Assembly: GCA_034658635.1 (NCBI GenBank)
Contig: JAYEFL010000286.1
Coordinates: 1,773-65,772, forward strand
DNA length: 64,000 nt
Source of the DNA: Bacteroidota bacterium
GTDB taxonomy: Bacteria; Bacteroidota; Bacteroidia; Bacteroidales; UBA12481
Reading direction: 5' to 3'
Part shown: positions 1 to 64,000 of the stretch, piece by piece
Numbering within the stretch: position 1 is the stretch's first letter
Layout of the letters: the number at the start of each line of letters is the position of its first letter
The notes under the pieces: model-generated
What the model was told of the DNA's origin: nothing
What the model saw: the letters and a program-made list of their open reading frames with translations, nothing else
Database searches by the model: none
Position numbers and translations under genes: made by a program

Positions 1-707
1 TCAACTCTTCAGGATGGCAATTAGGCAACTCTGACAACCTGAACATTTCTGGAAATGAAGGCTTGTTTTTTGGCATCAATTCAGGATATGCAACAGAAGA
101 TACACATGTGACCGACTACCTTTATACTCCTCAAATCAATCTTTCTCAATTTGAAGAACAAACAGTTAGTCTCAAATTTAATCATGCTCTTCGGGTTTAC
201 CGCAATTACGATAAACTCTCTGTGATTTACCGCATAGATCCTGGCTCAGATTGGATTGTTTTAGAGGAACTAAGAGTTACAGCAACTAATAGCTGGACCT
301 GGCAGCAAAAACAGATTGAAATGCCTCAGGAAGCTCTTGTTGATGGGGTTCAGATAGGTTTTTTCTATGATGATAGTAACCAACACGCGTGGGGAGCTGG
401 CATTGACGATGTTCAACTTTATGTAAATACCACTTCAGTAATGGAGCTGGAGCTGCATAGCAACATCACTATTTTCCCAAATCCAAATCAGGGTAGCTTT
501 GACCTTCAGATCGAGCTGGGTGAGCTTAAAAAAGTTAAGCTGATCATGGTAGATATGCAGGGAAGAAATATTTGGGAAGATGAATTTATGCCTGAGGGCT
601 TAAAGACAAAGCATCACATTGATCTAAGTGATTTATCAAAAGGAAACTATCAGCTTATTATTTCTTCAGGGAAGCGAGAGTTCAACCGTATGGTGATTAT
701 TCAGTAG
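1..707 (+). CDS. Secreted protein, C-terminal fragment (gene starts upstream of the window), ending in a T9SS type-A C-terminal sorting domain
   Basis: The reading frame is open from nt 3, with no stop before the listed ORF at 63. The tail ITIFPNPNQGSFDLQI...GNYQLIISSGKREFNRMVIIQ matches the Bacteroidota Por/T9SS CTD pattern. The preceding GAGIDDVQLY resembles the end of a MAM or choice-of-anchor-J type beta-sandwich. Confidence 0.75.
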   Translation, partial: NSSGWQLGNSDNLNISGNEGLFFGINSGYATEDTHVTDYLYTPQINLSQFEEQTVSLKFNHALRVYRNYDKLSVIYRIDPGSDWIVLEELRVTATNSWTWQQKQIEMPQEALVDGVQIGFFYDDSNQHAWGAGIDDVQLYVNTTSVMELELHSNITIFPNPNQGSFDLQIELGELKKVKLIMVDMQGRNIWEDEFMPEGLKTKHHIDLSDLSKGNYQLIISSGKREFNRMVIIQ

Positions 708-1914
708 TCACAAGCATTGAACTGATATTTTTTAGTTCTCCATCTGTTGATGCGGGCTTAAGCCTCAGTATCTCAGCAATGAGAGAATACAAGTTTACAT
801 TTTCAAAACTCTCATGCACATATCCGGTTTTAAATGCCGGCCCTTTTGCATAAAAGATCCCATGCATATCAGAATTCCGTGGATCATACCCATGCGTTCC
901 TGCTGAGTAGCCCCTCTTTCTGTCTGAAAAACTCAGTCCCCAGCCACGGTTCGCTTCTACAATGAACTCTTCAATCCGTGGGTTAGTACCATAATGATAG
1001 TGCTCAGGAAGCTCATCTTTTTTCCACACTCTCAAATTAGGAGTAGCGCTTAGCAGTGAATAGAATTCTTGAGCATAATCATCTTCCGGACTAATAAGAT
1101 AGACCGGGTTTCCCCCATGAATTCTTTTCATACGTTCTGAATCAATGATTTCACTCAGAACAATATTATGATCAGCAGGGATTGCACCCATCCCATGATC
1201 TGAAGTAAGAATGAAATTCACTTCAATCCCAAGATCCTTTTCGGCTTTTTCAAGCTTATCAAGAAAATCACCCAGATATTTGTCAAGCTCTGAAATCATC
1301 TGGATAGTCTCGGGGCTATCAGGACCAAAATCATGTCCAACCCCATCTGGCTCATGAAAATAAAACAAGGTAAGGTGAGGACGCTCTCTTTTCGGTAGGT
1401 AAAGCCAGCTAATGACGGAATCAATCCGATTGTTAAATGGAAAACTATGTTCATACATTTTACGTGTGGAAGGCCTGAAAGTAGCATTGCTTTCTGTACC
1501 AACCCAAAAATACGATGCAGATTTTACTCCCTGCTTTTCAGCAGTTTCCCAAATAGGTTCTCCACCCCAAAAAGCTGAATCACCAACAGCATCACGATTC
1601 CTGATTGTAAAATCTCTCTTAAGCTCAGGGTCATAAAAATTGTTCTGAACAATTCCATGATTATCCGGATATAAGCCGGTAGCCATACTGTAATGATTTG
1701 GGAAAGTCTTACTGGGATAAGAAGGAATAAGAGATGCAGCATGAACCCCTTCCCTTACCAGGCGGTCAAAATTTGGCGTTTCTGTCTTACTTGCATAATC
1801 CCACCTAAAGCCATCCATTGACAGCATGATTACGTAGGGAGAATCCTTTTCCGTTGTGCAGGATGCGAAAAGGAGGGAGAAAACGACGAGAAGTATGGCT
1901 TTCATTTTTGACAT
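697..1914 (-). CDS. Ectonucleotide pyrophosphatase/phosphodiesterase (NPP, alkaline-phosphatase superfamily), probable lipoprotein
   Basis: 405-aa ORF with a lipoprotein-type signal (LLFASC). NPP motifs are present: SMDGFRWDY, TFPNHYSMATGLYPDNHGIV, HEPDGVGHDFGP, TSDHGMG. Confidence 0.85.
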   Translation of the reverse strand: MSKMKAILLVVFSLLFASCTTEKDSPYVIMLSMDGFRWDYASKTETPNFDRLVREGVHAASLIPSYPSKTFPNHYSMATGLYPDNHGIVQNNFYDPELKRDFTIRNRDAVGDSAFWGGEPIWETAEKQGVKSASYFWVGTESNATFRPSTRKMYEHSFPFNNRIDSVISWLYLPKRERPHLTLFYFHEPDGVGHDFGPDSPETIQMISELDKYLGDFLDKLEKAEKDLGIEVNFILTSDHGMGAIPADHNIVLSEIIDSERMKRIHGGNPVYLISPEDDYAQEFYSLLSATPNLRVWKKDELPEHYHYGTNPRIEEFIVEANRGWGLSFSDRKRGYSAGTHGYDPRNSDMHGIFYAKGPAFKTGYVHESFENVNLYSLIAEILRLKPASTDGELKNISSMLVTTE

Positions 1915-1927
1915 AGTGAGCGAGGAA

Positions 1928-1974
1928 TTAGGGCATAGAAAATAGAACTTAAGGCTAAGAAATAAGATTAAGGG
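1928..1974. repeat. Purine-rich intergenic repeat, copy A (partner at 62332-62377)
   Basis: ttagggcatagaaaatagaacttaaggctaagaaataagattaaggg aligns by hand with 62332-62377 at roughly 38 of 47 positions. The alignment includes an exact 15-mer, tagaacttaaggcta. Confidence 0.7.
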
Positions 1975-1995
1975 AAAACGAAAGACGAAAGACGA

Positions 1996-2023
1996 ATAAA
2001 AAAGCCCCGGATTTCTCCAGAGC
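1996..2023 (-). terminator. Rho-independent terminator of the TonB-dependent receptor gene
   Basis: On the minus-strand transcript, about 25 nt after the stop, the hairpin GCUCUGGA-GAAA-UCCGGGGC (8 bp, including two G-U pairs that form only on this strand) is followed by UUUUUUAUU. Confidence 0.6.
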
Positions 2024-2048
2024 TTTTTTATAATTCATCTACGTCTTG

Positions 2049-5000
2049 TTAGAAAGAATAACGTAATCCCAGCTGGGCCATCCAGCGTGAGCTACGTAGT
2101 CCACTATCATCAGCACTCCAGGTGCTTCTAGGTTCGTTATACTCGAAAGTTGGAGTTGTTCCATCATCTGCGAATCCTTCGAAGTCAATCAGGCGGAAAG
2201 CATCGTTGCCAACATACCAACGACGACCCCAGTCAGAATTCAACATGTTACCAAGATTGAAAATATCCATGGTTAACTGAAGCTTGTGACGTTTTCCACC
2301 AGCTTTAATGAAGAAGTCCTGAGCAATTTTCAGGTCGATAATATTCTGGAATGGTGTGCGTGCTCCATTACGTTCTGCATATTCTCCACGATGAGCACTC
2401 AAATAAGCATCATTCTCAATATAGGTATTAAGACCTTCCCATTGGGCAGCTGCAGTTTCGGCATCTGCGAATACAATATCAGACTGACTGGCAGGAATAT
2501 ATATCAGATTTCCTGAGTTTTGACCTTCACCATTTAAATCGCCATAATCATTGTATACATAGGAGAATCTGTCTCCTGATGATCCGTTATAGAAAAGGCT
2601 GATTTGAGTTGCAGCATGGTTGAAATACTCTTTTCTGTAGCTCAGGAAAGAAATAAATCTGTGTCCCTGATCGAAATCAGAATAAGTCAGACTGAGGTTA
2701 TTCAAGCCATTCACCTGCTCCATGTACTTCCATTGTGATGAGTTTTGTGAAGAAGTAGCATCATTAAGAGCCATTGATCGACCAAATGAATAAGCTACAT
2801 TGGCAGTGAATCCATTTTCAAATGGCTTCTCTAAAACAACACTGAAGTTATATGCATATCCTTCGCTGGTGTTTGTGCCAACCATGATCCGACCGTATGT
2901 AGGATCAAGCCTTTGATCTGAATAGTATGCACGTGTATCAGCTCCGGTAAGATTAAATTCTGCATCCGGACTTACGTTGATATTGTAATAGTTCACATTG
3001 TTGATGGTCTTTGTAAAGATTCCTTCAACTGTTCCAATCATTCCCCATGCAAGTTTCTGGTCTAAACCAAGGTTAGCACGGAACATTTGTGGGTACTTAA
3101 AATCTGAAGCGAAAAGGTCCATCTGACCACTTGGAATGGCATCTTCCATACCAAAATCAGTATTTTCATACTGGCCTTCCCAATCGCCTGTAAAGACGAT
3201 ATCATATCCCCAGCTACTCTTCACATAAACACCACCAATGGTAAGACCATTGTTTGTATAGGATCCACCAGGCCATACCAGAGGAAGCCGTGAGGTAAAG
3301 ATACCAACACCACCACGTAACTGGGTAGTTTCATCACCCTTAACATCCCAGTTAAATCCAATACGTGGAGACCACAAAAGTTGTGATGATGGCATTTGTC
3401 CGGCTTTGGCACCCATCATATCCCAACCAGCTGCCTCAAGTGTAGGAATAGTGGTTTCGTTGAAGTGAGTGTCTTCACCCTGAGCAGTCAGGAAGATAGG
3501 CATATCTGCCCGTAAACCAAATGTCAGTTTAAAGTCATCAGATACCTGAAATTCATCCTGAACATACAAGCCAACCTGCAGCATTTTAAAATCAGCAGCA
3601 GCAGCAGAACCATCACCGGTAATATTGTCAACCAGTGAATATCCACGCTCAAATTGTGCAGGGTTATTATCATAGAAATCCTGCATACTGTAGAAACGAT
3701 ACTCACCATAGTTCTTTCTCATAAACAGGTTGTACACACCGGCAAATTCATTGGAAGTACCAAATGTAATGGTGTGCTTACCTTTATAAATTGAGAGATT
3801 ATCAGTTATGGTAAATATATCCTGATTCAGTTCATTGGCAGTAGAATATGGCTCTGAACCCATGTATATAGTTCCTGAACCATCATAAATCCTGACAGCA
3901 GGGAAATTGCCTCCCATTGGATCACGATCATCGCGTACAGTAGTAAACACAGCAATAAAGTCATTGCTCACGTTATCAAAGTTTGACTTCAATTCAAGTG
4001 TGGTTGAATTGGTCTTACTTGGGAAATAAACTCCATTGTTATAGAAGTTTATTGAGCTACTTGATGAGCGACGAGGTGAAAGTGACTCATGATTCGTGTA
4101 GCTATGACGCAACATCAACTTGTGAGTAGTACTTAGATTCCAGTCTAAACGTACCAGCAATTTATCTGACTTAAGCTCTCTTGTATTGGCATCAAACGAA
4201 CCAGTTTCATAGCCATATGTATTATTAACATAGTCGGCAAGAGCATTCAGATCAGCAGCAGTAGAGTTTCCATTATAATTGCCCAAATCAAAAGGCTGAG
4301 GAGTTTTATCACGTTGCATTTCTGCATTAACGAAGAAATGAAGTTTGTTTTTGATGATCGGACCACCCAAACGGAAACCTGTTGTCTGTGCAGTAAAATC
4401 AGCAAGCTTTTCACGTGCCTCATCAATTTCTTCTTCTGTCATCTCATCTGAACCACTAATAGCGTTCAGTGGAGTCATTCCGGAAAGATTCTGATTTCTG
4501 TAAAAAGTGTACAATGATCCTTGGAATTCGTTAGTTCCTCTTCTGGTAACAGCATTAATACCAGCACCGGCAAATCCACTGTAACGAACATCATAAGGAG
4601 CAATAGTAATCTGGAACTGCTCAATAGCATCCAGAGAGATTGGAGTACCGCCGGTTTGTCCACCGTTTACTCCTGAGGCTGCCAAACCAAAAGCATCATT
4701 CTGATAGCCACCATCAATAGTCAGGCTGTTATACCGGTTATTCACCCCGGCAATAGAGATACCTGAATTATCATCAACTGTAGCCTGTGGTGTCAGTCGG
4801 GTAAAATCAGTCAGATCGCGACCAACAGTTGGCATTGCATCCATCTTCTCCATAGAGATAACTGTCTCAGAACCAGTACGGTTTCCATCAAAAATATTCA
4901 CATTACCTCTTTGGCCAACAACAGCCACCTCACCAAGCTTAACCGCGGTAGATTTAAGCCCGGGATTAATCTTAAAGGTCTGACCAAGGGTAAGATAGAT

Positions 5001-5285
5001 TCCATTCTTAGTCCAGGCCTCATTTCCCACATAGGTTACTTTTAGGGTATAAGGACCTCCGACATCCATGTTGGGAAGGCGGAAATATCCTTCTCCATCA
5101 GAGATTCCTCCAAATTGCGCTCCTGTTGGAACGTGAATAGCAACAACGGTTGCACCGATCAGGGCTTTTCCATCCGGACCAGTTACCTTACCGTTCATAC
5201 CGGATGTAGTGATCTGGGCCATTGAGTTCCCTGCAAGGAACAGGCCAAGAGTCACCATCATCAAGAATTGGGTTAACTTTCTCAT
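2049..5285 (-). CDS. TonB-dependent outer-membrane receptor with N-terminal carboxypeptidase-regulatory-like domain
   Basis: The ORF spans 2049-5354. The likely start is ATG 5285, giving the signal peptide MRKLTQFLMMVTLGLFLAGNSMAQ. A CarboxypepD_reg-like segment (GKVTGPDGKALIGATVVA...GYFRLPNMDVGGPYTLKVTYVG) is followed by a plug and a long beta-barrel ending in LGLRYSF. Confidence 0.9.
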   Translation of the reverse strand: MRKLTQFLMMVTLGLFLAGNSMAQITTSGMNGKVTGPDGKALIGATVVAIHVPTGAQFGGISDGEGYFRLPNMDVGGPYTLKVTYVGNEAWTKNGIYLTLGQTFKINPGLKSTAVKLGEVAVVGQRGNVNIFDGNRTGSETVISMEKMDAMPTVGRDLTDFTRLTPQATVDDNSGISIAGVNNRYNSLTIDGGYQNDAFGLAASGVNGGQTGGTPISLDAIEQFQITIAPYDVRYSGFAGAGINAVTRRGTNEFQGSLYTFYRNQNLSGMTPLNAISGSDEMTEEEIDEAREKLADFTAQTTGFRLGGPIIKNKLHFFVNAEMQRDKTPQPFDLGNYNGNSTAADLNALADYVNNTYGYETGSFDANTRELKSDKLLVRLDWNLSTTHKLMLRHSYTNHESLSPRRSSSSSINFYNNGVYFPSKTNSTTLELKSNFDNVSNDFIAVFTTVRDDRDPMGGNFPAVRIYDGSGTIYMGSEPYSTANELNQDIFTITDNLSIYKGKHTITFGTSNEFAGVYNLFMRKNYGEYRFYSMQDFYDNNPAQFERGYSLVDNITGDGSAAAADFKMLQVGLYVQDEFQVSDDFKLTFGLRADMPIFLTAQGEDTHFNETTIPTLEAAGWDMMGAKAGQMPSSQLLWSPRIGFNWDVKGDETTQLRGGVGIFTSRLPLVWPGGSYTNNGLTIGGVYVKSSWGYDIVFTGDWEGQYENTDFGMEDAIPSGQMDLFASDFKYPQMFRANLGLDQKLAWGMIGTVEGIFTKTINNVNYYNINVSPDAEFNLTGADTRAYYSDQRLDPTYGRIMVGTNTSEGYAYNFSVVLEKPFENGFTANVAYSFGRSMALNDATSSQNSSQWKYMEQVNGLNNLSLTYSDFDQGHRFISFLSYRKEYFNHAATQISLFYNGSSGDRFSYVYNDYGDLNGEGQNSGNLIYIPASQSDIVFADAETAAAQWEGLNTYIENDAYLSAHRGEYAERNGARTPFQNIIDLKIAQDFFIKAGGKRHKLQLTMDIFNLGNMLNSDWGRRWYVGNDAFRLIDFEGFADDGTTPTFEYNEPRSTWSADDSGLRSSRWMAQLGLRYSF

Positions 5286-5525
5286 AAAAAACAGTTTAGG
5301 TAAATACAAATTATAATTAATAATAGTCATTAAACACAAAAGGGTAATATGCAATTTAGTTAATCAAAAACTTCTGTTGAAACATCCCTGACTCAACTTA
5401 TTCACATTTTTCAAACAAAATATTAACCATTAGTAAACATTTTATGGGCCTGCAAAACTGCAAAATTTTGTCAAACATTGTTACTTTTACCAATAGAATT
5501 CACATTTAATTAATATTTGTGCGCA

Positions 5526-5918
5526 ATGAAAAGGTTCAGTGTTCTATTAATTTTGCTAATTATCATTCTTTCAGCCTGTGTTAAAGAAGCCGGTGAAGGA
5601 GGAAGGGGTACAATTGTGGGGAAGGTTTTTGCTTATGATTACAATGCTGAACTAACTGTTTTCAGAGCACAATATTACGCCCCCGAGGAGGATGTTTACA
5701 TCATATACGGCAATGATAGCTTGTATAGCGATCGTACGAGAACAAATTATGACGGCACTTACCGCTTCAAGTATTTACGTCCGGGTACCTACACCATTTT
5801 TGTGTATTCAAAAAATCTCAATACTAAACTACCCCCTTCTTTGCCTGAAAAGAAAACAGTTACAATCATTTCTGACGATCAGGTGGTTTTTGTCGATGAT
5901 ATCGAAATAATCAAGTAA
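5526..5918 (+). CDS. Small lipoprotein with carboxypeptidase-regulatory-like (Ig/beta-sandwich) fold
   Basis: ATG at 5526 gives MKRFSVLLILLIIILSAC, a lipobox. The segment GTIVGKV...DGTYRFKYLRPGTYTIFVYS is typical of CarboxypepD_reg-like domains. Confidence 0.6.
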   Translation: MKRFSVLLILLIIILSACVKEAGEGGRGTIVGKVFAYDYNAELTVFRAQYYAPEEDVYIIYGNDSLYSDRTRTNYDGTYRFKYLRPGTYTIFVYSKNLNTKLPPSLPEKKTVTIISDDQVVFVDDIEIIK

Positions 5919-5929
5919 GCCAAAAAATC

Positions 5930-6349
5930 ATGAAGCAATTAATTCTTCTTTTGTCATTTATTCTCAGCTTCTCTTCTGTTTTTGCCCAGGTAGGTAAGAA
6001 GGAAGCACTGGAAAAAAACATCAAATCTGTTTCTGAATGGGAAACAAAGCTGCGCGGCAGAAAATCAAAACCTGTTCAGGAGTCTTATACTGAATTCAAT
6101 CAGGTAGGAAAAATTGTTGAAATTATCGAACGTAATAATAGTGGTGAAATAACCCTGCATGAAAAATATGAGTATGATGAAGTTGGTAATAAGACAGTTG
6201 AGATCCAGCTAAATTCTAATGGATCAATAAACAAGAAGCACGTCTATATCTACGATCAAAACCTTCGCACTGCCAGAAAGACCTATGGCCCAAGTGGCAA
6301 GTTAATTGCCGAGAAAATGTATATATACAAGTTTCATGATAAAGACTGA
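5930..6349 (+). CDS. Hypothetical secreted protein
   Basis: 139-aa ORF with signal peptide MKQLILLLSFILSFSSVFAQ. It has a weak YD-like repeat character (HEKYEYDEVGNKT, KTYGPSGKL). It starts 11 nt after the upstream gene. Confidence 0.5.
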   Translation: MKQLILLLSFILSFSSVFAQVGKKEALEKNIKSVSEWETKLRGRKSKPVQESYTEFNQVGKIVEIIERNNSGEITLHEKYEYDEVGNKTVEIQLNSNGSINKKHVYIYDQNLRTARKTYGPSGKLIAEKMYIYKFHDKD

Positions 6350-6352
6350 GTA

Positions 6353-7138
6353 TTGACTGATTTTCACGATAAGCTATTTCAGTTTAGACCAATCTTCCTG
6401 GAAGATATGGGCTCAGTAAAACTGATGAACAGAACAGATACCAAGTATTTGCTTCATATTGATCAGCTGGGTAAGGTTCTGGATGCAGCTCTTAGCGATT
6501 ATCAGGTTCTGGAAATAAAGGAAAGACGGATTATGGGGTATGAAAGTCTTTATTTTGACACCCCTGATCACCAGATGTATATTTTACATCACAATAAAAA
6601 ACTCAACCGCCACAAGGTTCGGATTCGCCAGTATCTTGATTCCGAAGACTTTTTTCTGGAAGTTAAATTTAAAAATAACAAGGGACGCACATCAAAAAAG
6701 AGAATTACTGTATCCGGCAACAATGCTATTCATGAACAGAAGTCTGTAGCTTTTGTTGAACGGCTATCGCCATTCTCACCCTCACAAATTGAGCCCAAAC
6801 TCAATACCAGATTTGAAAGAATTACGCTGGTTAATCCTGAAAAAAGAGAAAGAATAACTATTGATATGAACCTCACTTTCCACAATCACAATGAGAGCAT
6901 AAAAATTCCCTACCTTGTTATTGTAGAAGTGAAGCGTGAATTAAGCTCTGACAATGATGGTTTCGGCAGCTTACTTAGTGAGCAGAGAATCTTCAAAAAA
7001 CGTATTAGCAAGTATTGCCTGGGAACGAATCTATTGTATCCTGAAAAGAAACACAATCGCTTCAAACCCAAAATTCTGTATTTAAAGAAATTAGATAAAT
7101 CTAAACATTATGATCAACTCTATTCTGCACTTATTTGA
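6353..7138 (+). CDS. VTC-domain (polyphosphate polymerase-like, CYTH/triphosphate-tunnel fold) protein
   Basis: 261 aa with an apparent TTG start. FRPIFLEDMGSVKLMNRTDTKYLL, YESLYFDTPDHQMY and NRHKVRIRQY match the bacterial VTC-domain family. Confidence 0.75.
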   Translation: MTDFHDKLFQFRPIFLEDMGSVKLMNRTDTKYLLHIDQLGKVLDAALSDYQVLEIKERRIMGYESLYFDTPDHQMYILHHNKKLNRHKVRIRQYLDSEDFFLEVKFKNNKGRTSKKRITVSGNNAIHEQKSVAFVERLSPFSPSQIEPKLNTRFERITLVNPEKRERITIDMNLTFHNHNESIKIPYLVIVEVKRELSSDNDGFGSLLSEQRIFKKRISKYCLGTNLLYPEKKHNRFKPKILYLKKLDKSKHYDQLYSALI

Positions 7139-7799
7139 TCTGTCAACAATACTGAATTTGTTTTTTCAAACTCAGGATGCACCAATCGAAGCAATAAGAT
7201 TATTTGGCATCAAGCTTATAAATCCCACTGATTTCTGGAACTTGATTCTCAGATTTACACTGAATCTGGGTGTAACTTATGTTTTGATCAAGATCATCTA
7301 TTTCAAAACCAATAGTAGAAAAGACTATTTCTTCATCTACTTCCTGATGAGCACCATCGTCTTCCTGATTTGTTTCATGCTCGGTAATGTGAAGATTGAA
7401 CTGGGATTTGCTCTGGGGCTATTCGCCATATTTGGAATTATCCGATATCGCACAGATCCAATTCCAATAAAAGAAATGACCTACCTGTTTCTGGTTGTGG
7501 GTGTTGCCATCATTAATGCATTATCAAATAAGAAGGTTAGTTATGCTGAGCTGATATTTACTAATTTGGCTATTTTGGGATTAACCTGGTATCTCGAAAA
7601 GATATGGATGGCCAAACAGCTGTCTGTCATTAGGATAAACTATGAAAAAATTGAATTGGTTCATCCATCCAAAAGGAAAGAATTAATAGAAGACCTGAAG
7701 AAAAGAACAGGTCTGGATGTTAAAGATGTAAGCGTTGCCAGGATGAGTTTCCTGAGAGATACAGCCCGTTTAATGGTTCGGTATAAGCCAAAATCCTGA
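7110..7799 (+). CDS. DUF4956-family integral membrane protein
   Basis: 229 aa with multiple TM helices. The motif GIIRYRTDPIPIKEMTYLF is typical of DUF4956. The start overlaps the VTC gene by 29 nt. Confidence 0.7.
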   Translation: MINSILHLFDLSTILNLFFQTQDAPIEAIRLFGIKLINPTDFWNLILRFTLNLGVTYVLIKIIYFKTNSRKDYFFIYFLMSTIVFLICFMLGNVKIELGFALGLFAIFGIIRYRTDPIPIKEMTYLFLVVGVAIINALSNKKVSYAELIFTNLAILGLTWYLEKIWMAKQLSVIRINYEKIELVHPSKRKELIEDLKKRTGLDVKDVSVARMSFLRDTARLMVRYKPKS

Positions 7800-7800
7800 C

Positions 7801-8499
7801 ATGATCAAACACGTCAAATTTCTAAAACTTGCAGTTATTCTCCTGACTTTTTCCGGAATTTTTTCGCCGGAAGCACGCGCACAGGAAGAAGATATGAATA
7901 TCTGGACTCGCTTTGCCATTAAATATGACTTGTCGTCAAAAACCCGAATTGCTATCGAGGAAGAATTTCGTTTTTTTGAGAATGCTTCCAGATTGGAGCA
8001 AAACCACACCGAAATAGGTTTGTCACATGAGTTATCTCCGCGATGGGATGGCGGAATCTATTATCGATTCATCTATGAAACAGATGAAAAAAATTCTTAC
8101 TCACTTGGGCACCGGAGTTGGATTCAATTAGAATATCAACTTCTTGATACTGACTTCAAAGTTTCATTACGATCACGCCTCCAAACAACCTATGCAGATT
8201 ATTACACCAGAGAAAACGGGCAAATTCCTGAAGTATATAACAGGAACAAGCTTAATGTCTCTTACAAACCTAAAAATGCTTACTGGATTCCGCATGCAGG
8301 GATCGAATTATGGTACTACCTCAATCCAATGTCAGGTAATCAGTTTATTGATAAGTACAGGACAACTATCGGATTGGAATTTCGCCAGAGCAAGCATTTT
8401 AGATGGGAGGTGTTTTTTAGCTTTCAGCAGCAAATTCAGGTGACTGATCCAGGAACGACATACATTCTCGGACTTTCAGGAACTTACCTGATCAATTAA
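7801..8499 (+). CDS. DUF2490-like outer-membrane beta-barrel protein
   Basis: 232 aa with signal peptide ...SPEARAQ and an alternating amphipathic beta-strand pattern. It starts 1 nt after the DUF4956 stop. Confidence 0.6.
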   Translation: MIKHVKFLKLAVILLTFSGIFSPEARAQEEDMNIWTRFAIKYDLSSKTRIAIEEEFRFFENASRLEQNHTEIGLSHELSPRWDGGIYYRFIYETDEKNSYSLGHRSWIQLEYQLLDTDFKVSLRSRLQTTYADYYTRENGQIPEVYNRNKLNVSYKPKNAYWIPHAGIELWYYLNPMSGNQFIDKYRTTIGLEFRQSKHFRWEVFFSFQQQIQVTDPGTTYILGLSGTYLIN

Positions 8500-9719
8500 A
8501 TTCTTTTAGCCTCAACCCACTTGTAGAGCTTATCTGAGCGACGAATCTTCTGGTCGGTTTTTATAGAGAATCTGATCCCCTTTTCCACTTTCTGAACAAG
8601 TTGGTCATCAACACGCATCTCATCAATAACAAATTGCAGAACACCGGTTGTGGGTCCTGTAACCAAAATTTCATCTCCAACTTCAAGTTCTTTGGTCTCC
8701 ATCAGAAATTCTGCCACTCCCAGGCGATCAAAATAGTTCATCCCCTTACCAAGATAAACCTTCCTCCGGGTTGCTTCAGAACCATAGACTTTACTCCATT
8801 CTCCAAGTTTTCTACCCAGATAATAACCATCCCAAAAGCCTCTGTTAAATACCGTTTTCAGCCTCTCTGTCCATGCCAATATTTTTTCCTGACTGTATGT
8901 TCCGTCAAAAACAGACTGAACAGCTTCCTTGTAGCAACTGACTGTTGTCTTAACATACTCAGGCGGGCGGGCCCTGCCTTCGATTTTCAGAAGCCCTACA
9001 CTTGCAGCAAGCAGCTTGTCTACAAACCCAATTGTAGACAGGTCTTTTGGCGACATAATATACTCATTATCAATGAGCAACTCATCGCCAGTTTCCTTTT
9101 CAGTAACAATATAGGATCTGCGGCAACCTTGCAAACAGGCCCCTCTGTTGGCTGATGAATTGTATCTGTGAAGACTCATATAACACTTGCCGGAAGTTGC
9201 CATACAAAGTGCACCATGAGCAAACATTTCCAGCCTGATCAACTGGCCTGATGGCCCCTTAAGTTGATCTGCACCAATTTGGCGGGCAATTTCTGCTACC
9301 TGTTCCAGGTTCAGCTCTCTGGCCAATACAACAACATCAGCATAAGGAGCATAAAATTTCAATGCTGAATAATTAGAAATATTTATCTGGGTAGACAGAT
9401 GAATCACCATCCCCTGTGACCGGCCATAATCAATCACCGACTGGTCTGAGGCAATCAGGGCAGAAACCTCATTCTCCTTTGCTGCGTCGACCAGCTTTTT
9501 CATCAGAGGGATATCCTGATCAAACATCACGGTATTTAGTGTCAGATAGGTTTTCATCCCATTATCGCGGCACCGGGTAGTGATGGTTTTCAAATCATCG
9601 ATTGTAAAATTAAGGCTTGATTTGGAGCGCATGCTCAAATGCTCCAAACCAAAATATACAGAATCAGCCCCAGCCTGAATAGCGGCACTTAAGGATTCAA
9701 ACGACCCCACCGGAGCCAT
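8496..9719 (-). CDS. Peptidase U32 family protein (probable Fe-S hydroxylase-type U32 member)
   Basis: The ORF extends to 9758, but ATG 9719 (MAPVGSFESLSAAIQAGADSVYFG) is the canonical U32 N-terminus and removes the overlap with the upstream gene. A four-Cys cluster is present: C-x6-C-x15-C-x3-C (GALCMATSGKCYMS...GACLQGC). Confidence 0.85.
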   Translation of the reverse strand: MAPVGSFESLSAAIQAGADSVYFGLEHLSMRSKSSLNFTIDDLKTITTRCRDNGMKTYLTLNTVMFDQDIPLMKKLVDAAKENEVSALIASDQSVIDYGRSQGMVIHLSTQINISNYSALKFYAPYADVVVLARELNLEQVAEIARQIGADQLKGPSGQLIRLEMFAHGALCMATSGKCYMSLHRYNSSANRGACLQGCRRSYIVTEKETGDELLIDNEYIMSPKDLSTIGFVDKLLAASVGLLKIEGRARPPEYVKTTVSCYKEAVQSVFDGTYSQEKILAWTERLKTVFNRGFWDGYYLGRKLGEWSKVYGSEATRRKVYLGKGMNYFDRLGVAEFLMETKELEVGDEILVTGPTTGVLQFVIDEMRVDDQLVQKVEKGIRFSIKTDQKIRRSDKLYKWVEAKRI

Positions 9720-9724
9720 GATCT

Positions 9725-10180
9725 CTACTTGTCCATAAATTCCATTACCATCTTCCATACAATCTTATCATTTTCGGCTAATTCAAAAGCAGATAAAAGT
9801 TTATCCAGTTCATCATAGTAAGCCTCATATCTGTCATCAGTATCCCGGATCTCTCTAATGGCATTCACCCGTTTTGCATTCAGGGTAAAATGGATCAACT
9901 GTGTTCGCTTTTTAAATAACCAGAACCGGGGCTCACAAGAAAGATCGATCAGGTAATCAGGCAAGAAGTCACGAATTTGATTTCTGTATTCACCCGGAGT
10001 TTTTCTGAAAAGCATTGTTTCATCAGCCTTAACCGGCCCCAGGGTGATCCATGCATTTTGTTCTGGAATCAGGGCTCCAATCCACACTTCTTTATATGAC
10101 CTTTGGAGGCGTTCAAGCAATTGAACAGCAAAAGATGCTTCAATAGAATCTGAAGGAAATAACACAAGAAAGCGAACCAT
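9725..10180 (-). CDS. Hypothetical protein
   Basis: 151-aa ORF lying 14 nt downstream of atpC and 5 nt upstream of the U32 start. I recognise no motif. Confidence 0.5.
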   Translation of the reverse strand: MVRFLVLFPSDSIEASFAVQLLERLQRSYKEVWIGALIPEQNAWITLGPVKADETMLFRKTPGEYRNQIRDFLPDYLIDLSCEPRFWLFKKRTQLIHFTLNAKRVNAIREIRDTDDRYEAYYDELDKLLSAFELAENDKIVWKMVMEFMDK

Positions 10181-10194
10181 GAGTAATTTACAGA

Positions 10195-10464
10195 TTAGCT
10201 ATCCACTAATACAATCACGTTATTATCAACACATTCCACAACCCCTCGGTTTACCCCGAAAAATTGCTCTGTACCATTTTCCTCCACTACTTTGATTTGT
10301 CCTTTCTCCAAAGTGGATATAATGGGCGCATGGAGATTTAAGATCTCAAAAGATCCTTTGCTTCCCGGAAGTCTTATCAGCTTGATATCCCCGGCAAAGA
10401 GTTGTTTTTCAGGAGTGACAATTTCAAGGTACACAATAATAGAATTTTGTTGTTCATCGCCCAA
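10195..10464 (-). CDS. atpC: F1 ATP synthase subunit epsilon
   Basis: YLEIVTPEKQLF...GSFEILNLHAPIISTL is the epsilon N-terminal beta-sandwich. The ORF maximum begins with TTG at 10464. GTG at 10434, giving (M)YLEIVTPE, is an equally plausible start. It directly abuts the atpD stop. Confidence 0.85.
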   Translation of the reverse strand: MGDEQQNSIIVYLEIVTPEKQLFAGDIKLIRLPGSKGSFEILNLHAPIISTLEKGQIKVVEENGTEQFFGVNRGVVECVDNNVIVLVDS

Positions 10465-12018
<1,554 letters not shown>

Positions 12019-12993
12019 CTAGCTGACACGATCGATCAATTGTTTGGTGAACTTAATAAGCTCTGATTTATACTCTTCTGAAACATCAATATGATCAAGA
12101 GTCTTCAGGGCTTTTTGAGAGTAATTAAAAACCTGCTGACGCAGATATTGATCAACATTCAATTTTCTGAATATTTCAACTACCTCTCTTATCTTCTTAT
12201 CTCCATTTCCCCTTTTTGAAGAATACCACTTATTCAGCTTCTTTAAGCTGTCTTGATCAGCCATTTCCCTTGCTTTAATCAGCAAAAGAGTCTTTTTATT
12301 TGAAAGAATATCTCCTCCAATATTTTTCCCAAAAGTTTTAGGATTACCAAAAGAATCCAGATAATCATCCTGAAGCTGAAAAGCCATTCCCATATCATGT
12401 CCAAAGGAATACAGTTTTTCTGCCTGATCATTGCTTGCATTGCCAATCAGAGCACCGATTTTCAGACTGCCAGCAATCAAAACAGCAGTCTTCAGGCTTA
12501 TCATTTGCATATATTCATCCTCTTTGACCTCATCCCTTATCTCAAAATTAAGATCGTATTGCTGTCCTTCACACACTTCAAGAGCTGTTTTGTTGAAAAC
12601 ACCCAGCACTTCCGGTAGAATTTCGCGTTTTACAGATGCTATGTAAACATTTGCCTGGATTGCTAAAGCATCACCTGACAATATCGCCCTGTTGATATCC
12701 CATTTAATATGAACGGTTGGCTGATTTCTTCTTAGAAAAGCTTTGTCCATAATATCATCATGGAGCAAGGTAAAGTTGTGAAACATTTCAATTCCCAAAG
12801 CAGGCTTAAGGGCTGATGATACCTCGTTGTTGAAAATATGACAACCCATCAAAACAAGAACCGGACGTAGTCGTTTTCCTCCATTTCGAAGGGTATACCA
12901 GATGGGTTCATATAACTCTCTGGGTTCCATCAACTTTTCTTGTTGGTCTATCTCCTGTTCTATCAGAATATGAAGTTCTTCTAATGTCTTCAT
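12019..12993 (-). CDS. Polyprenyl diphosphate synthase (trans-isoprenyl diphosphate synthase family)
   Basis: 324 aa. The first Asp-rich motif is LLHDDIMD and the second is QLQDDYLD. Confidence 0.9.
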   Translation of the reverse strand: MKTLEELHILIEQEIDQQEKLMEPRELYEPIWYTLRNGGKRLRPVLVLMGCHIFNNEVSSALKPALGIEMFHNFTLLHDDIMDKAFLRRNQPTVHIKWDINRAILSGDALAIQANVYIASVKREILPEVLGVFNKTALEVCEGQQYDLNFEIRDEVKEDEYMQMISLKTAVLIAGSLKIGALIGNASNDQAEKLYSFGHDMGMAFQLQDDYLDSFGNPKTFGKNIGGDILSNKKTLLLIKAREMADQDSLKKLNKWYSSKRGNGDKKIREVVEIFRKLNVDQYLRQQVFNYSQKALKTLDHIDVSEEYKSELIKFTKQLIDRVS

Positions 12994-15299
12994 TGAATGA
13001 TTTTTGCATTTTTACTTGTAGCAATCAGGAGGGACGGAACTAAAAGCAGATTAGAAAAGACTGCTACAAATAATGTAATTGAAACCAGAATACCCATAGC
13101 TACCGTTCCCCCAAAGTCAGATGCTACAAAAATCCCAAAACCTAAAAACAAAACAATAACTGTGTAAATGATGCTTACTCCAACCTCCTTGATGGCATTC
13201 AATACGGCAGCTTCCGGAGAAACACCAAAGCAAAGGAGTTCTTGTCTGTATTTGGCCAGAAAATGAATGGCTGTGTCAACAGAGATCCCGAAGGCCACAG
13301 AAAACACCAGAACAGTTGACATTTTTATTGGAATACCAAAGAAACCCATAAGCCCAGCAGTAATAACCAAAGGCAGAATATTCGGCAGAATACTGATTAT
13401 AACCATTCTTAGAGATTTAAACATGATGGCCATAAACAAGGATATTAACAGTACAGCTAATCCTAAACTCCAGAATAAATTCCTTACCAGGTAACTTGTT
13501 CCCAAAGAAAAGGTCAGGCTGGAGCCTGTCAGACTGGTAGAATACTTTTCAGGTGGGAAAAACCGATTGAGATCATTCTGTATACTATCCTGCAACTCCC
13601 GCATCCCATAAGTTCCAATATCCTCAACCCTCATGCTTACTCTCAGCTTCTGATTCAGAGAATCAACGAAAGAGGTAAGCAAATGATTGTTGTCGTCCTG
13701 ACCCTTAAGATAGCTCAGGATAAAGTTTTTTTCCTGATTGCTGGGCATCCGGTAATGTTTAATAATTCCGTTAAAATAAGCCTGTCTTGCAAACTTCAAT
13801 CCATCGACAACTGAAAAGGACGGTGATAATTGCGGATAGGTTTTCAGCTTTTTCTGGAGCGCTTCCACTTTCTTCAAAGTAGTCATTTGAAGCACTCCGT
13901 TGGGTTTGTGGGTATCAATTAAGATTTCTAAAGGCATAACACCATTCATATGCTTCTCGAAAAATTTAAGATCTACATATAAGGGGTGATCTTTAGGAAT
14001 ATCATCAACAATATATCCGGTTGCCTTTATTCTGGAAATCCCGATAATCGCAAAAATCATGAAAACTGTTACACTCAGAAATATATATATACGTTTATTA
14101 GTAACAGCAATGACAAACCAGTTGACAACTTTCTTAATCCACTTGTTTTCAAGGTGTCTTGTTTCTCCTTTACCTGGTGGAGGCAAAAAAGAGAATATTA
14201 TTGGAATCAGAGTAATAGAAATAACAAACAAAACCAAAATATTCAGTGAAGCCACCTGACCAAAGTGATTCAAAATTCGATTCTGAATAATCATAAATGT
14301 AGCAAAACCTGCAGCGGTTGTCAGGTTTGTGAGAAATATTGCATTTCCAACTTTTTGAATGGTTCGTTGCAGGGCTTTGATTTTATTCCCATGTTTCAAA
14401 TATTCCTGATGATATTTGTTCAGCAGGAATACACAATTGGGTATCCCGATCACAATAATTACGGTCGGAATCATCCCGGTCAGAAGTGTAATCTTATAAT
14501 CAAGCAAAACTATCATTCCCAAAGAACAAGCTACTCCTAATAACACAACAAAAAGGCTGAAGAGAACCACCTTGAATGAACGAAAAAACAGGAATAACAC
14601 AATAGCCAGTACAGCAGCAGCCAGTATAATGAATTTGATAAGATCAGCCTTGATCATGATTGCATACTGGGTTCTGACGTAAGGCAAACCTGAAAAATGC
14701 ATGTCAAGGTCATGATGGGTCCCAAAATCTTTTGCCAGTGACTCAATTTCTCCCACTATTGTTTCGCGGATTTTCTGGTTGATAACATCTTTATTCATAG
14801 AAACAGTCATCACCATAACCTGAGCAGAATCAGCATAGAGGAGGTTTTTATATATGGGCAGCGAATGAAAAACCTGTAATAAACTGTCAAGTTCAGACTG
14901 GCTTTGCACTTCATCCGGAAATATCCGTGTGATATTGAATACCTTATTTTGAAAATCCTTTTTGAGATTATAGGCATCTGATGCCGTAAGCACTTGCTCA
15001 ACGCCTTCAATAGTTTTTATCCTTTCACGCAACTTATTCCAGTCATTGTATTTATCAACCTGGAAAAAGTCTTCATCCTCACAGCCAAAAAGGAATATGG
15101 TTGCATCTTCACCAAACTCTTCAATGAACTCCTGTAGCTTTACTGAAACAGGGTGAGAATCAGGCAATAGCCCAGCATATCCATAATCCAATTTCAGAAA
15201 TTGAATCTGATACGCCATGAATCCTGTCAATCCCAAAATCAATATCAGGATGACTATTCTATATCGTAAAATAACTCGGGCAAGAGCAGTCCAGATCAT
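12990..15299 (-). CDS. MMPL/RND-superfamily (sterol-sensing-domain type) membrane transporter
   Basis: About 770 aa, built as two repeats of a large loop plus a 6-TM bundle. ATG 15299 is preferred over the TTG at 15305. The stop overlaps the polyprenyl synthase start (ATGA). Confidence 0.8.
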   Translation of the reverse strand: MIWTALARVILRYRIVILILILGLTGFMAYQIQFLKLDYGYAGLLPDSHPVSVKLQEFIEEFGEDATIFLFGCEDEDFFQVDKYNDWNKLRERIKTIEGVEQVLTASDAYNLKKDFQNKVFNITRIFPDEVQSQSELDSLLQVFHSLPIYKNLLYADSAQVMVMTVSMNKDVINQKIRETIVGEIESLAKDFGTHHDLDMHFSGLPYVRTQYAIMIKADLIKFIILAAAVLAIVLFLFFRSFKVVLFSLFVVLLGVACSLGMIVLLDYKITLLTGMIPTVIIVIGIPNCVFLLNKYHQEYLKHGNKIKALQRTIQKVGNAIFLTNLTTAAGFATFMIIQNRILNHFGQVASLNILVLFVISITLIPIIFSFLPPPGKGETRHLENKWIKKVVNWFVIAVTNKRIYIFLSVTVFMIFAIIGISRIKATGYIVDDIPKDHPLYVDLKFFEKHMNGVMPLEILIDTHKPNGVLQMTTLKKVEALQKKLKTYPQLSPSFSVVDGLKFARQAYFNGIIKHYRMPSNQEKNFILSYLKGQDDNNHLLTSFVDSLNQKLRVSMRVEDIGTYGMRELQDSIQNDLNRFFPPEKYSTSLTGSSLTFSLGTSYLVRNLFWSLGLAVLLISLFMAIMFKSLRMVIISILPNILPLVITAGLMGFFGIPIKMSTVLVFSVAFGISVDTAIHFLAKYRQELLCFGVSPEAAVLNAIKEVGVSIIYTVIVLFLGFGIFVASDFGGTVAMGILVSITLFVAVFSNLLLVPSLLIATSKNAKIIQ

Positions 15300-15480
15300 A
15301 ACCAACCAATAGTTCCTTATAACTACAGCAAGAGTCAGCTAAATTAATACTTCTCTGCCTATTACCAAACCTTACGGCAGAGGCTTGGTTCATTTTAAGT
15401 TAATTCTAGCTTAACATTATCTTAACTTACATACCTGTAATTTATCACAATTTTGCATAACCCAAAAAACCTTATACAGG

Positions 15481-17721
15481 ATGGAAAACTTTTACATATT
15501 CATCGTCATAATTCTCTTTCTGTTAGCTATTTCCGATTTGGTCGTCGGAGTTAGCAATGATGCTGTTAACTTTCTAAATTCTGCAATCGGCTCAAAAGCA
15601 GCTCCCTTTCGTGCAATTATGATTGTTGCTGCCGCAGGGATATTGGTTGGAGCCACTTTCTCAAGTGGGATGATGGAAGTTGCCAGAAAGGGGATCATGC
15701 ACCCTGAACAGTTCTATTTTTCAGAGATCATGCTGATCTTTCTGGCTGTGATGATGACTGATATTATTCTCCTTGATCTTTATAATACTTTTGGCTTACC
15801 CACCTCTACCACCGTTTCGATTGTTTTTGAATTGCTCGGTGCCTCAGTAGCACTCTCAGTAATTAAGATGAAGCATATTGGACAGCCACTTAGCGAGATG
15901 GGGCAGTACATTAACTCTGAAAAAGCTCTGGCCATCATATTCGGCATTCTGATTTCAGTTGTTATTTCATTTGTAGTAGGAGCTTTTTTTCAATATTTAG
16001 CCAGAATCCTCTTTTCTTTCAATTATGAAAAATCATATAAAAGGTTCGGAGCTTTATTCGGTGGACTGGCCATTGCAGCACTAACATATTTCATGGTTAT
16101 AAAAGGAGCCAAAGGATCTTCACTGATTACAGCGGAGAGTTTGGTTTGGATAAAAGATCATACTCTCATAATAATACTACTAAGCTTTGCAGGCTGGAGT
16201 ATTATTCTGCAGATACTATTTTGGCTGACAAAAATCAACATCTTCAAACTTATCGTTATGGTCGGAACATTCAGTCTGGCCATGGCATTTGCTGGTAATG
16301 ATCTGGTGAATTTTATCGGAGTACCACTTGCTGGATTAGAAGCTTTCAAAAGTTTCATTGCAGATCCACTTGCTCAACCTGACACAATGTTGATGACAGT
16401 GTTGCAAGGAAAAGTAAAAACACCTACAATATTCCTCCTAATAGCTGGTCTGATAATGGTAATAACCCTCTGGACATCCAGAAAGGCAAGAGCTGTCACA
16501 AAGACTACTCTGGACTTAACCAGGCAGGAAGAAGGTTACGAGCGTTTCAACTCCTCTGGATTTGCCCGTGTAATTGTACGACATTCAAGAGTAGCCGGAG
16601 CATTTTTCCATCGGGTTATTCCCGGATCAGTACTCAGGGCAATTGAAAAAAGATTTGAACCAGCACCCATAAAAGAAGGGGTCAATGTTGTATCTTTTGA
16701 CCTGATAAGAGCATCCGTTATATTAGTTGTGGCGGCAATTCTGATTGCTATCGGAACATCTCTGAAACTTCCTTTATCAACAACCTATGTTACCTTCATG
16801 GTAGCTATGGGAACCTCTTTAGCCGACCGGGCCTGGGGTCGCGAAAGCGCAGTTTACAGAATAACCGGAGTGCTTACCATTATTGCTGGCTGGTTTGTCA
16901 CTGCCTTTCTTGCTTTTACTGCCTCATTTCTAATCGCAAACCTAATTAACTGGGGGGGATTAATAGCAATTATTATCCTGATTAGCCTCACTGTTTTTCT
17001 TGCAATCAAAACACAGATAGATCATAAAAGGAAAAACAAAAAAGAGGAGGATCAGATTTTGAAGCCAACAACAAATGGTACTTATACCTTTGAAATACTG
17101 AGTTCATGTACAAGCAATGTTGTTGAAGTGCTGCAGTCAACAAAAATCAGTTATCTAATGGTGCTTAATGGCCTGATTTCAGAAGACCGGAAAGTTCTTA
17201 AAAATGCAAACAAGAATATTAAGGAATTGAATCTTCGGGCAAAAGAAATAAAAGACAATATTCCGATTACTATTTCTAATTTGCCGATAGATTCAACTGA
17301 TATTGGCCACTATTATATTCAGGAAGTAGACTATTTGAGGGAGGTAGCACACTGCATGACATACATTTCACAACCAGCATATAAGCATGTTGACAATCAA
17401 CACAAAGCACTAATCCCTACTCAGGCAGAAGAACTCACCTATCTGGGGCAACAAGTTGATCAATTATTACAGGATATTCTGAGCATTATTAATAATATGG
17501 ATGTTTCACGAATGGACGATTTGATAAAATTCCAACAGACAATTTTGGAAACTACCGACCAATACAGAAAAAATCAATTGAAAAGACTAAAATCAGAATT
17601 GGTTGGGACCAGAAACAGCTTACTGTTTATTGGATTATTACATGAAACACGAAATTTACTCCTGCATCTGATTAATCTGACTAAAGCTCATAGGGATTTT
17701 TCACTCAATCAGGACAAGTAA
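15481..17721 (+). CDS. Inorganic phosphate transporter (PiT/PHO4 family) with long C-terminal cytoplasmic helical (PhoU-like) extension
   Basis: 746 aa. Both PiT signature regions are present (GVSNDAVNFL and AGNDLVNFIGVPLAG). The last ~230 aa are soluble and helical. Confidence 0.85.
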   Translation: MENFYIFIVIILFLLAISDLVVGVSNDAVNFLNSAIGSKAAPFRAIMIVAAAGILVGATFSSGMMEVARKGIMHPEQFYFSEIMLIFLAVMMTDIILLDLYNTFGLPTSTTVSIVFELLGASVALSVIKMKHIGQPLSEMGQYINSEKALAIIFGILISVVISFVVGAFFQYLARILFSFNYEKSYKRFGALFGGLAIAALTYFMVIKGAKGSSLITAESLVWIKDHTLIIILLSFAGWSIILQILFWLTKINIFKLIVMVGTFSLAMAFAGNDLVNFIGVPLAGLEAFKSFIADPLAQPDTMLMTVLQGKVKTPTIFLLIAGLIMVITLWTSRKARAVTKTTLDLTRQEEGYERFNSSGFARVIVRHSRVAGAFFHRVIPGSVLRAIEKRFEPAPIKEGVNVVSFDLIRASVILVVAAILIAIGTSLKLPLSTTYVTFMVAMGTSLADRAWGRESAVYRITGVLTIIAGWFVTAFLAFTASFLIANLINWGGLIAIIILISLTVFLAIKTQIDHKRKNKKEEDQILKPTTNGTYTFEILSSCTSNVVEVLQSTKISYLMVLNGLISEDRKVLKNANKNIKELNLRAKEIKDNIPITISNLPIDSTDIGHYYIQEVDYLREVAHCMTYISQPAYKHVDNQHKALIPTQAEELTYLGQQVDQLLQDILSIINNMDVSRMDDLIKFQQTILETTDQYRKNQLKRLKSELVGTRNSLLFIGLLHETRNLLLHLINLTKAHRDFSLNQDK

Positions 17722-17742
17722 AAAAGCTGAATAATAAAGATG

Positions 17743-17772
17743 GCCTGTTCAATTTGATTTGAACGGGTTTTC
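17743..17772 (+). terminator. Rho-independent terminator after the PiT gene
   Basis: The stem CCTGTTCAA/TTGAACGGG (9 bp, one G-U pair) has loop TTTGAT and is followed by TTTT. Confidence 0.5.
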
Positions 17773-17798
17773 TATCTTTAAGCCTTCAAATCTCAACT

Positions 17799-19496
17799 AT
17801 GGAATTTGGTATTGTTGAAATCCTGAAGCTTGTTGGTTCACTTGGCGTTTTTCTTTTCGGCATGAAACTGATGAGCGAAGCCCTCCAAAAGGTTTCTGGC
17901 AGTAAGCTGCGTAGCATTCTGGCTGCTATGACCTCGTCAAAAATTAAGGGGATTCTATCCGGAGTTCTTATCACTGCAGTTATCCAATCATCATCAGCTA
18001 CCACCGTCATGCTGGTCAGCTTTGTAAATGCCGGACTTATTAATCTTGTTGAATCAATTGGTATCATTATGGGTGCTAATATTGGCACAACAGTAACTGC
18101 CTGGCTGATTTCAGTTCTTGGCTTTAAGGTTCAAATAAGTGCTTTGAGTCTGCCCCTGATCGGAATTACGCTGCCCCTTTTGTTTTCGAAAAACGACAAA
18201 AACCGATCTCTGGGTGAAATTGCGCTGGGCTTTGCCCTGCTATTTATCGGACTAGACTATCTGAAGGCCAACCTTCCTGATATTAAGAACAATCCGCAAA
18301 TTCTTGAGTTCCTGTCGGCATTCAATGACCTGGGGATAGGGTCCTTTGTTATCTTCCTGACTATAGGAACTATACTAACGGTGGTTATTCAATCTTCTTC
18401 TGCAACCATGGCATTGACACTGGTTATGTGCAGTAATGGCTGGATTGGATTTGAAACAGCAGCAGCATTGGTTCTTGGTGAAAATATAGGAACTACAATA
18501 ACTGCAAATCTTGCAGCATCGGTTGCCAATATATCTGCCAAACAAACAGCAAGAGCCCATTTTCTCTTCAATTTCTTCGGGGTCTTGTGGATGGCCCTGG
18601 CTTTTCCCTTTTTCCTTAAAGGTATAAATTTCATTGTAATGCAAGGAGGTGCTGAGTCGGCTTTTGAATCTTCTAAAAGCCTGCCGATCGCTTTATCCTT
18701 GTTTCATACCGTTTTTAATATCATCAACGTTATACTGATGATTCCGTTTACCAAACTCATCGCAAAAACTGCAATTCGACTAGTAAAACCTGCTGAGGAA
18801 GATGAAGAATTTCATCTCAAATATATAACTACAGGATTACTTGATACTGCTGAGTTATCTTTGCTGCAGTGTAAAAATGAAATTGTTTCATATTCTGAGC
18901 ACGTTGAAAAAATGTTCCTCCAGGTTAAAGATCTTCTCACAGAAACAAATCCCAAAAAGTTTAACAAGCAATTAGAAAAGATTGAAAAATGGGAGGAAAC
19001 CAGTGATCTTACAGAATTGGAAATTGCAAAATACCTAACCCAGATATCTGGCAATCACCTGAGTACCAGAGGGTCTGTGAAGATTAAGGTGTATCTAAAT
19101 ATTATTGACAATCTGGAAAGCATCTCTGATTCAGCATATAACCTGTCTAAATCCTTTAAAAGAAAAGCAAGAGAGAAAGCCTGGTTTAGTCCGGAAATAA
19201 GAGAGAATATTCAAGAAATCTTTAATCTGGTTGAAGGATCACTTGATAATATGTGTGATATGCTCAAAGCTGATACCTCCTCATTAGATCTCATTAAAGC
19301 TGATGAACTGGAAACCAACATTAACCAGTATAGAAATAAGCTTAGAAAAGAACACCTTGCCAGTATTGAAGACCAGAAAGAGTATACTTATTTTGCCGGA
19401 GTTATTTACAGCGATCTGTTTGCCGAAAGCGAAAAACTAGCTGATTACGTATACAATGTTTGTGAATCTGCCGCAGAATTAAACAGCAGAGAATAA
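17799..19496 (+). CDS. Na+/phosphate cotransporter family protein (NptA/YjbB type) with C-terminal PhoU-like domain
   Basis: 565 aa with duplicated QSSSATT motifs (IQSSSATTVMLVSF, IQSSSATMALTLV) and a C-terminal helical PhoU-like region. Confidence 0.85.
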   Translation: MEFGIVEILKLVGSLGVFLFGMKLMSEALQKVSGSKLRSILAAMTSSKIKGILSGVLITAVIQSSSATTVMLVSFVNAGLINLVESIGIIMGANIGTTVTAWLISVLGFKVQISALSLPLIGITLPLLFSKNDKNRSLGEIALGFALLFIGLDYLKANLPDIKNNPQILEFLSAFNDLGIGSFVIFLTIGTILTVVIQSSSATMALTLVMCSNGWIGFETAAALVLGENIGTTITANLAASVANISAKQTARAHFLFNFFGVLWMALAFPFFLKGINFIVMQGGAESAFESSKSLPIALSLFHTVFNIINVILMIPFTKLIAKTAIRLVKPAEEDEEFHLKYITTGLLDTAELSLLQCKNEIVSYSEHVEKMFLQVKDLLTETNPKKFNKQLEKIEKWEETSDLTELEIAKYLTQISGNHLSTRGSVKIKVYLNIIDNLESISDSAYNLSKSFKRKAREKAWFSPEIRENIQEIFNLVEGSLDNMCDMLKADTSSLDLIKADELETNINQYRNKLRKEHLASIEDQKEYTYFAGVIYSDLFAESEKLADYVYNVCESAAELNSRE

Positions 19497-19499
19497 TTC

Positions 19500-20870
19500 C
19501 TAAAATAACTCCCGGATCATTTGCTTGAGATGCTCCGGGTTTCTGGGTTTTCCAATAACTTTTCTCTCCTTATCCAGCAAAATCATAGTTGGAGTTGCCC
19601 TGATACCATAGTCATATGCAATAGAGCAATCCCATCCTTTCAGTTCGGAGAAGTTTATCCAGGAATACTGACCTAAGCCAAGAGCCTTTTGGTATTCATT
19701 AGAATCCTTATCCAGAGAAATCGACAAAATCTCGAAGCCCTTACTTTTATACTGGTCATAAATATGCTTGATCTCAGGTAGCATTTCAGTACAATGCTGA
19801 CACCAGCTGGCCCAGAATAAAACCATTACAACAGGCTGCTTCATTTCAGAGAGGATAAGGGGACCTGAGGATAGAGGCAGGATTATTTCAGGAGCTGTAA
19901 TTCCCAATTCAGTTTTCTTAATAGCTGCTAATGTTTCAGCCAACTCGCGGTTTCGTGATTCATCTTTACATGAAGCATCTAAAAGGAAGTTCTCTGTGAA
20001 ATAAGCGAAGAATGCTTCATATTCAGAACGTTCAAACATGCTGGCAATTTCTTGCAGAAGAAAAGAGTAAACCAAATCATTCACAGCCGCCTGAGACAAA
20101 AGCCGGTTCAATCCACCGATCATTGCTTCCTCAAGTTCATTAGGAGGGAATGCCTGTTGATACACCCCAAAATAGCTTTTCACCCGGGATATCAGGGGTG
20201 GACTGTACATCAATACGGAATCACTGAAGTCAACACCAGCAAAGAAGTTCTCTAAGATGTAATCACGTTCTTCCTCTATACTCAAACCAACCGGTACCCG
20301 GGGTGATTTCTCAACTTTCAGAAATCTGGCCACATAGCTGTTGGGGTAATTTTGAATTATTTGCTTTGATACAGATTCAGGGTCTGTTTGTCTTATTCCT
20401 GCCAGTTCCTTTTCAATTTCCTTATAAAAAGACTCAGATGGATCATACAGGCTCAGTAAACTTGAAAGATACTCCCTCTTTCTATTCAGCATCATGAAAA
20501 AATTCATGTACCTGTTCCACAGTTTATTCTCTTCAGAACTGATAACCTTAAGATTATCAACAGGGGCATTAAAGTTGGTATGAAGAACAATATTCTCCTT
20601 ATTGAAAATAAAATCAAGCCAGGTTCGGGGTCCCATCACCATTCTGTACATTCCGGGATGAGCATCGGCAGGTAATAAAAAGTCAATCTGACCAGGATGG
20701 GTAGTATGAACAGAATCAATCATACCTCCAGTTTTATCGCCAATAAATTCATACAGGTATGCCTTTGACGTTAACATGGAGTCTACCTGAATCCGAATCG
20801 TATACTGACCTTGGACACTGTTGAATAAAAGACCTTGTAAAAGAAGCAATAATATCCAAATTCGGTTCAT
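19500..20870 (-). CDS. TlpA/AhpC-TSA family thiol:disulfide oxidoreductase with large N-terminal domain
   Basis: 456 aa with a signal peptide. The C-terminal thioredoxin fold carries the WASWCQHC active site. Confidence 0.75.
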   Translation of the reverse strand: MNRIWILLLLLQGLLFNSVQGQYTIRIQVDSMLTSKAYLYEFIGDKTGGMIDSVHTTHPGQIDFLLPADAHPGMYRMVMGPRTWLDFIFNKENIVLHTNFNAPVDNLKVISSEENKLWNRYMNFFMMLNRKREYLSSLLSLYDPSESFYKEIEKELAGIRQTDPESVSKQIIQNYPNSYVARFLKVEKSPRVPVGLSIEEERDYILENFFAGVDFSDSVLMYSPPLISRVKSYFGVYQQAFPPNELEEAMIGGLNRLLSQAAVNDLVYSFLLQEIASMFERSEYEAFFAYFTENFLLDASCKDESRNRELAETLAAIKKTELGITAPEIILPLSSGPLILSEMKQPVVMVLFWASWCQHCTEMLPEIKHIYDQYKSKGFEILSISLDKDSNEYQKALGLGQYSWINFSELKGWDCSIAYDYGIRATPTMILLDKERKVIGKPRNPEHLKQMIRELF

Positions 20871-20875
20871 ATCTC

Positions 20876-21754
20876 CTATCCTTTTAATGCCTCAGCCCCT
20901 CCAACAATTTCTAGTATTTCATTTGTAATGGAGGCCTGTCTGGCTTTATTGTAAGATAAATTGAGATTGCTGATCAAATCGGTAGCATTATCCGTGGCCT
21001 GGTGCATAGCAGTCATCCGGGCTCCGTGTTCAGCGGCTTTTGAATCCAATATTGCTTTGAAAAACTGAATTTTCAGGGCATCAGGAATAAGAACCCGGAT
21101 CATGTACTCAAGACTGGGCTCAAAAATATAATTATTCTGGTGACGAGAATCCTCCTCTTGGTTTATCTCCAAAGGAAGGAATTGCTCATGTGTAAGAATT
21201 TGAGAGGCAGCATTCTTAAACTCATTGTATATCAGATCAATACGGTCGTATTTGCCTTCTGCAAACTGATCCATCAATACCTGAGCCTGCAGTTGAATAT
21301 CTTCAAAGCTTGATACCTCAAGTATTTCATTGGACAAAGTTGTGAAACTGTATCCCTTGCTTTTCAGAATATCCCCACCCTTTTTTCCAACCAAAATCAA
21401 CTCCAGCTGTCCTTTTTGATATTGCTCAGCATAAACTGTATTCATCAATTCAATGCTCTTTCTAACAACGTTAGCAATAAAACCCCCACATAATCCGCGG
21501 TTCGCAGTAATTACCACAAGGGCAACTTTCTCAACCTGGCGTTGTGTGGAGTAAGGATTCGACTCTGCTGTTTCCAGGCTGCTGCTAATATGGGTAAGGA
21601 TTTCGTGCAATTTTCTTGCATACGGACGCATTTGCAAAATGGAATCCTGTGCTTTTTTGAGTTTAGCCGCTGAAACCATTTTCATGGCACTGGTAATCTG
21701 CCTGGTAGATTTTACCGAGCTAATCCTGGTGCGTATTTCTTTCAGACTGGCCAT
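20876..21754 (-). CDS. atpG: F1 ATP synthase subunit gamma
   Basis: 292 aa. The N-terminus is MASLKEIRTRISSVKSTRQITSAMKMVSAAKL and the C-terminus is ITNEILEIVGGAEAL. Confidence 0.95.
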   Translation of the reverse strand: MASLKEIRTRISSVKSTRQITSAMKMVSAAKLKKAQDSILQMRPYARKLHEILTHISSSLETAESNPYSTQRQVEKVALVVITANRGLCGGFIANVVRKSIELMNTVYAEQYQKGQLELILVGKKGGDILKSKGYSFTTLSNEILEVSSFEDIQLQAQVLMDQFAEGKYDRIDLIYNEFKNAASQILTHEQFLPLEINQEEDSRHQNNYIFEPSLEYMIRVLIPDALKIQFFKAILDSKAAEHGARMTAMHQATDNATDLISNLNLSYNKARQASITNEILEIVGGAEALKG

Positions 21755-21757
21755 TGG

Positions 21758-23335
21758 CTATTTATATTTTGTGGAAAATTCTTTTGCTGCTTTTTTCAGT
21801 ATTTCTTCTGAATCTGAAGTAATCTTACCAAGCAGTAATTCGGCTAAAACATTCTTTTCCTTCAGCTCAAGATATTCAAGGAAATCGTTTTGAAACTCTT
21901 TCACTTTTTCAACCGGAACATCCATTATTAGTCCACGTGCACCACAAAACAATATGGCAATTTGCTTATCAACCGGCATTGGCTCATGAAGGCCTTGCTT
22001 TAAAATTTCCACATTTCGTGATCCTTTACCCAGAACAGCTAAAGTTGCTGCATCCAGATCCGACCCAAACTTTGAGAAAGCCTCCAATTCGCGATACTGT
22101 GCCTGATCAAGTTTCAGTGTACCTGCAACTTTTTTCATAGCTTTTACCTGTGCTGCCCCACCCACACGAGAAACTGAAATACCAACATTAATAGCCGGTC
22201 TGACCCCAGAGTTAAACAATCTGGATTCCAGAAAAATCTGACCATCAGTAATGGAAATCACATTTGTTGGGATATATGCAGAAACATCTCCAGCCTGTGT
22301 TTCAACTATAGGAAGCGCTGTAAGAGATCCTCCGCCCTTAACTTTATCTCTCAAAGCGTCGGGAAGATCATTCATCTTCTGTGCAATCTCATCAGACTCA
22401 ATAATTTTGGCCGCTCTTTCAAGCAAGCGGGAATGCAAATAAAAAACATCACCAGGGTAAGCTTCTCGTCCGGGAGGACGACGCAGAAGCAATGAAACTT
22501 CACGATATGATACAGCTTGTTTTGACAGGTCATCATAAACGATTAGGGCTGACCTGCCTGTATCTCTGAAATACTCACCAATTGCAGCACCAGCAAATGG
22601 AGCATAAAACTGCATTGCAGCAGGATCAGCAGCAGTTGCAGTCACTATTATCGTATAAGGCATAGCTCCGAAATGCTCAAGAGTTTTCGCAATCTGAGCA
22701 ACTGTTGATCCCTTTTGTCCGATAGAAACATAGATACAATACACCGGCTCGCCTTTGTCATAAAATTCTTTCTGGTTGATAATAGTATCAATAGCTATCG
22801 CAGTCTTACCAGTTTGACGGTCGCCAATAATCAATTCCCTCTGTCCTCGCCCAATCGGAATCATAGCATCAATTGCCTTAATGCCGGTTTGCAAAGGCTC
22901 ATTAACAGGCTGACGGAAAATCACCCCCGGAGCTTTTCTTTCAAGGGGCAGTTCAAAAAGTTCGCCTTGCAGTGGACCTTTGCCATCAACAGGCTCTCCA
23001 ATGGTATTAATAATGCGTCCAAGCAATTGTTCTCCAACCGGTACAGATGCAATCTTCTGTGTACGCTTAACCAATCCTCCTTCTGTTATGCCTTCAGTCG
23101 GTCCGAGTAAAACGACACCAACATTGTCTTCTTCAAGATTTAGAACAATGCCTTTCACTCCATTTTCGAACTCAATTAATTCATTGGCCTGCACATTTGA
23201 CAGGCCATATACACGTGCAATTCCATCACCAACCTGAAGAACAGTTCCCACCTCTTCCATCTGGGTGCTGAGCTGAATTCCTTCAAGTTGTTTCTTTAAA
23301 ATCTCAGATACTTCTGCAGGTTTAATGTGAGCCAT
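21758..23335 (-). CDS. atpA: F1 ATP synthase subunit alpha
   Basis: 525 aa with Walker A GDRQTGKT and collinear similarity to AtpA over the full length. Confidence 0.98.
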
Positions 23336-23343
23336 AATCCTAT

Positions 23344-23901
23344 CTATTTTTCAATATTGGGCAATAATTTGTCAAAACAATCTTCGCTAACATGGAAGAA
23401 AACATCTGTTTCTTCTCCACTAAATTCTATTCTTGAGCCATCATATTCAATCAGCTCTAATCCATTTTCTTCACCCAGAATAACAATATCTCCATGTACT
23501 GAGCGATATAAAAAGCATAAGGGTCTTTTATTTTCAGCCTCTTCAATGAGTGCCACGGTTGATTCATCACTTGTATCCACTACAAATTCCAATTTGTGGG
23601 CTACTGCTGAGAGGCCCCTTTTTTGGGATTTTACTAAAGGATTTTCAGCTACATCTAAAACACGAAACCCGGCTTTTGGCTTCATTTTAATACTTACAGA
23701 AACTCCCTGGTTATCCTTATTGTTTTCTATGATATCAGACTTATAAGACCAGGCTAATACAGCTTTGAATGAACGCTTCCTTTTTGAACCGGAATAGGCA
23801 ACTTCAGACTTATCTGAAATATTTTCCCCCTGAATATTTTTTACATAATTCTTTGAATCCGGGCGGAATATGGTTAACAGCCATTTAAAGAAACGGTTCA
23901 T
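23344..23901 (-). CDS. Hypothetical protein embedded between atpH and atpA
   Basis: 185-aa uninterrupted ORF in AT-rich DNA, on the same strand as its neighbours. It lies 11 nt after the atpH stop and 8 nt before the atpA start. It is soluble, K/E-rich and looks beta-rich. I recognise no motif. Confidence 0.6.
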
Positions 23902-23912
23902 AGCGCTTGTTT

Positions 23913-24461
23913 TTATTGTATAAGGGTTTGGTCTAATTCTCGTCTGATTTTTTTCAACTGAGAAGCAATACTTACATCCAGCTGTTCATCATCAACCCTA
24001 AGGATAAATCCTCCTATCAGATCCGGATCTATTTGCTCTTCAAGCTCAATCTCAGCTGTATATCTTTGCTTCAGCAATACTTTAATTTTCTCAAGACTAT
24101 CAACCTGACTTTCTAAAACTGTAGTCAATCTTGCCCTGATAATCCCCTGGTCTTTACGGTACAAATGAAAGTACTTTCTGATCATTGCCGGCAAGTAGCT
24201 TTCTCTCTTATTTCTGGTAATTAGCTCCAAAAACCGAAAACTTAATTCCTGACAATGATTTTTAAAAAGAGCATTCAAAATGGTCAGCTTTTCACTCACC
24301 TGTAAAACCGGACTTTGAATAAACTCTGCGAACTCCGGAGTTTCCCTCAGCAGCTTGTCAATATACTTCAGATCATTAAGAACCTGCTCAGTAAGTTTCA
24401 AATCACGAGCCGATGCATATAAGGCTTTAGCATAACGAACAGCTATTGAACTATCATTCAT
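23913..24461 (-). CDS. atpH: F1 ATP synthase subunit delta (OSCP)
   Basis: 182 aa. VRYAKALY at the N-terminus and GGFILRVDDEQLDVSI at the C-terminus are typical of OSCP. Confidence 0.9.
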   Translation of the reverse strand: MNDSSIAVRYAKALYASARDLKLTEQVLNDLKYIDKLLRETPEFAEFIQSPVLQVSEKLTILNALFKNHCQELSFRFLELITRNKRESYLPAMIRKYFHLYRKDQGIIRARLTTVLESQVDSLEKIKVLLKQRYTAEIELEEQIDPDLIGGFILRVDDEQLDVSIASQLKKIRRELDQTLIQ

Positions 24462-24463
24462 AA

Positions 24464-24958
24464 TTAATTCAGCTTCATATCCTTAAGCATGTCATTTATC
24501 AATGCTTCACTTTTGGTTACATCACTCAGTTCAGTACGTAGAATTTTTTCTGCTACCTGAACTGAAAGAACTGAGATCTGCTTCTTTATCTCACCTATTG
24601 CACTAACTTTTTCACTCTCGATTAGTTTCCTGGCATTTTCCAGTAGTTTTTCTCCTTCTTTTACAGCCTCTGATCGTGCGACTTCGAGCATTTCATCTCT
24701 CATTTTTCTGGCTTCACCCATAAGAACATCTCTTTCAGCACGTGCTTCCATCATAATTTTTTCATGATCTGCCCGGAGAGCAGCCATTTCTTTTCTGGCA
24801 GCATCAGCAGCCCGAAGAGCCTCATCAATAGACTCTTCCCGGTCTTTCAGTCCTTTAAGAATTGGACCCCATGCAAATTTAGCAAGTATAAAAAAGACCA
24901 GACCAAATGCCAAAACCATCCAGAAAATCGTACCATAAGCGGGACTAATTAAACCCAT
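24464..24958 (-). CDS. atpF: F0 ATP synthase subunit b
   Basis: 164 aa with a single N-terminal TM helix followed by a long charged helix (AEAR, REMLE-type repeats). Confidence 0.9.
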   Translation of the reverse strand: MGLISPAYGTIFWMVLAFGLVFFILAKFAWGPILKGLKDREESIDEALRAADAARKEMAALRADHEKIMMEARAERDVLMGEARKMRDEMLEVARSEAVKEGEKLLENARKLIESEKVSAIGEIKKQISVLSVQVAEKILRTELSDVTKSEALINDMLKDMKLN

Positions 24959-24984
24959 ATCAATGTTTTTGGTAGATTAATAAA

Positions 24985-25015
24985 GGTTGCAGAGCGGCTA
25001 CCCCGAACTGCAACC
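24985..25015 (-). terminator. Intercistronic stem-loop between atpE and atpF (possible attenuator or mRNA stabiliser)
   Basis: GGTTGCAG (24985-24992) pairs perfectly with CTGCAACC (25008-25015) around a 15-nt loop. On the minus-strand transcript it is followed by UUUAUUAAU. Confidence 0.4.
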
Positions 25016-25022
25016 AAAAGGC

Positions 25023-25298
<276 letters not shown>

Positions 25299-25313
25299 TT
25301 AAAATACAGAAAA

Positions 25314-26432
25314 TTAATGTCCTTCTTCTTTTGCCATCCCAAAATACAAGGCAGACAGCAGGGTGAATACATAAGCCTGGATAAATGCAACCAGGAACTC
25401 AAGCATAGTCATAAAAATATAAAAGAGAACAGAAATCACAGAAACGCCATAACCAGCGATCCAGTGAATTTGCCCAAAAATGAAAATCAAAGCAATGAAG
25501 CTAAGCACAATAAAGTGTCCGGCAAGCATATTTGCAAAAAGCCGGATACACAGAACCAGGGGTTTGGTAAATACTCCAAGCAGCTCAATAAAGGGCATGA
25601 GTGGAATTGGAAATTTCAACCACCATGGAACACCGGGAGCATTAAAAATATGTTTCCAATAATGCTTGTTTGTAGAAAAAGCAGTAATCAGGAAAGTAGC
25701 AATAGCCAAAACTGCTGTAATAGCAATATTGCCAGTCACATTAGCACCCCCGGGAGGAATTGGAATAATACCCATCAAATTATTCAGAAGAATAAAGAAA
25801 AAGACGCTAAGCAGGAAAGGCATAAATTTTTCATACCTTTTTTTCCCGATAGAGGGGATGGCAATATCGTCGCGTACAAAAATGATAATCGGCTCCATAG
25901 CAGATTGCAGCCCTCTGGGTGCAGTATTTGGATTATGCTTGTATCTTCTGGCTACCGAAAGAAAAATCCACAGCAGCAAACCCAGACTCACAAACATAGC
26001 CGTTACTGTTTTTGTAATTGAAAAATCCAGAGGAAGCTCAGCTTCAATTATTTCGTGGCCATGTTCATCGGCAGGTACAATTTTACCTTCCCTATCTCCT
26101 TTGTCAGCAATCATAAATCCTTTATAGGAACTATGACCATGATGAAATTTGGATGACATAAAAACATGCAATCCCGACTTCTTTGAGTAGAGAATAATTG
26201 GCAATGGAACACTGATATGCTTATCCCCCACAGTCATAATATGCCATTCGTATGAGTCCATCACATGTTCCAGCATAAAGACTCCTGGATCAAACTCAGC
26301 CTCATCTTCAGCATGTGGAGTACCGGTAGCTTCTTCAGAGTGATCCTGTGCAACCAGACCAAAAGCGCTGAAAGAAAAGATCAATAATACGGTCAATAAT
26401 TTCTTCATCTGCATACTTGCCAATATACCCAT
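25314..26432 (-). CDS. atpB: F0 ATP synthase subunit a
   Basis: 372 aa. It carries the RLFANMLAGH motif and the N-terminal signal-like extension seen in Bacteroidota. Alternative starts exist at 26414 and 26408. Confidence 0.93.
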   Translation of the reverse strand: MGILASMQMKKLLTVLLIFSFSAFGLVAQDHSEEATGTPHAEDEAEFDPGVFMLEHVMDSYEWHIMTVGDKHISVPLPIILYSKKSGLHVFMSSKFHHGHSSYKGFMIADKGDREGKIVPADEHGHEIIEAELPLDFSITKTVTAMFVSLGLLLWIFLSVARRYKHNPNTAPRGLQSAMEPIIIFVRDDIAIPSIGKKRYEKFMPFLLSVFFFILLNNLMGIIPIPPGGANVTGNIAITAVLAIATFLITAFSTNKHYWKHIFNAPGVPWWLKFPIPLMPFIELLGVFTKPLVLCIRLFANMLAGHFIVLSFIALIFIFGQIHWIAGYGVSVISVLFYIFMTMLEFLVAFIQAYVFTLLSALYFGMAKEEGH

Positions 26433-26460
26433 TTCAGGGAAAGTTCAAAGGTAAAAAAAA

Positions 26461-26841
26461 TTAGCGATCGCCCTCAACAAGTTTTTGCAATGCCCTGACT
26501 TCGAAACCCGTGAAAATTGCATACAATGAAAACAAAACAACAACAAAAGGCAATACATCACTTTTATCAAAAAGCAAGTAGATAACCGTAACAAACATCA
26601 AGGCTAAAAGTTTTAAAGCAGAAGCAGCCATAAAGACATTTGAGAAGCGCTTGGGTTTCTTTTTAAGCGATTGCATAAGATACCAATGCTCCAATCCGGT
26701 AACAAAAGCGAAAAAACCTACCATCCATGAGTGAATGGGTAAATAATATTCTGATAATATGGTAGCACCTAATGCCAGGATCAGAATGATCAGCACGACT
26801 GACATCCCGGCCAATCGATACAGGTAGCTTGAATACTTCAT
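26461..26841 (-). CDS. Small 4-TM membrane protein of the ATP synthase leader region
   Basis: 126 aa with four hydrophobic helices. Its start overlaps the AtpZ stop (ATGA). Confidence 0.55.
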   Translation of the reverse strand: MKYSSYLYRLAGMSVVLIILILALGATILSEYYLPIHSWMVGFFAFVTGLEHWYLMQSLKKKPKRFSNVFMAASALKLLALMFVTVIYLLFDKSDVLPFVVVLFSLYAIFTGFEVRALQKLVEGDR

Positions 26842-27077
26842 TTATTCAGTTCTTTTATCAATAAGTAAAGGGATAAAAAAAGCCCTGATGTTGACAGGAC
26901 CAAAGTAAATATCGGGAATTCCAGTTTAAGCCACTCATCCAATTTCATTCCCCCAAAAAAGCCAAGCAAGATCGCAGCAATCCACTTGAATGCCATGTTT
27001 GAATACCGGGCATACTCACGCAGGGGATTATGATTATTCCCTTGCTTATTTTCTTGGGATTTCTTTTTGATTGCCAT
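26838..27077 (-). CDS. AtpZ/AtpI-family small membrane protein
   Basis: The ORF extends to 27128. The likely start is 27077 (MAIKKKSQ...). The segment YSNMAFKWIAAILLGFFGGMKLDEWL plus a second TM helix is typical of AtpZ/AtpI. Confidence 0.6.
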   Translation of the reverse strand: MAIKKKSQENKQGNNHNPLREYARYSNMAFKWIAAILLGFFGGMKLDEWLKLEFPIFTLVLSTSGLFLSLYLLIKELNK

Positions 27078-27420
27078 CCGGGTTACCATCCATTTTACAG
27101 GAACCGGTAAAAACCGCACCCGGTTCAATAGCCAGTTTTTTCGTTACAATTTCACCTTGAATTACAGCTGAAGCTTTCAGGCTGACCAATTCAGAGGCCT
27201 GGATATTTCCAATCACCTTTCCGGAAACTTCAATAAGCTGGCAAACGATATCACCATTTACCATTCCGGGAGAACCAATGACAACTTTGCCACGTATAGT
27301 AATTTTACCCTTTAATTGTCCGTCAACTCGAATTCCTGATGAGGATTCAATATCTCCAGTGACTTTTGTACCGGCCGAGACCAGGTTAATATTGTTTGCT
27401 GTTTCCATTTCTTTTGCCAT
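27046..27420 (-). CDS. Bactofilin (polymer-forming cytoskeletal protein, DUF583)
   Basis: ATG 27420 gives MAKEMET... The sequence has a repetitive beta-helix pattern: TKVTGDIESSSGIRVDGQLKGKITIRGKVVIGSPGMVNGDIV...VIGNIQA. Confidence 0.8.
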   Translation of the reverse strand: MAKEMETANNINLVSAGTKVTGDIESSSGIRVDGQLKGKITIRGKVVIGSPGMVNGDIVCQLIEVSGKVIGNIQASELVSLKASAVIQGEIVTKKLAIEPGAVFTGSCKMDGNPDGNQKEIPRK

Positions 27421-27469
27421 AATCACTGAAATTTAGATCAAAAATATCAAAAAGCTGAGTGAAATAAAA

Positions 27470-28465
27470 TTATTTTGAGTCATAAGCCCAAGTTAGATAA
27501 ACCGATCCCCAGGTAAATCCACCTCCAAAGGCTGTCAAAATGATCTTATCCCCCTTTTTCAGCTTATCTTCATACTCCCAGAGACATAACGGGATAGTGG
27601 CATCAGTAGTATTTCCATACTTATGAATATTAATCATAACCTGTTCGCGCTTAATACGCATTCTTCTGGCAACAGCCTCAATAATTCTAAGATTAGCCTG
27701 ATGAGGAACAAGCCAGGTAAGCTCATCAGAGGAAATATTGTGCTTTTCCATCATTTCAACAGCAATATCTGCCATTTTGGTGACAGCAACCTTAAAAACG
27801 GCTTGCCCTTCCTGAAAAACAAAATGTTCGCGACGATCAATGGTTTCGTGAGAAGCCGGAGATATAGATCCTCCCGATTTCTGATACAGAAAATTACGTC
27901 CGGCTCCATCTACTTTCAGCATATGGTCCTGAATTCCATATTCCTCGCTTGGCTCAAGCATAACTGCACCAGCCCCATCACCAAACAGTGGACAGGTTGT
28001 ACGATCCTGATAATTGGTGATTGATGTCATTTTATCAGCCCCAACACAGATGATCTTTTTCGCTGAACCGGTCTCGATAAACTTCGATGCAACGGTAAGC
28101 AAAAAAATAAAGCCTGAACAAGCAGCAGACATATCAAAACTGTAAGCATTTTTTATGCCAATCTTATCACAAATAATATTAGCGGTAGCAGGAAATTGCA
28201 TATCCGGCGTTACGGTAGCGCAAATAAGAATCTCCACCTCATCAGGGTGGGTTCCTGTTTTTCGTAAAAGCTCTTCAACAGCAGGGACCGCCATATCAGA
28301 AGTTCCTTTGCCTGTTTCTTTCAGTATTCTTCTTTCCTTTATCCCGGTACGGGTGGTTATCCACTCATCAGTGGTATCAACCATATTCTCTATATCAGCA
28401 TTTGAGAGAATGTCTTTTGGTACATAACCAGCAACGCCAGTAATGGCAGCATGAATATTTCCCAT
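27470..28465 (-). CDS. fabH: Beta-ketoacyl-ACP synthase III
   Basis: 331 aa with the active-site Cys in SAACSGF, His in VPHQANLRI, and GNTTDATIP. Confidence 0.95.
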   Translation of the reverse strand: MGNIHAAITGVAGYVPKDILSNADIENMVDTTDEWITTRTGIKERRILKETGKGTSDMAVPAVEELLRKTGTHPDEVEILICATVTPDMQFPATANIICDKIGIKNAYSFDMSAACSGFIFLLTVASKFIETGSAKKIICVGADKMTSITNYQDRTTCPLFGDGAGAVMLEPSEEYGIQDHMLKVDGAGRNFLYQKSGGSISPASHETIDRREHFVFQEGQAVFKVAVTKMADIAVEMMEKHNISSDELTWLVPHQANLRIIEAVARRMRIKREQVMINIHKYGNTTDATIPLCLWEYEDKLKKGDKIILTAFGGGFTWGSVYLTWAYDSK

Positions 28466-29403
28466 TATTTAAACGCTTTTTTGAGTTTTTTGATCAAACC
28501 TGATTCAACAATATTTTTGTTTTGAATCAGCATGTTTTTTATAGCCATAGGGCTTGATATTCCATGGCCTATTAAAACCTGAGAACCAATACCAAGGATT
28601 GGAGTACCTCCCAGGTTCTCATAATTGAATTGCTCAAAGAAAGGATCTCCATTCTTGACTTTCAGCATCAGATTATAAAAAGATTCAGCTTGTTTGAGAA
28701 CCACATTTCCTGTGAATCCATCACAAACTACCACATCAGCACGATTAAAGAACAAGCCATTACCTTCAACATTTCCAATAAAGTCGAAATCCGGGGTTCC
28801 TTTCATGAGCTGAAAAGCCGACTTGGTGAGCAGATTTCCTTTGTCTTCTTCAGAACCAATATTCAAAAGTCCTACTCTGGGCTTCTCAATACCATACACA
28901 TAATGTGAATATAAAGAACCCATTATACCATATTGATACAGTACATCCGGTCGTGCATCAGGATTTAGTCCTACATCCAGCAACAGATTAAACCCTCCAT
29001 CTTTCTGAGGAAGCGCGACTGCTATTGCTGGTCTTATTAATCCCGGAATCGGCTTAATGGTAAACATTGCACCAGCCAGCATTGCACCGGTATTTCCAGC
29101 GCTACAAAAGGCATCAAGTTCACCAGAGGCCAGCATACCGAATCCTTTGGAGATACTTGAGTCGGGTTTTTGCGACAAAGCCCTGACCGGATGGTCTCCC
29201 ATTTCAATTATTTGGCTGGAATGAATGATCTCAAAATCACCAGGATCTTCCCCGATAGCAGAAAACTGCTTGTTGATGATTTTCTCATCTCCAAACAGCA
29301 CTAGTTTTACCTGGGCAGGTAGCTCCCGTCTGGCCATAACAGCTCCATTGACAGTAGCCTTGGGCGCAAAATCACCCCCCATTATATCCAACCCGATTCT
29401 CAT
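28465..29403 (-). CDS. plsX: Phosphate acyltransferase PlsX
   Basis: The canonical N-terminus MRIGLDIMGGDFAP is obtained from ATG 29403 (ORF maximum 29418). The stop overlaps the fabH start by 1 nt. Confidence 0.93.
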   Translation of the reverse strand: MRIGLDIMGGDFAPKATVNGAVMARRELPAQVKLVLFGDEKIINKQFSAIGEDPGDFEIIHSSQIIEMGDHPVRALSQKPDSSISKGFGMLASGELDAFCSAGNTGAMLAGAMFTIKPIPGLIRPAIAVALPQKDGGFNLLLDVGLNPDARPDVLYQYGIMGSLYSHYVYGIEKPRVGLLNIGSEEDKGNLLTKSAFQLMKGTPDFDFIGNVEGNGLFFNRADVVVCDGFTGNVVLKQAESFYNLMLKVKNGDPFFEQFNYENLGGTPILGIGSQVLIGHGISSPMAIKNMLIQNKNIVESGLIKKLKKAFK

Positions 29404-29426
29404 GTCGGATGGTCTCATATACCTGA

Positions 29427-29612
29427 CTAAGCGCTTACTTCCTGATCAATTGCTAACTTACCACGGTAGTGTCCACACTCCGGACATACACGATGGTATT
29501 GAACAGCTGCTCCACAGTTTGAGCAGGCTGACAATTGAACCGGTGTTGCTTTATAATGAGTTCTCCTCTTATTTCTCCGTTGCTTGGAAATCTTATGCTT
29601 AGGATGTGCCAT
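29427..29612 (-). CDS. rpmF: 50S ribosomal protein L32
   Basis: 61 aa beginning MAHPKHKISKQRRNKRRTHYK, with a CSNCG...CPECG zinc ribbon. Confidence 0.95.
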   Translation of the reverse strand: MAHPKHKISKQRRNKRRTHYKATPVQLSACSNCGAAVQYHRVCPECGHYRGKLAIDQEVSA

Positions 29613-29635
29613 CTCACTAAATATTTAATTATTAT

Positions 29636-30115
29636 TTACTCGTCTGTTATTAATCCAATCTCATTTAGCTTATCCAACATGTCAGGATTACAAGTTGACA
29701 AACCATCCTCATCATCCGGATGAATCTTTTTAATCGGTAAACTAAGTACAATATGTTCGTAAATATAGCCTGCCAGGTCTATTTCATGGTCTCCTCTTGG
29801 AATCCATATCACATCCAGCTCATCTTCACTATTGCCATCTCCGAATTTGCCATACAAGGTAAACCCGGAGTCAAGTGGCTGTTTAAAGCTATCCAAACAT
29901 CTGTCACAAACAACATCAATCTCTCCAGACAAGTGTAAATCAAATTGCATTTGTCTATCTGACTTGGTCATTATGACAGTAATTTTAACCTGACCTTGAC
30001 TAATTTCACTATCTTCAAAAAACGCAAAGAACGAATCACTCACATCAAAAACCATCTCATGCACCCCAATCTCATACGAATGGAACTGGATTTTAAATGT
30101 GTTTAAACGGGCCAT
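29636..30115 (-). CDS. YceD/DUF177 family protein
   Basis: It occupies the conserved position upstream of rpmF. It has the CDRCL motif and an acidic C-terminus. The likely start is ATG 30115 (MARLNTFKIQF). Confidence 0.8.
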   Translation of the reverse strand: MARLNTFKIQFHSYEIGVHEMVFDVSDSFFAFFEDSEISQGQVKITVIMTKSDRQMQFDLHLSGEIDVVCDRCLDSFKQPLDSGFTLYGKFGDGNSEDELDVIWIPRGDHEIDLAGYIYEHIVLSLPIKKIHPDDEDGLSTCNPDMLDKLNEIGLITDE

Positions 30116-30176
30116 TTTTATGCTTAAAAAATTGCCGTGCAAAGCTATAAAAGAAATCTTGAATAAAAAAGCGGCT

Positions 30177-31397
30177 CTACTTTTTCAAAACGATCCTGAA
30201 AGTAGATCCTTTATTGACTTCCGAACTTTTCACAAAGATCTTTCCGCTGTGATAATTTTCTATGATCCTTTTGACTAAAGACAAGCCCAGGCCCCATCCT
30301 CGTGGCTTGGTAGTGTACCCAGGCTGAAATATCAGTTTGTAATTAGTTTTTGGAACACCTTTCCCGGAGTCAGCAATATCCACATAAACCACCTGACCCT
30401 GATCCTTTACTGAAATAGTAATTTTGCCAACTCCACCCATTGCATCTATGGCATTCTTACACAAATTCTCCACAACCCACTCAAATAGAGAGAGATTAAG
30501 AGGCACAAACAATTCATCAAAATCTCCAAACTGGAGATCAAACTCAATTTTATCAGACGAGCGTTTTTCAAGATAGTTAACTGAATGATTCAAAATGAGG
30601 AGCAAATTTTCAGGTATTAATACCGGAGCAGATCCAATCTTAGAGAAACGATCGGCTATAGTTTCAAGACGATGTACATCTTTCTCAACTTCAGACAACA
30701 GGCGCTTATCAGTTTCTTTCATTTTCATCAGCTCAAGCCAGGCCATCAAAGATGAAATTGGGGTTCCTAACTGGTGGGCAGTTTCTTTAGACATACCAAC
30801 CCAAACCTGGTTTTGTTCAGCCCTTCTTGAAGTGTTGAATGCAAAATATGCTACCAGGATAAACAGGAAAATAATAGCTAATTGTAAAAGCGGAAAGTAT
30901 TGTATGCGAGTTAAAACCACTGAATCCTTATAATACAGATATTGTCGGTCTTCAGGCATATATATGATAATAGGCTCATTTTTGTCTTTCATAATCGCAA
31001 GTTGGCGATCAAGGAACTTTTGACTTTTTTTACTCAAAGATCCTAGAAAAGACCCATCAATAGGCTTATTATTTTCATCATAAAGGCGCAAGTTTCTGAC
31101 ACTGTTAATTGCTCCTTCTTCATCTACCTTAATTACAGGAATAGTATTATTATTTTGAATAATATCAAGGAAGAATGCCTGATGCTTTCCACTCTCAAGA
31201 TCAGGAGTTGCCAGATACTCTGTTGCTTTGGCCCAGATTTCTATCTTTTTTCGCTCTTCCTCTGCCAATTCCTGAACAAGCACATTAATGTACCAGGTGG
31301 TGGCTACCCCAATAATAATGGCTGCAATAAAGAGTACAGCCTTCCAGCGTTGTTTGTGGGTATATACTTGCAAGTTCCGCAGCTTTTTCGTTTGCAC
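30177..31397 (-). CDS. Sensor histidine kinase (orphan in this window)
   Basis: 406 aa with two TM helices flanking a periplasmic loop. It has the H-box TAHQLGTPISSL and the N, G1 and G2 boxes NAIDAM, DSGKGV, GWGLGLS. Confidence 0.85.
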   Translation of the reverse strand: MQTKKLRNLQVYTHKQRWKAVLFIAAIIIGVATTWYINVLVQELAEEERKKIEIWAKATEYLATPDLESGKHQAFFLDIIQNNNTIPVIKVDEEGAINSVRNLRLYDENNKPIDGSFLGSLSKKSQKFLDRQLAIMKDKNEPIIIYMPEDRQYLYYKDSVVLTRIQYFPLLQLAIIFLFILVAYFAFNTSRRAEQNQVWVGMSKETAHQLGTPISSLMAWLELMKMKETDKRLLSEVEKDVHRLETIADRFSKIGSAPVLIPENLLLILNHSVNYLEKRSSDKIEFDLQFGDFDELFVPLNLSLFEWVVENLCKNAIDAMGGVGKITISVKDQGQVVYVDIADSGKGVPKTNYKLIFQPGYTTKPRGWGLGLSLVKRIIENYHSGKIFVKSSEVNKGSTFRIVLKK

Positions 31398-31455
31398 TTT
31401 AGGGTTTGGTCTGAATCATCTTTTAAAACGACTTAATGCCATCCATTATTGTGTT

Positions 31456-32499
31456 CTAATAATTTTTTCTTCCCTCCAGCTTAAGCCTGAGCTGTGATAG
31501 AGCTGTAATTCTTCCTGAATCTGACAGTTGCGTTAAATCAACTACCTGTATGCTGGAAGCAGATCGTTGCTTTAATCCGAAAGAATACTGCTTGTCATAA
31601 TAAGGAAGAAGCAAATCAACCACTTTTCCATAATCCTTTTCATTAAGAGCAAGCAAGGCTTGTTTGGTAATCAATCCCCCTGCTCGCTTTGTCAAAAGTC
31701 TGACCGCTTCCGTAAGTTCGTCATGTGCCTGATTACCATATTCCTGAACAAGGATTTTACGTCTTTCTTCATCGCTGACTTTGACAAAAACAATCTTTGA
31801 TGTACGTAGAATATTGTGAAAATATTCTGGCTGAAAAAGATCTCCTATTCTCCTGCTTTCATCCTCTGCCCAAACAAAACAATCAACAGGCAGTTTTTCC
31901 ATTTGTTCATGAAGAAGGTTTTCAAAATGCTCTGTACTAGGCTGATCACCAAGTCCAACTCCTCCAAAAGCAGAGCCACGGTGATTGGCAAGACTCTCAA
32001 GGTCAATCACCGGTTCACCAGCAGCCATCAGAGCCTTGATTAATATAGTTTTACCACTTCCAGTAAGTCCCCCCAGAACCAACAAGTGACGACTTTGAAA
32101 CATTGTCTCCCTGATGTGTTTTCGATATTCCTTGTATCCACCTTCAAGCAGATAAGCCTGTAAACCAGCAGCCTCAAACAACCAGGCTACAGAAGCACTT
32201 CTCATACCTCCTCTCCAGCAGTATATTTGAATTGCCCCGGTTTTTGCCAAATCAATTGCCTGATCAACCAGTGCAGTCATTTTCGGACCAACAATTTCCA
32301 GACCTTTTCTGATAGCTTCCTGCCGACTTTTATTCTTATAAAGAATCCCTACAATTTCACGTTCCTTATTCTCAAATAATGGAAGATTTATTGCTCCGGG
32401 TATATGGCCTTTTAAAAACTCTGCTGGAGAACGTACATCAACTACAGGCAATTGTTTGCCTTGATTCAGGAATGCCGATGTCGAAATTTTGTCAGCCAT
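31456..32499 (-). CDS. selU: tRNA 2-selenouridine synthase
   Basis: 347 aa. The N-terminal rhodanese domain has the active-site loop CWRGGMRS. A P-loop GGLTGSGKT follows. Confidence 0.9.
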   Translation of the reverse strand: MADKISTSAFLNQGKQLPVVDVRSPAEFLKGHIPGAINLPLFENKEREIVGILYKNKSRQEAIRKGLEIVGPKMTALVDQAIDLAKTGAIQIYCWRGGMRSASVAWLFEAAGLQAYLLEGGYKEYRKHIRETMFQSRHLLVLGGLTGSGKTILIKALMAAGEPVIDLESLANHRGSAFGGVGLGDQPSTEHFENLLHEQMEKLPVDCFVWAEDESRRIGDLFQPEYFHNILRTSKIVFVKVSDEERRKILVQEYGNQAHDELTEAVRLLTKRAGGLITKQALLALNEKDYGKVVDLLLPYYDKQYSFGLKQRSASSIQVVDLTQLSDSGRITALSQLRLKLEGRKNY

Positions 32500-33266
32500 C
32501 AGCGTTCAAGAAATTGACCTAGTATTGACTGGCTTTCTTTACCTGAATTCCTGCCGTAGGGTGCAAGTGCCTGGATTAATTTCCTTATCGGCATGGATTG
32601 AAGCCAAACAGTTCCTGTTCCTCTCAATGTTGCAACAAATAATCCCTCTCCACCAAATATCATGGATTTCAAACTCCCTGATTTTTCCACGTCAAAATCA
32701 ATAGTGTTCTCAAATGCCACAACACAGCCGGTGTCAACTCTTAGCAATTCGTTATTCAGATCTTTCCTGATAACTGTACCACCAGCATGAATAAAGGCCT
32801 TACCATCGCCCTCAAGCTTCTGCAAAATAAAACCTTCGCCGCCCACCAGTCCGGCACCCAGTCGCCGATTAAAAACAATGGAAAACTTTGTGCCTTTTGC
32901 AGCACACAAAAATCCATCTTTTTGCACCACTAAGGGAGACCTTAGAGTTTTCAGATCAACTGGAATAATAGTACCAGGATAAGGTGCAGAAAACGCTACA
33001 CGGGCTTTTCCGTATCCATCATTAGTAAAATGTGTCAGGAACAAACTCTCCCCTGTCAGAACACGCGATCCGGCAGAGAGCAATTTCCCCATTAAGCCCT
33101 GGTTTGCCTGGGATCCATCTCCCATCTTTGTTTCAAAACGAATTGTTTCATCCATATAAACCATAGTGCCTGCTTCTGCTATCACCGTTTCCTGTGGGTC
33201 AAGCTCTACTTCCACCATCTGGATGTCGTTACCCAAAATCTTATAGTCTATTTCGTGTGAGGTCAT
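32499..33266 (-). CDS. AIM24/TIGR00266 (DUF124) family protein
   Basis: 255 aa. The N-terminus [34 protein letters not shown] and the later [21 protein letters not shown] match the family pattern. The stop overlaps the selU start by 1 nt. Confidence 0.8.
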
Positions 33267-33268
33267 AT

Positions 33269-35479
33269 CTATTGAATATTTAATAGTTTATCTTCAAGCG
33301 GTTTAATTTCACCAATAACTTTAGCCATCAAGCCATGAGCTTTGAAACGTTCCAAAATGGTTTTAGATTGTTCGGGATCTGTAAAAATCAATAAGCCACC
33401 TGAAGTTTGTGCATCAGCTAATAGCAAGAGCAGATTATCACTGATATCAGGATGAATATTCAAATCTGCATTAACAAAACTGAGATTGTTTTTTGTACCT
33501 CCCGGTATAACTCCCGCAGCAATTAATTCAGATGCACCCTGAATCACAGGAACATCGTTAGCCCACAAATCCACTGAAACATTACTTGCACGTAAAACCT
33601 CTCGTAAGTGCCCCAATAATCCAAACCCCGTTACATCCGTACAGGCATGAATATCAAGATCCCGAATCAATTCAGCCGGAACCTTATTCAATTGAGTCAT
33701 TAGCGTACTTATCTCATTAATCTGATTATGATCCAGTAATCCTCTTTTCAGTGCGGTAGCCATAATTCCCAATCCTAAAGGTTTGGTCAGAATAATCAAA
33801 TCCTCCGCTTTGGCTCCTTCATTCTTCCATAGTTTGTCAGGATGCACAAATCCGGAAACTACCATTCCAAATTTGGGTTCATTATCTTCAACTGTATGTC
33901 CGCCCAGGATAGGTATACCGGCCTCAGATGCTTTGTCTGAAGCACCTTTCATGATCTGCTCTAAGACGCTTAACGGCAAGCGCTTAGCCGGAAAACCAAC
34001 TATATTCAGAGCAAAAGAAGGACTTGCACCCATAGCGTATATATCACTGAGCGCATTGGTAGCTGCTATGGCTCCAAACTGGTAAGGATCATCAACAACA
34101 GGAGTGAAAAAGTCTACTGTTTGCACCAGTGCAAGATCATCATTGATCAAATAAACAGCTGCATCATCGGCAGTTTCAGGCCCTACCAGTATATTATCCC
34201 CAGCCGGAACCGGCATAGATTTCAGTACCTGGTCTAAATCCTGCGGACGTAATTTACAGGCGCAGCCCAAACCATGTGTAAACTGAGTCAATCTGATTTC
34301 TTCACCTGTCTCTTCAACAATAGTCTCTCCATCATCATCCGGCAAAAACTGCCGTACCTTCAGAACAATTTCATCAATAGCCAGATGTATTTCTTCTTCA
34401 CTAGTCCACTTTCCGGTAGAAAAGCGAATAGTGCCCATAGCCCAATCGACCGGGATATTCATCGCCTGCAACACAGGTGAAATCTCTACTTCGTCAGCAT
34501 GACACGCAGCTCCCGCCGATGCAGCCACTCTATCCATAGCAAGAAGAAGAGAAGAGGCCTCCATATTTCTGAACGAAACATTCAATGTATTTGGCAATCG
34601 TTGCTCAGGGTGACCATTTATGCGCATTTCAGGAAAAGCATCTGACAATTCTGACTCCAACAGATCTCTTGCTGATTGCATCTTTCGAATATTCACATCA
34701 AGATCTCTTTGTGCAATTTCACATGCACGTCCCAGTCCAGCAATTTCGAGAACATTTTCAGTTCCGGGTCGGGTATTCTGCTCATGATCAGCTCCGTGAA
34801 ATATCTTCTTTATTCTCACTCCCCCCCTGATGTAAAGAGCCCCCACACCTTTAGGGGCATATAGCTTATGTCCGGCCACAGAAAGCAAATCCACACCAAG
34901 ATCTTTGACGCTCACCGGAGACTTACCAAGTGATTGCGCACAATCAGTGTGCATTATGATATTGTGATCGCGGGCTATGGCGGCAATTTCCCTGACAGGC
35001 TGAATTGTTCCAACTTCATTATTTGCATCCATGATACTAATCAGAATGGTATCCTTTCTTATGGCCTGCCTAACATCTTCGGGATCGACCATACCATAGT
35101 TATCCACAGGCACCCTGGTAACAGTAAAACCAAAATCCTCCAGATAATTGCATACCTCAGAAACAGCCGGATGCTCCACAGAGGAAGTTATGATATGCTT
35201 GCCCTTATGCTGATTTTCAAAAGCCACTCCCTGCAGAGCCATATTATTGGATTCGGTACCACCACTCGTAAATACAATCTCTTGTGGCTTTGCAGATATT
35301 AGTCTGGCTACCTGTAACCTTGCCTTTTCGATGGCTGTACGGGTTATGGCACCATAATAATGTGAGCTGCTTGGATTTCCAAAATGCTCCCTGAAAAAAG
35401 GCTCCATGGCCTCAATTACCTCAGGATCAACAGGTGTTGTCGCATTATAATCAAGATATACAGGAGGTTCAGGATTCAT
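33269..35479 (-). CDS. selD: Fusion protein: NifS-like cysteine desulfurase/selenocysteine lyase (N-terminal) and selenide, water dikinase SelD (C-terminal)
   Basis: N-terminal half: LDYNATTP, the PLP lysine in [12 protein letters not shown], and the active-site loop SAGAACHA. C-terminal half: [13 protein letters not shown] (Cys-type SelD loop), [16 protein letters not shown]. The likely start is ATG 35479, 1 nt after the rsgA stop. The ORF extension up to 35689 overlaps rsgA. Confidence 0.9.
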
Positions 35480-35480
35480 T

Positions 35481-36419
35481 TCACCAAGGTGTTTTTCGGT
35501 ACTTCTCATCATCGTCTGATAATATAGCCAGATAATTTTTATAACGCATGAAAGAAATTTTCCCTTCCTCAACAGCCACTGCAACCGCACAATCCGGTTC
35601 ATGAGAATGAGTACAATTGTGATATTTGCAGGCATGTGACATATTGAATATTTCAGGAAAAAAATGATACAACTCTTCTTTCCTGACATCTATCATTCCG
35701 AATCCCCGTATCCCGGGTGTATCAATAACGTGTCCTCCTTCTTCCAGGGCCAACATTTCAGGGTAAGTAGTAGTATGTTTTCCAGACAGATGAGCACTGG
35801 ATACTTCTGCTGTTTTCAAAACAAGCCCGGGAAGCAGAGTGTTGATCAGGCTAGACTTTCCAACTCCGGAATTTCCGCTAATAACAGATATTTTACCAGA
35901 TAAAATGCGTCGGATATCATCTATCCCGGTTGATTTTAAAACAGAAATCGCATAACATCGGTAACCTGCTGCTTCATAAATCCCTTTCCAGTCATTCAGA
36001 ATTTTCAAATCCTCAGGTAAATAAATGTCAGTTTTATTAAAAACTAGTATTGCAGGGATTTTATATGCTTCAGCAGAAACCAGAAACCGGTCAATAAACA
36101 TTGAATAAGTAGTTGGCTCTTTCAAGGTAACCATAAGCAATGCCTGATCTACGTTTGCAGCTAAGATATGTGCTTCGCGGGCCAGGTTGATAGATTTCCG
36201 GATAATATAATTCTTCCTCGGGTGGATTTTAACAATAATTCCGTTCTCCTGCCCCTCCTCCTTTTTCAACTCTACAATATCTCCAACTGCAACCGGATTG
36301 GTGAGGCGTATCCCCTTGATCCTGAATTTGCCCTTGATAGTACAGGAGATTATCTGACCGTTACTGGTTTTAACCTTGTGCCATGATCCGGTTGTTTTTA
36401 TTACCAGGCCCTTTATCAT
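35481..36419 (-). CDS. rsgA: Ribosome small-subunit-dependent GTPase A
   Basis: The start is ATG 36419 (MIKGLVIKTTGSWHKV). It has an OB fold, the circularly permuted GTPase motifs FNKTD and GNSGVGKSSLIN, and the zinc knuckle CKYHNCTHSHEPDCAV. Confidence 0.92.
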   Translation of the reverse strand: MIKGLVIKTTGSWHKVKTSNGQIISCTIKGKFRIKGIRLTNPVAVGDIVELKKEEGQENGIIVKIHPRKNYIIRKSINLAREAHILAANVDQALLMVTLKEPTTYSMFIDRFLVSAEAYKIPAILVFNKTDIYLPEDLKILNDWKGIYEAAGYRCYAISVLKSTGIDDIRRILSGKISVISGNSGVGKSSLINTLLPGLVLKTAEVSSAHLSGKHTTTYPEMLALEEGGHVIDTPGIRGFGMIDVRKEELYHFFPEIFNMSHACKYHNCTHSHEPDCAVAVAVEEGKISFMRYKNYLAILSDDDEKYRKTPW

Positions 36420-36473
36420 AACCCAAATGTAGTAAGTTAAAATGTAAATGGAATCCAAAGGAAATAAATCCCT

Positions 36474-36502
36474 CCCCCCTAACATTAGGGGGGATAGGGG
36501 GG
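36474..36502 (-). terminator. GC-rich hairpin downstream of pepE (putative terminator or REP-like element)
   Basis: CCCCCCTAACATTAGGGGGG is a near-perfect palindrome, followed by a second G6 run (ATAGGGGGG). It lies 11 nt after the pepE stop. Confidence 0.4.
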
Positions 36503-36512
36503 TTAACTATAA

Positions 36513-37217
36513 TCAAATAAGAAAACTCAGATCCTCTCCAGGGTTAATCTCTACAGCTTCTTCTCCGAACTTGAAGATCCTTGCCGGACGGGGACCAATC
36601 AATTCTATCCTGGTATTGCGAACAGATAACATAGTTCCTTCACGCAAGCCCAAAACAATAGTATCCTGATTTACCTCCAGAAATTCTTCTATTCTCTGCT
36701 CCCGTGTTTCACCAGCATGACCATCAGGATTAGCATCAAGGTAATGAGGATTGATCTGGAAGGGAATCAGGTTCAGGGCATGCAAACCATGGGGATCAAC
36801 GATCGGCATATCATTGGTAGTTTTAATTGTTGGGCAAGCCATATTAGACCCTGCACTCCAGCCTACAAAAGGGGTCCCGGTCAATACTTTCTCTCTGATG
36901 GGATCAAGTAATTTTTGATCATGAATCATCCTGGTCAATTGCCAGGTATTTCCTCCACCTATCACTATGGCATCAGCTTCCTTAATCGCTTTTACCGGAT
37001 CAGCATGAAGGTGTATTGAATCAACTTTATATCCTATCTCATCAAATCGCTCCTGGACCTTCTTTGCATAATCATCAAATGAAAATGTAACTCCTGCGAA
37101 AGGAATAAAGAGAGTTTTCTTAATCCTGGGACCTAGAAAGTCTTGGATTTCAAATTTTGGATAGTCTAAATATGCCTCACCGGCATTGGTGGAATTACTG
37201 ATTAATAAGAGCCTCAT
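36513..37217 (-). CDS. pepE: Dipeptidase E (peptidase S51)
   Basis: 234 aa with MRLLLISNS, IVIGGGNTWQL, and the catalytic Ser region GWSAGSN. Confidence 0.85.
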   Translation of the reverse strand: MRLLLISNSTNAGEAYLDYPKFEIQDFLGPRIKKTLFIPFAGVTFSFDDYAKKVQERFDEIGYKVDSIHLHADPVKAIKEADAIVIGGGNTWQLTRMIHDQKLLDPIREKVLTGTPFVGWSAGSNMACPTIKTTNDMPIVDPHGLHALNLIPFQINPHYLDANPDGHAGETREQRIEEFLEVNQDTIVLGLREGTMLSVRNTRIELIGPRPARIFKFGEEAVEINPGEDLSFLI

Positions 37218-37240
37218 GATAAATGTGTTTCAAGTGGTTT

Positions 37241-38005
37241 TCAAAAGTTTTTCAAAATATTCTCCGCGATAAAGTTATTCGGATTTTTCTTAATTCTAAG
37301 AAAATTAAATTGCTGACTCATCACACTATAGATCAACATCTGCCCCGACAAAACCTGGCCTGTTCCCAATATGATTTTCAGAGCTTCATTTGCTTGCATT
37401 AAACCCATAATACCAGGTAAAATGCTGTATATTCCAAGTAAAGGACTTTGTTCAAGATTTTCATTTTCCGGTTGGGGGAAAAGGCACCTGTAGCTGGGTC
37501 CTCCCTGATAATTAAAAACCGACAGCTGCCCCTGGGTTTTATAGACAGAAGAATGCACCAGGGGTTTGTTATTCAACACACAGGCATCACTTAACACATA
37601 TCTGGCTTGAAAATTATCTGTGCAATCAAGAACCAGGTCATGTTTTGCAACAATATCTAAAGCATTGTTATAGCTGGCCCTGATTACAACCTTCTCAATA
37701 TCAACCGCATGATTCATTGCCTTCATAAGGGATGTAGCCACAATAGCTTTGTGTTTCCCTAAATCTTTAACACCATAAAATACTTGTCTCTGAAGATTCG
37801 AAACATCAACCACATCATCATCCATAATGGTCAGATGACCTACTCCTGTGGCCGTTAGATATTGAATAGCCGGGCATCCCAGTCCACCAGCGCCAACAAC
37901 AAGAATTCTGGCCATTTTTATCTTTTCCTGACCTGATTCTCCAACCTCTTCAAGGAGTATATGGCGATGATATCTCGATTTCTCACTATCTGACAATATA
38001 CTCAT
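37241..38005 (-). CDS. ThiF/MoeB/HesA family E1-like adenylyltransferase
   Basis: 254 aa with RYHRHILL, the nucleotide-binding loop VVGAGGLGCP, and DDDVVDVSNLQRQ. There is no rhodanese tail. Confidence 0.8.
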   Translation of the reverse strand: MSILSDSEKSRYHRHILLEEVGESGQEKIKMARILVVGAGGLGCPAIQYLTATGVGHLTIMDDDVVDVSNLQRQVFYGVKDLGKHKAIVATSLMKAMNHAVDIEKVVIRASYNNALDIVAKHDLVLDCTDNFQARYVLSDACVLNNKPLVHSSVYKTQGQLSVFNYQGGPSYRCLFPQPENENLEQSPLLGIYSILPGIMGLMQANEALKIILGTGQVLSGQMLIYSVMSQQFNFLRIKKNPNNFIAENILKNF

Positions 38006-38016
38006 GCCCCGAAGGT

Positions 38017-38052
38017 AAAAAAAAAGGTCGATTCTGAAATTCAGAACCGACC
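38017..38052 (-). terminator. Rho-independent terminator after the outer-membrane protein gene
   Basis: A 13-nt arm GGTCGATTCTGAA pairs with TTCAGAACCGACC (12 of 13). On the minus-strand transcript it is followed by a U9 tract (A9 at 38017-38025 on the plus strand). Confidence 0.6.
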
Positions 38053-38070
38053 TAAACCTAAACCCTATAT

Positions 38071-38103
38071 GTTAACCATATCTGTTAACCATATCTGTTA
38101 ACC
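38071..38103. repeat. 13-bp tandem repeat (about 2.5 copies), each unit containing GTTAAC
   Basis: The sequence reads gttaaccatatct gttaaccatatct gttaacc, immediately downstream of the OMP stop codon. Confidence 0.85.
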
Positions 38104-38113
38104 TCAACGATGA

Positions 38114-38977
38114 TTAATCTCCTATATGAATCCCAATAGTTACAGGATAAATATCCGGACCCATTCCGTCGTTGAAAAGTGTTTGAGGATAATAATTTGC
38201 AAACAAGGCTATATCCCCATAACCAACTCTGGCAGTAAAGCCATACCTGAAATCTCTGAGATTAAAAGTGTCTTTAGTTTTAATTTTCTCCTTCTCTCCG
38301 CTGCTAACATACTTTTGAACCTGGCGGGATCCAATCCTCAAACCTCCAATAACACCACCTGAAAGTATAACACGCTTACGTTCTCCATATACAGGTATTT
38401 GTATTTCAGCCATCAGAGGGAGGTTAATGTAAGTTGTACTCAGTCGGTTTTTATCCAGATCCATATCAACCGGTACTCCAGTCATCATTCCATCCACCTC
38501 TGTGATTTTCACATCATTAAGCAACATATACCTGTTGTATTCCAGTCCTAAACCAGTAACAATACCAAAATAATTATTTGCTAAACCCAATGATTTTTCA
38601 GCAAAATTCAAGCTGAATCCCCATGATCGTCCCATATCAAGGTCCATAAATCCAGCATCTGCTGGTAAGTCTAATGCATAATCTGCATTAACAAAATTAG
38701 TCAGGCCAAACTCCATACCTTCCCAGGTTCCATCCATTCTTTTGTGGTGCTTTTTCTTTGTAATTCGCTCATTAATCACAATTTCATCAAAATCATTCTC
38801 GTCTGTAATAATTCTGATTTCCTTACCATCCTCTACAATTATGGTATATTTCTTTTTACCAATTCTGACTTTTGAAGTGTCAGCATCTTGTGAAAAAACA
38901 CCTGTTCCTAATCCGAACAATAATATCAGTGCAAGAGATGTAAATCGTTTCATACTTATTGATTTAATAGTTTTCAT
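38114..38977 (-). CDS. Outer-membrane beta-barrel (porin-family) protein
   Basis: 287 aa with a signal peptide. The C-terminal half shows an alternating beta-strand pattern. It lies downstream of an ECF sigma/anti-sigma pair. Confidence 0.7.
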   Translation of the reverse strand: MKTIKSISMKRFTSLALILLFGLGTGVFSQDADTSKVRIGKKKYTIIVEDGKEIRIITDENDFDEIVINERITKKKHHKRMDGTWEGMEFGLTNFVNADYALDLPADAGFMDLDMGRSWGFSLNFAEKSLGLANNYFGIVTGLGLEYNRYMLLNDVKITEVDGMMTGVPVDMDLDKNRLSTTYINLPLMAEIQIPVYGERKRVILSGGVIGGLRIGSRQVQKYVSSGEKEKIKTKDTFNLRDFRYGFTARVGYGDIALFANYYPQTLFNDGMGPDIYPVTIGIHIGD

Positions 38978-39012
38978 TATTTGATGATAAGACGGTTAGA
39001 GGATTCAGAAAG

Positions 39013-40074
39013 TTACAAACCCTCTTGAAACTGCTTGTTTCTTCGTCCGTTAATTGGTGTAGAGAAGGCTACTAAACGAGAATCAAATGCTACGGATTCA
39101 AGCTTTCCATCATCATTGTATTCTCTGTTCAGATCCACCGGTAATGACAGTAAATTGGATACCTTGTCAATTCCGGCATCTGCCAGTTCCCAAAAACTAA
39201 ATTTTGTTTTTTTAACAAAATCAGCATCCTGACCAAGAATTTGCTCTCTCAAAACATTTCCGGTATAAGCCAAAAAGGTTTGGTATTCAATATCCTGCTG
39301 AGAAGGAAGGGTTCGATGTATAAAAGCATACGACTTGTCGGCAATAGGAGAGGAAGAATTTAGCAATCTCACAGGCAGCTTTCCTGCTGGTGAAATACTA
39401 AGCATAGCAAAGCCCGGGTCAATAACCGGTTCAATAATAGCTTTGGCATCAGGAGCAAGCAAGATTTTTACCGGATCAGTCAATGCAATTTTATCAAATT
39501 TCGATGGATTAATAAGCTTATTTAAATAAATGACCTGACGTGAGGAATCCTTAGCTATTAATGGTGGTTCCTGAACAGCCTCATTAGGTGAGAAGATAAA
39601 CCAGCCCAAAACAATTATTGCAGCTGCAGACACCAAGCTATAAACATACATGGGAATTTGAATTCTCCTTTTCTGCAAACTGGCTTTGTTTTCAAAAACA
39701 ATACTTGAATCTGGTTTCAGGATAGTTTGTTTCAGCCTCTGAAACAGGACGGCCTTATTGTTATTAACCTCCAGGCTTGTATCGAAAATCTTTTCTTCGG
39801 CCGGAATCATATCCCCTTCTATCCTGGCAATACAATCTATCTCATCTTCAGATAATTCTGGCAAGTTAAGATCAGTTCTGAACAAATCAGTCTTCCCGGG
39901 GCATGTCAACACAGGAGCTTCCAAGGTCAGAAAATCAGAAAAATCAGGATCGATATGAAGTTCCGGATGAGATTTAAGAAATGTCAATAGCTCATTTATC
40001 CTGACATCTGAGAGATTTCCCTCCTGATAATCAAGCATCCATGCTTCTACGTTATTTCTTGTGATCTTTTCCAT
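39013..40074 (-). CDS. Putative anti-sigma factor (single-pass membrane protein)
   Basis: 353 aa. Its start overlaps the ECF sigma stop by 1 nt. It has a central TM helix (VYSLVSAAAIIVLGWFIF). The assignment is by position only. Confidence 0.5.
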   Translation of the reverse strand: MEKITRNNVEAWMLDYQEGNLSDVRINELLTFLKSHPELHIDPDFSDFLTLEAPVLTCPGKTDLFRTDLNLPELSEDEIDCIARIEGDMIPAEEKIFDTSLEVNNNKAVLFQRLKQTILKPDSSIVFENKASLQKRRIQIPMYVYSLVSAAAIIVLGWFIFSPNEAVQEPPLIAKDSSRQVIYLNKLINPSKFDKIALTDPVKILLAPDAKAIIEPVIDPGFAMLSISPAGKLPVRLLNSSSPIADKSYAFIHRTLPSQQDIEYQTFLAYTGNVLREQILGQDADFVKKTKFSFWELADAGIDKVSNLLSLPVDLNREYNDDGKLESVAFDSRLVAFSTPINGRRNKQFQEGL

Positions 40075-40559
40075 TAAACTACTTGCTCCATTGACCCGAT
40101 ATAATTTTTTAAAAATACCCGGGCTCTGTATATGTAAACTTTCACCTGTGCCTCGCTCAAATCAGTTATTTCAGCAATTTCCTTATATGAATACCCCTCA
40201 TAATCTCTTAACATGACAACCGATCTTTGGTCACCGGGCAGCCTTTCAATTGCTTCATTCAAAATCTCCTTAAGATCTGAATATTGTTCATTATGCGAAT
40301 AGCTTGCCGGATCCACCTGTTCAAAATCTGTTTGTCTTTTATCTTTTCTTATCTGATCAATCATTGCATGGTAAGCAGTGGTAAACAAATATGACTTAGC
40401 TTTCTTTCCATCAACTTTTTTCGCATTAACCCACAGACGCTCAAATGTATCCTGAACAACATCACGTGCTTTTTCTTCATCCTGAATGTTCTTCAGAATG
40501 AATCGAAACACTGCATCAGCGAACTGATCCACACAAAGGTTATACTCCTTTACAGTCAT
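40074..40559 (-). CDS. ECF-type RNA polymerase sigma-70 factor
   Basis: 161 aa. Region 2 is DVVQDTFERLW and the region 4 HTH is YSYKEIAEITDLSEAQVKVYIYRAR. Confidence 0.9.
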   Translation of the reverse strand: MTVKEYNLCVDQFADAVFRFILKNIQDEEKARDVVQDTFERLWVNAKKVDGKKAKSYLFTTAYHAMIDQIRKDKRQTDFEQVDPASYSHNEQYSDLKEILNEAIERLPGDQRSVVMLRDYEGYSYKEIAEITDLSEAQVKVYIYRARVFLKNYIGSMEQVV

Positions 40560-40686
40560 AATAGGGCTAAGGTCAAATGTAAAACGTTCGTTGCTACGAA
40601 AAAGTTACAAATAATATCGTAGGGGTCGACCCTTTCTATTATGTGTCAACCCTTTTATATATTTACACCACGCAATGTAATATATC

Positions 40687-41217
40687 ATGAAAAAATTCCT
40701 CCTCCCTCTTCTGCTAGTAGCAATGCTGATCCCCTCCTGCAAAACAGAACAATCAGCACCCGATGCTGAACAAATGGTAATGGCTACTCTGTGGTTTCAA
40801 CATTCAGGAGAAGCACGTGCTCTGTATTATCAGGCATACAATCTTGCTGAATTAAGGGTAAGACAAGCCCTTGACACTTTACCGGATAACCTTCCTAAGG
40901 CAGTCATTGCAGATATCGACGAAACTATTCTGGATAATAGCCCTTCTGAAGGAAAAAATATTCTTGAAAGTAGCAGGTTTAGTTCGGAACGATGGAAGGC
41001 CTGGACAGACAAGAGATCAGCAATCGGACTCCCCGGAAGTCTTGAGTTTGCACGGTTTCTTGAAACTGTTGGAGTAGATTTGTATTACATATCAAATCGA
41101 TCTGTTGATGAACAAAATGCTACTCTGGATAATTTAAAGAAGCTGGGGTATCCCTTTTTCTTGCTAAATAGTTTCAATGAACATATCTTTGACCAACCGT
41201 TCAGTCATAATAATTGA
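40687..41217 (+). CDS. Lipoprotein e(P4)/class C acid phosphatase (5'-nucleotidase) family, apparently C-terminally truncated
   Basis: It has a lipobox (LIPSC), WFQHSGEARALYYQAYN, and HAD motif I (ADIDETILDNSP). The ORF ends at 176 aa, before the expected C-terminal GDxxxDF Asp motif. Confidence 0.65.
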   Translation: MKKFLLPLLLVAMLIPSCKTEQSAPDAEQMVMATLWFQHSGEARALYYQAYNLAELRVRQALDTLPDNLPKAVIADIDETILDNSPSEGKNILESSRFSSERWKAWTDKRSAIGLPGSLEFARFLETVGVDLYYISNRSVDEQNATLDNLKKLGYPFFLLNSFNEHIFDQPFSHNN

Positions 41218-41229
41218 CAATTATATTTT

Positions 41230-41805
41230 ATGTCACCAAGAACTGAAAAACAATTCGAAGAAATTCGTTCCAGTCGCAAGTTTCAAATTACGGAAGCAGC
41301 TCTGGAGATTTTTGCTACAGAGGGCTATGAGAAAGCGTCCATCGCAAAAATTGCTCAGGCCGCAAAGATTTCCAAAGGACTCATGTATAATTATTTTTCT
41401 TCCAAAGAGGAATTACTCAAAGCGGTTATCATGATGGGTATTGAAGGATTAATAGAATCATTCGGGAAGGCTGAGGATGAACTTGACACTCCTGAAGAAC
41501 TTAAAATATTCATTAAAGGTGGTATGGATATCATGCGGAAGGAGTCACATTTCTATAAATTATACTTCACCATCTTTTTCCAGCCTGCTGCACAGAAGAT
41601 ATTTGCAGAAAATTATCAGGTGCTGATTGGTAGTTTACTGGAAGACATAGCCAATTATTTCAAGAAAAAAGGCGATCCCCACCCAATGGAAAAAGCAACC
41701 CTTCTGGGAGCATTAATGGATGGGTTCGGAATGTATTATCTTATGAACCCTGAACTCTACGATCTTGACATTTATGAAAAAATCATTTTTGATCTCTTTA
41801 AATAA
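41230..41805 (+). CDS. TetR/AcrR family transcriptional regulator
   Basis: 191 aa with the N-terminal HTH SIAKIAQAAKISKGLMYNYFSSKEELL. Confidence 0.9.
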   Translation: MSPRTEKQFEEIRSSRKFQITEAALEIFATEGYEKASIAKIAQAAKISKGLMYNYFSSKEELLKAVIMMGIEGLIESFGKAEDELDTPEELKIFIKGGMDIMRKESHFYKLYFTIFFQPAAQKIFAENYQVLIGSLLEDIANYFKKKGDPHPMEKATLLGALMDGFGMYYLMNPELYDLDIYEKIIFDLFK

Positions 41806-41812
41806 CGATAAC

Positions 41813-42577
41813 ATGAAAGCCTATTCAATGCGAATCCTAAGCATTTTTTCAGCTCTGGTGATGATTTCAGGAACGGTCTGCAGTCAGGATACTAGCGCCA
41901 GACAGGTGATTGAAAAAGCAGATAAAAACATGGAAGGAGAAAGCTCAATCAGTACGATGAGTATGAGCATTGTCAGGCCAAACTGGGAAAGAACTCTGGA
42001 ATTCAAAAACTGGATGAAAGGTGATGAATATGCCATAACCCTTGTTACTTCACCTGCTAAGGAAAAGGGAATGTCATTTTTAAAGCGTGGTAATGATATG
42101 TGGAACTACCTGCCGGGAATAGGCAGGATGATCAAACTTCCTCCTTCAATGATGTCGCAGGGCTGGATGGGTTCTGACTATACAAATGATGACGTTTTGA
42201 ACGAAACTTCTTTGGTGGATGATTACAGACAAACATTTATCGGTGAGGAAACTATAGAAGACAGAGAATGCCATATAATCGAAATGATCCCGGCTGAAGA
42301 ATCCAACATCGTTTGGGGCAAAGTAATCACATGGGTTTCAAAAAAAGACTTCATTTTCATGAAACATGAGTATTACGATGAAGATGGATATCTGGTCAGA
42401 ACTGAAAAACTAGGAACCATTAAAAAAATGGACGACCGTTTTATCCCAACAATCTATGAGATTATTCCTGCTGATGAGCCCGATCAAAAAACCATAGTCA
42501 GAATCATAAGTATGGATTTCGATGTGGATATCAAAGACTCTTTCTTCTCTCAACAGAACATGAAAAGACTCAGATAA
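41813..42577 (+). CDS. Outer-membrane lipoprotein-sorting (LolA-like) protein
   Basis: ATG 41813 gives the signal peptide MKAYSMRILSIFSALVMISGTVCSQ. About 250 aa match the LolA-like pattern (ERTLEFKNWMKG...MSFLKRGNDMWNYLP...GSDYTNDD). Confidence 0.7.
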   Translation: MKAYSMRILSIFSALVMISGTVCSQDTSARQVIEKADKNMEGESSISTMSMSIVRPNWERTLEFKNWMKGDEYAITLVTSPAKEKGMSFLKRGNDMWNYLPGIGRMIKLPPSMMSQGWMGSDYTNDDVLNETSLVDDYRQTFIGEETIEDRECHIIEMIPAEESNIVWGKVITWVSKKDFIFMKHEYYDEDGYLVRTEKLGTIKKMDDRFIPTIYEIIPADEPDQKTIVRIISMDFDVDIKDSFFSQQNMKRLR

Positions 42578-42589
42578 GACATTAAGCAT

Positions 42590-43810
42590 ATGAATTATTA
42601 TTTTAAAATGGCATGGAGGAATATCTGGCGTAATAAGCGCCGGACTTTGATTACTGCAGCATCTATATTGTTTGCCGTATTCTTCGCCATCCTGCTGCGA
42701 TCCATACAACTTGGGTCATACGCTAATATGGTCGACAATGTAGTTCAGGCATATACCGGGTACATTCAAATTTTTGATACCCAATATAAGGGCGATGAAA
42801 GTATTGAAAATTCAATAGAATTGAATCCAAACCTGCTTTCAGAAATCGAAAGTGTAAAGAATGTTACATTAGCTCTCCCACGCCTGGAATCATTTGCCCT
42901 GGCCTCTTCAGGAAATCAAACCAAAGGAGTTATGGTAGTGGGAACCGACCCTGAAAAAGATGATCAGCTGACTGGTTTATCATCCAAAATTGTCCAGGGA
43001 AATTTTCTGAGAAAAGGAGATCAGGGAGTTCTGGTTTCAGAAAGATTGGCCTCTTACCTTAAAACCTCAGTAGGCGATACTGTGATTCTGATTTCTCAGG
43101 GATATCATGGGGTTAGCGCTGCTAATCAATTTATGATTCAGGGAATTATACGATTCCCATCCCCTGATCTAGATAACAAGATGATCATGATGGATCTTCC
43201 TGTTTGTCAGGATTTTTATTCAGCATATAACCTGATTTCATCTATCTCTTTAAACCTGAAAGAGGAGAAAAAAATGAATCAGACGGTTAAAGACCTTCAG
43301 GAAAGCCTTGGAGATCAATACGACGTAAGGAGTTGGAAAAAAATACTAACCCAACTTGTACAACAAATCGAAGGGGATAATGCCGGAGGCCTTGTCATGT
43401 TATTCTTACTGTACATGATCGTAGGATTTGGGGTTTTTGGCACCGTTCAAATGATGACAGCAGAAAGGCGTAAAGAATTTGGAGTAATGATAGCTGTGGG
43501 TATGCAAAAACGGAGACTTGGCGGAATCCTGGCCATGGAAATGATAATGATTGGTCTCTTAGGTGCTTTGTCAGGAATTGTACTGAGTTTGCCAATAGTA
43601 TACGAACTTTACATACACCCCATAACCCTAAGTGGCGAAACTGCAGAAACAATCATGTCGTTTGGAATGGAGCCCATTATGCCAAGCGCCTGGGAAGCTG
43701 GCTACTTTTTCAGTCAGGCAGGTGTGGTTATGATTATTGTATCCCTGGCAGTATTCTTTCCAATATTATCTGTTACTCGTTTAAAAGTTAGCAAGGCTCT
43801 CAGAGCATAA
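42590..43810 (+). CDS. ABC transporter permease, FtsX/MacB/LolE type
   Basis: 406 aa: N-terminal TM helix, a large periplasmic domain, and a C-terminal 3-TM FtsX module. Confidence 0.85.
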   Translation: MNYYFKMAWRNIWRNKRRTLITAASILFAVFFAILLRSIQLGSYANMVDNVVQAYTGYIQIFDTQYKGDESIENSIELNPNLLSEIESVKNVTLALPRLESFALASSGNQTKGVMVVGTDPEKDDQLTGLSSKIVQGNFLRKGDQGVLVSERLASYLKTSVGDTVILISQGYHGVSAANQFMIQGIIRFPSPDLDNKMIMMDLPVCQDFYSAYNLISSISLNLKEEKKMNQTVKDLQESLGDQYDVRSWKKILTQLVQQIEGDNAGGLVMLFLLYMIVGFGVFGTVQMMTAERRKEFGVMIAVGMQKRRLGGILAMEMIMIGLLGALSGIVLSLPIVYELYIHPITLSGETAETIMSFGMEPIMPSAWEAGYFFSQAGVVMIIVSLAVFFPILSVTRLKVSKALRA

Positions 43811-43831
43811 CACCTCAAAAAAGATTACGAA

Positions 43832-45124
43832 ATGATACCATCAATATCTTGGAAAAACATTTGGAGAAACAGGGTCAGAAGCCTTGTGGTAATTACCGCA
43901 ATTACCCTGGGATTATTTGGGGGCCTCTTTTCATCAGCCATTTTCAAAGGAATGTCAGAGAGAAGGTTTGAAGAAGCATTAAGCAAAGAGATTACTCATA
44001 TCCAGATTCACAATCCTAAATATCTTGAAAATCCAGAAATTGGATTTACAATTCCTCAGCCATCAGAACTGATTGATTTTATCAAAAGCAAGGAAAGTGT
44101 AAAAGCCGTTTCTTCAAGATTGAAGATTACTGCCATGATTGGCAGCTCTTCATCAAATTATGGCGTAAATGTTGTCGGGGTGGATCCTGAGAAGGAGAAA
44201 GAGGTTTCAAAACTGTACACAGCCCTTCTCTCACCAGAGGAAATCACCAAACAATATGGCATTATTGATCCAACAGATTTGGAACAGTTTCAAGCCGATA
44301 GTGTAGGATTCTATTTTGAGAACACTAGAAGAAATCCAATGTTTATTGGTGAAGAGCTTGCGCATAAACTCAGAATAAAAGTCAGGTCAAAAGTAGTCAT
44401 CACCTTTCAAAACGCCAACGGAAATCTAACAGGAGGAGCATTCAGGGTATGTGGAATATTCCGAACAGAAAACTCCGTATTTGAACAAACCAATGTATTT
44501 GTCAGACAAAATGATCTGATTGGATTAACGGGATTAGAGGCAGAATCGGCTCATGAGATTGCAATTTTCTTACATGATGTGGAACAGGCCGGTGAACTAG
44601 CCGCTCTTCTATCAGAAAATTATCCAAATCTTGAAACAAGTGATTGGAAAACTCTGGAACCGACTTTAGCCATGATGACAGATATGATGGATGTAACAAT
44701 GACAATTATTATTGTCATCATCCTGCTCGCTCTCGGATTTGGTATTGTGAACACCATGCTCATGGTTGTTATGGAAAGAGGAAAAGAAATTGGAATGCTT
44801 ATGGCTGTCGGAATGAGCAAGCTAAGGGTATTCTCAATGATTATCCTGGAATCTGTACTGCTCTGTTTAACAGGAGCCGCAGCTGGCATAAGTATCAGCG
44901 TGTTATTGATAGAAATCTTTTCAAGCAAAGGAATTGATATGACAGCTTTTGCTCAGGAGGGTTTTGAAGCAATGGGCTTTGCAGCAGTCTTTTATCCTAC
45001 TTTGGGAGCAGAATTCTATCTCGAAGTCACCCTGCTTGTTGTTCTCACCGGTGTTCTTTCATCCGTATATCCGGCCTGGAAAGCCCTAAAACTAAATCCC
45101 GCAGATGCACTAAGATCAGAGTAA
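43832..45124 (+). CDS. ABC transporter permease, FtsX/MacB/LolE type (second copy)
   Basis: 430 aa with the same architecture as the upstream permease. The C-terminus is YPAWKALKLNPADALRSE. Confidence 0.85.
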   Translation: MIPSISWKNIWRNRVRSLVVITAITLGLFGGLFSSAIFKGMSERRFEEALSKEITHIQIHNPKYLENPEIGFTIPQPSELIDFIKSKESVKAVSSRLKITAMIGSSSSNYGVNVVGVDPEKEKEVSKLYTALLSPEEITKQYGIIDPTDLEQFQADSVGFYFENTRRNPMFIGEELAHKLRIKVRSKVVITFQNANGNLTGGAFRVCGIFRTENSVFEQTNVFVRQNDLIGLTGLEAESAHEIAIFLHDVEQAGELAALLSENYPNLETSDWKTLEPTLAMMTDMMDVTMTIIIVIILLALGFGIVNTMLMVVMERGKEIGMLMAVGMSKLRVFSMIILESVLLCLTGAAAGISISVLLIEIFSSKGIDMTAFAQEGFEAMGFAAVFYPTLGAEFYLEVTLLVVLTGVLSSVYPAWKALKLNPADALRSE

Positions 45125-45180
45125 CGATATTGTAAGGGCGCACGGCCGTTCGCCACAACGAGTAAAAAACTAAAGAAAAA

Positions 45181-45867
45181 ATGAACATAATAGAAATCAA
45201 AAGCCTGGTCAAAATTTACGACGACAAAAAAACCGTTCCGGTTACTGCTGTAAACGGCGTGAATCTAAATTTCAAAGCAGGAGAATTTGCTGCAATCGTA
45301 GGTCCATCGGGATCTGGAAAAACAACCCTGTTGAATTTACTCGGTGGTTTGGATGAACCAACATCCGGTGAAATCCTGGTTGACAGTATGCAAATGGGTA
45401 ACTTAAGCAGCCGACAGAAAATTGATTTCAGAATGCGAAATATCGGCTTCGTTTTCCAGGCCTATAACCTTATTCCTGTATTAACTGCAAAGGAAAATGT
45501 AGAGTTCATTATGCACCTGCAGGGTCAGTCAAAAAAAGACCGTGACAAACGCTCACAAGAACTACTTGAAGCTGTTGGACTGGGAGACCGTATGAATGCA
45601 CGACCGGGAAAACTTTCAGGAGGACAGCAACAAAGGGTAGCTGTTGCCAGAGCGCTGGCTTCAAAACCAAAATTTATTCTGGCTGATGAACCAACAGCAA
45701 ATCTTGATTCAAAGTCAACAGAAACTCTTCTTGATATAATGGAGAGACTGAATAAAGAAGAGAACATAACGTTCATTTTTTCTACTCATGATGCCCGGGT
45801 TGTAAAAAAAGCCCGACGAGTAATAACCATAGAGGATGGAGTTGTTGTTGAGGATGAAGAAAGATAG
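45181..45867 (+). CDS. ABC transporter ATP-binding protein (LolD/MacB-ATPase type)
   Basis: Walker A GPSGSGKTT, signature LSGGQQQRV, Walker B FILADEPT. Confidence 0.95.
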   Translation: MNIIEIKSLVKIYDDKKTVPVTAVNGVNLNFKAGEFAAIVGPSGSGKTTLLNLLGGLDEPTSGEILVDSMQMGNLSSRQKIDFRMRNIGFVFQAYNLIPVLTAKENVEFIMHLQGQSKKDRDKRSQELLEAVGLGDRMNARPGKLSGGQQQRVAVARALASKPKFILADEPTANLDSKSTETLLDIMERLNKEENITFIFSTHDARVVKKARRVITIEDGVVVEDEER

Positions 45868-45873
45868 TCTCCG

Positions 45874-47028
45874 ATGAAACAAAATATAGCTCTTATTCTC
45901 CTTTTGGCTACCCTGACTGCTTTGCCAGCCAGAAGCCAGTTGAGTGCTTCCCTGAATGGATATGTTTCTAACATGCAGTCAGTGATGTTTGAAAACCTGA
46001 ATGGACAATGGATTTCAGACAATCTGGTACATAATCGGCTCAACTTTAAGGGCTATCTGGGATCAAACTTAAGCCTGACAATAGAACTCAGAAACAGGAT
46101 GTTGTATGGTGAAACTGTGAAGTATTTTCCCGAATATGATGAATTGATTAGTATCGACCAGGGATGGATGGATTTGAGCTTCAATTTGGTGGCAGACAGT
46201 TCTTTTATTATCAATACCAGTGTTGACCGGATATTTGCCGACATAACTATAGGTAAACTTCAGGCCACAATTGGGCGACAGAGAATCAATTGGGGGATGA
46301 ATTTTGTCTGGAATCCAAATGATATTTTCAACTCCTATTCATTTTTTGATTTTGATTATGTCGAACGTCCCGGTAGCGATGCAATCAGAATTCAATACTA
46401 CCTCAATACAACAGCCTGTCTCGAATTAGTTGGCAAAATCAATCAGGCAGAGGAATGGAGCCTGGCAGGCCTGCTTAGATTTAATATGGCAAATACAGAT
46501 TTCCAACTCCTGGGCGGAGTACTGAATGAGGAAGAGTATGTGATCGGAGGAGGATTCTCAGGCAACCTTGGTCCCATTTCAATAAATGGAGAACTCACCT
46601 ACCTTGATCCTATAGATGAATCATCTGCTAATGAATCAGTCCTTCTAGGAGGATTTGGACTAAGTTACAACACCCCGTTCAATCTTTTTATACAGGCAGA
46701 ATATCTGTACAACGAGGCCGCAGAAAAATCATCTATTAATAATTTCACTGACTTCTATTACCGGAATCTGACTCTGCGGGATTTGTCTATGACCCCTCAT
46801 ACCTTTTTTACCAGTATTTCATATCCTGTTAATCCCTTATTGAACCTCGGAGTATCAGGAATGTACTTCCCTGGACTGAATGGTATTTTCATGGGTCCCT
46901 CCTGTGATTTGTCACTCAGAAATGACCTCGACTTGTCATTTTTCATGCAATATTTTGAAGTAGACTTTTCAGGAGGCCTGGAGCAAAAAGCCACACTTGG
47001 TTTTCTCCGTCTTAAATGGTCATTTTAA
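45874..47028 (+). CDS. Hypothetical outer-membrane beta-barrel protein
   Basis: 384 aa with signal peptide ...ALPARSQ, an amphipathic strand pattern, and a C-terminal ...LRLKWSF (terminal Phe). Confidence 0.55.
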   Translation: MKQNIALILLLATLTALPARSQLSASLNGYVSNMQSVMFENLNGQWISDNLVHNRLNFKGYLGSNLSLTIELRNRMLYGETVKYFPEYDELISIDQGWMDLSFNLVADSSFIINTSVDRIFADITIGKLQATIGRQRINWGMNFVWNPNDIFNSYSFFDFDYVERPGSDAIRIQYYLNTTACLELVGKINQAEEWSLAGLLRFNMANTDFQLLGGVLNEEEYVIGGGFSGNLGPISINGELTYLDPIDESSANESVLLGGFGLSYNTPFNLFIQAEYLYNEAAEKSSINNFTDFYYRNLTLRDLSMTPHTFFTSISYPVNPLLNLGVSGMYFPGLNGIFMGPSCDLSLRNDLDLSFFMQYFEVDFSGGLEQKATLGFLRLKWSF

Positions 47029-47132
47029 GCGTATTTTTTACATTTTTTTGGTAATTTCACGAGGTTTGTTGGCTTTCTTTCATTACGATAAAGAATAACA
47101 AGCTGAATATAAATTACTTAAACCTTCTCTTT

Positions 47133-48446
47133 ATGAGTCAAACAAAAAATATTAATCGGCGAAATTTCTTCAGGAAAGCAGCCGGTGCAACTGGTGCGGC
47201 ATTCGCATTACCATACATAATCCCTTCAACTGCCTTGGGAAAGAATGGGGCAGTATCAGCAAATGATCGTATCGTGATGGGAGTAATCGGTTCTGGTTCT
47301 ATGGGAACCGGTGATATGCGCACATTTATGGGTAAAAATGAAGTACAGATGGTTGCTGCATGTGATGTAGATAAAAAGCATCGCGATCGGGCTAAAGGCT
47401 TTATGGATGCTCACTATGATAACACTGATGCCAACACCTATGGTGATTATCGTGAATTCCTGGCTACTGAAAAGCTTGATGCAGTTGTTCTGGCTCTCCC
47501 AGATCAATGGCACGGAATTATTGGAGTTGCTGTAGCAAATGCAGGACTTGATATTTACGGCCAAAAGCCACTGGCAAGGACCATTTGGGAGGGTCGTCAG
47601 ATTGTTGAAGCAGTCAATAAAAATAAGGTCATCTGGCAAACTGGTAGCTGGCAGAGATCTGTTGGGAATTTTCATCTGGGTGCTAATTTAGTGGCCAATG
47701 GTCGTATCGGAAAAATATCCCGTGTTGAAGTAGGCTTACCTGATGGAAACCCAAGACCTGGCATTTACAATGTAAAACCTGTTCCTGAAGAACTAGATTG
47801 GGATATGTGGTTAGGGCCTGCACCTGCAGTTCCTTATCGCGGTGTATGTCATTGGGACTGGAGATGGATTCTGGATTATTCTGGAGGTCAGTTAACAGAC
47901 TGGGCCGGCCACCATATTGATATTGCTCACTGGGCTTTAGGTTTCGATAAAACTGGCCCGGTTGAAATAGAAGGCAAAGGAGTGTACCCTCGTGATGGTA
48001 TTTTTGATGTTCCGGTTGAGTATCATAATACTGCCAGATATGAAAATGGACTTGAAATGACAATTGCAAATGCCCGCAAACTTCCATTCGGAATGGGAAC
48101 TGCATGGTACGGTGATAAAGGCTGGATTCATGTTCGTCGTGGAGGAATCCAGGCTAGTGACCCTAAGATACTGGAAGAGAAAATAGGAGCAGATGAAAAT
48201 CCGCTGTATTTCTCCAGAGATCACGCACAAAACTTATTGGATTGTATTCGAACCCGTGAAGAAACCATAACTCCGGCTGAAGCCGCTCACCGTTCTATAT
48301 CTGTTGGCTTGCTTTGCGAAATAGCTATGCTGACAGGCAGAAAACTCACTTGGGATCCTGTAAAAGAAGAATTCCCAAACGATCCATTGGCTAACAGAAT
48401 GCTCAGGAGACCTTTCCGCTCACCCTGGACCTTAAAAAACAACTAA
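47133..48446 (+). CDS. Gfo/Idh/MocA family oxidoreductase, Tat-exported
   Basis: It has a twin-arginine signal (NRRNFFRKAAGATGAAFALP), the Rossmann loop GVIGSGSMG, and the GQKPLA motif. Confidence 0.9.
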   Translation: MSQTKNINRRNFFRKAAGATGAAFALPYIIPSTALGKNGAVSANDRIVMGVIGSGSMGTGDMRTFMGKNEVQMVAACDVDKKHRDRAKGFMDAHYDNTDANTYGDYREFLATEKLDAVVLALPDQWHGIIGVAVANAGLDIYGQKPLARTIWEGRQIVEAVNKNKVIWQTGSWQRSVGNFHLGANLVANGRIGKISRVEVGLPDGNPRPGIYNVKPVPEELDWDMWLGPAPAVPYRGVCHWDWRWILDYSGGQLTDWAGHHIDIAHWALGFDKTGPVEIEGKGVYPRDGIFDVPVEYHNTARYENGLEMTIANARKLPFGMGTAWYGDKGWIHVRRGGIQASDPKILEEKIGADENPLYFSRDHAQNLLDCIRTREETITPAEAAHRSISVGLLCEIAMLTGRKLTWDPVKEEFPNDPLANRMLRRPFRSPWTLKNN

Positions 48447-48457
48447 TCCCAGAAATA

Positions 48458-49693
48458 ATGAAAACAATATACAGATCTATATTTATCCTCTTATTAGGAA
48501 TCGGATTACTTACCGTTCCAGCTTGCCAGAACGAATCAGAAAGCGATACTCAATATAAAGCACTGATAATCACAGGACAAAACAATCATTCCTGGGAAAC
48601 ATCAACTCCAATTCTTAAAGAGATTCTTGATAATTCAGAACTTTTTGCAACCAGCATTGCCCAGTCTCCTGCTAAGGGAGAAGACATGTCGAATTTCACC
48701 CCGATTTTCACCGATTACGATGTGGTAGTTCTCGATTATACCGGAGATTCCTGGCCTGAAGAAACACAGGAGGCTTTTTTAGCCTACGTCAAAGCTGGTG
48801 GTGGTGTAGTAGTTTATCATGCAGCGAATAATGCTTTCCCGGATTGGAAAGAATTCAATAAAGTAATCGGACTTGGTGGATGGGGTGGCCGGAATGAAAA
48901 GGATGGCCCTTATGTCAGATGGAAAGATGGAGAGATCGTAAGAGATTTGACTCCCGGACGTGGAGGTTCACATGGTCAGCAACATGCTTTTGTTGTCAAA
49001 ATACGAGAAACAGAGCATCCAATTACAAAAGGTTTACCTGAAACCTGGTTGCACGCTCAGGATGAATTATACTCTGAGCTAAGAGGTCCGGCTGAAAACC
49101 TGACTGTTTTGGCAACAGCATTTGCTGATACTGCTAAAGGGGGAACCGGCGAGAATGAACCCACCCTGATGACCATCCAGTATGGCCAGGGTCGGGTATT
49201 TCATACTACTCTGGGACATGTCATGGGAGACGGTCCTCAACCAGCAGTACAATGTGTCGGCTTTATTGTAACTCTTCAACGTGGAGCCGAATGGGCTGCC
49301 ACAGGTGAAGTTACCCAAGAGGTTCCGGTTGCCTTTCCAGGTCATAATAGTTTGAGCTCCTGGGATAAATTTCGCCCTTATACTATGGATGAACTACTTG
49401 AGTGTATGGAAGATTACATGCCTGGAGATAGTCGTGTTTGTTTACAAGACCTGAAAAATATGATCAGGCAAGCAAGTACAGACCTTGATAAACTCCAGGA
49501 TATTGAACTTTCATTGATAAAATTCCTGAAGGATAATGCAACTGATGATGCCAGGAATTTTGTAATGAGAGAACTCGGTCTGATTGGAACCGAAGCATCA
49601 TTACCAGTTCTCAAAAAACTGATGAAAGATGACGACACCAAAGAAATGGCACGTTATGCCACAGAACAAATTTCAAACGAATATACCAACTAA
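48458..49693 (+). CDS. ThuA-domain protein (trehalose-utilisation-like, class I glutamine amidotransferase fold) with C-terminal HEAT-like repeats; lipoprotein
   Basis: It has a lipobox (LTVPAC). The ThuA core runs ALIITGQNNHSWE...VVVYHAANNAF...HTTLGH. The C-terminal ~90 aa are helical repeats (LKFLKDNATDDARNFVMRELGLIGTEASLPVLKKLMKDDD). Confidence 0.8.
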   Translation: MKTIYRSIFILLLGIGLLTVPACQNESESDTQYKALIITGQNNHSWETSTPILKEILDNSELFATSIAQSPAKGEDMSNFTPIFTDYDVVVLDYTGDSWPEETQEAFLAYVKAGGGVVVYHAANNAFPDWKEFNKVIGLGGWGGRNEKDGPYVRWKDGEIVRDLTPGRGGSHGQQHAFVVKIRETEHPITKGLPETWLHAQDELYSELRGPAENLTVLATAFADTAKGGTGENEPTLMTIQYGQGRVFHTTLGHVMGDGPQPAVQCVGFIVTLQRGAEWAATGEVTQEVPVAFPGHNSLSSWDKFRPYTMDELLECMEDYMPGDSRVCLQDLKNMIRQASTDLDKLQDIELSLIKFLKDNATDDARNFVMRELGLIGTEASLPVLKKLMKDDDTKEMARYATEQISNEYTN

Positions 49694-49706
49694 TTATAAA
49701 GGACAA

Positions 49707-51023
49707 ATGTCAACAAGAAGAGATTTTGTAAAAACCGGTGCTACTATAGCTGCAGGAGTTTCTGCAGTATCATTAGTTCCGGGCGCAGTAAGTTGTGCTA
49801 ATCAGGCTAATAACAAACTTGTTGTTGGAGCAATCGGGATCAATGGAATGGGCTTTTCCGACCTGAGAGCTTTTTTAAGAGAAGAAAATGTTGAGTGTGC
49901 TGCAATATGTGATGTTGATCAGAATGTGCTCAAAAAAAGAATGCCACAGATCGAAGAAATGCAGGGATTTGCTCCGGAAACATATGGAGATTATCAGAAG
50001 CTGCTTGAAAGAAAAGATCTGGATGCAGTTATCATTGGTACTCCTGATCATTGGCATGCAAAAATCATGATTGATGCTGTTAAAGCCGGGAAGCATGTCT
50101 ATGTTGAAAAGCCAATGGCCAATTCTATCTATGAAGCATTTCAGATGGAAAAAGCGGCAAAAAAATACAAGCGGGTTGTGCAGTTAGGACAATGGCAAAG
50201 AAGTGATCCGCACTGGAATGATGTTTTTGACTACGTGCAGTCTGGTGTTTTAGGTGATATTCGCACCGTTAAAGTATGGTGCTATGAGTCCTGGCTAAGA
50301 CCTCCTGGTCCGGTTGCTGACGGACCTGTACCTGCAGGTGTTGACTATGACATGTGGTTAGGACCAGCACCTTTGAGGGATTTTAACAGAAACCGCTTCC
50401 ACTTTAATTTCCGTTGGTTCTGGGATTATGCCGGTGGATTAATGACAGACTGGGGTGTTCACCTCCTGGATATGGCCTTGGCCGGAATGAAAGCAGACCT
50501 CCCAAATTCAGCTATGAGTGCCGGGGGAAAAATGGCCTTTTTGGATAGTCCGATTGAAACTCCGGATACTCAACAAGTAATTTATGAATTTGATGAATTT
50601 AATGTGATATGGGATCACGCCATGGGTATTGGAAATGGCGACTGGAGAAGAGATCATGGATTATCCTTCATAGGCAACAACGGAACGCTGGTAGTAGATC
50701 GCGGTGGCTGGGAGGTATTTCCTGAAGGCTCAAAAGAGAAGCCCCTTGTTCAACCAGTATCAAGAATCAAAGGAACTGGTCAGGGCCTTACCCTGAATGT
50801 TCAGAATTTCATTGAGGGAATCAAAAATAAAGATAGAAATACCAAAGCCAACCCAACAATTGGTCGCGCTGTTGCCGGCATGGCTCATATGGGTAACATC
50901 GCCCTTAAGGTTGGAAACAAAGTGTATTGGGATCATGACAAAAAAGAATTCAAAGACAACCCAAAAGCCAATGAATTGATGGCTCCGGTTTATCGCGATC
51001 CATGGAAACTTCCAAAAGTGTAA
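49707..51023 (+). CDS. Gfo/Idh/MocA family oxidoreductase, Tat-exported (paralog 1 of a tandem pair)
   Basis: ATG 49707 gives MSTRRDFVKTGATIAAG. It carries GAIGINGMG, VYVEKPMANSIYEA, and FRWFWDYAGGLMTDWGVHLLDMA. Confidence 0.9.
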   Translation: MSTRRDFVKTGATIAAGVSAVSLVPGAVSCANQANNKLVVGAIGINGMGFSDLRAFLREENVECAAICDVDQNVLKKRMPQIEEMQGFAPETYGDYQKLLERKDLDAVIIGTPDHWHAKIMIDAVKAGKHVYVEKPMANSIYEAFQMEKAAKKYKRVVQLGQWQRSDPHWNDVFDYVQSGVLGDIRTVKVWCYESWLRPPGPVADGPVPAGVDYDMWLGPAPLRDFNRNRFHFNFRWFWDYAGGLMTDWGVHLLDMALAGMKADLPNSAMSAGGKMAFLDSPIETPDTQQVIYEFDEFNVIWDHAMGIGNGDWRRDHGLSFIGNNGTLVVDRGGWEVFPEGSKEKPLVQPVSRIKGTGQGLTLNVQNFIEGIKNKDRNTKANPTIGRAVAGMAHMGNIALKVGNKVYWDHDKKEFKDNPKANELMAPVYRDPWKLPKV

Positions 51024-51029
51024 AGAACT

Positions 51030-52364
51030 ATGACAGTTAACAGACGGAAATTTCTAAAAACCTCAATAACCATGGCTGGTGGAGTGGGAGTTTTATCTAC
51101 TCTGCCACTAAATTACTCCTGTAGCCGACCAGGAGCTAATGATATAATACGTGTTGGCTTGATCGGGTGTCGGAATATGGGGTTTTCTAACATTCGTCAG
51201 TTTATTGTTCAACCTGATGTTGAAGTGGTTGCCTTGTGCGATATTGATGAAAGCATCCTGAACCAAAGAGCTGCAGATCTTGAGAAATTCGCTTATGAAA
51301 AGGATGTTCCTGAGTTTAGAAAACCTGAACTATATAAGGATTTTCGCAAGGTGCTAGATAGAAAAGATGTGGATGCAGTAATCATAGCAACCCCTGATCA
51401 TTGGCATGCTTTGATGACTATTATGGCCTGCCAGGCAGGTAAAGATGTGTACGTTGAGAAACCCATGGCAAACTCAATCTTCGAGGCTGATCTTATGGCC
51501 AGAGCAGGAGATCGATACAACTCTGTCATACAGGTAGGCCAATGGCAAAGAAGCGGCCCCCACTGGCACGATATGATGGATTTCATCTCAAGCGGTCAAT
51601 TAGGCGAAATTGATCAAATTGATGTTTGGAGATTTGGAGGAAATGAGGTTCCGGTGAAACCTGACGGTCCGATTCCTGCAGGAGTAAACTACGACATGTG
51701 GTTAGGGCCTGCTCCATTGAGAAACTTCAATCCGAATCGTTTTCACTATAACTTCAGATGGTTCTGGGATTATGCCGGTGGCAAGATGACTGACTGGGGA
51801 GTTCATCTGCTTGACATGGCCATACAAGCTATGAATATCCATCATCCACGTACAATACAAGCAAGTGGAGGGAAATTATTCTTTCCTGATGATGCCATGG
51901 AAACGCCTGACACCCTCAAAGTTCAATATGATTTTAATAATCTTAAGGTAGTCTGGCAAAATGATTTCAGTCGACAAGAAAATCAATTTGGGCTTGGCCA
52001 TGGTCTGGCTTTTCATGCCGAAAACGGACTATTGATTGCGAGCAGAAACGGCTGGAAAGTAGAACCCAAAGTTAACAATGGTACACCATTAATGGAAGCT
52101 GTTGATCCCAAGCCATCAACCGGAAAAGATCTGAGCTTACATGTCAGAGATTTCCTTGATTCCATTAAATCCAGAAACCGATCAACAAAATGCTCTGCAG
52201 AAATTGGTCGTGATGTTGCCCGTGTTGCAAACATGGGGAATATCGCTTACCGAACAGGTGAAACCCTGCACTGGAATCCTGAGACTGAAAAATTCTCTGA
52301 AACAGCTGCCAACAAATTGCTTTGCCCAGAATACCGGAAACCATGGGAATTGCCAAAATTTTAA
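51030..52364 (+). CDS. Gfo/Idh/MocA family oxidoreductase, Tat-exported (paralog 2 of a tandem pair)
   Basis: It has a Tat signal (NRRKFLKTSITMAGG), GLIGCRNMG, VYVEKPMANSIFEA, and FRWFWDYAGGKMTDWGVHLLDMA. Confidence 0.9.
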   Translation: MTVNRRKFLKTSITMAGGVGVLSTLPLNYSCSRPGANDIIRVGLIGCRNMGFSNIRQFIVQPDVEVVALCDIDESILNQRAADLEKFAYEKDVPEFRKPELYKDFRKVLDRKDVDAVIIATPDHWHALMTIMACQAGKDVYVEKPMANSIFEADLMARAGDRYNSVIQVGQWQRSGPHWHDMMDFISSGQLGEIDQIDVWRFGGNEVPVKPDGPIPAGVNYDMWLGPAPLRNFNPNRFHYNFRWFWDYAGGKMTDWGVHLLDMAIQAMNIHHPRTIQASGGKLFFPDDAMETPDTLKVQYDFNNLKVVWQNDFSRQENQFGLGHGLAFHAENGLLIASRNGWKVEPKVNNGTPLMEAVDPKPSTGKDLSLHVRDFLDSIKSRNRSTKCSAEIGRDVARVANMGNIAYRTGETLHWNPETEKFSETAANKLLCPEYRKPWELPKF

Positions 52365-52477
52365 CCTGATAACACATATGAACCGAGCATGACAAAAGGA
52401 AATTATTTTATCACACACAAGGATGATTATTTTTGTTATGTGAGCTACATCCAACAAATAGAATTAAATATAAACGG

Positions 52478-53215
52478 ATGAAAACCCACGCTTTTATTGT
52501 CGCACTATTATTTTTTCTGCCATCAGTTTTACTTGCTCAGAAACCAAAGATGACTGAAGACTGGAGCAAGCAACCTCCAATCATTACTGCTGGCAAAAGA
52601 TCTAAACCTCCATCAGATGCCACTATCCTTTACCGTACCCGTAAAGATTTGAATAATTGGCAATCCGGAAGAAATGGAGAACCTGCCAAATGGAAGGCTA
52701 CACTATGCGGAATGACTGTTAACGGAACTGGTGGAATTGTTTCAAAACAGGCATTTGGAGATATCCAATTACATGTTGAATGGCGTTCTCCCCGTAAAGT
52801 CAACCCTGAAGCTGAGGGGCAGGGAAGGGGAAATTCTGGTATATATATTCAGGGGAAATACGAAGTCCAAATCCTTGATTCCTATGAAAATGAAACTTAC
52901 TATAATGGTCAGGCAGGATCTATTTACAAGCAATCTGCTCCCCTGGTAAACACAAGTCGAAAACCTGGAAAATGGCAGAGTTATGACATTGTTTTTCACG
53001 CCCCACGTTTCCATGCAGATGGAAGTCTAAAAAGTCCTGCCACTATAACCGTTTTTCATAATGGAGTCCTCATTCAGGATCACTATGTATTGAAGGGCGA
53101 AACCGTTTTTGGCGGCTTCCCAAAATACAGACCTCATCCTGAAAAACTCCCAATGATGTTGCAGGATCACGGAAATCCTGTTAAATACCGGAATATTTGG
53201 GTAAGGGAACTATAA
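52478..53215 (+). CDS. DUF1080 / 3-keto-disaccharide hydrolase family protein (secreted)
   Basis: ATG 52478 gives a signal peptide (MKTHAFIVALLFFLPSVLLAQ). It carries GNSGIYIQGKYEVQILDSYEN and a C-terminal VKYRNIWVREL. Confidence 0.85.
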   Translation: MKTHAFIVALLFFLPSVLLAQKPKMTEDWSKQPPIITAGKRSKPPSDATILYRTRKDLNNWQSGRNGEPAKWKATLCGMTVNGTGGIVSKQAFGDIQLHVEWRSPRKVNPEAEGQGRGNSGIYIQGKYEVQILDSYENETYYNGQAGSIYKQSAPLVNTSRKPGKWQSYDIVFHAPRFHADGSLKSPATITVFHNGVLIQDHYVLKGETVFGGFPKYRPHPEKLPMMLQDHGNPVKYRNIWVREL

Positions 53216-53223
53216 GCTCACCC

Positions 53224-53270
53224 CTTGCCCCGGATCGAGTCCGGGGCAGGCTCTCTCAAGGTGGAGAGGG
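53224..53270 (+). terminator. Two tandem GC-rich hairpins after the DUF1080 gene (putative terminator or REP-like element)
   Basis: TGCCCCGGA-tcgag-TCCGGGGCA forms a 9-bp perfect stem, extendable to 11 bp. It is followed by CTCTC-aaggtg-GAGAG. No T-tract is present. Confidence 0.5.
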
Positions 53271-53307
53271 AGGTAAATTACACGTTTAATTTGTAATACA
53301 AATCTCT

Positions 53308-54198
53308 ATGGAACGACGAAATTTTTTAAAAACCGCAGGTATTACCGGCGTTGGTCTGGCTGTTGCTCCAGGCTTGATTACCTCTTGCGAATCAGAGCCC
53401 TGGTTTCAGATTTCTTTGGCTCAATGGTCATTGCATCGTGAACTAAGATCAAAAGCCTTAAAGCACCTCAGCTTTCCATTGAAGGCTAAACAGTCGTTTG
53501 GGATTACAGCTGTAGAGTATGTCAGTACCTTCTTCGAGGGATGGGAAATTGATGAAAAATATGTGGCTGAACTCAAGAGAATCACCGATTATAATGGAAT
53601 TACTAATGTTCTGATTATGGTCGATGGAGAAGGTTCCCTCGGAGCAGCAGATCAAAAAGAACGGAGTGAGGCTGTGAAAAACCACCACAAATGGGTGGAG
53701 GTGGCAAAAACACTGGGATGTCATTCTATTCGAGTCAATGCCAGGGGAACAGGCTCAGCCGATGAATTGAAAAAAACCTCTGCAGACGGACTTCGCAGTT
53801 TATCTGAATACGCCAAGAATTTCGATATTGGTGTAATTGTCGAAAATCATGGTGGCCTCTCAAGTAACGGAGCCTGGCTGGCATCTGTGATGAAGGAAGT
53901 AAACATGGAAAACTGTGGAACCCTACCAGATTTTGGAAATTTCAAAATAAGCGCAGAAGAAGAATACGACCGCTACAAAGGAGTAAAAGAACTCATGCCA
54001 TACGCAAAGGGAGTAAGTGCCAAATCCCATGATTTTGATGCAGAAGGCTACGAGATCCATACCGATTATGACAAAATGATGAAAATTGTCAAAAAATCAG
54101 GATACAGGGGATATATTGGGATTGAGTATGAAGGGGGAGAATTTACTGAGGATGAGGGGATTATGCTTACTAAGAGGCTGTTGGAGAGGTATTTTTAG
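53308..54198 (+). CDS. Xylose-isomerase-like TIM-barrel protein (sugar phosphate isomerase/epimerase family), Tat-exported
   Basis: It has a Tat signal with a lipobox-like end (MERRNFLKTAGITGVGLAVAPGLITSC). TIM-barrel motifs are present: HSIRVNA, VIVENHGG, GYIGIEYEG. Confidence 0.85.
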   Translation: MERRNFLKTAGITGVGLAVAPGLITSCESEPWFQISLAQWSLHRELRSKALKHLSFPLKAKQSFGITAVEYVSTFFEGWEIDEKYVAELKRITDYNGITNVLIMVDGEGSLGAADQKERSEAVKNHHKWVEVAKTLGCHSIRVNARGTGSADELKKTSADGLRSLSEYAKNFDIGVIVENHGGLSSNGAWLASVMKEVNMENCGTLPDFGNFKISAEEEYDRYKGVKELMPYAKGVSAKSHDFDAEGYEIHTDYDKMMKIVKKSGYRGYIGIEYEGGEFTEDEGIMLTKRLLERYF

Positions 54199-54201
54199 TT
54201 G

Positions 54202-54257
54202 ATCGTTATTCATCTTTCGTTATTCGTCTTTCGTTATTCGTCATTCGTCTTTCGTTT
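54202..54257. repeat. Heptamer tandem repeat TTCGTNN, about 8 copies
   Basis: The units read atcgtta ttcatct ttcgtta ttcgtct ttcgtta ttcgtca ttcgtct ttcgttt. The same heptamers occur reverse-complemented at 1976-1997 (aaaacgaaagacgaaagacgaa). Confidence 0.85.
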
Positions 54258-54270
54258 TTAGTGCTTTTTA

Positions 54271-54340
54271 TCTGAATATATTGGGATTTGGAACATCTCG
54301 GATCGCAGAGACGGCAGTTTCAAATCCCAATATATTCAGA
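54271..54340. repeat. Perfect 20-bp inverted repeat with 30-nt spacer between convergent genes
   Basis: tctgaatatattgggatttg (54271-54290) is the exact reverse complement of caaatcccaatatattcaga (54321-54340). Confidence 0.9.
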
Positions 54341-54360
54341 CAAACTCTTATTACTTATTA

Positions 54361-55350
54361 CTACTCAAAAGCAGCATCAAAAGCAATATCAGAAGCCGGA
54401 AAGTCGACGTTACGAACGAATTCGCAGGCTTCAGCGGCACCGTGCTCACGGTCCATTCCGCTGTCTTCCCATTCAACCGATAATGGACCATTGTATTTGA
54501 TGCGGTTCAGGGCTCTGATAATCTCTTCAAAATCGATGTTTCCATGACCAAGACTCCGGAAATCCCAATATCTCCTGCGATCCCCAAAATCAAGATGACC
54601 GCCAAAAACACCAGCTTCTGTTGGGAATGGCGACCAGCCCACATCCTTCATGTGAACATGGAAAATCTTTTCGGCAAATTTATAGATGAACTCTACATAG
54701 TCTACTCCCTGATATCCTAAATGACTGGGGTCATAATTGAAGCCAAAAGCAGAATGATTATTTATGGCAGTTAATGCTCTTTCAGCAGTAGCTATATCAA
54801 ATGCTATTTCAGTAGGATGAACTTCAAGAGCAAATTTTATTCCCAAACTCTCATACTCATCCATTATCGGCTTGAATCTTCTTGCAAAATCTGCATAACC
54901 CTCTTCGATCATTTCAGGTGGAACAGGTGGAAATGAATAATTAAGGTGCCAGATAGAACTCCCGGTAAACCCATTAACTACATTCACTCCCAAGCGTTTT
55001 GCTGCTTCGGCAGTTTTAACCAATTCATCTGCAGCCCGCTTACTAATACCTTCAGCATCACCATCTTTCCATATGTAATCAGGCAGTATTGACTTGTGCC
55101 GGATATCAATAATATCACAAACAGCCTGTCCGACAAGATGAGAGGAAATAGCCCATGTATTTAATCCGTATTTCGAAAGAATCTCTCTCTTATTATCACA
55201 ATAAGCCTGATCGGCTTTATCTACTTCGAAATGATCACCCCAACAGGCAAGCTCAAGCCCGTCGTAGCCAAAGTCTCTGGCCTTCTCACAAATAGTTTGA
55301 AAGGATAAATCAGCCCATTGTCCGGTAAAAAGTGTAACTGGTCGTACCAT
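54361..55350 (-). CDS. Xylose-isomerase-like TIM-barrel protein (sugar phosphate isomerase/epimerase family), cytoplasmic
   Basis: 329 aa with no signal peptide. Motifs: [40 protein letters not shown]. Confidence 0.88.
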
Positions 55351-55463
55351 GATTGAATATTTTTGGTTTTACAGACCTATATCAGTCTGATAAGTCAAAA
55401 TTAAAAAAAACTGCTAATTTTATGCGTTATTCTATCAAAGTAGATTAATCTAAACCAATTATT

Positions 55464-56645
55464 ATGACCGAACAACAACACAATGCCAAAAGATTATTCC
55501 TGATGAGTTGCATAGCACTTGTCACTACTGCCATGACTTTCGCTATAAGGGCGAGTTTAGAAAACGTTTGGGGAGGCGAATTTAACCTCACAGCCACTCA
55601 AATGGCGATTGCAATTGGTACGGCTTTCTGGGGATTTACTCTTGCCCAGTTCATTGGAGGCCCCTTGGTAGATTTACTGGGAATGAAACGATTTATAAGA
55701 ATTGCATTCTTCATGCATGCCATTGGAATAGTGCTCACTATTTTTGCAGGTGGTTTCTGGATCCTGTTTATCGGAACTTTGTTTATAGGTATAGGAAATG
55801 GTTCTATTGAAGCCGGATGTAACCCCCTTGTAGCAACAATTTTTCCAGATGCAAAAACGAAAATGCTGAACCGTTTTCATATCTGGTTCCCAGGGGGTAT
55901 TGTAATTGGAGGTCTTGTTTCTTATCTTATTTTGGAGGTATTGGAATGGTCATGGCCAATTCTGGTAAGCACTCTTGTTATTCCAATGCTTGCTTATGGC
56001 GCTATTATGTGGGGACAAAAATTCCCAATCACAGAAAGGGTGAAAATGGGCGTATCCTACGGTGGCATGTGGAAAGCTATTTTTAAACCAGTATTCCTGA
56101 TAATGCTTTTTGCAATGCTTTTGAGTGCGGCAACAGAACTAACCACCGGACAACGAATTTCATCCCTTTTGACAGAAACAGGAACCGCACCCATCCTTGT
56201 TTTAGCTTTTATTAATGGTATTATGGCTGTTGGGCGAGCATTTGCAGGACCTGTTGTACACCGTATCAATGCTACAGGTATGCTAATGTTTTCCGCCATT
56301 GTCAGTATGATAGGACTTTTAATGCTTAGCTACTTTAGCGGGGCAGGATTAACCTACCTTTCTGCTGCTGTTTTTGCCATTGGTGTATGCTTTTTCTGGC
56401 CCACTATGCTGGGTTTTGTATCAGAAAAAATGCCGGAAACAGGGGCACTCGGACTATCAATTTTCGGGGGGGCAGGAATGCTTTCAAACGTCCTCTTCTT
56501 GTTCATTTCCGGTAAATTTACGGATGCAGGAGCAAGCGGACAGGAAATCCTGAGATTAACTGCTATTCTGCCAGCAGTACTAATAATAATTTTCGCAGTT
56601 GTGTTTATTACTATGCGAAAGCAGGAAAATAAAGGTATTGCATAA
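55464..56645 (+). CDS. MFS transporter (sugar-type)
   Basis: 393 aa with about 12 TM helices. The organisation of the N-terminal half is typical of MFS. Confidence 0.8.
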   Translation: MTEQQHNAKRLFLMSCIALVTTAMTFAIRASLENVWGGEFNLTATQMAIAIGTAFWGFTLAQFIGGPLVDLLGMKRFIRIAFFMHAIGIVLTIFAGGFWILFIGTLFIGIGNGSIEAGCNPLVATIFPDAKTKMLNRFHIWFPGGIVIGGLVSYLILEVLEWSWPILVSTLVIPMLAYGAIMWGQKFPITERVKMGVSYGGMWKAIFKPVFLIMLFAMLLSAATELTTGQRISSLLTETGTAPILVLAFINGIMAVGRAFAGPVVHRINATGMLMFSAIVSMIGLLMLSYFSGAGLTYLSAAVFAIGVCFFWPTMLGFVSEKMPETGALGLSIFGGAGMLSNVLFLFISGKFTDAGASGQEILRLTAILPAVLIIIFAVVFITMRKQENKGIA

Positions 56646-56658
56646 AAAGAAATTAATC

Positions 56659-57789
56659 ATGAAAAGACTAATATGGGGCATGATAGGAGGAGGCAAAGGA
56701 GCCTTTATCGGTGGAGCCCATCGCATCGCTGCCAAAATCGCCAACCGATACGAATTCGTTGGAGGGGTTTTTGACCTTGACTATGATTTATCAAAGGAGT
56801 TTGCCCTGGAAGAAGGCCTGGATCTCAAACGTGTTTATCCCGATATCAACACTTTCATTGAAGGGGAACTGGGAATGCCAGCCGGAGAAAGAATTCAGGT
56901 GGTCTCAATTGTTACTCCAAATTTTCTGCATTACGAGCATGCCAGAAAACTTCTGCTAAATGGCTTTCACGTAATCTGTGAGAAACCTGTAACAATGACT
57001 TCAGCAGAAGCTATGGATCTCCAGGAAATCGTTCTGGAGAAAGGCCTGGTCTTTGCCCTCACTCATACCTACACCGGATATCCCATGGTGAGGGAAATGA
57101 AGCGTAGAATTGAAGCTGGTGATATAGGTGATATTCAGCGCGTTGAAGCAAAATACCTTCAAGGATGGATCAATCCTATTATCCATGGAGGAGAAGCTAA
57201 ATTGGCGACATGGCGGCTAGACCCGAAAATCTCCGGCATAAGTTCATGCCTGGGGGATATTGGAGTACACGCTTTCAACTTGATTGAATATACTACTGGC
57301 CTGGAAATTCAGGCAGTGCTATCTGCACTTAACAACCTGAAGGAAGACAATCCTTTGGACCTGGATGGAAATGTTCTGCTTCGATTCAAAGAAAACCTTA
57401 CTGGCGTAATCCTGGTATCCCAAATCGCTACCGGTGAAGAAAATAATATCCGGATATCAGTATACGGATCCAAGGGCGGTTTTCATTGGGAACAGGAGAA
57501 CCCAAATGAACTGAAAATGTTTCACGAAGGTGCACCCTATGAGATTATCAAACCAGGTTATGGATACCTGAGTGACTTTGCTCAGGAAAGTCATGTACTG
57601 CCTCCTGGTCATCCGGAAGGAATATATGAAGCTTTTGGGAACCTCTACAAGGGCGCTGCTAAAGCAATTCAAGGAGAACCCATCGTTCAAGGACAATTCC
57701 CTGGTATTGAGGAGGGTGTGAGAGGGATGCGCTTTATTGAATCAGCAGTACAATCCAATAAAGACGGAAACATCTGGATCGCGATATAA
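56659..57789 (+). CDS. Gfo/Idh/MocA family oxidoreductase, cytoplasmic
   Basis: ATG 56659 gives MKRLIWGMIGGGKGAFIGGAHR, a Rossmann fold with no Tat signal. The VICEKPVT motif is present. Confidence 0.9.
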   Translation: MKRLIWGMIGGGKGAFIGGAHRIAAKIANRYEFVGGVFDLDYDLSKEFALEEGLDLKRVYPDINTFIEGELGMPAGERIQVVSIVTPNFLHYEHARKLLLNGFHVICEKPVTMTSAEAMDLQEIVLEKGLVFALTHTYTGYPMVREMKRRIEAGDIGDIQRVEAKYLQGWINPIIHGGEAKLATWRLDPKISGISSCLGDIGVHAFNLIEYTTGLEIQAVLSALNNLKEDNPLDLDGNVLLRFKENLTGVILVSQIATGEENNIRISVYGSKGGFHWEQENPNELKMFHEGAPYEIIKPGYGYLSDFAQESHVLPPGHPEGIYEAFGNLYKGAAKAIQGEPIVQGQFPGIEEGVRGMRFIESAVQSNKDGNIWIAI

Positions 57790-57792
57790 GAT

Positions 57793-57824
57793 AAACCTGT
57801 CAGGTCTTCAGGCCTGACAGGTTT
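57793..57824 (+). terminator. Strong hairpin after the cytoplasmic Gfo/Idh/MocA gene (putative terminator)
   Basis: AAACCTGTCAGG (57793-57804) pairs perfectly with CCTGACAGGTTT (57813-57824) around an 8-nt loop, starting 3 nt after the stop codon. Confidence 0.6.
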
Positions 57825-57836
57825 AAAAGACATTGA

Positions 57837-58754
57837 ATGGAATTAAGTATCGTCATACCACTATACAATGAAGCTGATGGTGTTGAAGAACTGCTCAGCC
57901 GAACTGTCAGTGCCCTGATCCAGACCCATAAGGAATATGAAATTATTGTGGTTGACGATGGCAGTACAGATCAAACACTGCATTTGCTACTTGAACTGAG
58001 AGAAAAGAATCCACTCATCAAGGTGCTTCAACTCTCCAGAAACTTCGGACACCAGGCTGCATACACAGCTGGCATGCATCAAGCAAAAGGAAAGTTTATT
58101 GTATTAATTGATGGCGACTTGCAGGATCCACCTGAGCTAATTGTTGATATGTATAACAAAATATCAGGCCGGGATCTGGATGTTGTGTATGGAAAACGAA
58201 TCAATTCTCCACAGTTGAGTCGCCGACCTATACTTGCAAGGTATTTTCACAAATTGTTTAAGAGATTATCCGGATTTCCCGATATGGATAATGTGGGAAA
58301 TTTCAGTATCATGAACAGACGGGCACTTGATGCTATTCTTTCATTTAGTGAAAACGTACGTTATCTGCCAGGATTAAGACGACTTATTGGCTTTCAGCAA
58401 GGATTCATCGAATATGAGAGATTACCACGCTTTTCAGGTAAATCAAAAATGCGAATTTCTCAATTACTCTCGCTGAGCTCAGATGCAATTTTCTCTTTTT
58501 CAAAAGTCCCGATAAAAATCTGCCTGTATATGGGCATCATCGGGGTTGTAGTTTTTTTCCTTGCAGGAGTTTACACATTGATTGCTAAACTTGCCGGCTT
58601 CGCTTTGCTTGGTTGGTCATCAACTGTTCTTGCAATTTATTTCCTGGGTTCTATCCAATTAACCTTTATGGGTGTTATTGGTGAATACGTGTACCGTATC
58701 TATAAAGAAAGCCAGAAACGTCCCCTCTATTTCGTCAGAGAATTTCATCAGTAA
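57837..58754 (+). CDS. Family 2 glycosyltransferase, polyprenyl-phosphate sugar synthase type (ArnC/GtrB/DPM1-like)
   Basis: 305 aa with LSIVIPLYNE, VVDDGSTD, DGDLQDPPE, and two C-terminal TM helices as in GtrB/ArnC. Confidence 0.9.
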   Translation: MELSIVIPLYNEADGVEELLSRTVSALIQTHKEYEIIVVDDGSTDQTLHLLLELREKNPLIKVLQLSRNFGHQAAYTAGMHQAKGKFIVLIDGDLQDPPELIVDMYNKISGRDLDVVYGKRINSPQLSRRPILARYFHKLFKRLSGFPDMDNVGNFSIMNRRALDAILSFSENVRYLPGLRRLIGFQQGFIEYERLPRFSGKSKMRISQLLSLSSDAIFSFSKVPIKICLYMGIIGVVVFFLAGVYTLIAKLAGFALLGWSSTVLAIYFLGSIQLTFMGVIGEYVYRIYKESQKRPLYFVREFHQ

Positions 58755-58756
58755 TC

Positions 58757-60709
58757 ATGACGAGGTTAAAGTCAATATATGGCATGTTTACTGTCAGGGC
58801 TATATATTTGCTAACTATTGGTCTGATGCTATTTCTTCTGCTTTTTCTGAGTCTCAATGCCGGAATTTCCGGCGATGAACCAGTACACTATCAGCACTCA
58901 GAATATGTAAGCAATTATTTCTCTTCAGGAAAAACTGACCTGGCTGCAATTAATACACCTGATACCCATCTGAAATACTATGGTCAGGTTTTCGACAATA
59001 TTTCATATTCCTTAAACTCACTGCTAAACACTTCTTCGCCCTATACGGTGAGGCATATTATGAATGCTTTAACCGGATTTTTACTGATTCTCTTTTCAAG
59101 CCTCATTGCTGTGGCTCTGAGGGGATATAGAACCGGAATATTGACGGCATTGCTGCTATTTCTTTCTCCCAGAATCCTGGGACATTCCCTGAACAACCTC
59201 AAAGACATCCCATTTGCCCTGGGATATATTATGACTATTTGGGGACTGGTGAAAAGCATGCAACTTTTTCCAAAAATCAGACTTGCTCCAATGCTGGCAA
59301 TAGCTTTTGGATTTGGAATTGCATTTGGAACCAGGGCTGGAGGATTAATTCTGATTCCAATTGTTCTATTGTTTTCCTTCCTGAACTGGCTAAGTGTCAC
59401 CAAGCTAAAAGAGTGGACACTGTTTAACTCATGGAGGCCGGGTATTAAATTATTTGGAGCTCTTATGTTGGCTATTGTCGTCGGATATACTCTGGGAGTA
59501 CTATACTGGCCCTATGCACTTCTAGACCCCTTGAGAAATCCGCTTGAAGCCCTGAAAATGATGACTCACTACGAAGTCAGTATTAGGCAGGTTTTTAATG
59601 GCGAGTGGGTGTGGTCTGAAAAACTACCCTGGTATTATGGAGGTAAATGGATTCTAATTTCCAGTCCTGTCGCTATCCTGGCGGGATTTGTAATACATTT
59701 TATATTCGTCAAAGATACCTCAAAACAGATATCCTGGCCGGTCTTGAGCTTGCTATACTTCAGTTCTTTGTTTCCTTTGTTTTGGACAGTCATCAAAGAT
59801 TCAAATTTATATGGGGGATGGAGACATTTACTCTTTATTTATCCGGTGATCTGCATAGTATCGGGGCTTGGCTGGGTATGGCTTTACAAACGCTTTTCTT
59901 CAATTCTAGGGAAAATTTTTCTGACTGCTCTAATAATGGTCGGTCTGACCGGTCCGGCTATCCACATAATCAAAAATCATCCTGTTGAATATGTATATTT
60001 TAATAAATTGGCTGGTGGAATTACAAAAGCTAATGGCAAATATGAGACGGATTATTATTTCCACGGTGTAAAAAAAGCCGTTTCCTGGCTGGAAAACGAG
60101 TTGAATGCCAGGGCATGTTTTGATTCAGTAATCGTCGCATCCAATTTTCCAATTGGAGACTACTACCGCGATAATCCTCCTCCTTTCAGCAACATATACA
60201 TGAATTATTACATACGGGGAAAGTTCAATTGGGATTACGGGATTTTTTCCAGCACTTACATTGATCCGGCTCAGCTTAGAAACAACAACTGGCCTCCGGA
60301 AAATACTATATTTGAAGTTTGTGTTGACCAGGTACCCGTTTGTGTGGTGATTGAACGAAGAAACAAATACGATCTGGAAGGACTCAGTCAGTACAGGCAA
60401 AGTCGGTTTTCTGAAGCTGATAGTCTTTTTTCTTTAAGCCTGGAAACTGACCCTGACAATGAAACCGCCCTGTTGTATTTAGCCTGGACAAGAAAACACA
60501 TGGGCTTACTCAATTCATCTGACTCTCTTGCGGATATTATCCTCAGGCGTCATCCACTATCAGACAATGCCCTGGATCTGAAAGCGCGAAATGCAATTTC
60601 TGCCGGAAACTATAATCAGGCTGAAAAAATACTCAACCAGCTTTTGATTCAGAATTATAAATTTCCTCCAGCCCATAAACAGAAGGAAATTCTAGAGAAA
60701 AAAAAGTAA
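58757..60709 (+). CDS. GT-C fold membrane glycosyltransferase (ArnT/PMT-like) with C-terminal TPR repeats
   Basis: 650 aa with about 11 TM helices. The first periplasmic loop carries an acidic DE motif (ISGDEPVHY). The C-terminal ~120 aa form TPR-like helices (GLSQYRQSRFSEADSLFSLSLETDPDNETALLYLAW...). It starts 2 nt after the GT2 gene. Confidence 0.65.
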   Translation: MTRLKSIYGMFTVRAIYLLTIGLMLFLLLFLSLNAGISGDEPVHYQHSEYVSNYFSSGKTDLAAINTPDTHLKYYGQVFDNISYSLNSLLNTSSPYTVRHIMNALTGFLLILFSSLIAVALRGYRTGILTALLLFLSPRILGHSLNNLKDIPFALGYIMTIWGLVKSMQLFPKIRLAPMLAIAFGFGIAFGTRAGGLILIPIVLLFSFLNWLSVTKLKEWTLFNSWRPGIKLFGALMLAIVVGYTLGVLYWPYALLDPLRNPLEALKMMTHYEVSIRQVFNGEWVWSEKLPWYYGGKWILISSPVAILAGFVIHFIFVKDTSKQISWPVLSLLYFSSLFPLFWTVIKDSNLYGGWRHLLFIYPVICIVSGLGWVWLYKRFSSILGKIFLTALIMVGLTGPAIHIIKNHPVEYVYFNKLAGGITKANGKYETDYYFHGVKKAVSWLENELNARACFDSVIVASNFPIGDYYRDNPPPFSNIYMNYYIRGKFNWDYGIFSSTYIDPAQLRNNNWPPENTIFEVCVDQVPVCVVIERRNKYDLEGLSQYRQSRFSEADSLFSLSLETDPDNETALLYLAWTRKHMGLLNSSDSLADIILRRHPLSDNALDLKARNAISAGNYNQAEKILNQLLIQNYKFPPAHKQKEILEKKK

Positions 60710-60745
60710 TTTCACCAACAGATTTTTGAATTAAAAAAGTATTTA

Positions 60746-62311
60746 ATGGGTTTGCTCAGATGGATATCAAGGTCAGGGAGAAGAATTAAAAACTCCTGGA
60801 AATTCAAGGGAAATCATTTTCGTTTTGTTTTCTTTACCGGCCTTTTCACCGGAATTATTCTGCTACTATTTAGTTATCAGGCCCTTGAATACACCAGCAC
60901 TGATGCTTCATGCGAGGCTTGTCATGTGCACCCCCACTCTACAAGTAGTTGGAAATTATCTTCACATTATGGGAATACTTCAGGAGTCGTGGTGCACTGT
61001 GTTGATTGCCATTTACCACCTGAAGGAATCCGTCATTATACCGAAAAAGCAAGAACAGGTATCAAAGATATTTGGGGATACGTTTTTAAAGATATTTCTG
61101 AAATAGACTGGGAGGCTAAATCTACAATAGAACATGCCAACAAGTACACTTACAACGAATCATGCCAGCATTGTCATCAGAATCTGTTTCAATTAGATCT
61201 GAGTCAAAAAGGAATCAATGCCCATCGTGAGTTTGAGCAAGTTCCTGAGGGCAAAACCTGTGTTCAATGCCACCTTGATGTTGGGCATTATGACCCCGAC
61301 GCTATTCATGCAAAAAATCTCTCATTTGCAGATGAGGTGTATGAGTCTGAAAAAGAAGTGTATTCAAAACCAGCCATTGTTAATGAATTCAAAAATTTTA
61401 CTGAATTTATTCCTAAATCCTCTGTCTCATTCGAAATGACAGCTATACCTGAGGGATTTTTCTCCTTCGGTAGTCCGGATGATGAAAAACTGAGAAATCC
61501 GGATGAAGGACCCCAAAGGCGAATCAAAATCAGCAAATTTTTTATGGGGCAGGTTGAGGTTAGCTGGAGTGAGTATATGGCTTTCTTCTCTCAAACTGGG
61601 GCAGAAGGAAAATCTGAAACATCTACATCAGGAAAAAACGGTAAAACAGATGCCATAACCGGAGCAACTCCTCCCTGGGGGGCACCCGATCAGGGATGGG
61701 GAAAAGGCACACGTCCGGCAATCACCATGACCCACCATGCGGCAACAGTATATTGTCAGTGGTTAACGCAGATAACCGGCAAGAAATATCGACTTCCTAC
61801 AGAAGCAGAATGGGAATATGCTGCAAGGGCCGGATCAGAAGGACCATACTTTTTTGAAGGGAATGCAAAGGATTATACCAGCGATGGATTTTTCAAAAAG
61901 CTATTTGGGGCAGATACAAACGTGATTAACAGCTATGTGATATACCGAGAAAACTCTCCAAATAAAACTCAGGAGCCAATTGCATCGCTACCAAATGCAT
62001 TCGGACTAATAAACATGCTGGGGAATGTGTCAGAATTTTGCTCTGACTGGTATAGTGCTGAAATATTCAACAACTATCCAACAGGAAATAAGGTGGCAGT
62101 GAATCCAAAAGGCCCGGCTACCGGTGAAGAACACGTTATCAGAGGAGGCTCGTTCCTGAGCGATGCCCGGGATGTAAGAATCACTTCAAGAGATTTCACT
62201 CAGTATAGTAATTGGGTAGTGACAGATCCGCAAATTCCTAAGAGTATCTGGTGGTATTCAGACTCGAGGCATGTTGGGTTTAGGGTGGTTTGTGAATGGG
62301 ATGGAGAATGA
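60746..62311 (+). CDS. Fusion protein: membrane-anchored tetrahaem NapC/NirT-type cytochrome c (N-terminal) and FGE/SUMF1-fold domain (C-terminal)
   Basis: It has a TM helix (FVFFTGLFTGIILLLFSY) and four CxxCH motifs (CEACH, CVDCH, CQHCH, CVQCH). FGE-sulfatase-fold hallmarks follow: LPTEAEWEYAARAG, GNVSEFCSDWY, IRGGSF. Confidence 0.85.
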   Translation: MGLLRWISRSGRRIKNSWKFKGNHFRFVFFTGLFTGIILLLFSYQALEYTSTDASCEACHVHPHSTSSWKLSSHYGNTSGVVVHCVDCHLPPEGIRHYTEKARTGIKDIWGYVFKDISEIDWEAKSTIEHANKYTYNESCQHCHQNLFQLDLSQKGINAHREFEQVPEGKTCVQCHLDVGHYDPDAIHAKNLSFADEVYESEKEVYSKPAIVNEFKNFTEFIPKSSVSFEMTAIPEGFFSFGSPDDEKLRNPDEGPQRRIKISKFFMGQVEVSWSEYMAFFSQTGAEGKSETSTSGKNGKTDAITGATPPWGAPDQGWGKGTRPAITMTHHAATVYCQWLTQITGKKYRLPTEAEWEYAARAGSEGPYFFEGNAKDYTSDGFFKKLFGADTNVINSYVIYRENSPNKTQEPIASLPNAFGLINMLGNVSEFCSDWYSAEIFNNYPTGNKVAVNPKGPATGEEHVIRGGSFLSDARDVRITSRDFTQYSNWVVTDPQIPKSIWWYSDSRHVGFRVVCEWDGE

Positions 62312-62331
62312 GGGACTGGGAGAATGAAGAC

Positions 62332-62377
62332 TTAGGAAATAGAAATTAGAACTTAAGGCTAGGATTTAAGAGTAGGG
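62332..62377. repeat. Purine-rich intergenic repeat, copy B (partner at 1928-1974)
   Basis: ttaggaaatagaaattagaacttaaggctaggatttaagagtaggg shares the exact 15-mer tagaacttaaggcta and flanking similarity with 1928-1974. Confidence 0.7.
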
Positions 62378-62407
62378 TAAGAAAAAATACGAAATAATAT
62401 TATTGCT

Positions 62408-63760
62408 ATGGATAGGGAAAAATCAGTAAGTCGTCGGAAATTTTTAGGACAGGCAGGAGCTATTGGGGCTGTTGGTACCTTGGGCATTAGTTCGGTTTTA
62501 TCGGCTTGTTCATCAGATAAGAAGGGGAAAAACATTCCGGCTACGGATAAATTGGACCAGGCTCCCGATGGGAAGGTTTTGAAGGCGGGATTGGTTGGAT
62601 GTGGTAACCGTGGAACTGGTGCAGCATTTAATTTTCTGGATGCTGGTCCTAATCTTGAATTGATTGCTTTAGCTGATGTTTTTGATGATCAATTACAACT
62701 TTGCAGGCAAAAACTGAAAAAGCAAAAGAATGTTGATATTCCTGATAATAAGTGCTTCACAGGATTTGATGGCTTCAAAAGACTGCTGGAAACTGATATT
62801 GACATTATTCTTTTAGCTACCCCGCCCCACTTTCGTCCGGAGCATTTGGAAGCTGCCGTAAGAGCGAAAAAGCATGTATTCATGGAAAAACCAGCAGCAG
62901 TTGATCCGGTTGGTATACGTTCTATCATCGGTTCTGCCAAAAAGGCTGAAGCAATTGGCTTAAGTATTGTTGGAGGTACCCAGCGACGACATGAAAGAAA
63001 TTACCTTGAAACCTATCGTCAGGTTCAGATGGGAGGTATCGGAGAACCGGTTTCAGCAAATGCCTACTGGTTGCAAAACCACGTCTGGTACCGGAGTCGT
63101 CAGAAGGAATGGACCGACATGGAATATATGGTCAGAAACTGGAATAATTTCCGCTGGTTATGTGGTGATCACTTCCTCGATACTCATGTGCACAATATTG
63201 ATATCATCAACTGGTTCACAGGCAAACAACCCATTTCTGCAATTGGAGGAGGTGCCAGACACCGCCGCTTAACTGGTGATCAGTGGGATTTCTTCAGCGT
63301 AGATTTCTATTTTGGAGAGGGTTTGCATTCACACTCTATGTCAAGACAAATCGATAATTGCGCCAATGCAACAGCCGAACACCTGATGGGGACAGAAGGC
63401 TATACGAACTGTAAGGATACCATATTTTATCCCGATGGAACCATTAAGTGGCAGTATGAATACCCAATAGATGCAAACGGAAATCCAACCAAAACAGTAA
63501 AGGTTTCTCCATACGTTCAGGAGCACATTGACCTGGTGGCATCTATCCGTAATCATGAGCCAATTAACGAAGCAGAACAGCTTGCCCTTTCAACCCTTAC
63601 AGCAATTATGGGTCGTGAAGCTGCCTATACCGGCAAGTTGATAACCTGGGAGCAAATCAATAAGTCTACCATGAGAATGGGACCAACTGAGTATCTTATG
63701 GGCCCGGTTGATATGAAAATTGAAACTCCTGTTCCGGGTACTCCACACGGCGGAGCATAA
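62408..63760 (+). CDS. Gfo/Idh/MocA family oxidoreductase, Tat-exported
   Basis: It has a Tat signal with a lipobox-like end (SRRKFLGQAGAIGAVGTLGISSVLSAC), the Rossmann loop GLVGCGNRG, and VFMEKPAA. Confidence 0.9.
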   Translation: MDREKSVSRRKFLGQAGAIGAVGTLGISSVLSACSSDKKGKNIPATDKLDQAPDGKVLKAGLVGCGNRGTGAAFNFLDAGPNLELIALADVFDDQLQLCRQKLKKQKNVDIPDNKCFTGFDGFKRLLETDIDIILLATPPHFRPEHLEAAVRAKKHVFMEKPAAVDPVGIRSIIGSAKKAEAIGLSIVGGTQRRHERNYLETYRQVQMGGIGEPVSANAYWLQNHVWYRSRQKEWTDMEYMVRNWNNFRWLCGDHFLDTHVHNIDIINWFTGKQPISAIGGGARHRRLTGDQWDFFSVDFYFGEGLHSHSMSRQIDNCANATAEHLMGTEGYTNCKDTIFYPDGTIKWQYEYPIDANGNPTKTVKVSPYVQEHIDLVASIRNHEPINEAEQLALSTLTAIMGREAAYTGKLITWEQINKSTMRMGPTEYLMGPVDMKIETPVPGTPHGGA

Positions 63761-63865
63761 ACAATTTATATTTGGCAATCATAAAAATTGTTAAAAGGTA
63801 TTGGCTTTCGTTTTAGTTCCGTAATTTTATTTTTCTGAATTTAATTGGAACTAAATCCTTTATCT

Positions 63866-64000
63866 ATGAAAAAGTTATCTCTCTTTTTCCTGGCTGTATT
63901 TTCTTTTACTCTGATTTTTGGCCAAAAAGCCGATTTTAGAGCTGCCGAAAAATACACCTCATCTAATCTGAAAAAAGCGATAGGCAGCACCTCTGTCAGG
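63866..64000 (+). CDS. Secreted protein, N-terminal fragment (continues beyond the window)
   Basis: ATG 63866 gives the signal peptide MKKLSLFFLAVFSFTLIFGQ. The frame stays open to the window end. Function cannot be determined from 45 aa. Confidence 0.4.
   Translation, partial: MKKLSLFFLAVFSFTLIFGQKADFRAAEKYTSSNLKKAIGSTSVR

Follow-up and report, generated by a model that had tools for sequence, protein, structure and literature searches.

Few gene arrangements in bacteria are as conserved as the F-type ATP synthase operon, and the locus analyzed here raises the question of why a gene for an additional 185-aa protein should lie between two of its F1 genes, and of what that protein might do there. 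The locus is located in a 64,000-nt stretch of DNA (hereafter, the window) from a Bacteroidota bacterium (Bacteroidales; UBA12481), corresponding to positions 1,773 to 65,772 of the forward strand of contig JAYEFL010000286.1 in assembly GCA_034658635.1. All coordinates below are those of the window, and all the genes described are encoded on its minus strand. The gene in question, ORF185 (23344..23901), starts with an ATG at 23901 and encodes 185 amino acids followed by a TAG stop codon. Its upstream neighbor is atpH (23913..24461), encoding the delta/OSCP subunit (Pfam PF00213, E 1.5e-43), and its downstream neighbor is atpA (21758..23335), encoding the alpha subunit (PF00006, PF00306 and PF02874). 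Upstream of ORF185, the same operon contains the Fo and stalk genes atpB (25314-26432), atpE, encoding subunit c (25023-25286), and atpF (24464-24958), supported by Pfam families in syntenic loci. Downstream of atpA, atpG (gamma; 20876..21754) was identified in the list of open reading frames, with PF00231 detected in syntenic loci, and is followed in the same operon by a gene encoding a TlpA-like thioredoxin. The head of the operon (26461..27426) comprises genes encoding a bactofilin, an AtpR-like protein (ATPase_gene1) and an AtpI-like protein, as determined with Pfam. The genes atpD and atpC, encoding beta and a short epsilon, are encoded separately (10195..11973), about 9 kb from the main atp genes. 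The order atpB-atpE-atpF-atpH-ORF185-atpA-atpG reported in an earlier note on this DNA, with spacers of 11 and 8 nt on either side of ORF185, is therefore confirmed by the open reading frames, the sequence and the Pfam assignments.

The spacing of these genes is tight. The TAA stop codon of atpH is followed by 11 nt (23902..23912) and the ATG of ORF185, and the TAG of ORF185 by 8 nt (23336..23343) and the ATG of atpA; across orthologous loci, these two spacers measure 3-13 and 2-12 nt, respectively. Searches for the Bacteroidota -7 motif (TAnnTTTG) on the same strand identified one instance just upstream of the bactofilin gene (27439-27446) and another just upstream of atpB (26446-26453), and no instance near ORF185. 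A scan for sigma-70-type promoters returned matches at chance level, this model being uninformative for the Bacteroidota. Given the tight spacing and the lack of a Bacteroidota-type promoter motif of its own, co-transcription of ORF185 with the F1 genes can reasonably be inferred, and the co-expression put forward in the earlier note stands as a fair inference, the spacers measuring 2-13 nt in every orthologous locus. The public sequencing runs searched yielded no transcripts of the ORF185 locus; the only runs holding it were DNA metagenomes from brine and marine sediment.

Several lines of evidence bear on whether ORF185 is a gene at all. The chance of an open frame of 185 codons at 36% GC, calculated from base composition, is approximately 2e-6, in agreement with the initial remark that the frame is long for AT-rich DNA. 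The sense frame is the only one that remains open in all nine orthologues examined; an antisense ORF of 139 aa (23327-23746) was rejected because its frame is not conserved among these orthologues. Pairwise dN/dS values for ORF185 range from 0.14 to 0.27, as compared to 0.07-0.13 for atpH, 0.06-0.14 for atpF and 0.02-0.05 for atpA. ORF185 evolves two to three times faster than atpH and five to ten times faster than atpA, and its identity to the window sequence falls to 28% where atpH retains 40-48% and atpA 85%. As judged from these comparisons, ORF185 is a genuine protein-coding gene, and it is under purifying selection, yet is the least constrained gene of the operon.

Orthologues of ORF185, with identities of 28-79%, were found at the same junction in its own genus, in a sister genus and in related metagenome contigs, encompassing all the clade members checked, and each of five close homologues (48-100% identity) lies between the OSCP gene and the alpha gene. 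Among whole genomes, ORF185 is present in all four of its own genus and in three of the four available for the sister genus; the apparent absence from the fourth (G010) was discarded as evidence of loss, since the contig ends exactly at atpH. The length of the protein is maintained at 180-187 aa throughout the atp-linked clade. Conservation at this junction in close relatives, one of the checks proposed at the outset, is thus borne out in both the own and the sister genus.

To place these orthologues within the broader family, a maximum-likelihood tree of 36 members was inferred. A split with 100/99 support separates two sides of the tree. The 14 members whose position between atpH and atpA is known all fall on one side, and the eight whose known position is elsewhere all fall on the other. 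Context look-ups for divergent members of the atp side again recovered the atpH-ORF-atpA arrangement. Because the atp-linked members form one clade, a single insertion accounts for them, and the reconstructed phylogeny shows that one gene entered the atpH/atpA junction cleanly and only once, in a common ancestor of two uncultured genera, and was then inherited vertically. On the other side, each member stands alone among unrelated housekeeping genes, without adjoining atp genes. These contexts include genes for HydF and an S46 peptidase, for saccharopine dehydrogenase and a C10 peptidase, and for TrkA and NadD, as well as genes for a TPMT-type methyltransferase, a class-V aminotransferase and a PAS histidine kinase. 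In two species of one genus, the family gene is found at different loci. Linkage to atp genes is hence not a property of the family as a whole, but is limited to one clade.

The junction itself was surveyed in genomes lacking the insertion. The sister genera g3 and g4, which belong to the same taxonomic family, carry the block fabH-bactofilin-AtpR-(AtpI-like)-atpBEFH-atpAG-TlpA without ORF185, and in them atpH and atpA lie about 15 nt apart. Among 60 further genomes sampled across the Bacteroidales, 59 have atpA beginning between -13 and 162 nt after atpH; in the remaining genome the operon is split after atpH, and none of the 60 contains an inserted gene. Seven more junctions presented gaps of about 15-60 nt. 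The delta/alpha junction is therefore contiguous in 66 of the 67 sampled Bacteroidales genomes without ORF185. The possibility that this junction constitutes a variable slot in the Bacteroidales was rejected on the basis of the 59 junctions, among the 60 further ones, that leave no room for a gene. These results uphold the assumption, made beforehand from general knowledge of bacterial atp operons, that delta and alpha genes are normally contiguous, and the survey of related genomes that had been recommended delimits the insertion to two genera, with orthologues in the own and sister genus and none in g3 and g4.

The family to which ORF185 belongs is small. A HMMER search of 1.84 billion representative proteins returned 28 clusters at E<=1e-3, one of which (P0022, 3077 aa) was rejected as a false positive driven by cadherin/Big_9 repeats, and an alignment-based word search of a set of 5.8 billion proteins added only two further members. 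Family members are 150-190 aa long. They were detected in 8 of 401 evenly drawn Bacteroidales genomes (about 2%), and in none of 400 other genomes drawn across the phylum, which include some further Bacteroidales. Named records correspond only to metagenome-assembled genomes labeled as Bacteroidales or uncultured Porphyromonadaceae, and all carriers are uncultured marine or brine Bacteroidales. Searches against Pfam, NCBIfam, PHROG and PADLOC returned no family match for ORF185 or for 30 members of the family, a profile search of PDB sequences returned only chance-level matches (E about 0.2), and literature searches retrieved nothing on a gene at the atpH/atpA junction or on the ORF185 family. 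By these searches, this is an undescribed family, restricted to the Bacteroidales and rare within them.

An alignment of 30 members outlined the conserved features of the family. They encompass an N-terminus of the form M-x-x-F-F-x-W-L-F, in which M1, F4 and L8 are nearly invariant throughout the family, a set of invariant glycines and the motifs LGExxGL and GEExDxF. The motifs invariant in the family are common to distant homologues encoded outside the operon. A C-terminal LLPNIEK sequence, in turn, is conserved in the atp-linked clade and specific to it.

AlphaFold2 modeling on the family alignment yielded a structure with a mean pLDDT of 84.9, comprising a helix at residues 2-11, a disordered segment at residues 19-38 (pLDDT <50) and a folded region at residues 45-180 with pLDDT >90. 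Ten beta strands are predicted in the folded part, along with two helices, the first following strand six and the other at the C-terminus. When modeled alone, the domain reached a pLDDT of 90.5 and a pTM of 0.85, and corresponds to a beta-sandwich of approximately 135 aa. Combining the model with hydrophobic moment, charge and the alignment, three regions can be delineated: a putative membrane-binding, N-terminal amphipathic helix (residues 1-13; 23863..23901), a disordered linker containing a YVKNIQ motif and a KRKR polybasic patch (residues 14-46; 23764..23862), and a beta-sandwich plus helix domain with a predicted fold like that of tail-tube and Hcp proteins (residues 47-185; 23347..23763), the latter supported also by Foldseek and BFVD searches.

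Helical hydrophobic moment peaks in ORF185 at the N-terminal 12-mer (muH 0.80); values for most of the atp-linked clade lie at 0.6-0.94. The helix has a basic polar face (R3, K6, T10 and R13). In the atp-linked clade, the N-terminal 46 residues carry a net charge of +3 to +10, versus -3 to +9 in other members, and a K/R-rich patch directly precedes the domain, which is mostly acidic. Members outside the atp-linked clade have weaker helices and shorter or uncharged linkers, the linker being short or absent in the 150-160-aa forms. A terminal helix with a high hydrophobic moment and a basic flank is a feature of membrane-targeting proteins that ORF185 displays, and its N-terminal helix is a putative membrane-binding element. 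No transmembrane segment was detected in ORF185. The initial description of the protein as soluble, lacking transmembrane segments and lacking recognizable motifs thus holds for transmembrane segments and for matches to Pfam, NCBIfam and PHROG, of which there are none, but it needs correcting in that the protein presents a conserved amphipathic helix and a folded beta domain.

Foldseek searches against the PDB, with both the full model and the domain alone, returned only phage tail-tube-type proteins as top matches, with probabilities of up to 0.99. The scores of these matches are modest (E 3e-3 to 5e-2, TM 0.35-0.49), but at least the first 20 are without exception tube, Dit or Hcp proteins. 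They include SPP1 gp17.1, the monocin protein MttP, proteins from Mu, Milano and 7-7-1, lambda gpV and 80alpha baseplate chains, with Hcp1 appearing lower down. A search of predicted viral structures (BFVD) identified 24 matches at E<=1e-3, the best with an E-value of 1.9e-8 and TM values of 0.64/0.68. Among them are one named major tail protein and proteins from two phages of Bacteroidota hosts, Nonlabens phage P12024L and Polaribacter phage Leef_1. Judging by protein length, the Nonlabens phage protein is most likely gp09, whose gene adjoins that of a tail protein in the late/tail region and whose PHROG carries no annotated function.

At the sequence level, an hhalign comparison of the ORF185 family with Nonlabens phage P12024L gp09 was not significant (probability 2%), and no sequence relatives were found with tblastn against 50,697 phage records or in two pattern scans of viral contigs. 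None of the 30 family members belongs to a tail-tube, major-tail or Hcp profile in Pfam, NCBIfam or PHROG. As these searches provided no sequence-level link, the predicted ORF185 domain is designated tail-tube-like at the fold level only. The structural check suggested in the earlier note yielded a confident beta-sandwich prediction with tail-tube-type matches, and the homology to a phage gene that the same note had named as a refutation is found in the fold and not in the sequence. ATP synthase chains were absent from the sequence and fold matches in the PDB, which argues that the domain is unrelated to the epsilon beta-sandwich or to any known regulator.

It had also been proposed that ORF185 might compensate for a short epsilon subunit. 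The epsilon frame is indeed short, spanning 89 aa in the window, with homology beginning near residue 10. Frames of 80-96 aa were nevertheless found for epsilon in each of the eight relatives examined, and five of these carry no ORF185 at the junction. A short epsilon hence appears to be a trait of the order and not of the ORF185 clade, and compensation for it by ORF185 was rejected, given that epsilon is equally short in genomes without the gene.

The explanation to which we lend most weight, while holding it tentatively, is that ORF185 is an exapted, autonomous membrane-peripheral protein of tail-tube fold that uses the atp operon for its expression. In such a scheme, ORF185 would share a transcript with delta and alpha, probably with coupled translation; through the helix and basic patch it would attach to the inner surface of the cytoplasmic membrane, and the beta domain would self-associate or bind a partner via the family-invariant acidic edge defined by LGExxGL and GEExDxF. 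The atp operon would serve as a strong, growth-coupled expression platform, as it may for the bactofilin and TlpA-like genes, and ORF185 would be neither an enzyme subunit nor a substitute for epsilon. Autonomy is suggested by the fact that homologues outside the clade are unlinked to atp genes, that sister genera with the same operon do without ORF185, that the gene evolves faster than its neighbors, that other passenger genes (bactofilin, TlpA-like) reside in the same operon and that a short epsilon is found across the order. Moreover, the alpha N-terminus and delta present no specific difference between genomes with and without ORF185, so that no co-variation with these subunits is visible. 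The predicted tail-tube-like fold, the amphipathic helix and the charge bipolarity between a basic N-terminus and an acidic domain also point in this direction. Several observations argue against it. The junction is untouched in 66 of 67 genomes, and the fixation of an unrelated gene exactly there would be unusual; the spacing of 2-13 nt is kept throughout orthologous loci; the stronger helix, the polybasic patch and LLPNIEK were gained by the atp-linked clade and could mark a new partner such as F1Fo; and the genomic contexts of the family name no autonomous function.

An explanation that we regard as nearly as likely, and also hold short of conviction, casts ORF185 as an accessory of the F1Fo ATP synthase specific to its lineage, with no part for epsilon. 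With its helix and basic linker anchoring it to the membrane, ORF185 would engage F1 or the peripheral stalk through the tail-tube-like domain and function as an assembly factor, as a tether or clustering factor, or as a modulator of activity, made in step with delta and alpha. The position between two F1 genes with short spacers in every orthologue, down to 28% identity, the exceptional occupation of an otherwise contiguous junction, the purifying selection on ORF185, the acquisition of the stronger helix, KRKR patch and LLPNIEK tail at the time of capture and the lack of a promoter motif of its own all favor an accessory role. The positional evidence, however, amounts to one evolutionary event, homologues elsewhere never adjoin atp genes, sister genera with the same operon lack ORF185, and non-enzyme genes (bactofilin, TlpA-like) were already part of it. 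Furthermore, neither by sequence nor by fold does ORF185 resemble a known ATP synthase subunit or regulator in Pfam, NCBIfam or the PDB, and co-variation in alpha or delta is not visible. That a phage tail-tube-fold protein was domesticated as a new lineage-specific component of F1Fo, forming a membrane-tethered ring or patch alongside the enzyme or encircling it, so as to assemble, cluster or brake it, we consider rather unlikely.

The resemblance to phage proteins invites two other explanations. ORF185 could be an anti-phage protein that co-assembles with, caps or poisons siphophage tail tubes, or mimics a tail component, and that the operon keeps constitutively expressed. Its best structural relatives do come from siphophages, including the Nonlabens and Polaribacter phages mentioned above, and the patchy distribution of the family (about 2% of the genomes of the order and 0 of 400 across the phylum), its occurrence at different loci within one genus and the fast evolution of ORF185 relative to its neighbors would fit such a role. 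We nonetheless deem it improbable, as PADLOC yielded no meaningful match for 30 members, the neighbors are housekeeping genes and not defense islands or mobile elements, phage and viral collections contain no sequence relatives, long vertical inheritance under purifying selection is unlike the typical turnover of defense genes, and the N-terminal membrane helix is not obviously required. Scarcely credible, in our view, is a role as tube or hub component in a tail-like or secretion apparatus encoded elsewhere (tailocin, eCIS or T6SS), in spite of the tail-tube/Hcp-like fold. The gene is single-copy in each genome, with no tail, tape-measure, sheath or baseplate genes nearby; Pfam provides no Hcp or tail-tube match, and the N-terminal amphipathic helix and basic linker would be out of place in a tube subunit. 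The phage-sheath family is likewise unmatched in the genome analyzed and in two ORF185-carrying relatives, and this lack of sheath genes in three genomes largely refutes a tube role in a contractile machine. Very unlikely, too, is that ORF185 is a neutral or decaying insertion whose frame remains open only to avoid polar effects on the translation of atpA. A place inside an essential operon could by itself select for an open frame, and ORF185 is the fastest-evolving gene of the operon, but its dN/dS values denote selection on the amino-acid sequence, distant homologues outside the operon share its invariant motifs, its fold is confidently predicted from the alignment and its length is steady across the clade. 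As far as sequence analysis goes, dN/dS and motif conservation refute a neutral insertion, and the alternative raised in the earlier note is in this respect not borne out.

The autonomous membrane-peripheral protein that we tentatively favor, and the accessory considered alongside it, can both be set against known systems. ORF185 resembles tail-tube, Dit and Hcp proteins (SPP1 gp17.1, lambda gpV, monocin MttP, Mu and Milano) in its predicted beta-sandwich-plus-helix fold of approximately 135 aa. It differs from them in having no sequence-family match, with TM values to solved tubes of 0.35-0.49, and in being a lone cellular gene product with an N-terminal amphipathic helix and a basic linker, known from a monomer prediction. 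Like small regulators of F-type enzymes, such as the epsilon C-terminal domain, the zeta subunit of alphaproteobacteria, AtpTheta of cyanobacteria and IF1, ORF185 is a lineage-restricted small soluble protein that could act on F1, an analogy drawn in the earlier note. Those regulators are short helical proteins or domains, and the genes of small F-type ATP synthase regulators lie mostly outside atp operons, whereas ORF185 is a predicted beta-sandwich, a different fold with no sequence or structure match to any ATP synthase chain in the PDB. ORF185 also shares with AtpI/UncI, AtpZ and AtpR (ATPase_gene1) the condition of being encoded in the atp operon yet outside the canonical eight subunits. 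AtpI, AtpZ and AtpR are small integral membrane proteins, widely distributed and encoded at the 5' end of the operon; ORF185, in contrast, would be soluble or membrane-peripheral, lies between F1 genes and, at this position, is confined to one clade. Finally, membrane tethers include SepF, composed of an amphipathic helix, a flexible linker and an oligomerizing core, as well as the targeting helices of MinD, FtsA and MreB. ORF185 shares by analogy the layout of SepF-type tethers, with a basic-faced helix, a disordered linker and a folded domain, but it has no homology to them, its core fold is different and its membrane binding is only predicted.

To our knowledge, no tail-tube-like protein has been described inside an atp operon. 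An insertion kept under selection across two genera, in so conserved a setting, would represent either an unseen accessory of a well-studied enzyme or the use of a core operon as an expression platform. Should ORF185 turn out to be a domesticated F1Fo component, F-type ATPases would gain their first known accessory that is a beta-sandwich and derived from a virus; should the operon instead act as an expression platform, it would offer a clean natural example of an unrelated virus-like protein carried by a core operon. ORF185 thus supplies a concrete protein to express, localize and test against the enzyme and, either way, it defines a new protein family that joins an amphipathic helix to a tail-tube-like domain, found in a cellular context that is neither a tail nor a secretion system.

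Members of the ORF185 family that stand apart from the ATP synthase operon were found in differing genomic surroundings even among close relatives. A short family member of 156 amino acids occupies different loci in two species of the same genus (locus L026 in genome G153 and locus L027 in genome G367): in one of the pair it adjoins genes for a saccharopine dehydrogenase and a T9SS C10 peptidase, and in the other it adjoins trkA and nadD. Such a change of locus within a single genus suggests that the lone gene shifts from place to place. An orthologue of ORF185 with 47% identity was also detected on a metagenome contig of 1962 nt (L040). All that precedes it there is an OSCP fragment of 89 aa, and this fragment adjoins a Rieske-domain gene of divergent orientation. 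Either this is a second locus that has been rearranged, or the short contig is chimeric.

Several atypical atpH-atpA junctions were observed in other Bacteroidales genomes. In one of these (G086, locus L111), the atp operon is broken directly 3' of atpH, where unrelated convergent genes come next, and atpA must be located elsewhere. In two others (G220, locus L077, and G225, locus L096) the spacers are unusually long, at 162 and 125 nt, and could have room for a tiny ORF or for an RNA element. In addition, the atpH matches in four genomes (G104, G072, G204 and G064) each contain one in-frame stop codon (TAA or TAG) within the matched stretch. These genes could be pseudogenes or be subject to recoding, or the match could extend past the genuine stop.

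Within the ORF185 coding sequence, a weak terminator-like hairpin of eight pairs, three of them GC, was identified on the minus strand (23662-23685). Although terminator-like sites in the region exceed the shuffle mean (13 versus 6.9), the location of this site inside a coding sequence indicates that it is probably a chance occurrence.

Passenger genes are present on both sides of the atp operon in the window and at three compared loci (L056, L057 and L060), with an orientation apparently shared with the operon. In the window, bactofilin, AtpR-like and AtpI-like genes form the operon head (26461-27426, minus strand), the AtpI-like gene being counted across loci only where tblastn could detect it, and a gene encoding a TlpA-like thioredoxin of 456 amino acids (19500-20870) begins 5 nt after atpG. 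These flanking genes are retained in the sister genera that lack ORF185, and the passenger genes around the atp operon are hence a trait of the whole bacterial family.

Follow-up and report, generated by a model that had tools for sequence, protein, structure and literature searches.

A NapC/NirT tetrahaem cytochrome fused to an FGE-like domain and paired with a Tat-exported Gfo/Idh/MocA protein in a Bacteroidota bacterium: a candidate electron outlet for periplasmic sugar oxidation

The fusion gene and its product

The window, by which is meant the whole stretch of 64,000 nucleotides analysed, carries a gene in which a membrane-anchored tetrahaem cytochrome is joined to a domain with the fold of formylglycine-generating enzyme (FGE). 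The next gene encodes an exported protein of the Gfo/Idh/MocA family. The features are listed below by window position.

47133..57789, no strand assigned: 3-keto-glycoside-type gene cluster around the fusion gene (Pfam and family searches)
57837..60709, + strand: upstream genes for a GT2 protein and a TM/TPR protein, possibly in the same operon as the fusion gene
57837-58754, + strand: GT2 glycosyltransferase with two C-terminal TM helices
58757-60709, + strand: 650-aa protein with nine hydrophobic segments and a C-terminal TPR region
60746..62311, + strand: fusion ORF, 521 aa and stop (TM anchor, NapC/NirT tetrahaem domain, linker, FGE-like domain)
60818..60874, + strand: single TM helix, residues 25-43, the only hydrophobic segment in a Kyte-Doolittle scan (AF2 helix 23-50)
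60824..61300, + strand: NapC/NirT tetrahaem domain (Cytochrom_NNT, PF03264), residues 27-185, Pfam E 7.5e-30
60911..60925, + strand: haem motif 1, CEACH, residues 56-60 (this and the other haem motifs by motif scan and alignment)
60998..61012, + strand: haem motif 2, CVDCH, residues 85-89
61046..61069, + strand: KARTGIKD, residues 101-108, with K101 and D108 aligned to K82 and D89 of NrfH
61163..61177, + strand: haem motif 3, CQHCH, residues 140-144
61259..61273, + strand: haem motif 4, CVQCH, residues 172-176
61301..61384, + strand: inter-domain linker, residues 186-213 (AF2 pLDDT below 50 at residues 187-200)
61385..62308, + strand: PvdO-like FGE-fold domain, residues 214-521 (Pfam, Foldseek)
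62213..62284, + strand: subfamily signature W490-x3-D494-P-Q-x-P-K-S-x-W-W...R513 (alignment)
62408..63760, + strand: partner gene, Tat-exported lipoprotein of the Gfo/Idh/MocA family, 450 aa (Pfam GFO_IDH_MocA)

The reading frame at 60746-62311 is free of interruptions, and the single 521-aa ORF described in an earlier note on this DNA was confirmed. Each of the 120 best homologues listed, at 54-93% identity and with lengths of about 500-523 aa, has both Pfam domains. Exactly four CxxCH motifs were found in 119 of these 120, the lone exception being a 440-aa fragment, and in a 117-sequence alignment of fusion homologues the eight haem cysteines and the four haem histidines are all invariant. 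Because both domains and the four motifs recur across the listed homologues, the fusion is neither an artefact nor the result of chance or a frameshift. An exact-sequence look-up of the protein returned no identical record, and neither a curated family nor, in the open-access literature searched, a paper on the NapC/NirT-FGE architecture was found, which supports the earlier statement that it has no characterised member. The fusion family is widespread, without a characterised member in the searches made. A representative-level search was dominated by giant proteins with multiple FGE repeats; the FGE superfamily is vast and the fused family makes up a few 50% clusters.

A basic N-terminus precedes the TM helix, and together these imply a topology with the N-terminus inside and the remainder of the protein predicted to lie in the periplasm, as in NapC and NrfH. 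The periplasmic location proposed earlier for the FGE-like domain is thereby supported. The match to Cytochrom_NNT is 104.4 bits against a cutoff of 24.1, and the one TM helix with four CxxCH motifs in NapC/NirT arrangement agrees with the earlier description in hydropathy, motif scan and Pfam. The NrfH, TorC and NapC models of NCBIfam also match the N-terminal part, all far under their equivalog cutoffs, and NrfH (2j7a) was the top match when the first 200 aa were searched against the PDB. An invariant H62 follows haem motif 1 (CxxCHxH), and K101 and D108 are likewise invariant in the 117 homologues. The NrfH residues to which they align are presumably those of the menaquinol site, as judged from NrfH structures. 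This alignment supports the link to the quinone pool that the earlier note had proposed, and the sequence points to a putative quinone/quinol oxidoreductase module of NapC/NirT type, membrane-anchored and facing the periplasm.

The C-terminal domain matches Pfam FGE-sulfatase over residues 230-483 (E 2.7e-39; 135.8 bits, cutoff 23.3), so that both domains of the ORF lie far above their cutoffs. Free-standing relatives start, past the signal peptide, at the equivalent of residue ~214 of the fusion protein. The top Foldseek match is PvdO (5hha, TM 0.77 normalised to the target), followed by FGEs. The position of human FGE Cys336 is taken by S472 in the HMMER alignment and that of Cys341 by V477, the latter by gapless counting onward from S472. 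Across the FGE-like subfamily the two columns hold D/S and L/V. Since S472 and V477 occupy these positions, the Cu-binding Cys pair is absent, and the earlier reading of an FGE fold without this pair holds (Pfam, Foldseek). The subfamily signature stands where FGE has its catalytic Cys loop; W-x3-DPQxP(K/Q)SxW, spanning W490...W502 in the window protein, is at least 95% conserved in 38 fused and free-standing relatives. When conserved His, Cys and Met ligands were sought in the subfamily, no His was found and only C337 (33/38) and core Met residues were. With no conserved His and one largely conserved Cys, the subfamily has no recognisable metal site. Pfam detected no DinB-type domain in the fusion protein, the N-terminus being the cytochrome. 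Present annotations wrongly call members of the subfamily sulfatase-modifying factors or non-haem iron enzymes.

Pairing with Gfo proteins and gene context

The partner gene starts 96 nt downstream of the fusion ORF. Its product has the motifs SRRKFL...LSAC (Tat signal and lipobox), GCGNRGTG (Rossmann) and EKP. The Tat signal model TIGR01409 scores above cutoff, the top family matches are iolG-like and under cutoff, and inositol dehydrogenases are the top matches in the PDB. The match to BT_2158_fam (E 2e-6) indicates a remote relation only. Gfo/Idh/MocA enzymes of the Tat-exported type are exported folded, with NAD(P) bound.

The earlier note had suggested a comparison of neighbours across relatives, and a Gfo gene lies directly downstream of the fusion gene in 14 of 15 full-length loci. 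By clustering, a GFO_dn-type Gfo is the neighbour in 13 of the 15; a fragmented copy is present in L012 as well, and in L007 the contig ends. The pairing was seen again in L081-L086, and all 13 of 13 Gfo partners of the NapC-fused lineage have the Tat motif and lipobox. The gap within FGE-like/Gfo pairs is as short as 4-13 nt. In a reverse search from the Gfo protein, counting metagenomic loci with at least 1650 nt upstream (n=47), a NapC/NirT-FGE gene lies directly upstream in 32. No FGE-like gene lies within 3.5 kb of the other 15 Gfo homologues (about 50-52% identical), nor in L103. A Gfo neighbour was found for 38 of 49 signature-bearing FGE-like ORFs vs 3 of 21 signature-less ones (Fisher p 1.7e-6), and divergence from the window pair is correlated between FGE-like and Gfo proteins (r 0.94, 68 pairs). 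The two genes are thus strongly but not obligately associated, since 15/47 Gfo genes and 11/49 signature-bearing FGE-like genes lack the other. With the signature and an adjacent Tat-exported GFO_dn-type Gfo, the window protein falls within the proposed FGE-like/Gfo partner subfamily.

The FGE-like subfamily pairs with the same Gfo type across six phyla and in three forms. The first is free-standing, occurs mainly in aerobic Bacteroidota and Planctomycetota, and consists of Sec-exported proteins of 280-370 aa encoded directly upstream of the Gfo gene; such pairs were found in Flavobacteriia, Sphingobacteriia, Chitinophagia, Cytophagia, Planctomycetota, Acidobacteriota and Gemmatimonadota. In the second, one or two copies of the monohaem PSCyt1 domain are fused to the FGE-like domain (Verrucomicrobiota and, within Acidobacteriota, Bryobacteraceae). 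The third is the NapC/NirT fusion of Bacteroidales, KSB1 and others. The NapC-fused form belongs to anaerobic or facultative Bacteroidia, KSB1 and Acidobacteriota MAGs, and the free-standing form mostly to aerobic lineages. The FGE-like domain is thus the constant partner of Gfo, and NapC/NirT and PSCyt1 are two unrelated cytochrome fusions. In the loci examined a fused cytochrome is found on the FGE-like protein and in no case on the Gfo protein. A conserved cytochrome gene was sought near the free-standing FGE-like/Gfo pairs and none was found.

These free-standing versions, together with the lack of an evident metal site, would fit a non-redox accessory role. The FGE-like domain would then be a C-type-lectin-like substrate binder or an assembly or maturation factor for Gfo, a role of the kind suggested for NirV beside NirK, and the cytochrome an anchor and a carrier for another partner. 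The Trp, Asp, Arg and Gln of the signature may resemble carbohydrate-binding sites, and structural, non-enzymatic FGE-fold proteins such as PorK/GldK are known. However, because of the two independent fusions to c-type cytochromes, an FGE-like domain unrelated to electron transfer is hard to hold, and we regard the accessory role as improbable.

Upstream, the cluster at 47133..57789 comprises a BT_2158-like Gfo gene with a ThuA-like gene, two more Tat-exported Gfo paralogues, a cytoplasmic Gfo, a DUF1080 3-keto-disaccharide hydrolase, two xylose-isomerase-like TIM barrels and an MFS transporter. For comparison, BT2160 of B. thetaiotaomicron had been considered as a cytochrome/FGE protein of a 3-keto-disaccharide operon; this was dropped, the published assignment being a SusR-type regulator. 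No terminator-like site was found on the + strand in the gaps between the GT2 gene, the TM/TPR gene and the fusion gene. The promoter and terminator scan, whose models do not extend to Bacteroidota promoters, gave background level.

The GT2 and TM/TPR genes (650-700 aa for the latter) adjoin the fusion/Gfo pair in L001, L002, L081-L083 and L084 as well as in the window, and in L097 a GT2 gene follows Gfo. Genes for GT2 and GT39 are also found beside the AL cluster (bioRxiv 10.1101/2024.03.25.586180). This arrangement would suit a route of periplasmic glycoconjugate modification, in which a sugar linked to a lipid or protein carrier is installed, one of its hydroxyls is oxidised by the fusion/Gfo pair and the electrons pass to quinone. 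We consider such a route very improbable, as most loci that carry the pair are without the two genes, the remaining genes of the window cluster are catabolic, and the TM/TPR protein has no sequence match to any glycosyltransferase family. An assignment of this protein as a GT-C/GT39 glycosyltransferase was tried and left unconfirmed; only the TPR repeats match (Pfam, NCBIfam, PDB).

Direction of electron flow

The gene context and the quinone site together suggest, with about an even chance of being right, a periplasmic sugar dehydrogenase of two components, in which the fusion protein would be the electron-exit subunit linked to quinone; we infer the complex as well as the direction of the electrons and the substrate. 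The FGE-like domain would be the dedicated partner or docking subunit of the Tat-exported Gfo, which would oxidise a sugar, glycoside or cyclitol in the periplasm at one of its hydroxyls. The hydride on bound NAD(P)H would be converted into one-electron transfers and the reducing equivalents would exit via the four haems to menaquinone, with the NapC/NirT module running in the quinone-reducing direction like cytochrome cM552 of nitrifiers. Quinone reduction could then draw forward an NAD-linked oxidation of sugar that would be unfavourable by itself, and electrons would enter anaerobic respiration.

Several points stand against the electron-exit model. The pair has no flavin or other obvious converter from two-electron to one-electron transfer, the FGE-like subfamily shows no recognisable metal site, and we know of no standard precedent for hydride transfer from NAD(P)H to a c-type haem. 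The literature acknowledges a gap in how Gfo-type enzymes of the periplasm, which bind NAD(P) tightly, are re-oxidised (PMC8121099), and cytochromes have been suggested as one route (bioRxiv 10.1101/2024.03.25.586180). The latter source reports that the related BT and AL Gfo enzymes can recycle NAD with 3-keto-glucose and then need no external acceptor. Such self-recycling counts against the model, as do the free-standing pairs with no cytochrome gene nearby, the Gfo and FGE-like genes that lack the other, and the oxidation of quinol by most characterised NapC/NirT proteins.

The earlier note had the electrons running the other way, from menaquinol through the four haems to the FGE-like domain, for a reductive or oxidative modification of a periplasmic substrate. 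Most characterised NapC/NirT proteins do oxidise quinol, the quinol-site residues are conserved here, and FGE and EgtB are examples of redox catalysis on an FGE fold. Against this, the Cu cysteines, a DinB-type iron domain and His/Cys ligands conserved across the subfamily are all missing, the same FGE-like domain occurs without a cytochrome, and the conserved Gfo partner is left out of account. Judging from standard potentials, menaquinol would moreover have to reduce NAD+ or keto-sugars uphill. We find this direction quite unlikely. Of a quinol-fed catalytic end-point the architecture and the quinone link stand, but the self-contained 'modification enzyme' is unsupported in the form proposed: the gene belongs to a conserved pair whose other member encodes a Tat-exported NAD-type dehydrogenase, and the same FGE-like subfamily, with no recognisable metal site, is also found free-standing or fused to PSCyt1. 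On the grounds of gene context and thermodynamics we favour electrons passing out of the sugar dehydrogenase into quinone over quinol driving a modification reaction.

The FGE-like domain might itself be a periplasmic dehydrogenase of PvdO type that passes electrons to the haems and on to quinone, Gfo being a neighbouring step rather than the electron source; its substrate could be the enediol or keto-sugar product of Gfo, or a dihydro-aromatic compound. PvdO is both the best structural match and the best FGE-type match in NCBIfam, and the fusion of cytochromes to the FGE-like protein and never to Gfo agrees with this. By genetics, a two-electron oxidation in the periplasm depends on PvdO, and an electron-transport partner has been suggested for it; the purified protein is nevertheless inactive and has no detectable cofactor (PMC6206403). 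The match to the PvdO model NF051459 is 100 bits, far under its equivalog cutoff (500 bits), the alignment with PvdO from the PDB ends at residue 447, ahead of the subfamily signature, and conserved metal ligands are absent from the subfamily. We take a PvdO-type dehydrogenase to be unlikely.

To return to the electron-exit model, a wider form of it can be put forward tentatively, as a possibility that we think somewhat doubtful: the Gfo and FGE-like pair may constitute an unrecognised respiratory class of 'nicotinoprotein' dehydrogenase, in which a cofactor-poor, PvdO-like FGE fold passes electrons to c-type haem from the NAD(P)H permanently bound to the Tat-exported Gfo. In free-standing aerobic forms the acceptor would be a soluble cytochrome c or O2, while the electrons of the window protein would go directly into menaquinone. 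If true, this would explain how PvdO works and how periplasmic glycoside dehydrogenases of Gfo type are re-oxidised in anaerobes.

The recently described 3-keto-glycoside routes of Bacteroidota, which act on disaccharides, glucosinolates and thioglycosides, centre on periplasmic Gfo enzymes whose NAD(P) is permanently bound. The fusion is a concrete candidate for the missing electron outlet of such periplasmic enzymes. If it is one, anaerobic Bacteroidia would respire directly on periplasmic sugar oxidation, and the large, phylum-spanning FGE-like subfamily would be given its first context. The need for PvdO in the maturation of pyoverdine, so far unexplained, would also have a parallel in the fusion.

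Comparison with known systems

The window protein shares with NrfH, NapC and CymA the N-terminal TM anchor, four CxxCH motifs in about 160 aa, and Lys and Asp at the NrfH quinol-site positions. It differs in its C-terminal FGE-fold domain of 300 aa and in its partner, which is Gfo/Idh/MocA rather than a nitrite, nitrate or TMAO reductase. Haem 1 is CxxCHxM in NrfH and CxxCHxH (CEACHVH) here. The protein scores 76 bits against 134 for NrfH (TIGR03153) and has no nrfA neighbour.

With FGE/SUMF1 the protein has in common the fold and the RLPTEAEWEYAARGG, GNVxE and GGS motifs (phmmer against the PDB, E about 1e-22), but both Cu(I)-binding cysteines are replaced and there is no sulfatase context. 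It is not an EgtB, OvoA or SenA protein, as a DinB-like domain with a 3-His iron site is absent and the scores are far under cutoffs. Nor does it belong with GldK/PorK or GldJ of the T9SS (95 bits vs 350), having a TM anchor instead of a lipobox; no gld genes lie beside the fusion gene within the window. PvdO, the closest structure, is likewise periplasmic and has an FGE fold without the catalytic cysteines, but it is soluble and unfused and its context is PvdP/PvdM rather than Gfo. In NirV-NirK, a gene for an FGE-fold protein adjoins one for a periplasmic redox enzyme. The likeness, drawn from general knowledge, lies in the gene arrangement; the partner enzyme is another one and there is no cytochrome fusion.

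On the side of the partner, the BT2158-type Gfo, ThuAB and LacABC systems resemble the locus in having a Tat-exported Gfo acting on periplasmic sugars, and DUF1080, TIM-barrel and ThuA-like genes are present in the window. None of these systems has been described with an FGE-like or NapC/NirT subunit.

Two further NapC/NirT proteins bear comparison. Cytochrome cM552 (CycB) of ammonia oxidisers is a tetrahaem protein of this family that probably reduces quinone, its electrons coming from an oxidation in the periplasm; the donor is HAO/c554, and an FGE-like domain is absent. TorC combines a NapC/NirT module with a C-terminal domain that serves the partner enzyme in the periplasm, and the NCBIfam torC model matches residues 29-194 of the fusion protein. 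The extra domain is a monohaem cytochrome in TorC and a haem-less FGE fold in the window protein.

Architecture and occurrence of the fusion protein

60746..62311, + strand, fusion ORF, one unbroken frame of 521 codons, with CxxCH haem motifs at residues 56 (CEACH), 85 (CVDCH), 140 (CQHCH) and 172 (CVQCH)

The fusion protein joins a membrane-anchored NapC/NirT tetrahaem cytochrome to an FGE-like domain. The uninterrupted 521-aa ORF, single transmembrane segment and four CxxCH motifs described in an earlier note are confirmed by the ORF reading, the hydropathy scan and the motif positions. The sole hydrophobic segment comprises residues 25-43 and is preceded by a basic N-terminus. Both domains are recognised by Pfam far over the gathering threshold, residues 27-185 as Cytochrom_NNT (NapC/NirT, E 7.5e-30) and residues 230-483 as FGE-sulfatase (E 2.7e-39). 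The NCBIfam matches, partial ones to NrfH, TorC and NapC in the N-terminal part and those to PvdO, GldK, SenA and EgtB in the C-terminal part, fall well under the equivalog cutoffs, and the fusion is therefore claimed by no curated family. In the HMMER alignment GGSFLS(472) lies opposite GGSYM-C336 of human FGE, and an ungapped count onward places V477 at C341. The Cu-binding Cys pair is therefore absent, as the note had held.

An AlphaFold2 model from a 117-sequence alignment (mean pLDDT 81.8, pTM 0.63) opens with a long N-terminal helix, continues with a haem domain composed of helices and a low-confidence linker (residues 187-200), and closes with a C-terminal domain that is predicted well. 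The top PDB match found with Foldseek is PvdO (5hha, TM 0.77 normalised to target), followed by Cu-dependent FGEs and then by T. denticola variable protein 1, CalU17, ToxD, PorK and EgtB.

The NapC/NirT-FGE protein is a genuine gene fusion, and the architecture is abundant and conserved. The best 120 matches listed from a collection of 5.8 billion proteins have 54-93% identity, a length of about 500-523 aa and both Pfam domains in every case. Conservation of the haem motifs among orthologues, on which the earlier reading depended, holds: exactly four CxxCH are found in 119 of these 120, the odd one being a 440-aa fragment, and all haem Cys and His are invariant in the 117-sequence alignment. 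K101 and D108 are also invariant there and in a phmmer alignment lie opposite K82 and D89 of Desulfovibrio NrfH (2j7a), the menaquinol-site residues of the NrfH structures. Among species-level genomes the full fusion occurs in Bacteroidales/Bacteroidia MAGs (Draconibacterium, Tannerella, Cryptobacteroides, Rikenella, Porphyromonadaceae, Ancylomarina), in KSB1 and in one Acidobacteriota MAG. Members carry generic database names ("SUMF1/EgtB/PvdO family nonheme iron enzyme", "sulfatase modifying factor 1", "cytochrome c nitrite reductase small subunit", "hypothetical protein"). In line with the note, which knew of no characterised member, no NCBIfam equivalog covers the architecture and targeted full-text searches of the open-access literature returned no paper on it.

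The Gfo/Idh/MocA partner and the FGE-like subfamily

62408-63760, + strand, Gfo partner, with a twin-arginine signal (TIGR01409 over cutoff) followed by a lipobox (SRRKFL...LSAC)

Genomic context is the decisive finding on the fusion. When ORFs of 14 genome loci and the window were clustered, a Gfo/Idh/MocA oxidoreductase of ~450 aa was the next gene past the fusion in 13 of the 15 loci; of the remaining two, both loci of relatives (L-numbers), L007 runs out with its contig, and in L012 the Gfo ORFs just past the fusion are fragmented. The same order is repeated in L081-L083, L084, L085 and L086 (called genes with precomputed Pfam matches), and the intergenic gaps are often 4-13 nt. The window partner carries a GCGNRGTG Rossmann motif and an EKP motif. 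Its best family matches are IolG-type inositol dehydrogenases, under cutoff, and the BT_2158 glycoside 3-dehydrogenase family is only remotely related (E 2e-6). Tat motif and lipobox occur together in all 13 partners of the NapC-fused lineage (window 62408-62520; L001-L016), which therefore look like Tat-exported lipoproteins. By eye, the partners of free-standing FGE-like proteins have Tat signals apparently ending in Ala-rich (AxA-type) cleavage sites.

In a reciprocal search of metagenomes with the Gfo partner, 47 loci had at least 1650 nt upstream. A NapC/NirT-FGE gene lies directly upstream in 32 of them; the other 15, mostly more distant homologues (~50-52% identity), have no FGE-like gene inside 3.5 kb. 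The association is strong, not obligate.

The constant element of the pairing is the FGE-like domain, not the cytochrome. More distant genome matches, with 30-41% identity to residues about 205-515 of the fusion, include free-standing proteins, 280-370 aa long, that carry a Sec signal peptide. Their genes immediately precede a Gfo gene of the type seen beside the fusion, in taxa such as Bacteroidota (Eudoraea, Flavobacteriaceae isolate CP2B, Sphingobacterium, Pedobacter, Chitinophagaceae, Cytophagales, Saprospiraceae), Planctomycetota, Acidobacteriota and Gemmatimonadota. Past the signal peptide, these proteins start where residue ~214 lies in the window protein; in effect, the NapC/NirT module has taken the place of a signal peptide. 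In Verrucomicrobiota and Bryobacteraceae the same domain is joined to PSCyt1 monohaem domains, one or two per protein, and such fusions adjoin a Gfo gene in L038, L039, L035, L051 and L055.

The subfamily has a C-terminal signature, W490-x3-DPQxP(K/Q)SxW(W/Y)...R513, at the position of the catalytic Cys loop of FGE. A Gfo neighbour is found for 38/49 FGE-like ORFs with the signature versus 3/21 without it (odds ratio 20.7, Fisher p 1.7e-6). Divergence of FGE-like and Gfo proteins from the window pair is correlated over 68 pairs (Pearson r 0.94, no phylogeny correction), as expected of a co-inherited unit. Signature-bearing PSCyt1 fusions with no Gfo gene inside two ORFs were seen in Verrucomicrobiota (L018, L022, L023, L030, L048). 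L084 has a GldK/PorK-type FGE-fold gene (2580-3926) after gldM and gldN, only 3 kb upstream of the fusion, so two functionally different FGE-fold proteins lie side by side and a generic 'FGE' annotation would mix them up.

Wider neighbourhood and proposed electron route

47133-48446, + strand, Tat-type Gfo/Idh/MocA gene, remote BT_2158 relative
48458-49693, + strand, ThuA-like protein with C-terminal HEAT repeat, directly after the preceding gene
57837-58754, + strand, GT2 glycosyltransferase with two C-terminal TM helices, GtrB/ArnC-like layout
58757-60709, + strand, 650-aa protein with nine hydrophobic segments and C-terminal TPR repeats

With the ThuAB-like pair of Gfo and ThuA genes, the window has a second case in which a periplasmic Gfo enzyme is accompanied by a non-Rossmann accessory subunit. 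The region 47.1-57.8 kb also encodes further Gfo enzymes (two Tat-type paralogues and a cytoplasmic one), a DUF1080 3-keto-disaccharide hydrolase, two xylose-isomerase-like TIM barrels and an MFS transporter. The 3-keto-glycoside pathway, as reported for B. thetaiotaomicron (PMC8121099) and in a Withers-lab preprint (10.1101/2024.03.25.586180), has this gene repertoire. The Gfo partner is followed by a TIM-barrel gene in six other loci. The Gfo+ThuA pair also comes after the fusion/Gfo pair in L001, L004, L006 and L085. L085 has two tandem NapC/NirT-FGE paralogues (5344-6876 and 7001-8539) ahead of one Gfo partner; past it the gene set of the window recurs, with Gfo+ThuA, then a cytoplasmic Gfo, an MFS transporter and a TIM barrel.

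Directly upstream of the fusion the GT2 stop overlaps the TM/TPR gene. This pair adjoins fusion/Gfo in L001, L002, L081-L083 and L084; in L097 GT2 is next after Gfo. The 2024 preprint mentions GT2 and GT39 genes beside the AL 3-keto-glycoside cluster (10.1101/2024.03.25.586180). The TM/TPR protein matched no glycosyltransferase family by sequence, and a glycoconjugate-modification route with these two genes is very unlikely.

Farther away, 33269-35689 (-) encodes 806 aa with a class-V aminotransferase (NifS/selenocysteine-lyase-like) domain fused to AIRS/AIRS_C (SelD, selenophosphate-synthetase-like). Two different ATP-synthase alpha/beta-family genes, 10465-11973 (-) and 21758-23335 (-), are separated by about 10 kb. 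Their C-terminal domains differ, V/A-type in one and F-type alpha in the other, a difference that suggests two rotary ATPase operons in this part of the window.

Periplasmic Gfo-type dehydrogenases hold a tightly bound, non-exchangeable NAD(P) whose re-oxidation is a stated problem (PMC8121099; 10.1101/2024.03.25.586180), and Liu et al. proposed some second sugar as hydride acceptor (PMC8121099). Cytochromes are one route that the preprint suggests (10.1101/2024.03.25.586180). The fusion is a candidate for re-oxidising the bound NAD(P)H of the Tat-exported Gfo enzyme. Because it ties a dedicated Gfo partner domain to a quinone-site tetrahaem cytochrome, an electron route is proposed. A sugar hydroxyl would be oxidised by Gfo to give enzyme-bound NAD(P)H, whose electrons would pass at or through the FGE-like domain to the four haems and on to menaquinone, with the NapC/NirT module as quinone reductase. 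Cytochrome cM552 is a precedent for this direction within the family. The direction is argued from thermodynamics, since menaquinol would be unable to drive reduction of NAD+ or a keto-sugar; with quinone as acceptor, by contrast, the NAD-linked oxidation of a secondary sugar alcohol, unfavourable in itself, would be pulled forward. The distribution of forms fits, with NapC/NirT fusions in anaerobic or facultative Bacteroidia, PSCyt1 fusions in Verrucomicrobiota and Acidobacteriota and free-standing proteins in aerobes. The earlier note was right on the architecture and the absent Cu Cys pair, but its quinol-driven modification enzyme is unlikely, because the Gfo pairing and the thermodynamic argument favour quinone reduction.

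Neither a flavin nor any other group that would convert hydride into single electrons is evident in the fusion/Gfo pair. No conserved cytochrome gene lies close to the free-standing pairs, the partner is missing from a third of Gfo homologues (15/47 metagenomic loci), and related BT/AL enzymes are able to run redox-neutrally (10.1101/2024.03.25.586180). The FGE-like domain may serve just for docking or for binding substrate; that it is a non-redox accessory or maturation factor is quite unlikely. Transfer of sugar-oxidation electrons from Gfo to menaquinone by the fusion has about an even chance of being correct, and a new class of respiratory nicotinoprotein dehydrogenase, with the FGE fold as electron-exit subunit, is proposed only tentatively. 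The model would overturn no paradigm, but it opens two standing questions to direct test: the re-oxidation of periplasmic Gfo enzymes and the working of PvdO-type proteins.

Comparison with known systems

PvdO is required for a periplasmic two-electron oxidation, no cofactor was detected in it, it was inactive in vitro, and reviewers suggested "specific electron transport systems" as a possible need (PMC6206403). It offers a parallel for the FGE-like domain of the fusion. The domain could itself be a PvdO-type dehydrogenase, which is rather improbable; the subfamily has no conserved His and, among Cys, only C337 (33/38). The fusion is not PvdO (100 versus 500 bits). It shares the fold of FGE but has neither of the Cu cysteines and is thus not an FGE, lacks the DinB domain of EgtB/OvoA and is not a member of that group, and is not a member of PorK/GldK.

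The fusion belongs to the NapC/NirT superfamily by profile match, anchor, four haems and K/D site. It is none of NrfH, NapC and TorC, as equivalog scores fail, haem 1 is CxxCHxH and the partner is different. In architecture its closest analogue is TorC, in which a NapC/NirT module is extended by a C-terminal domain that handles the partner; what is new in the fusion is the domain and the enzyme with which the NapC/NirT module is partnered.
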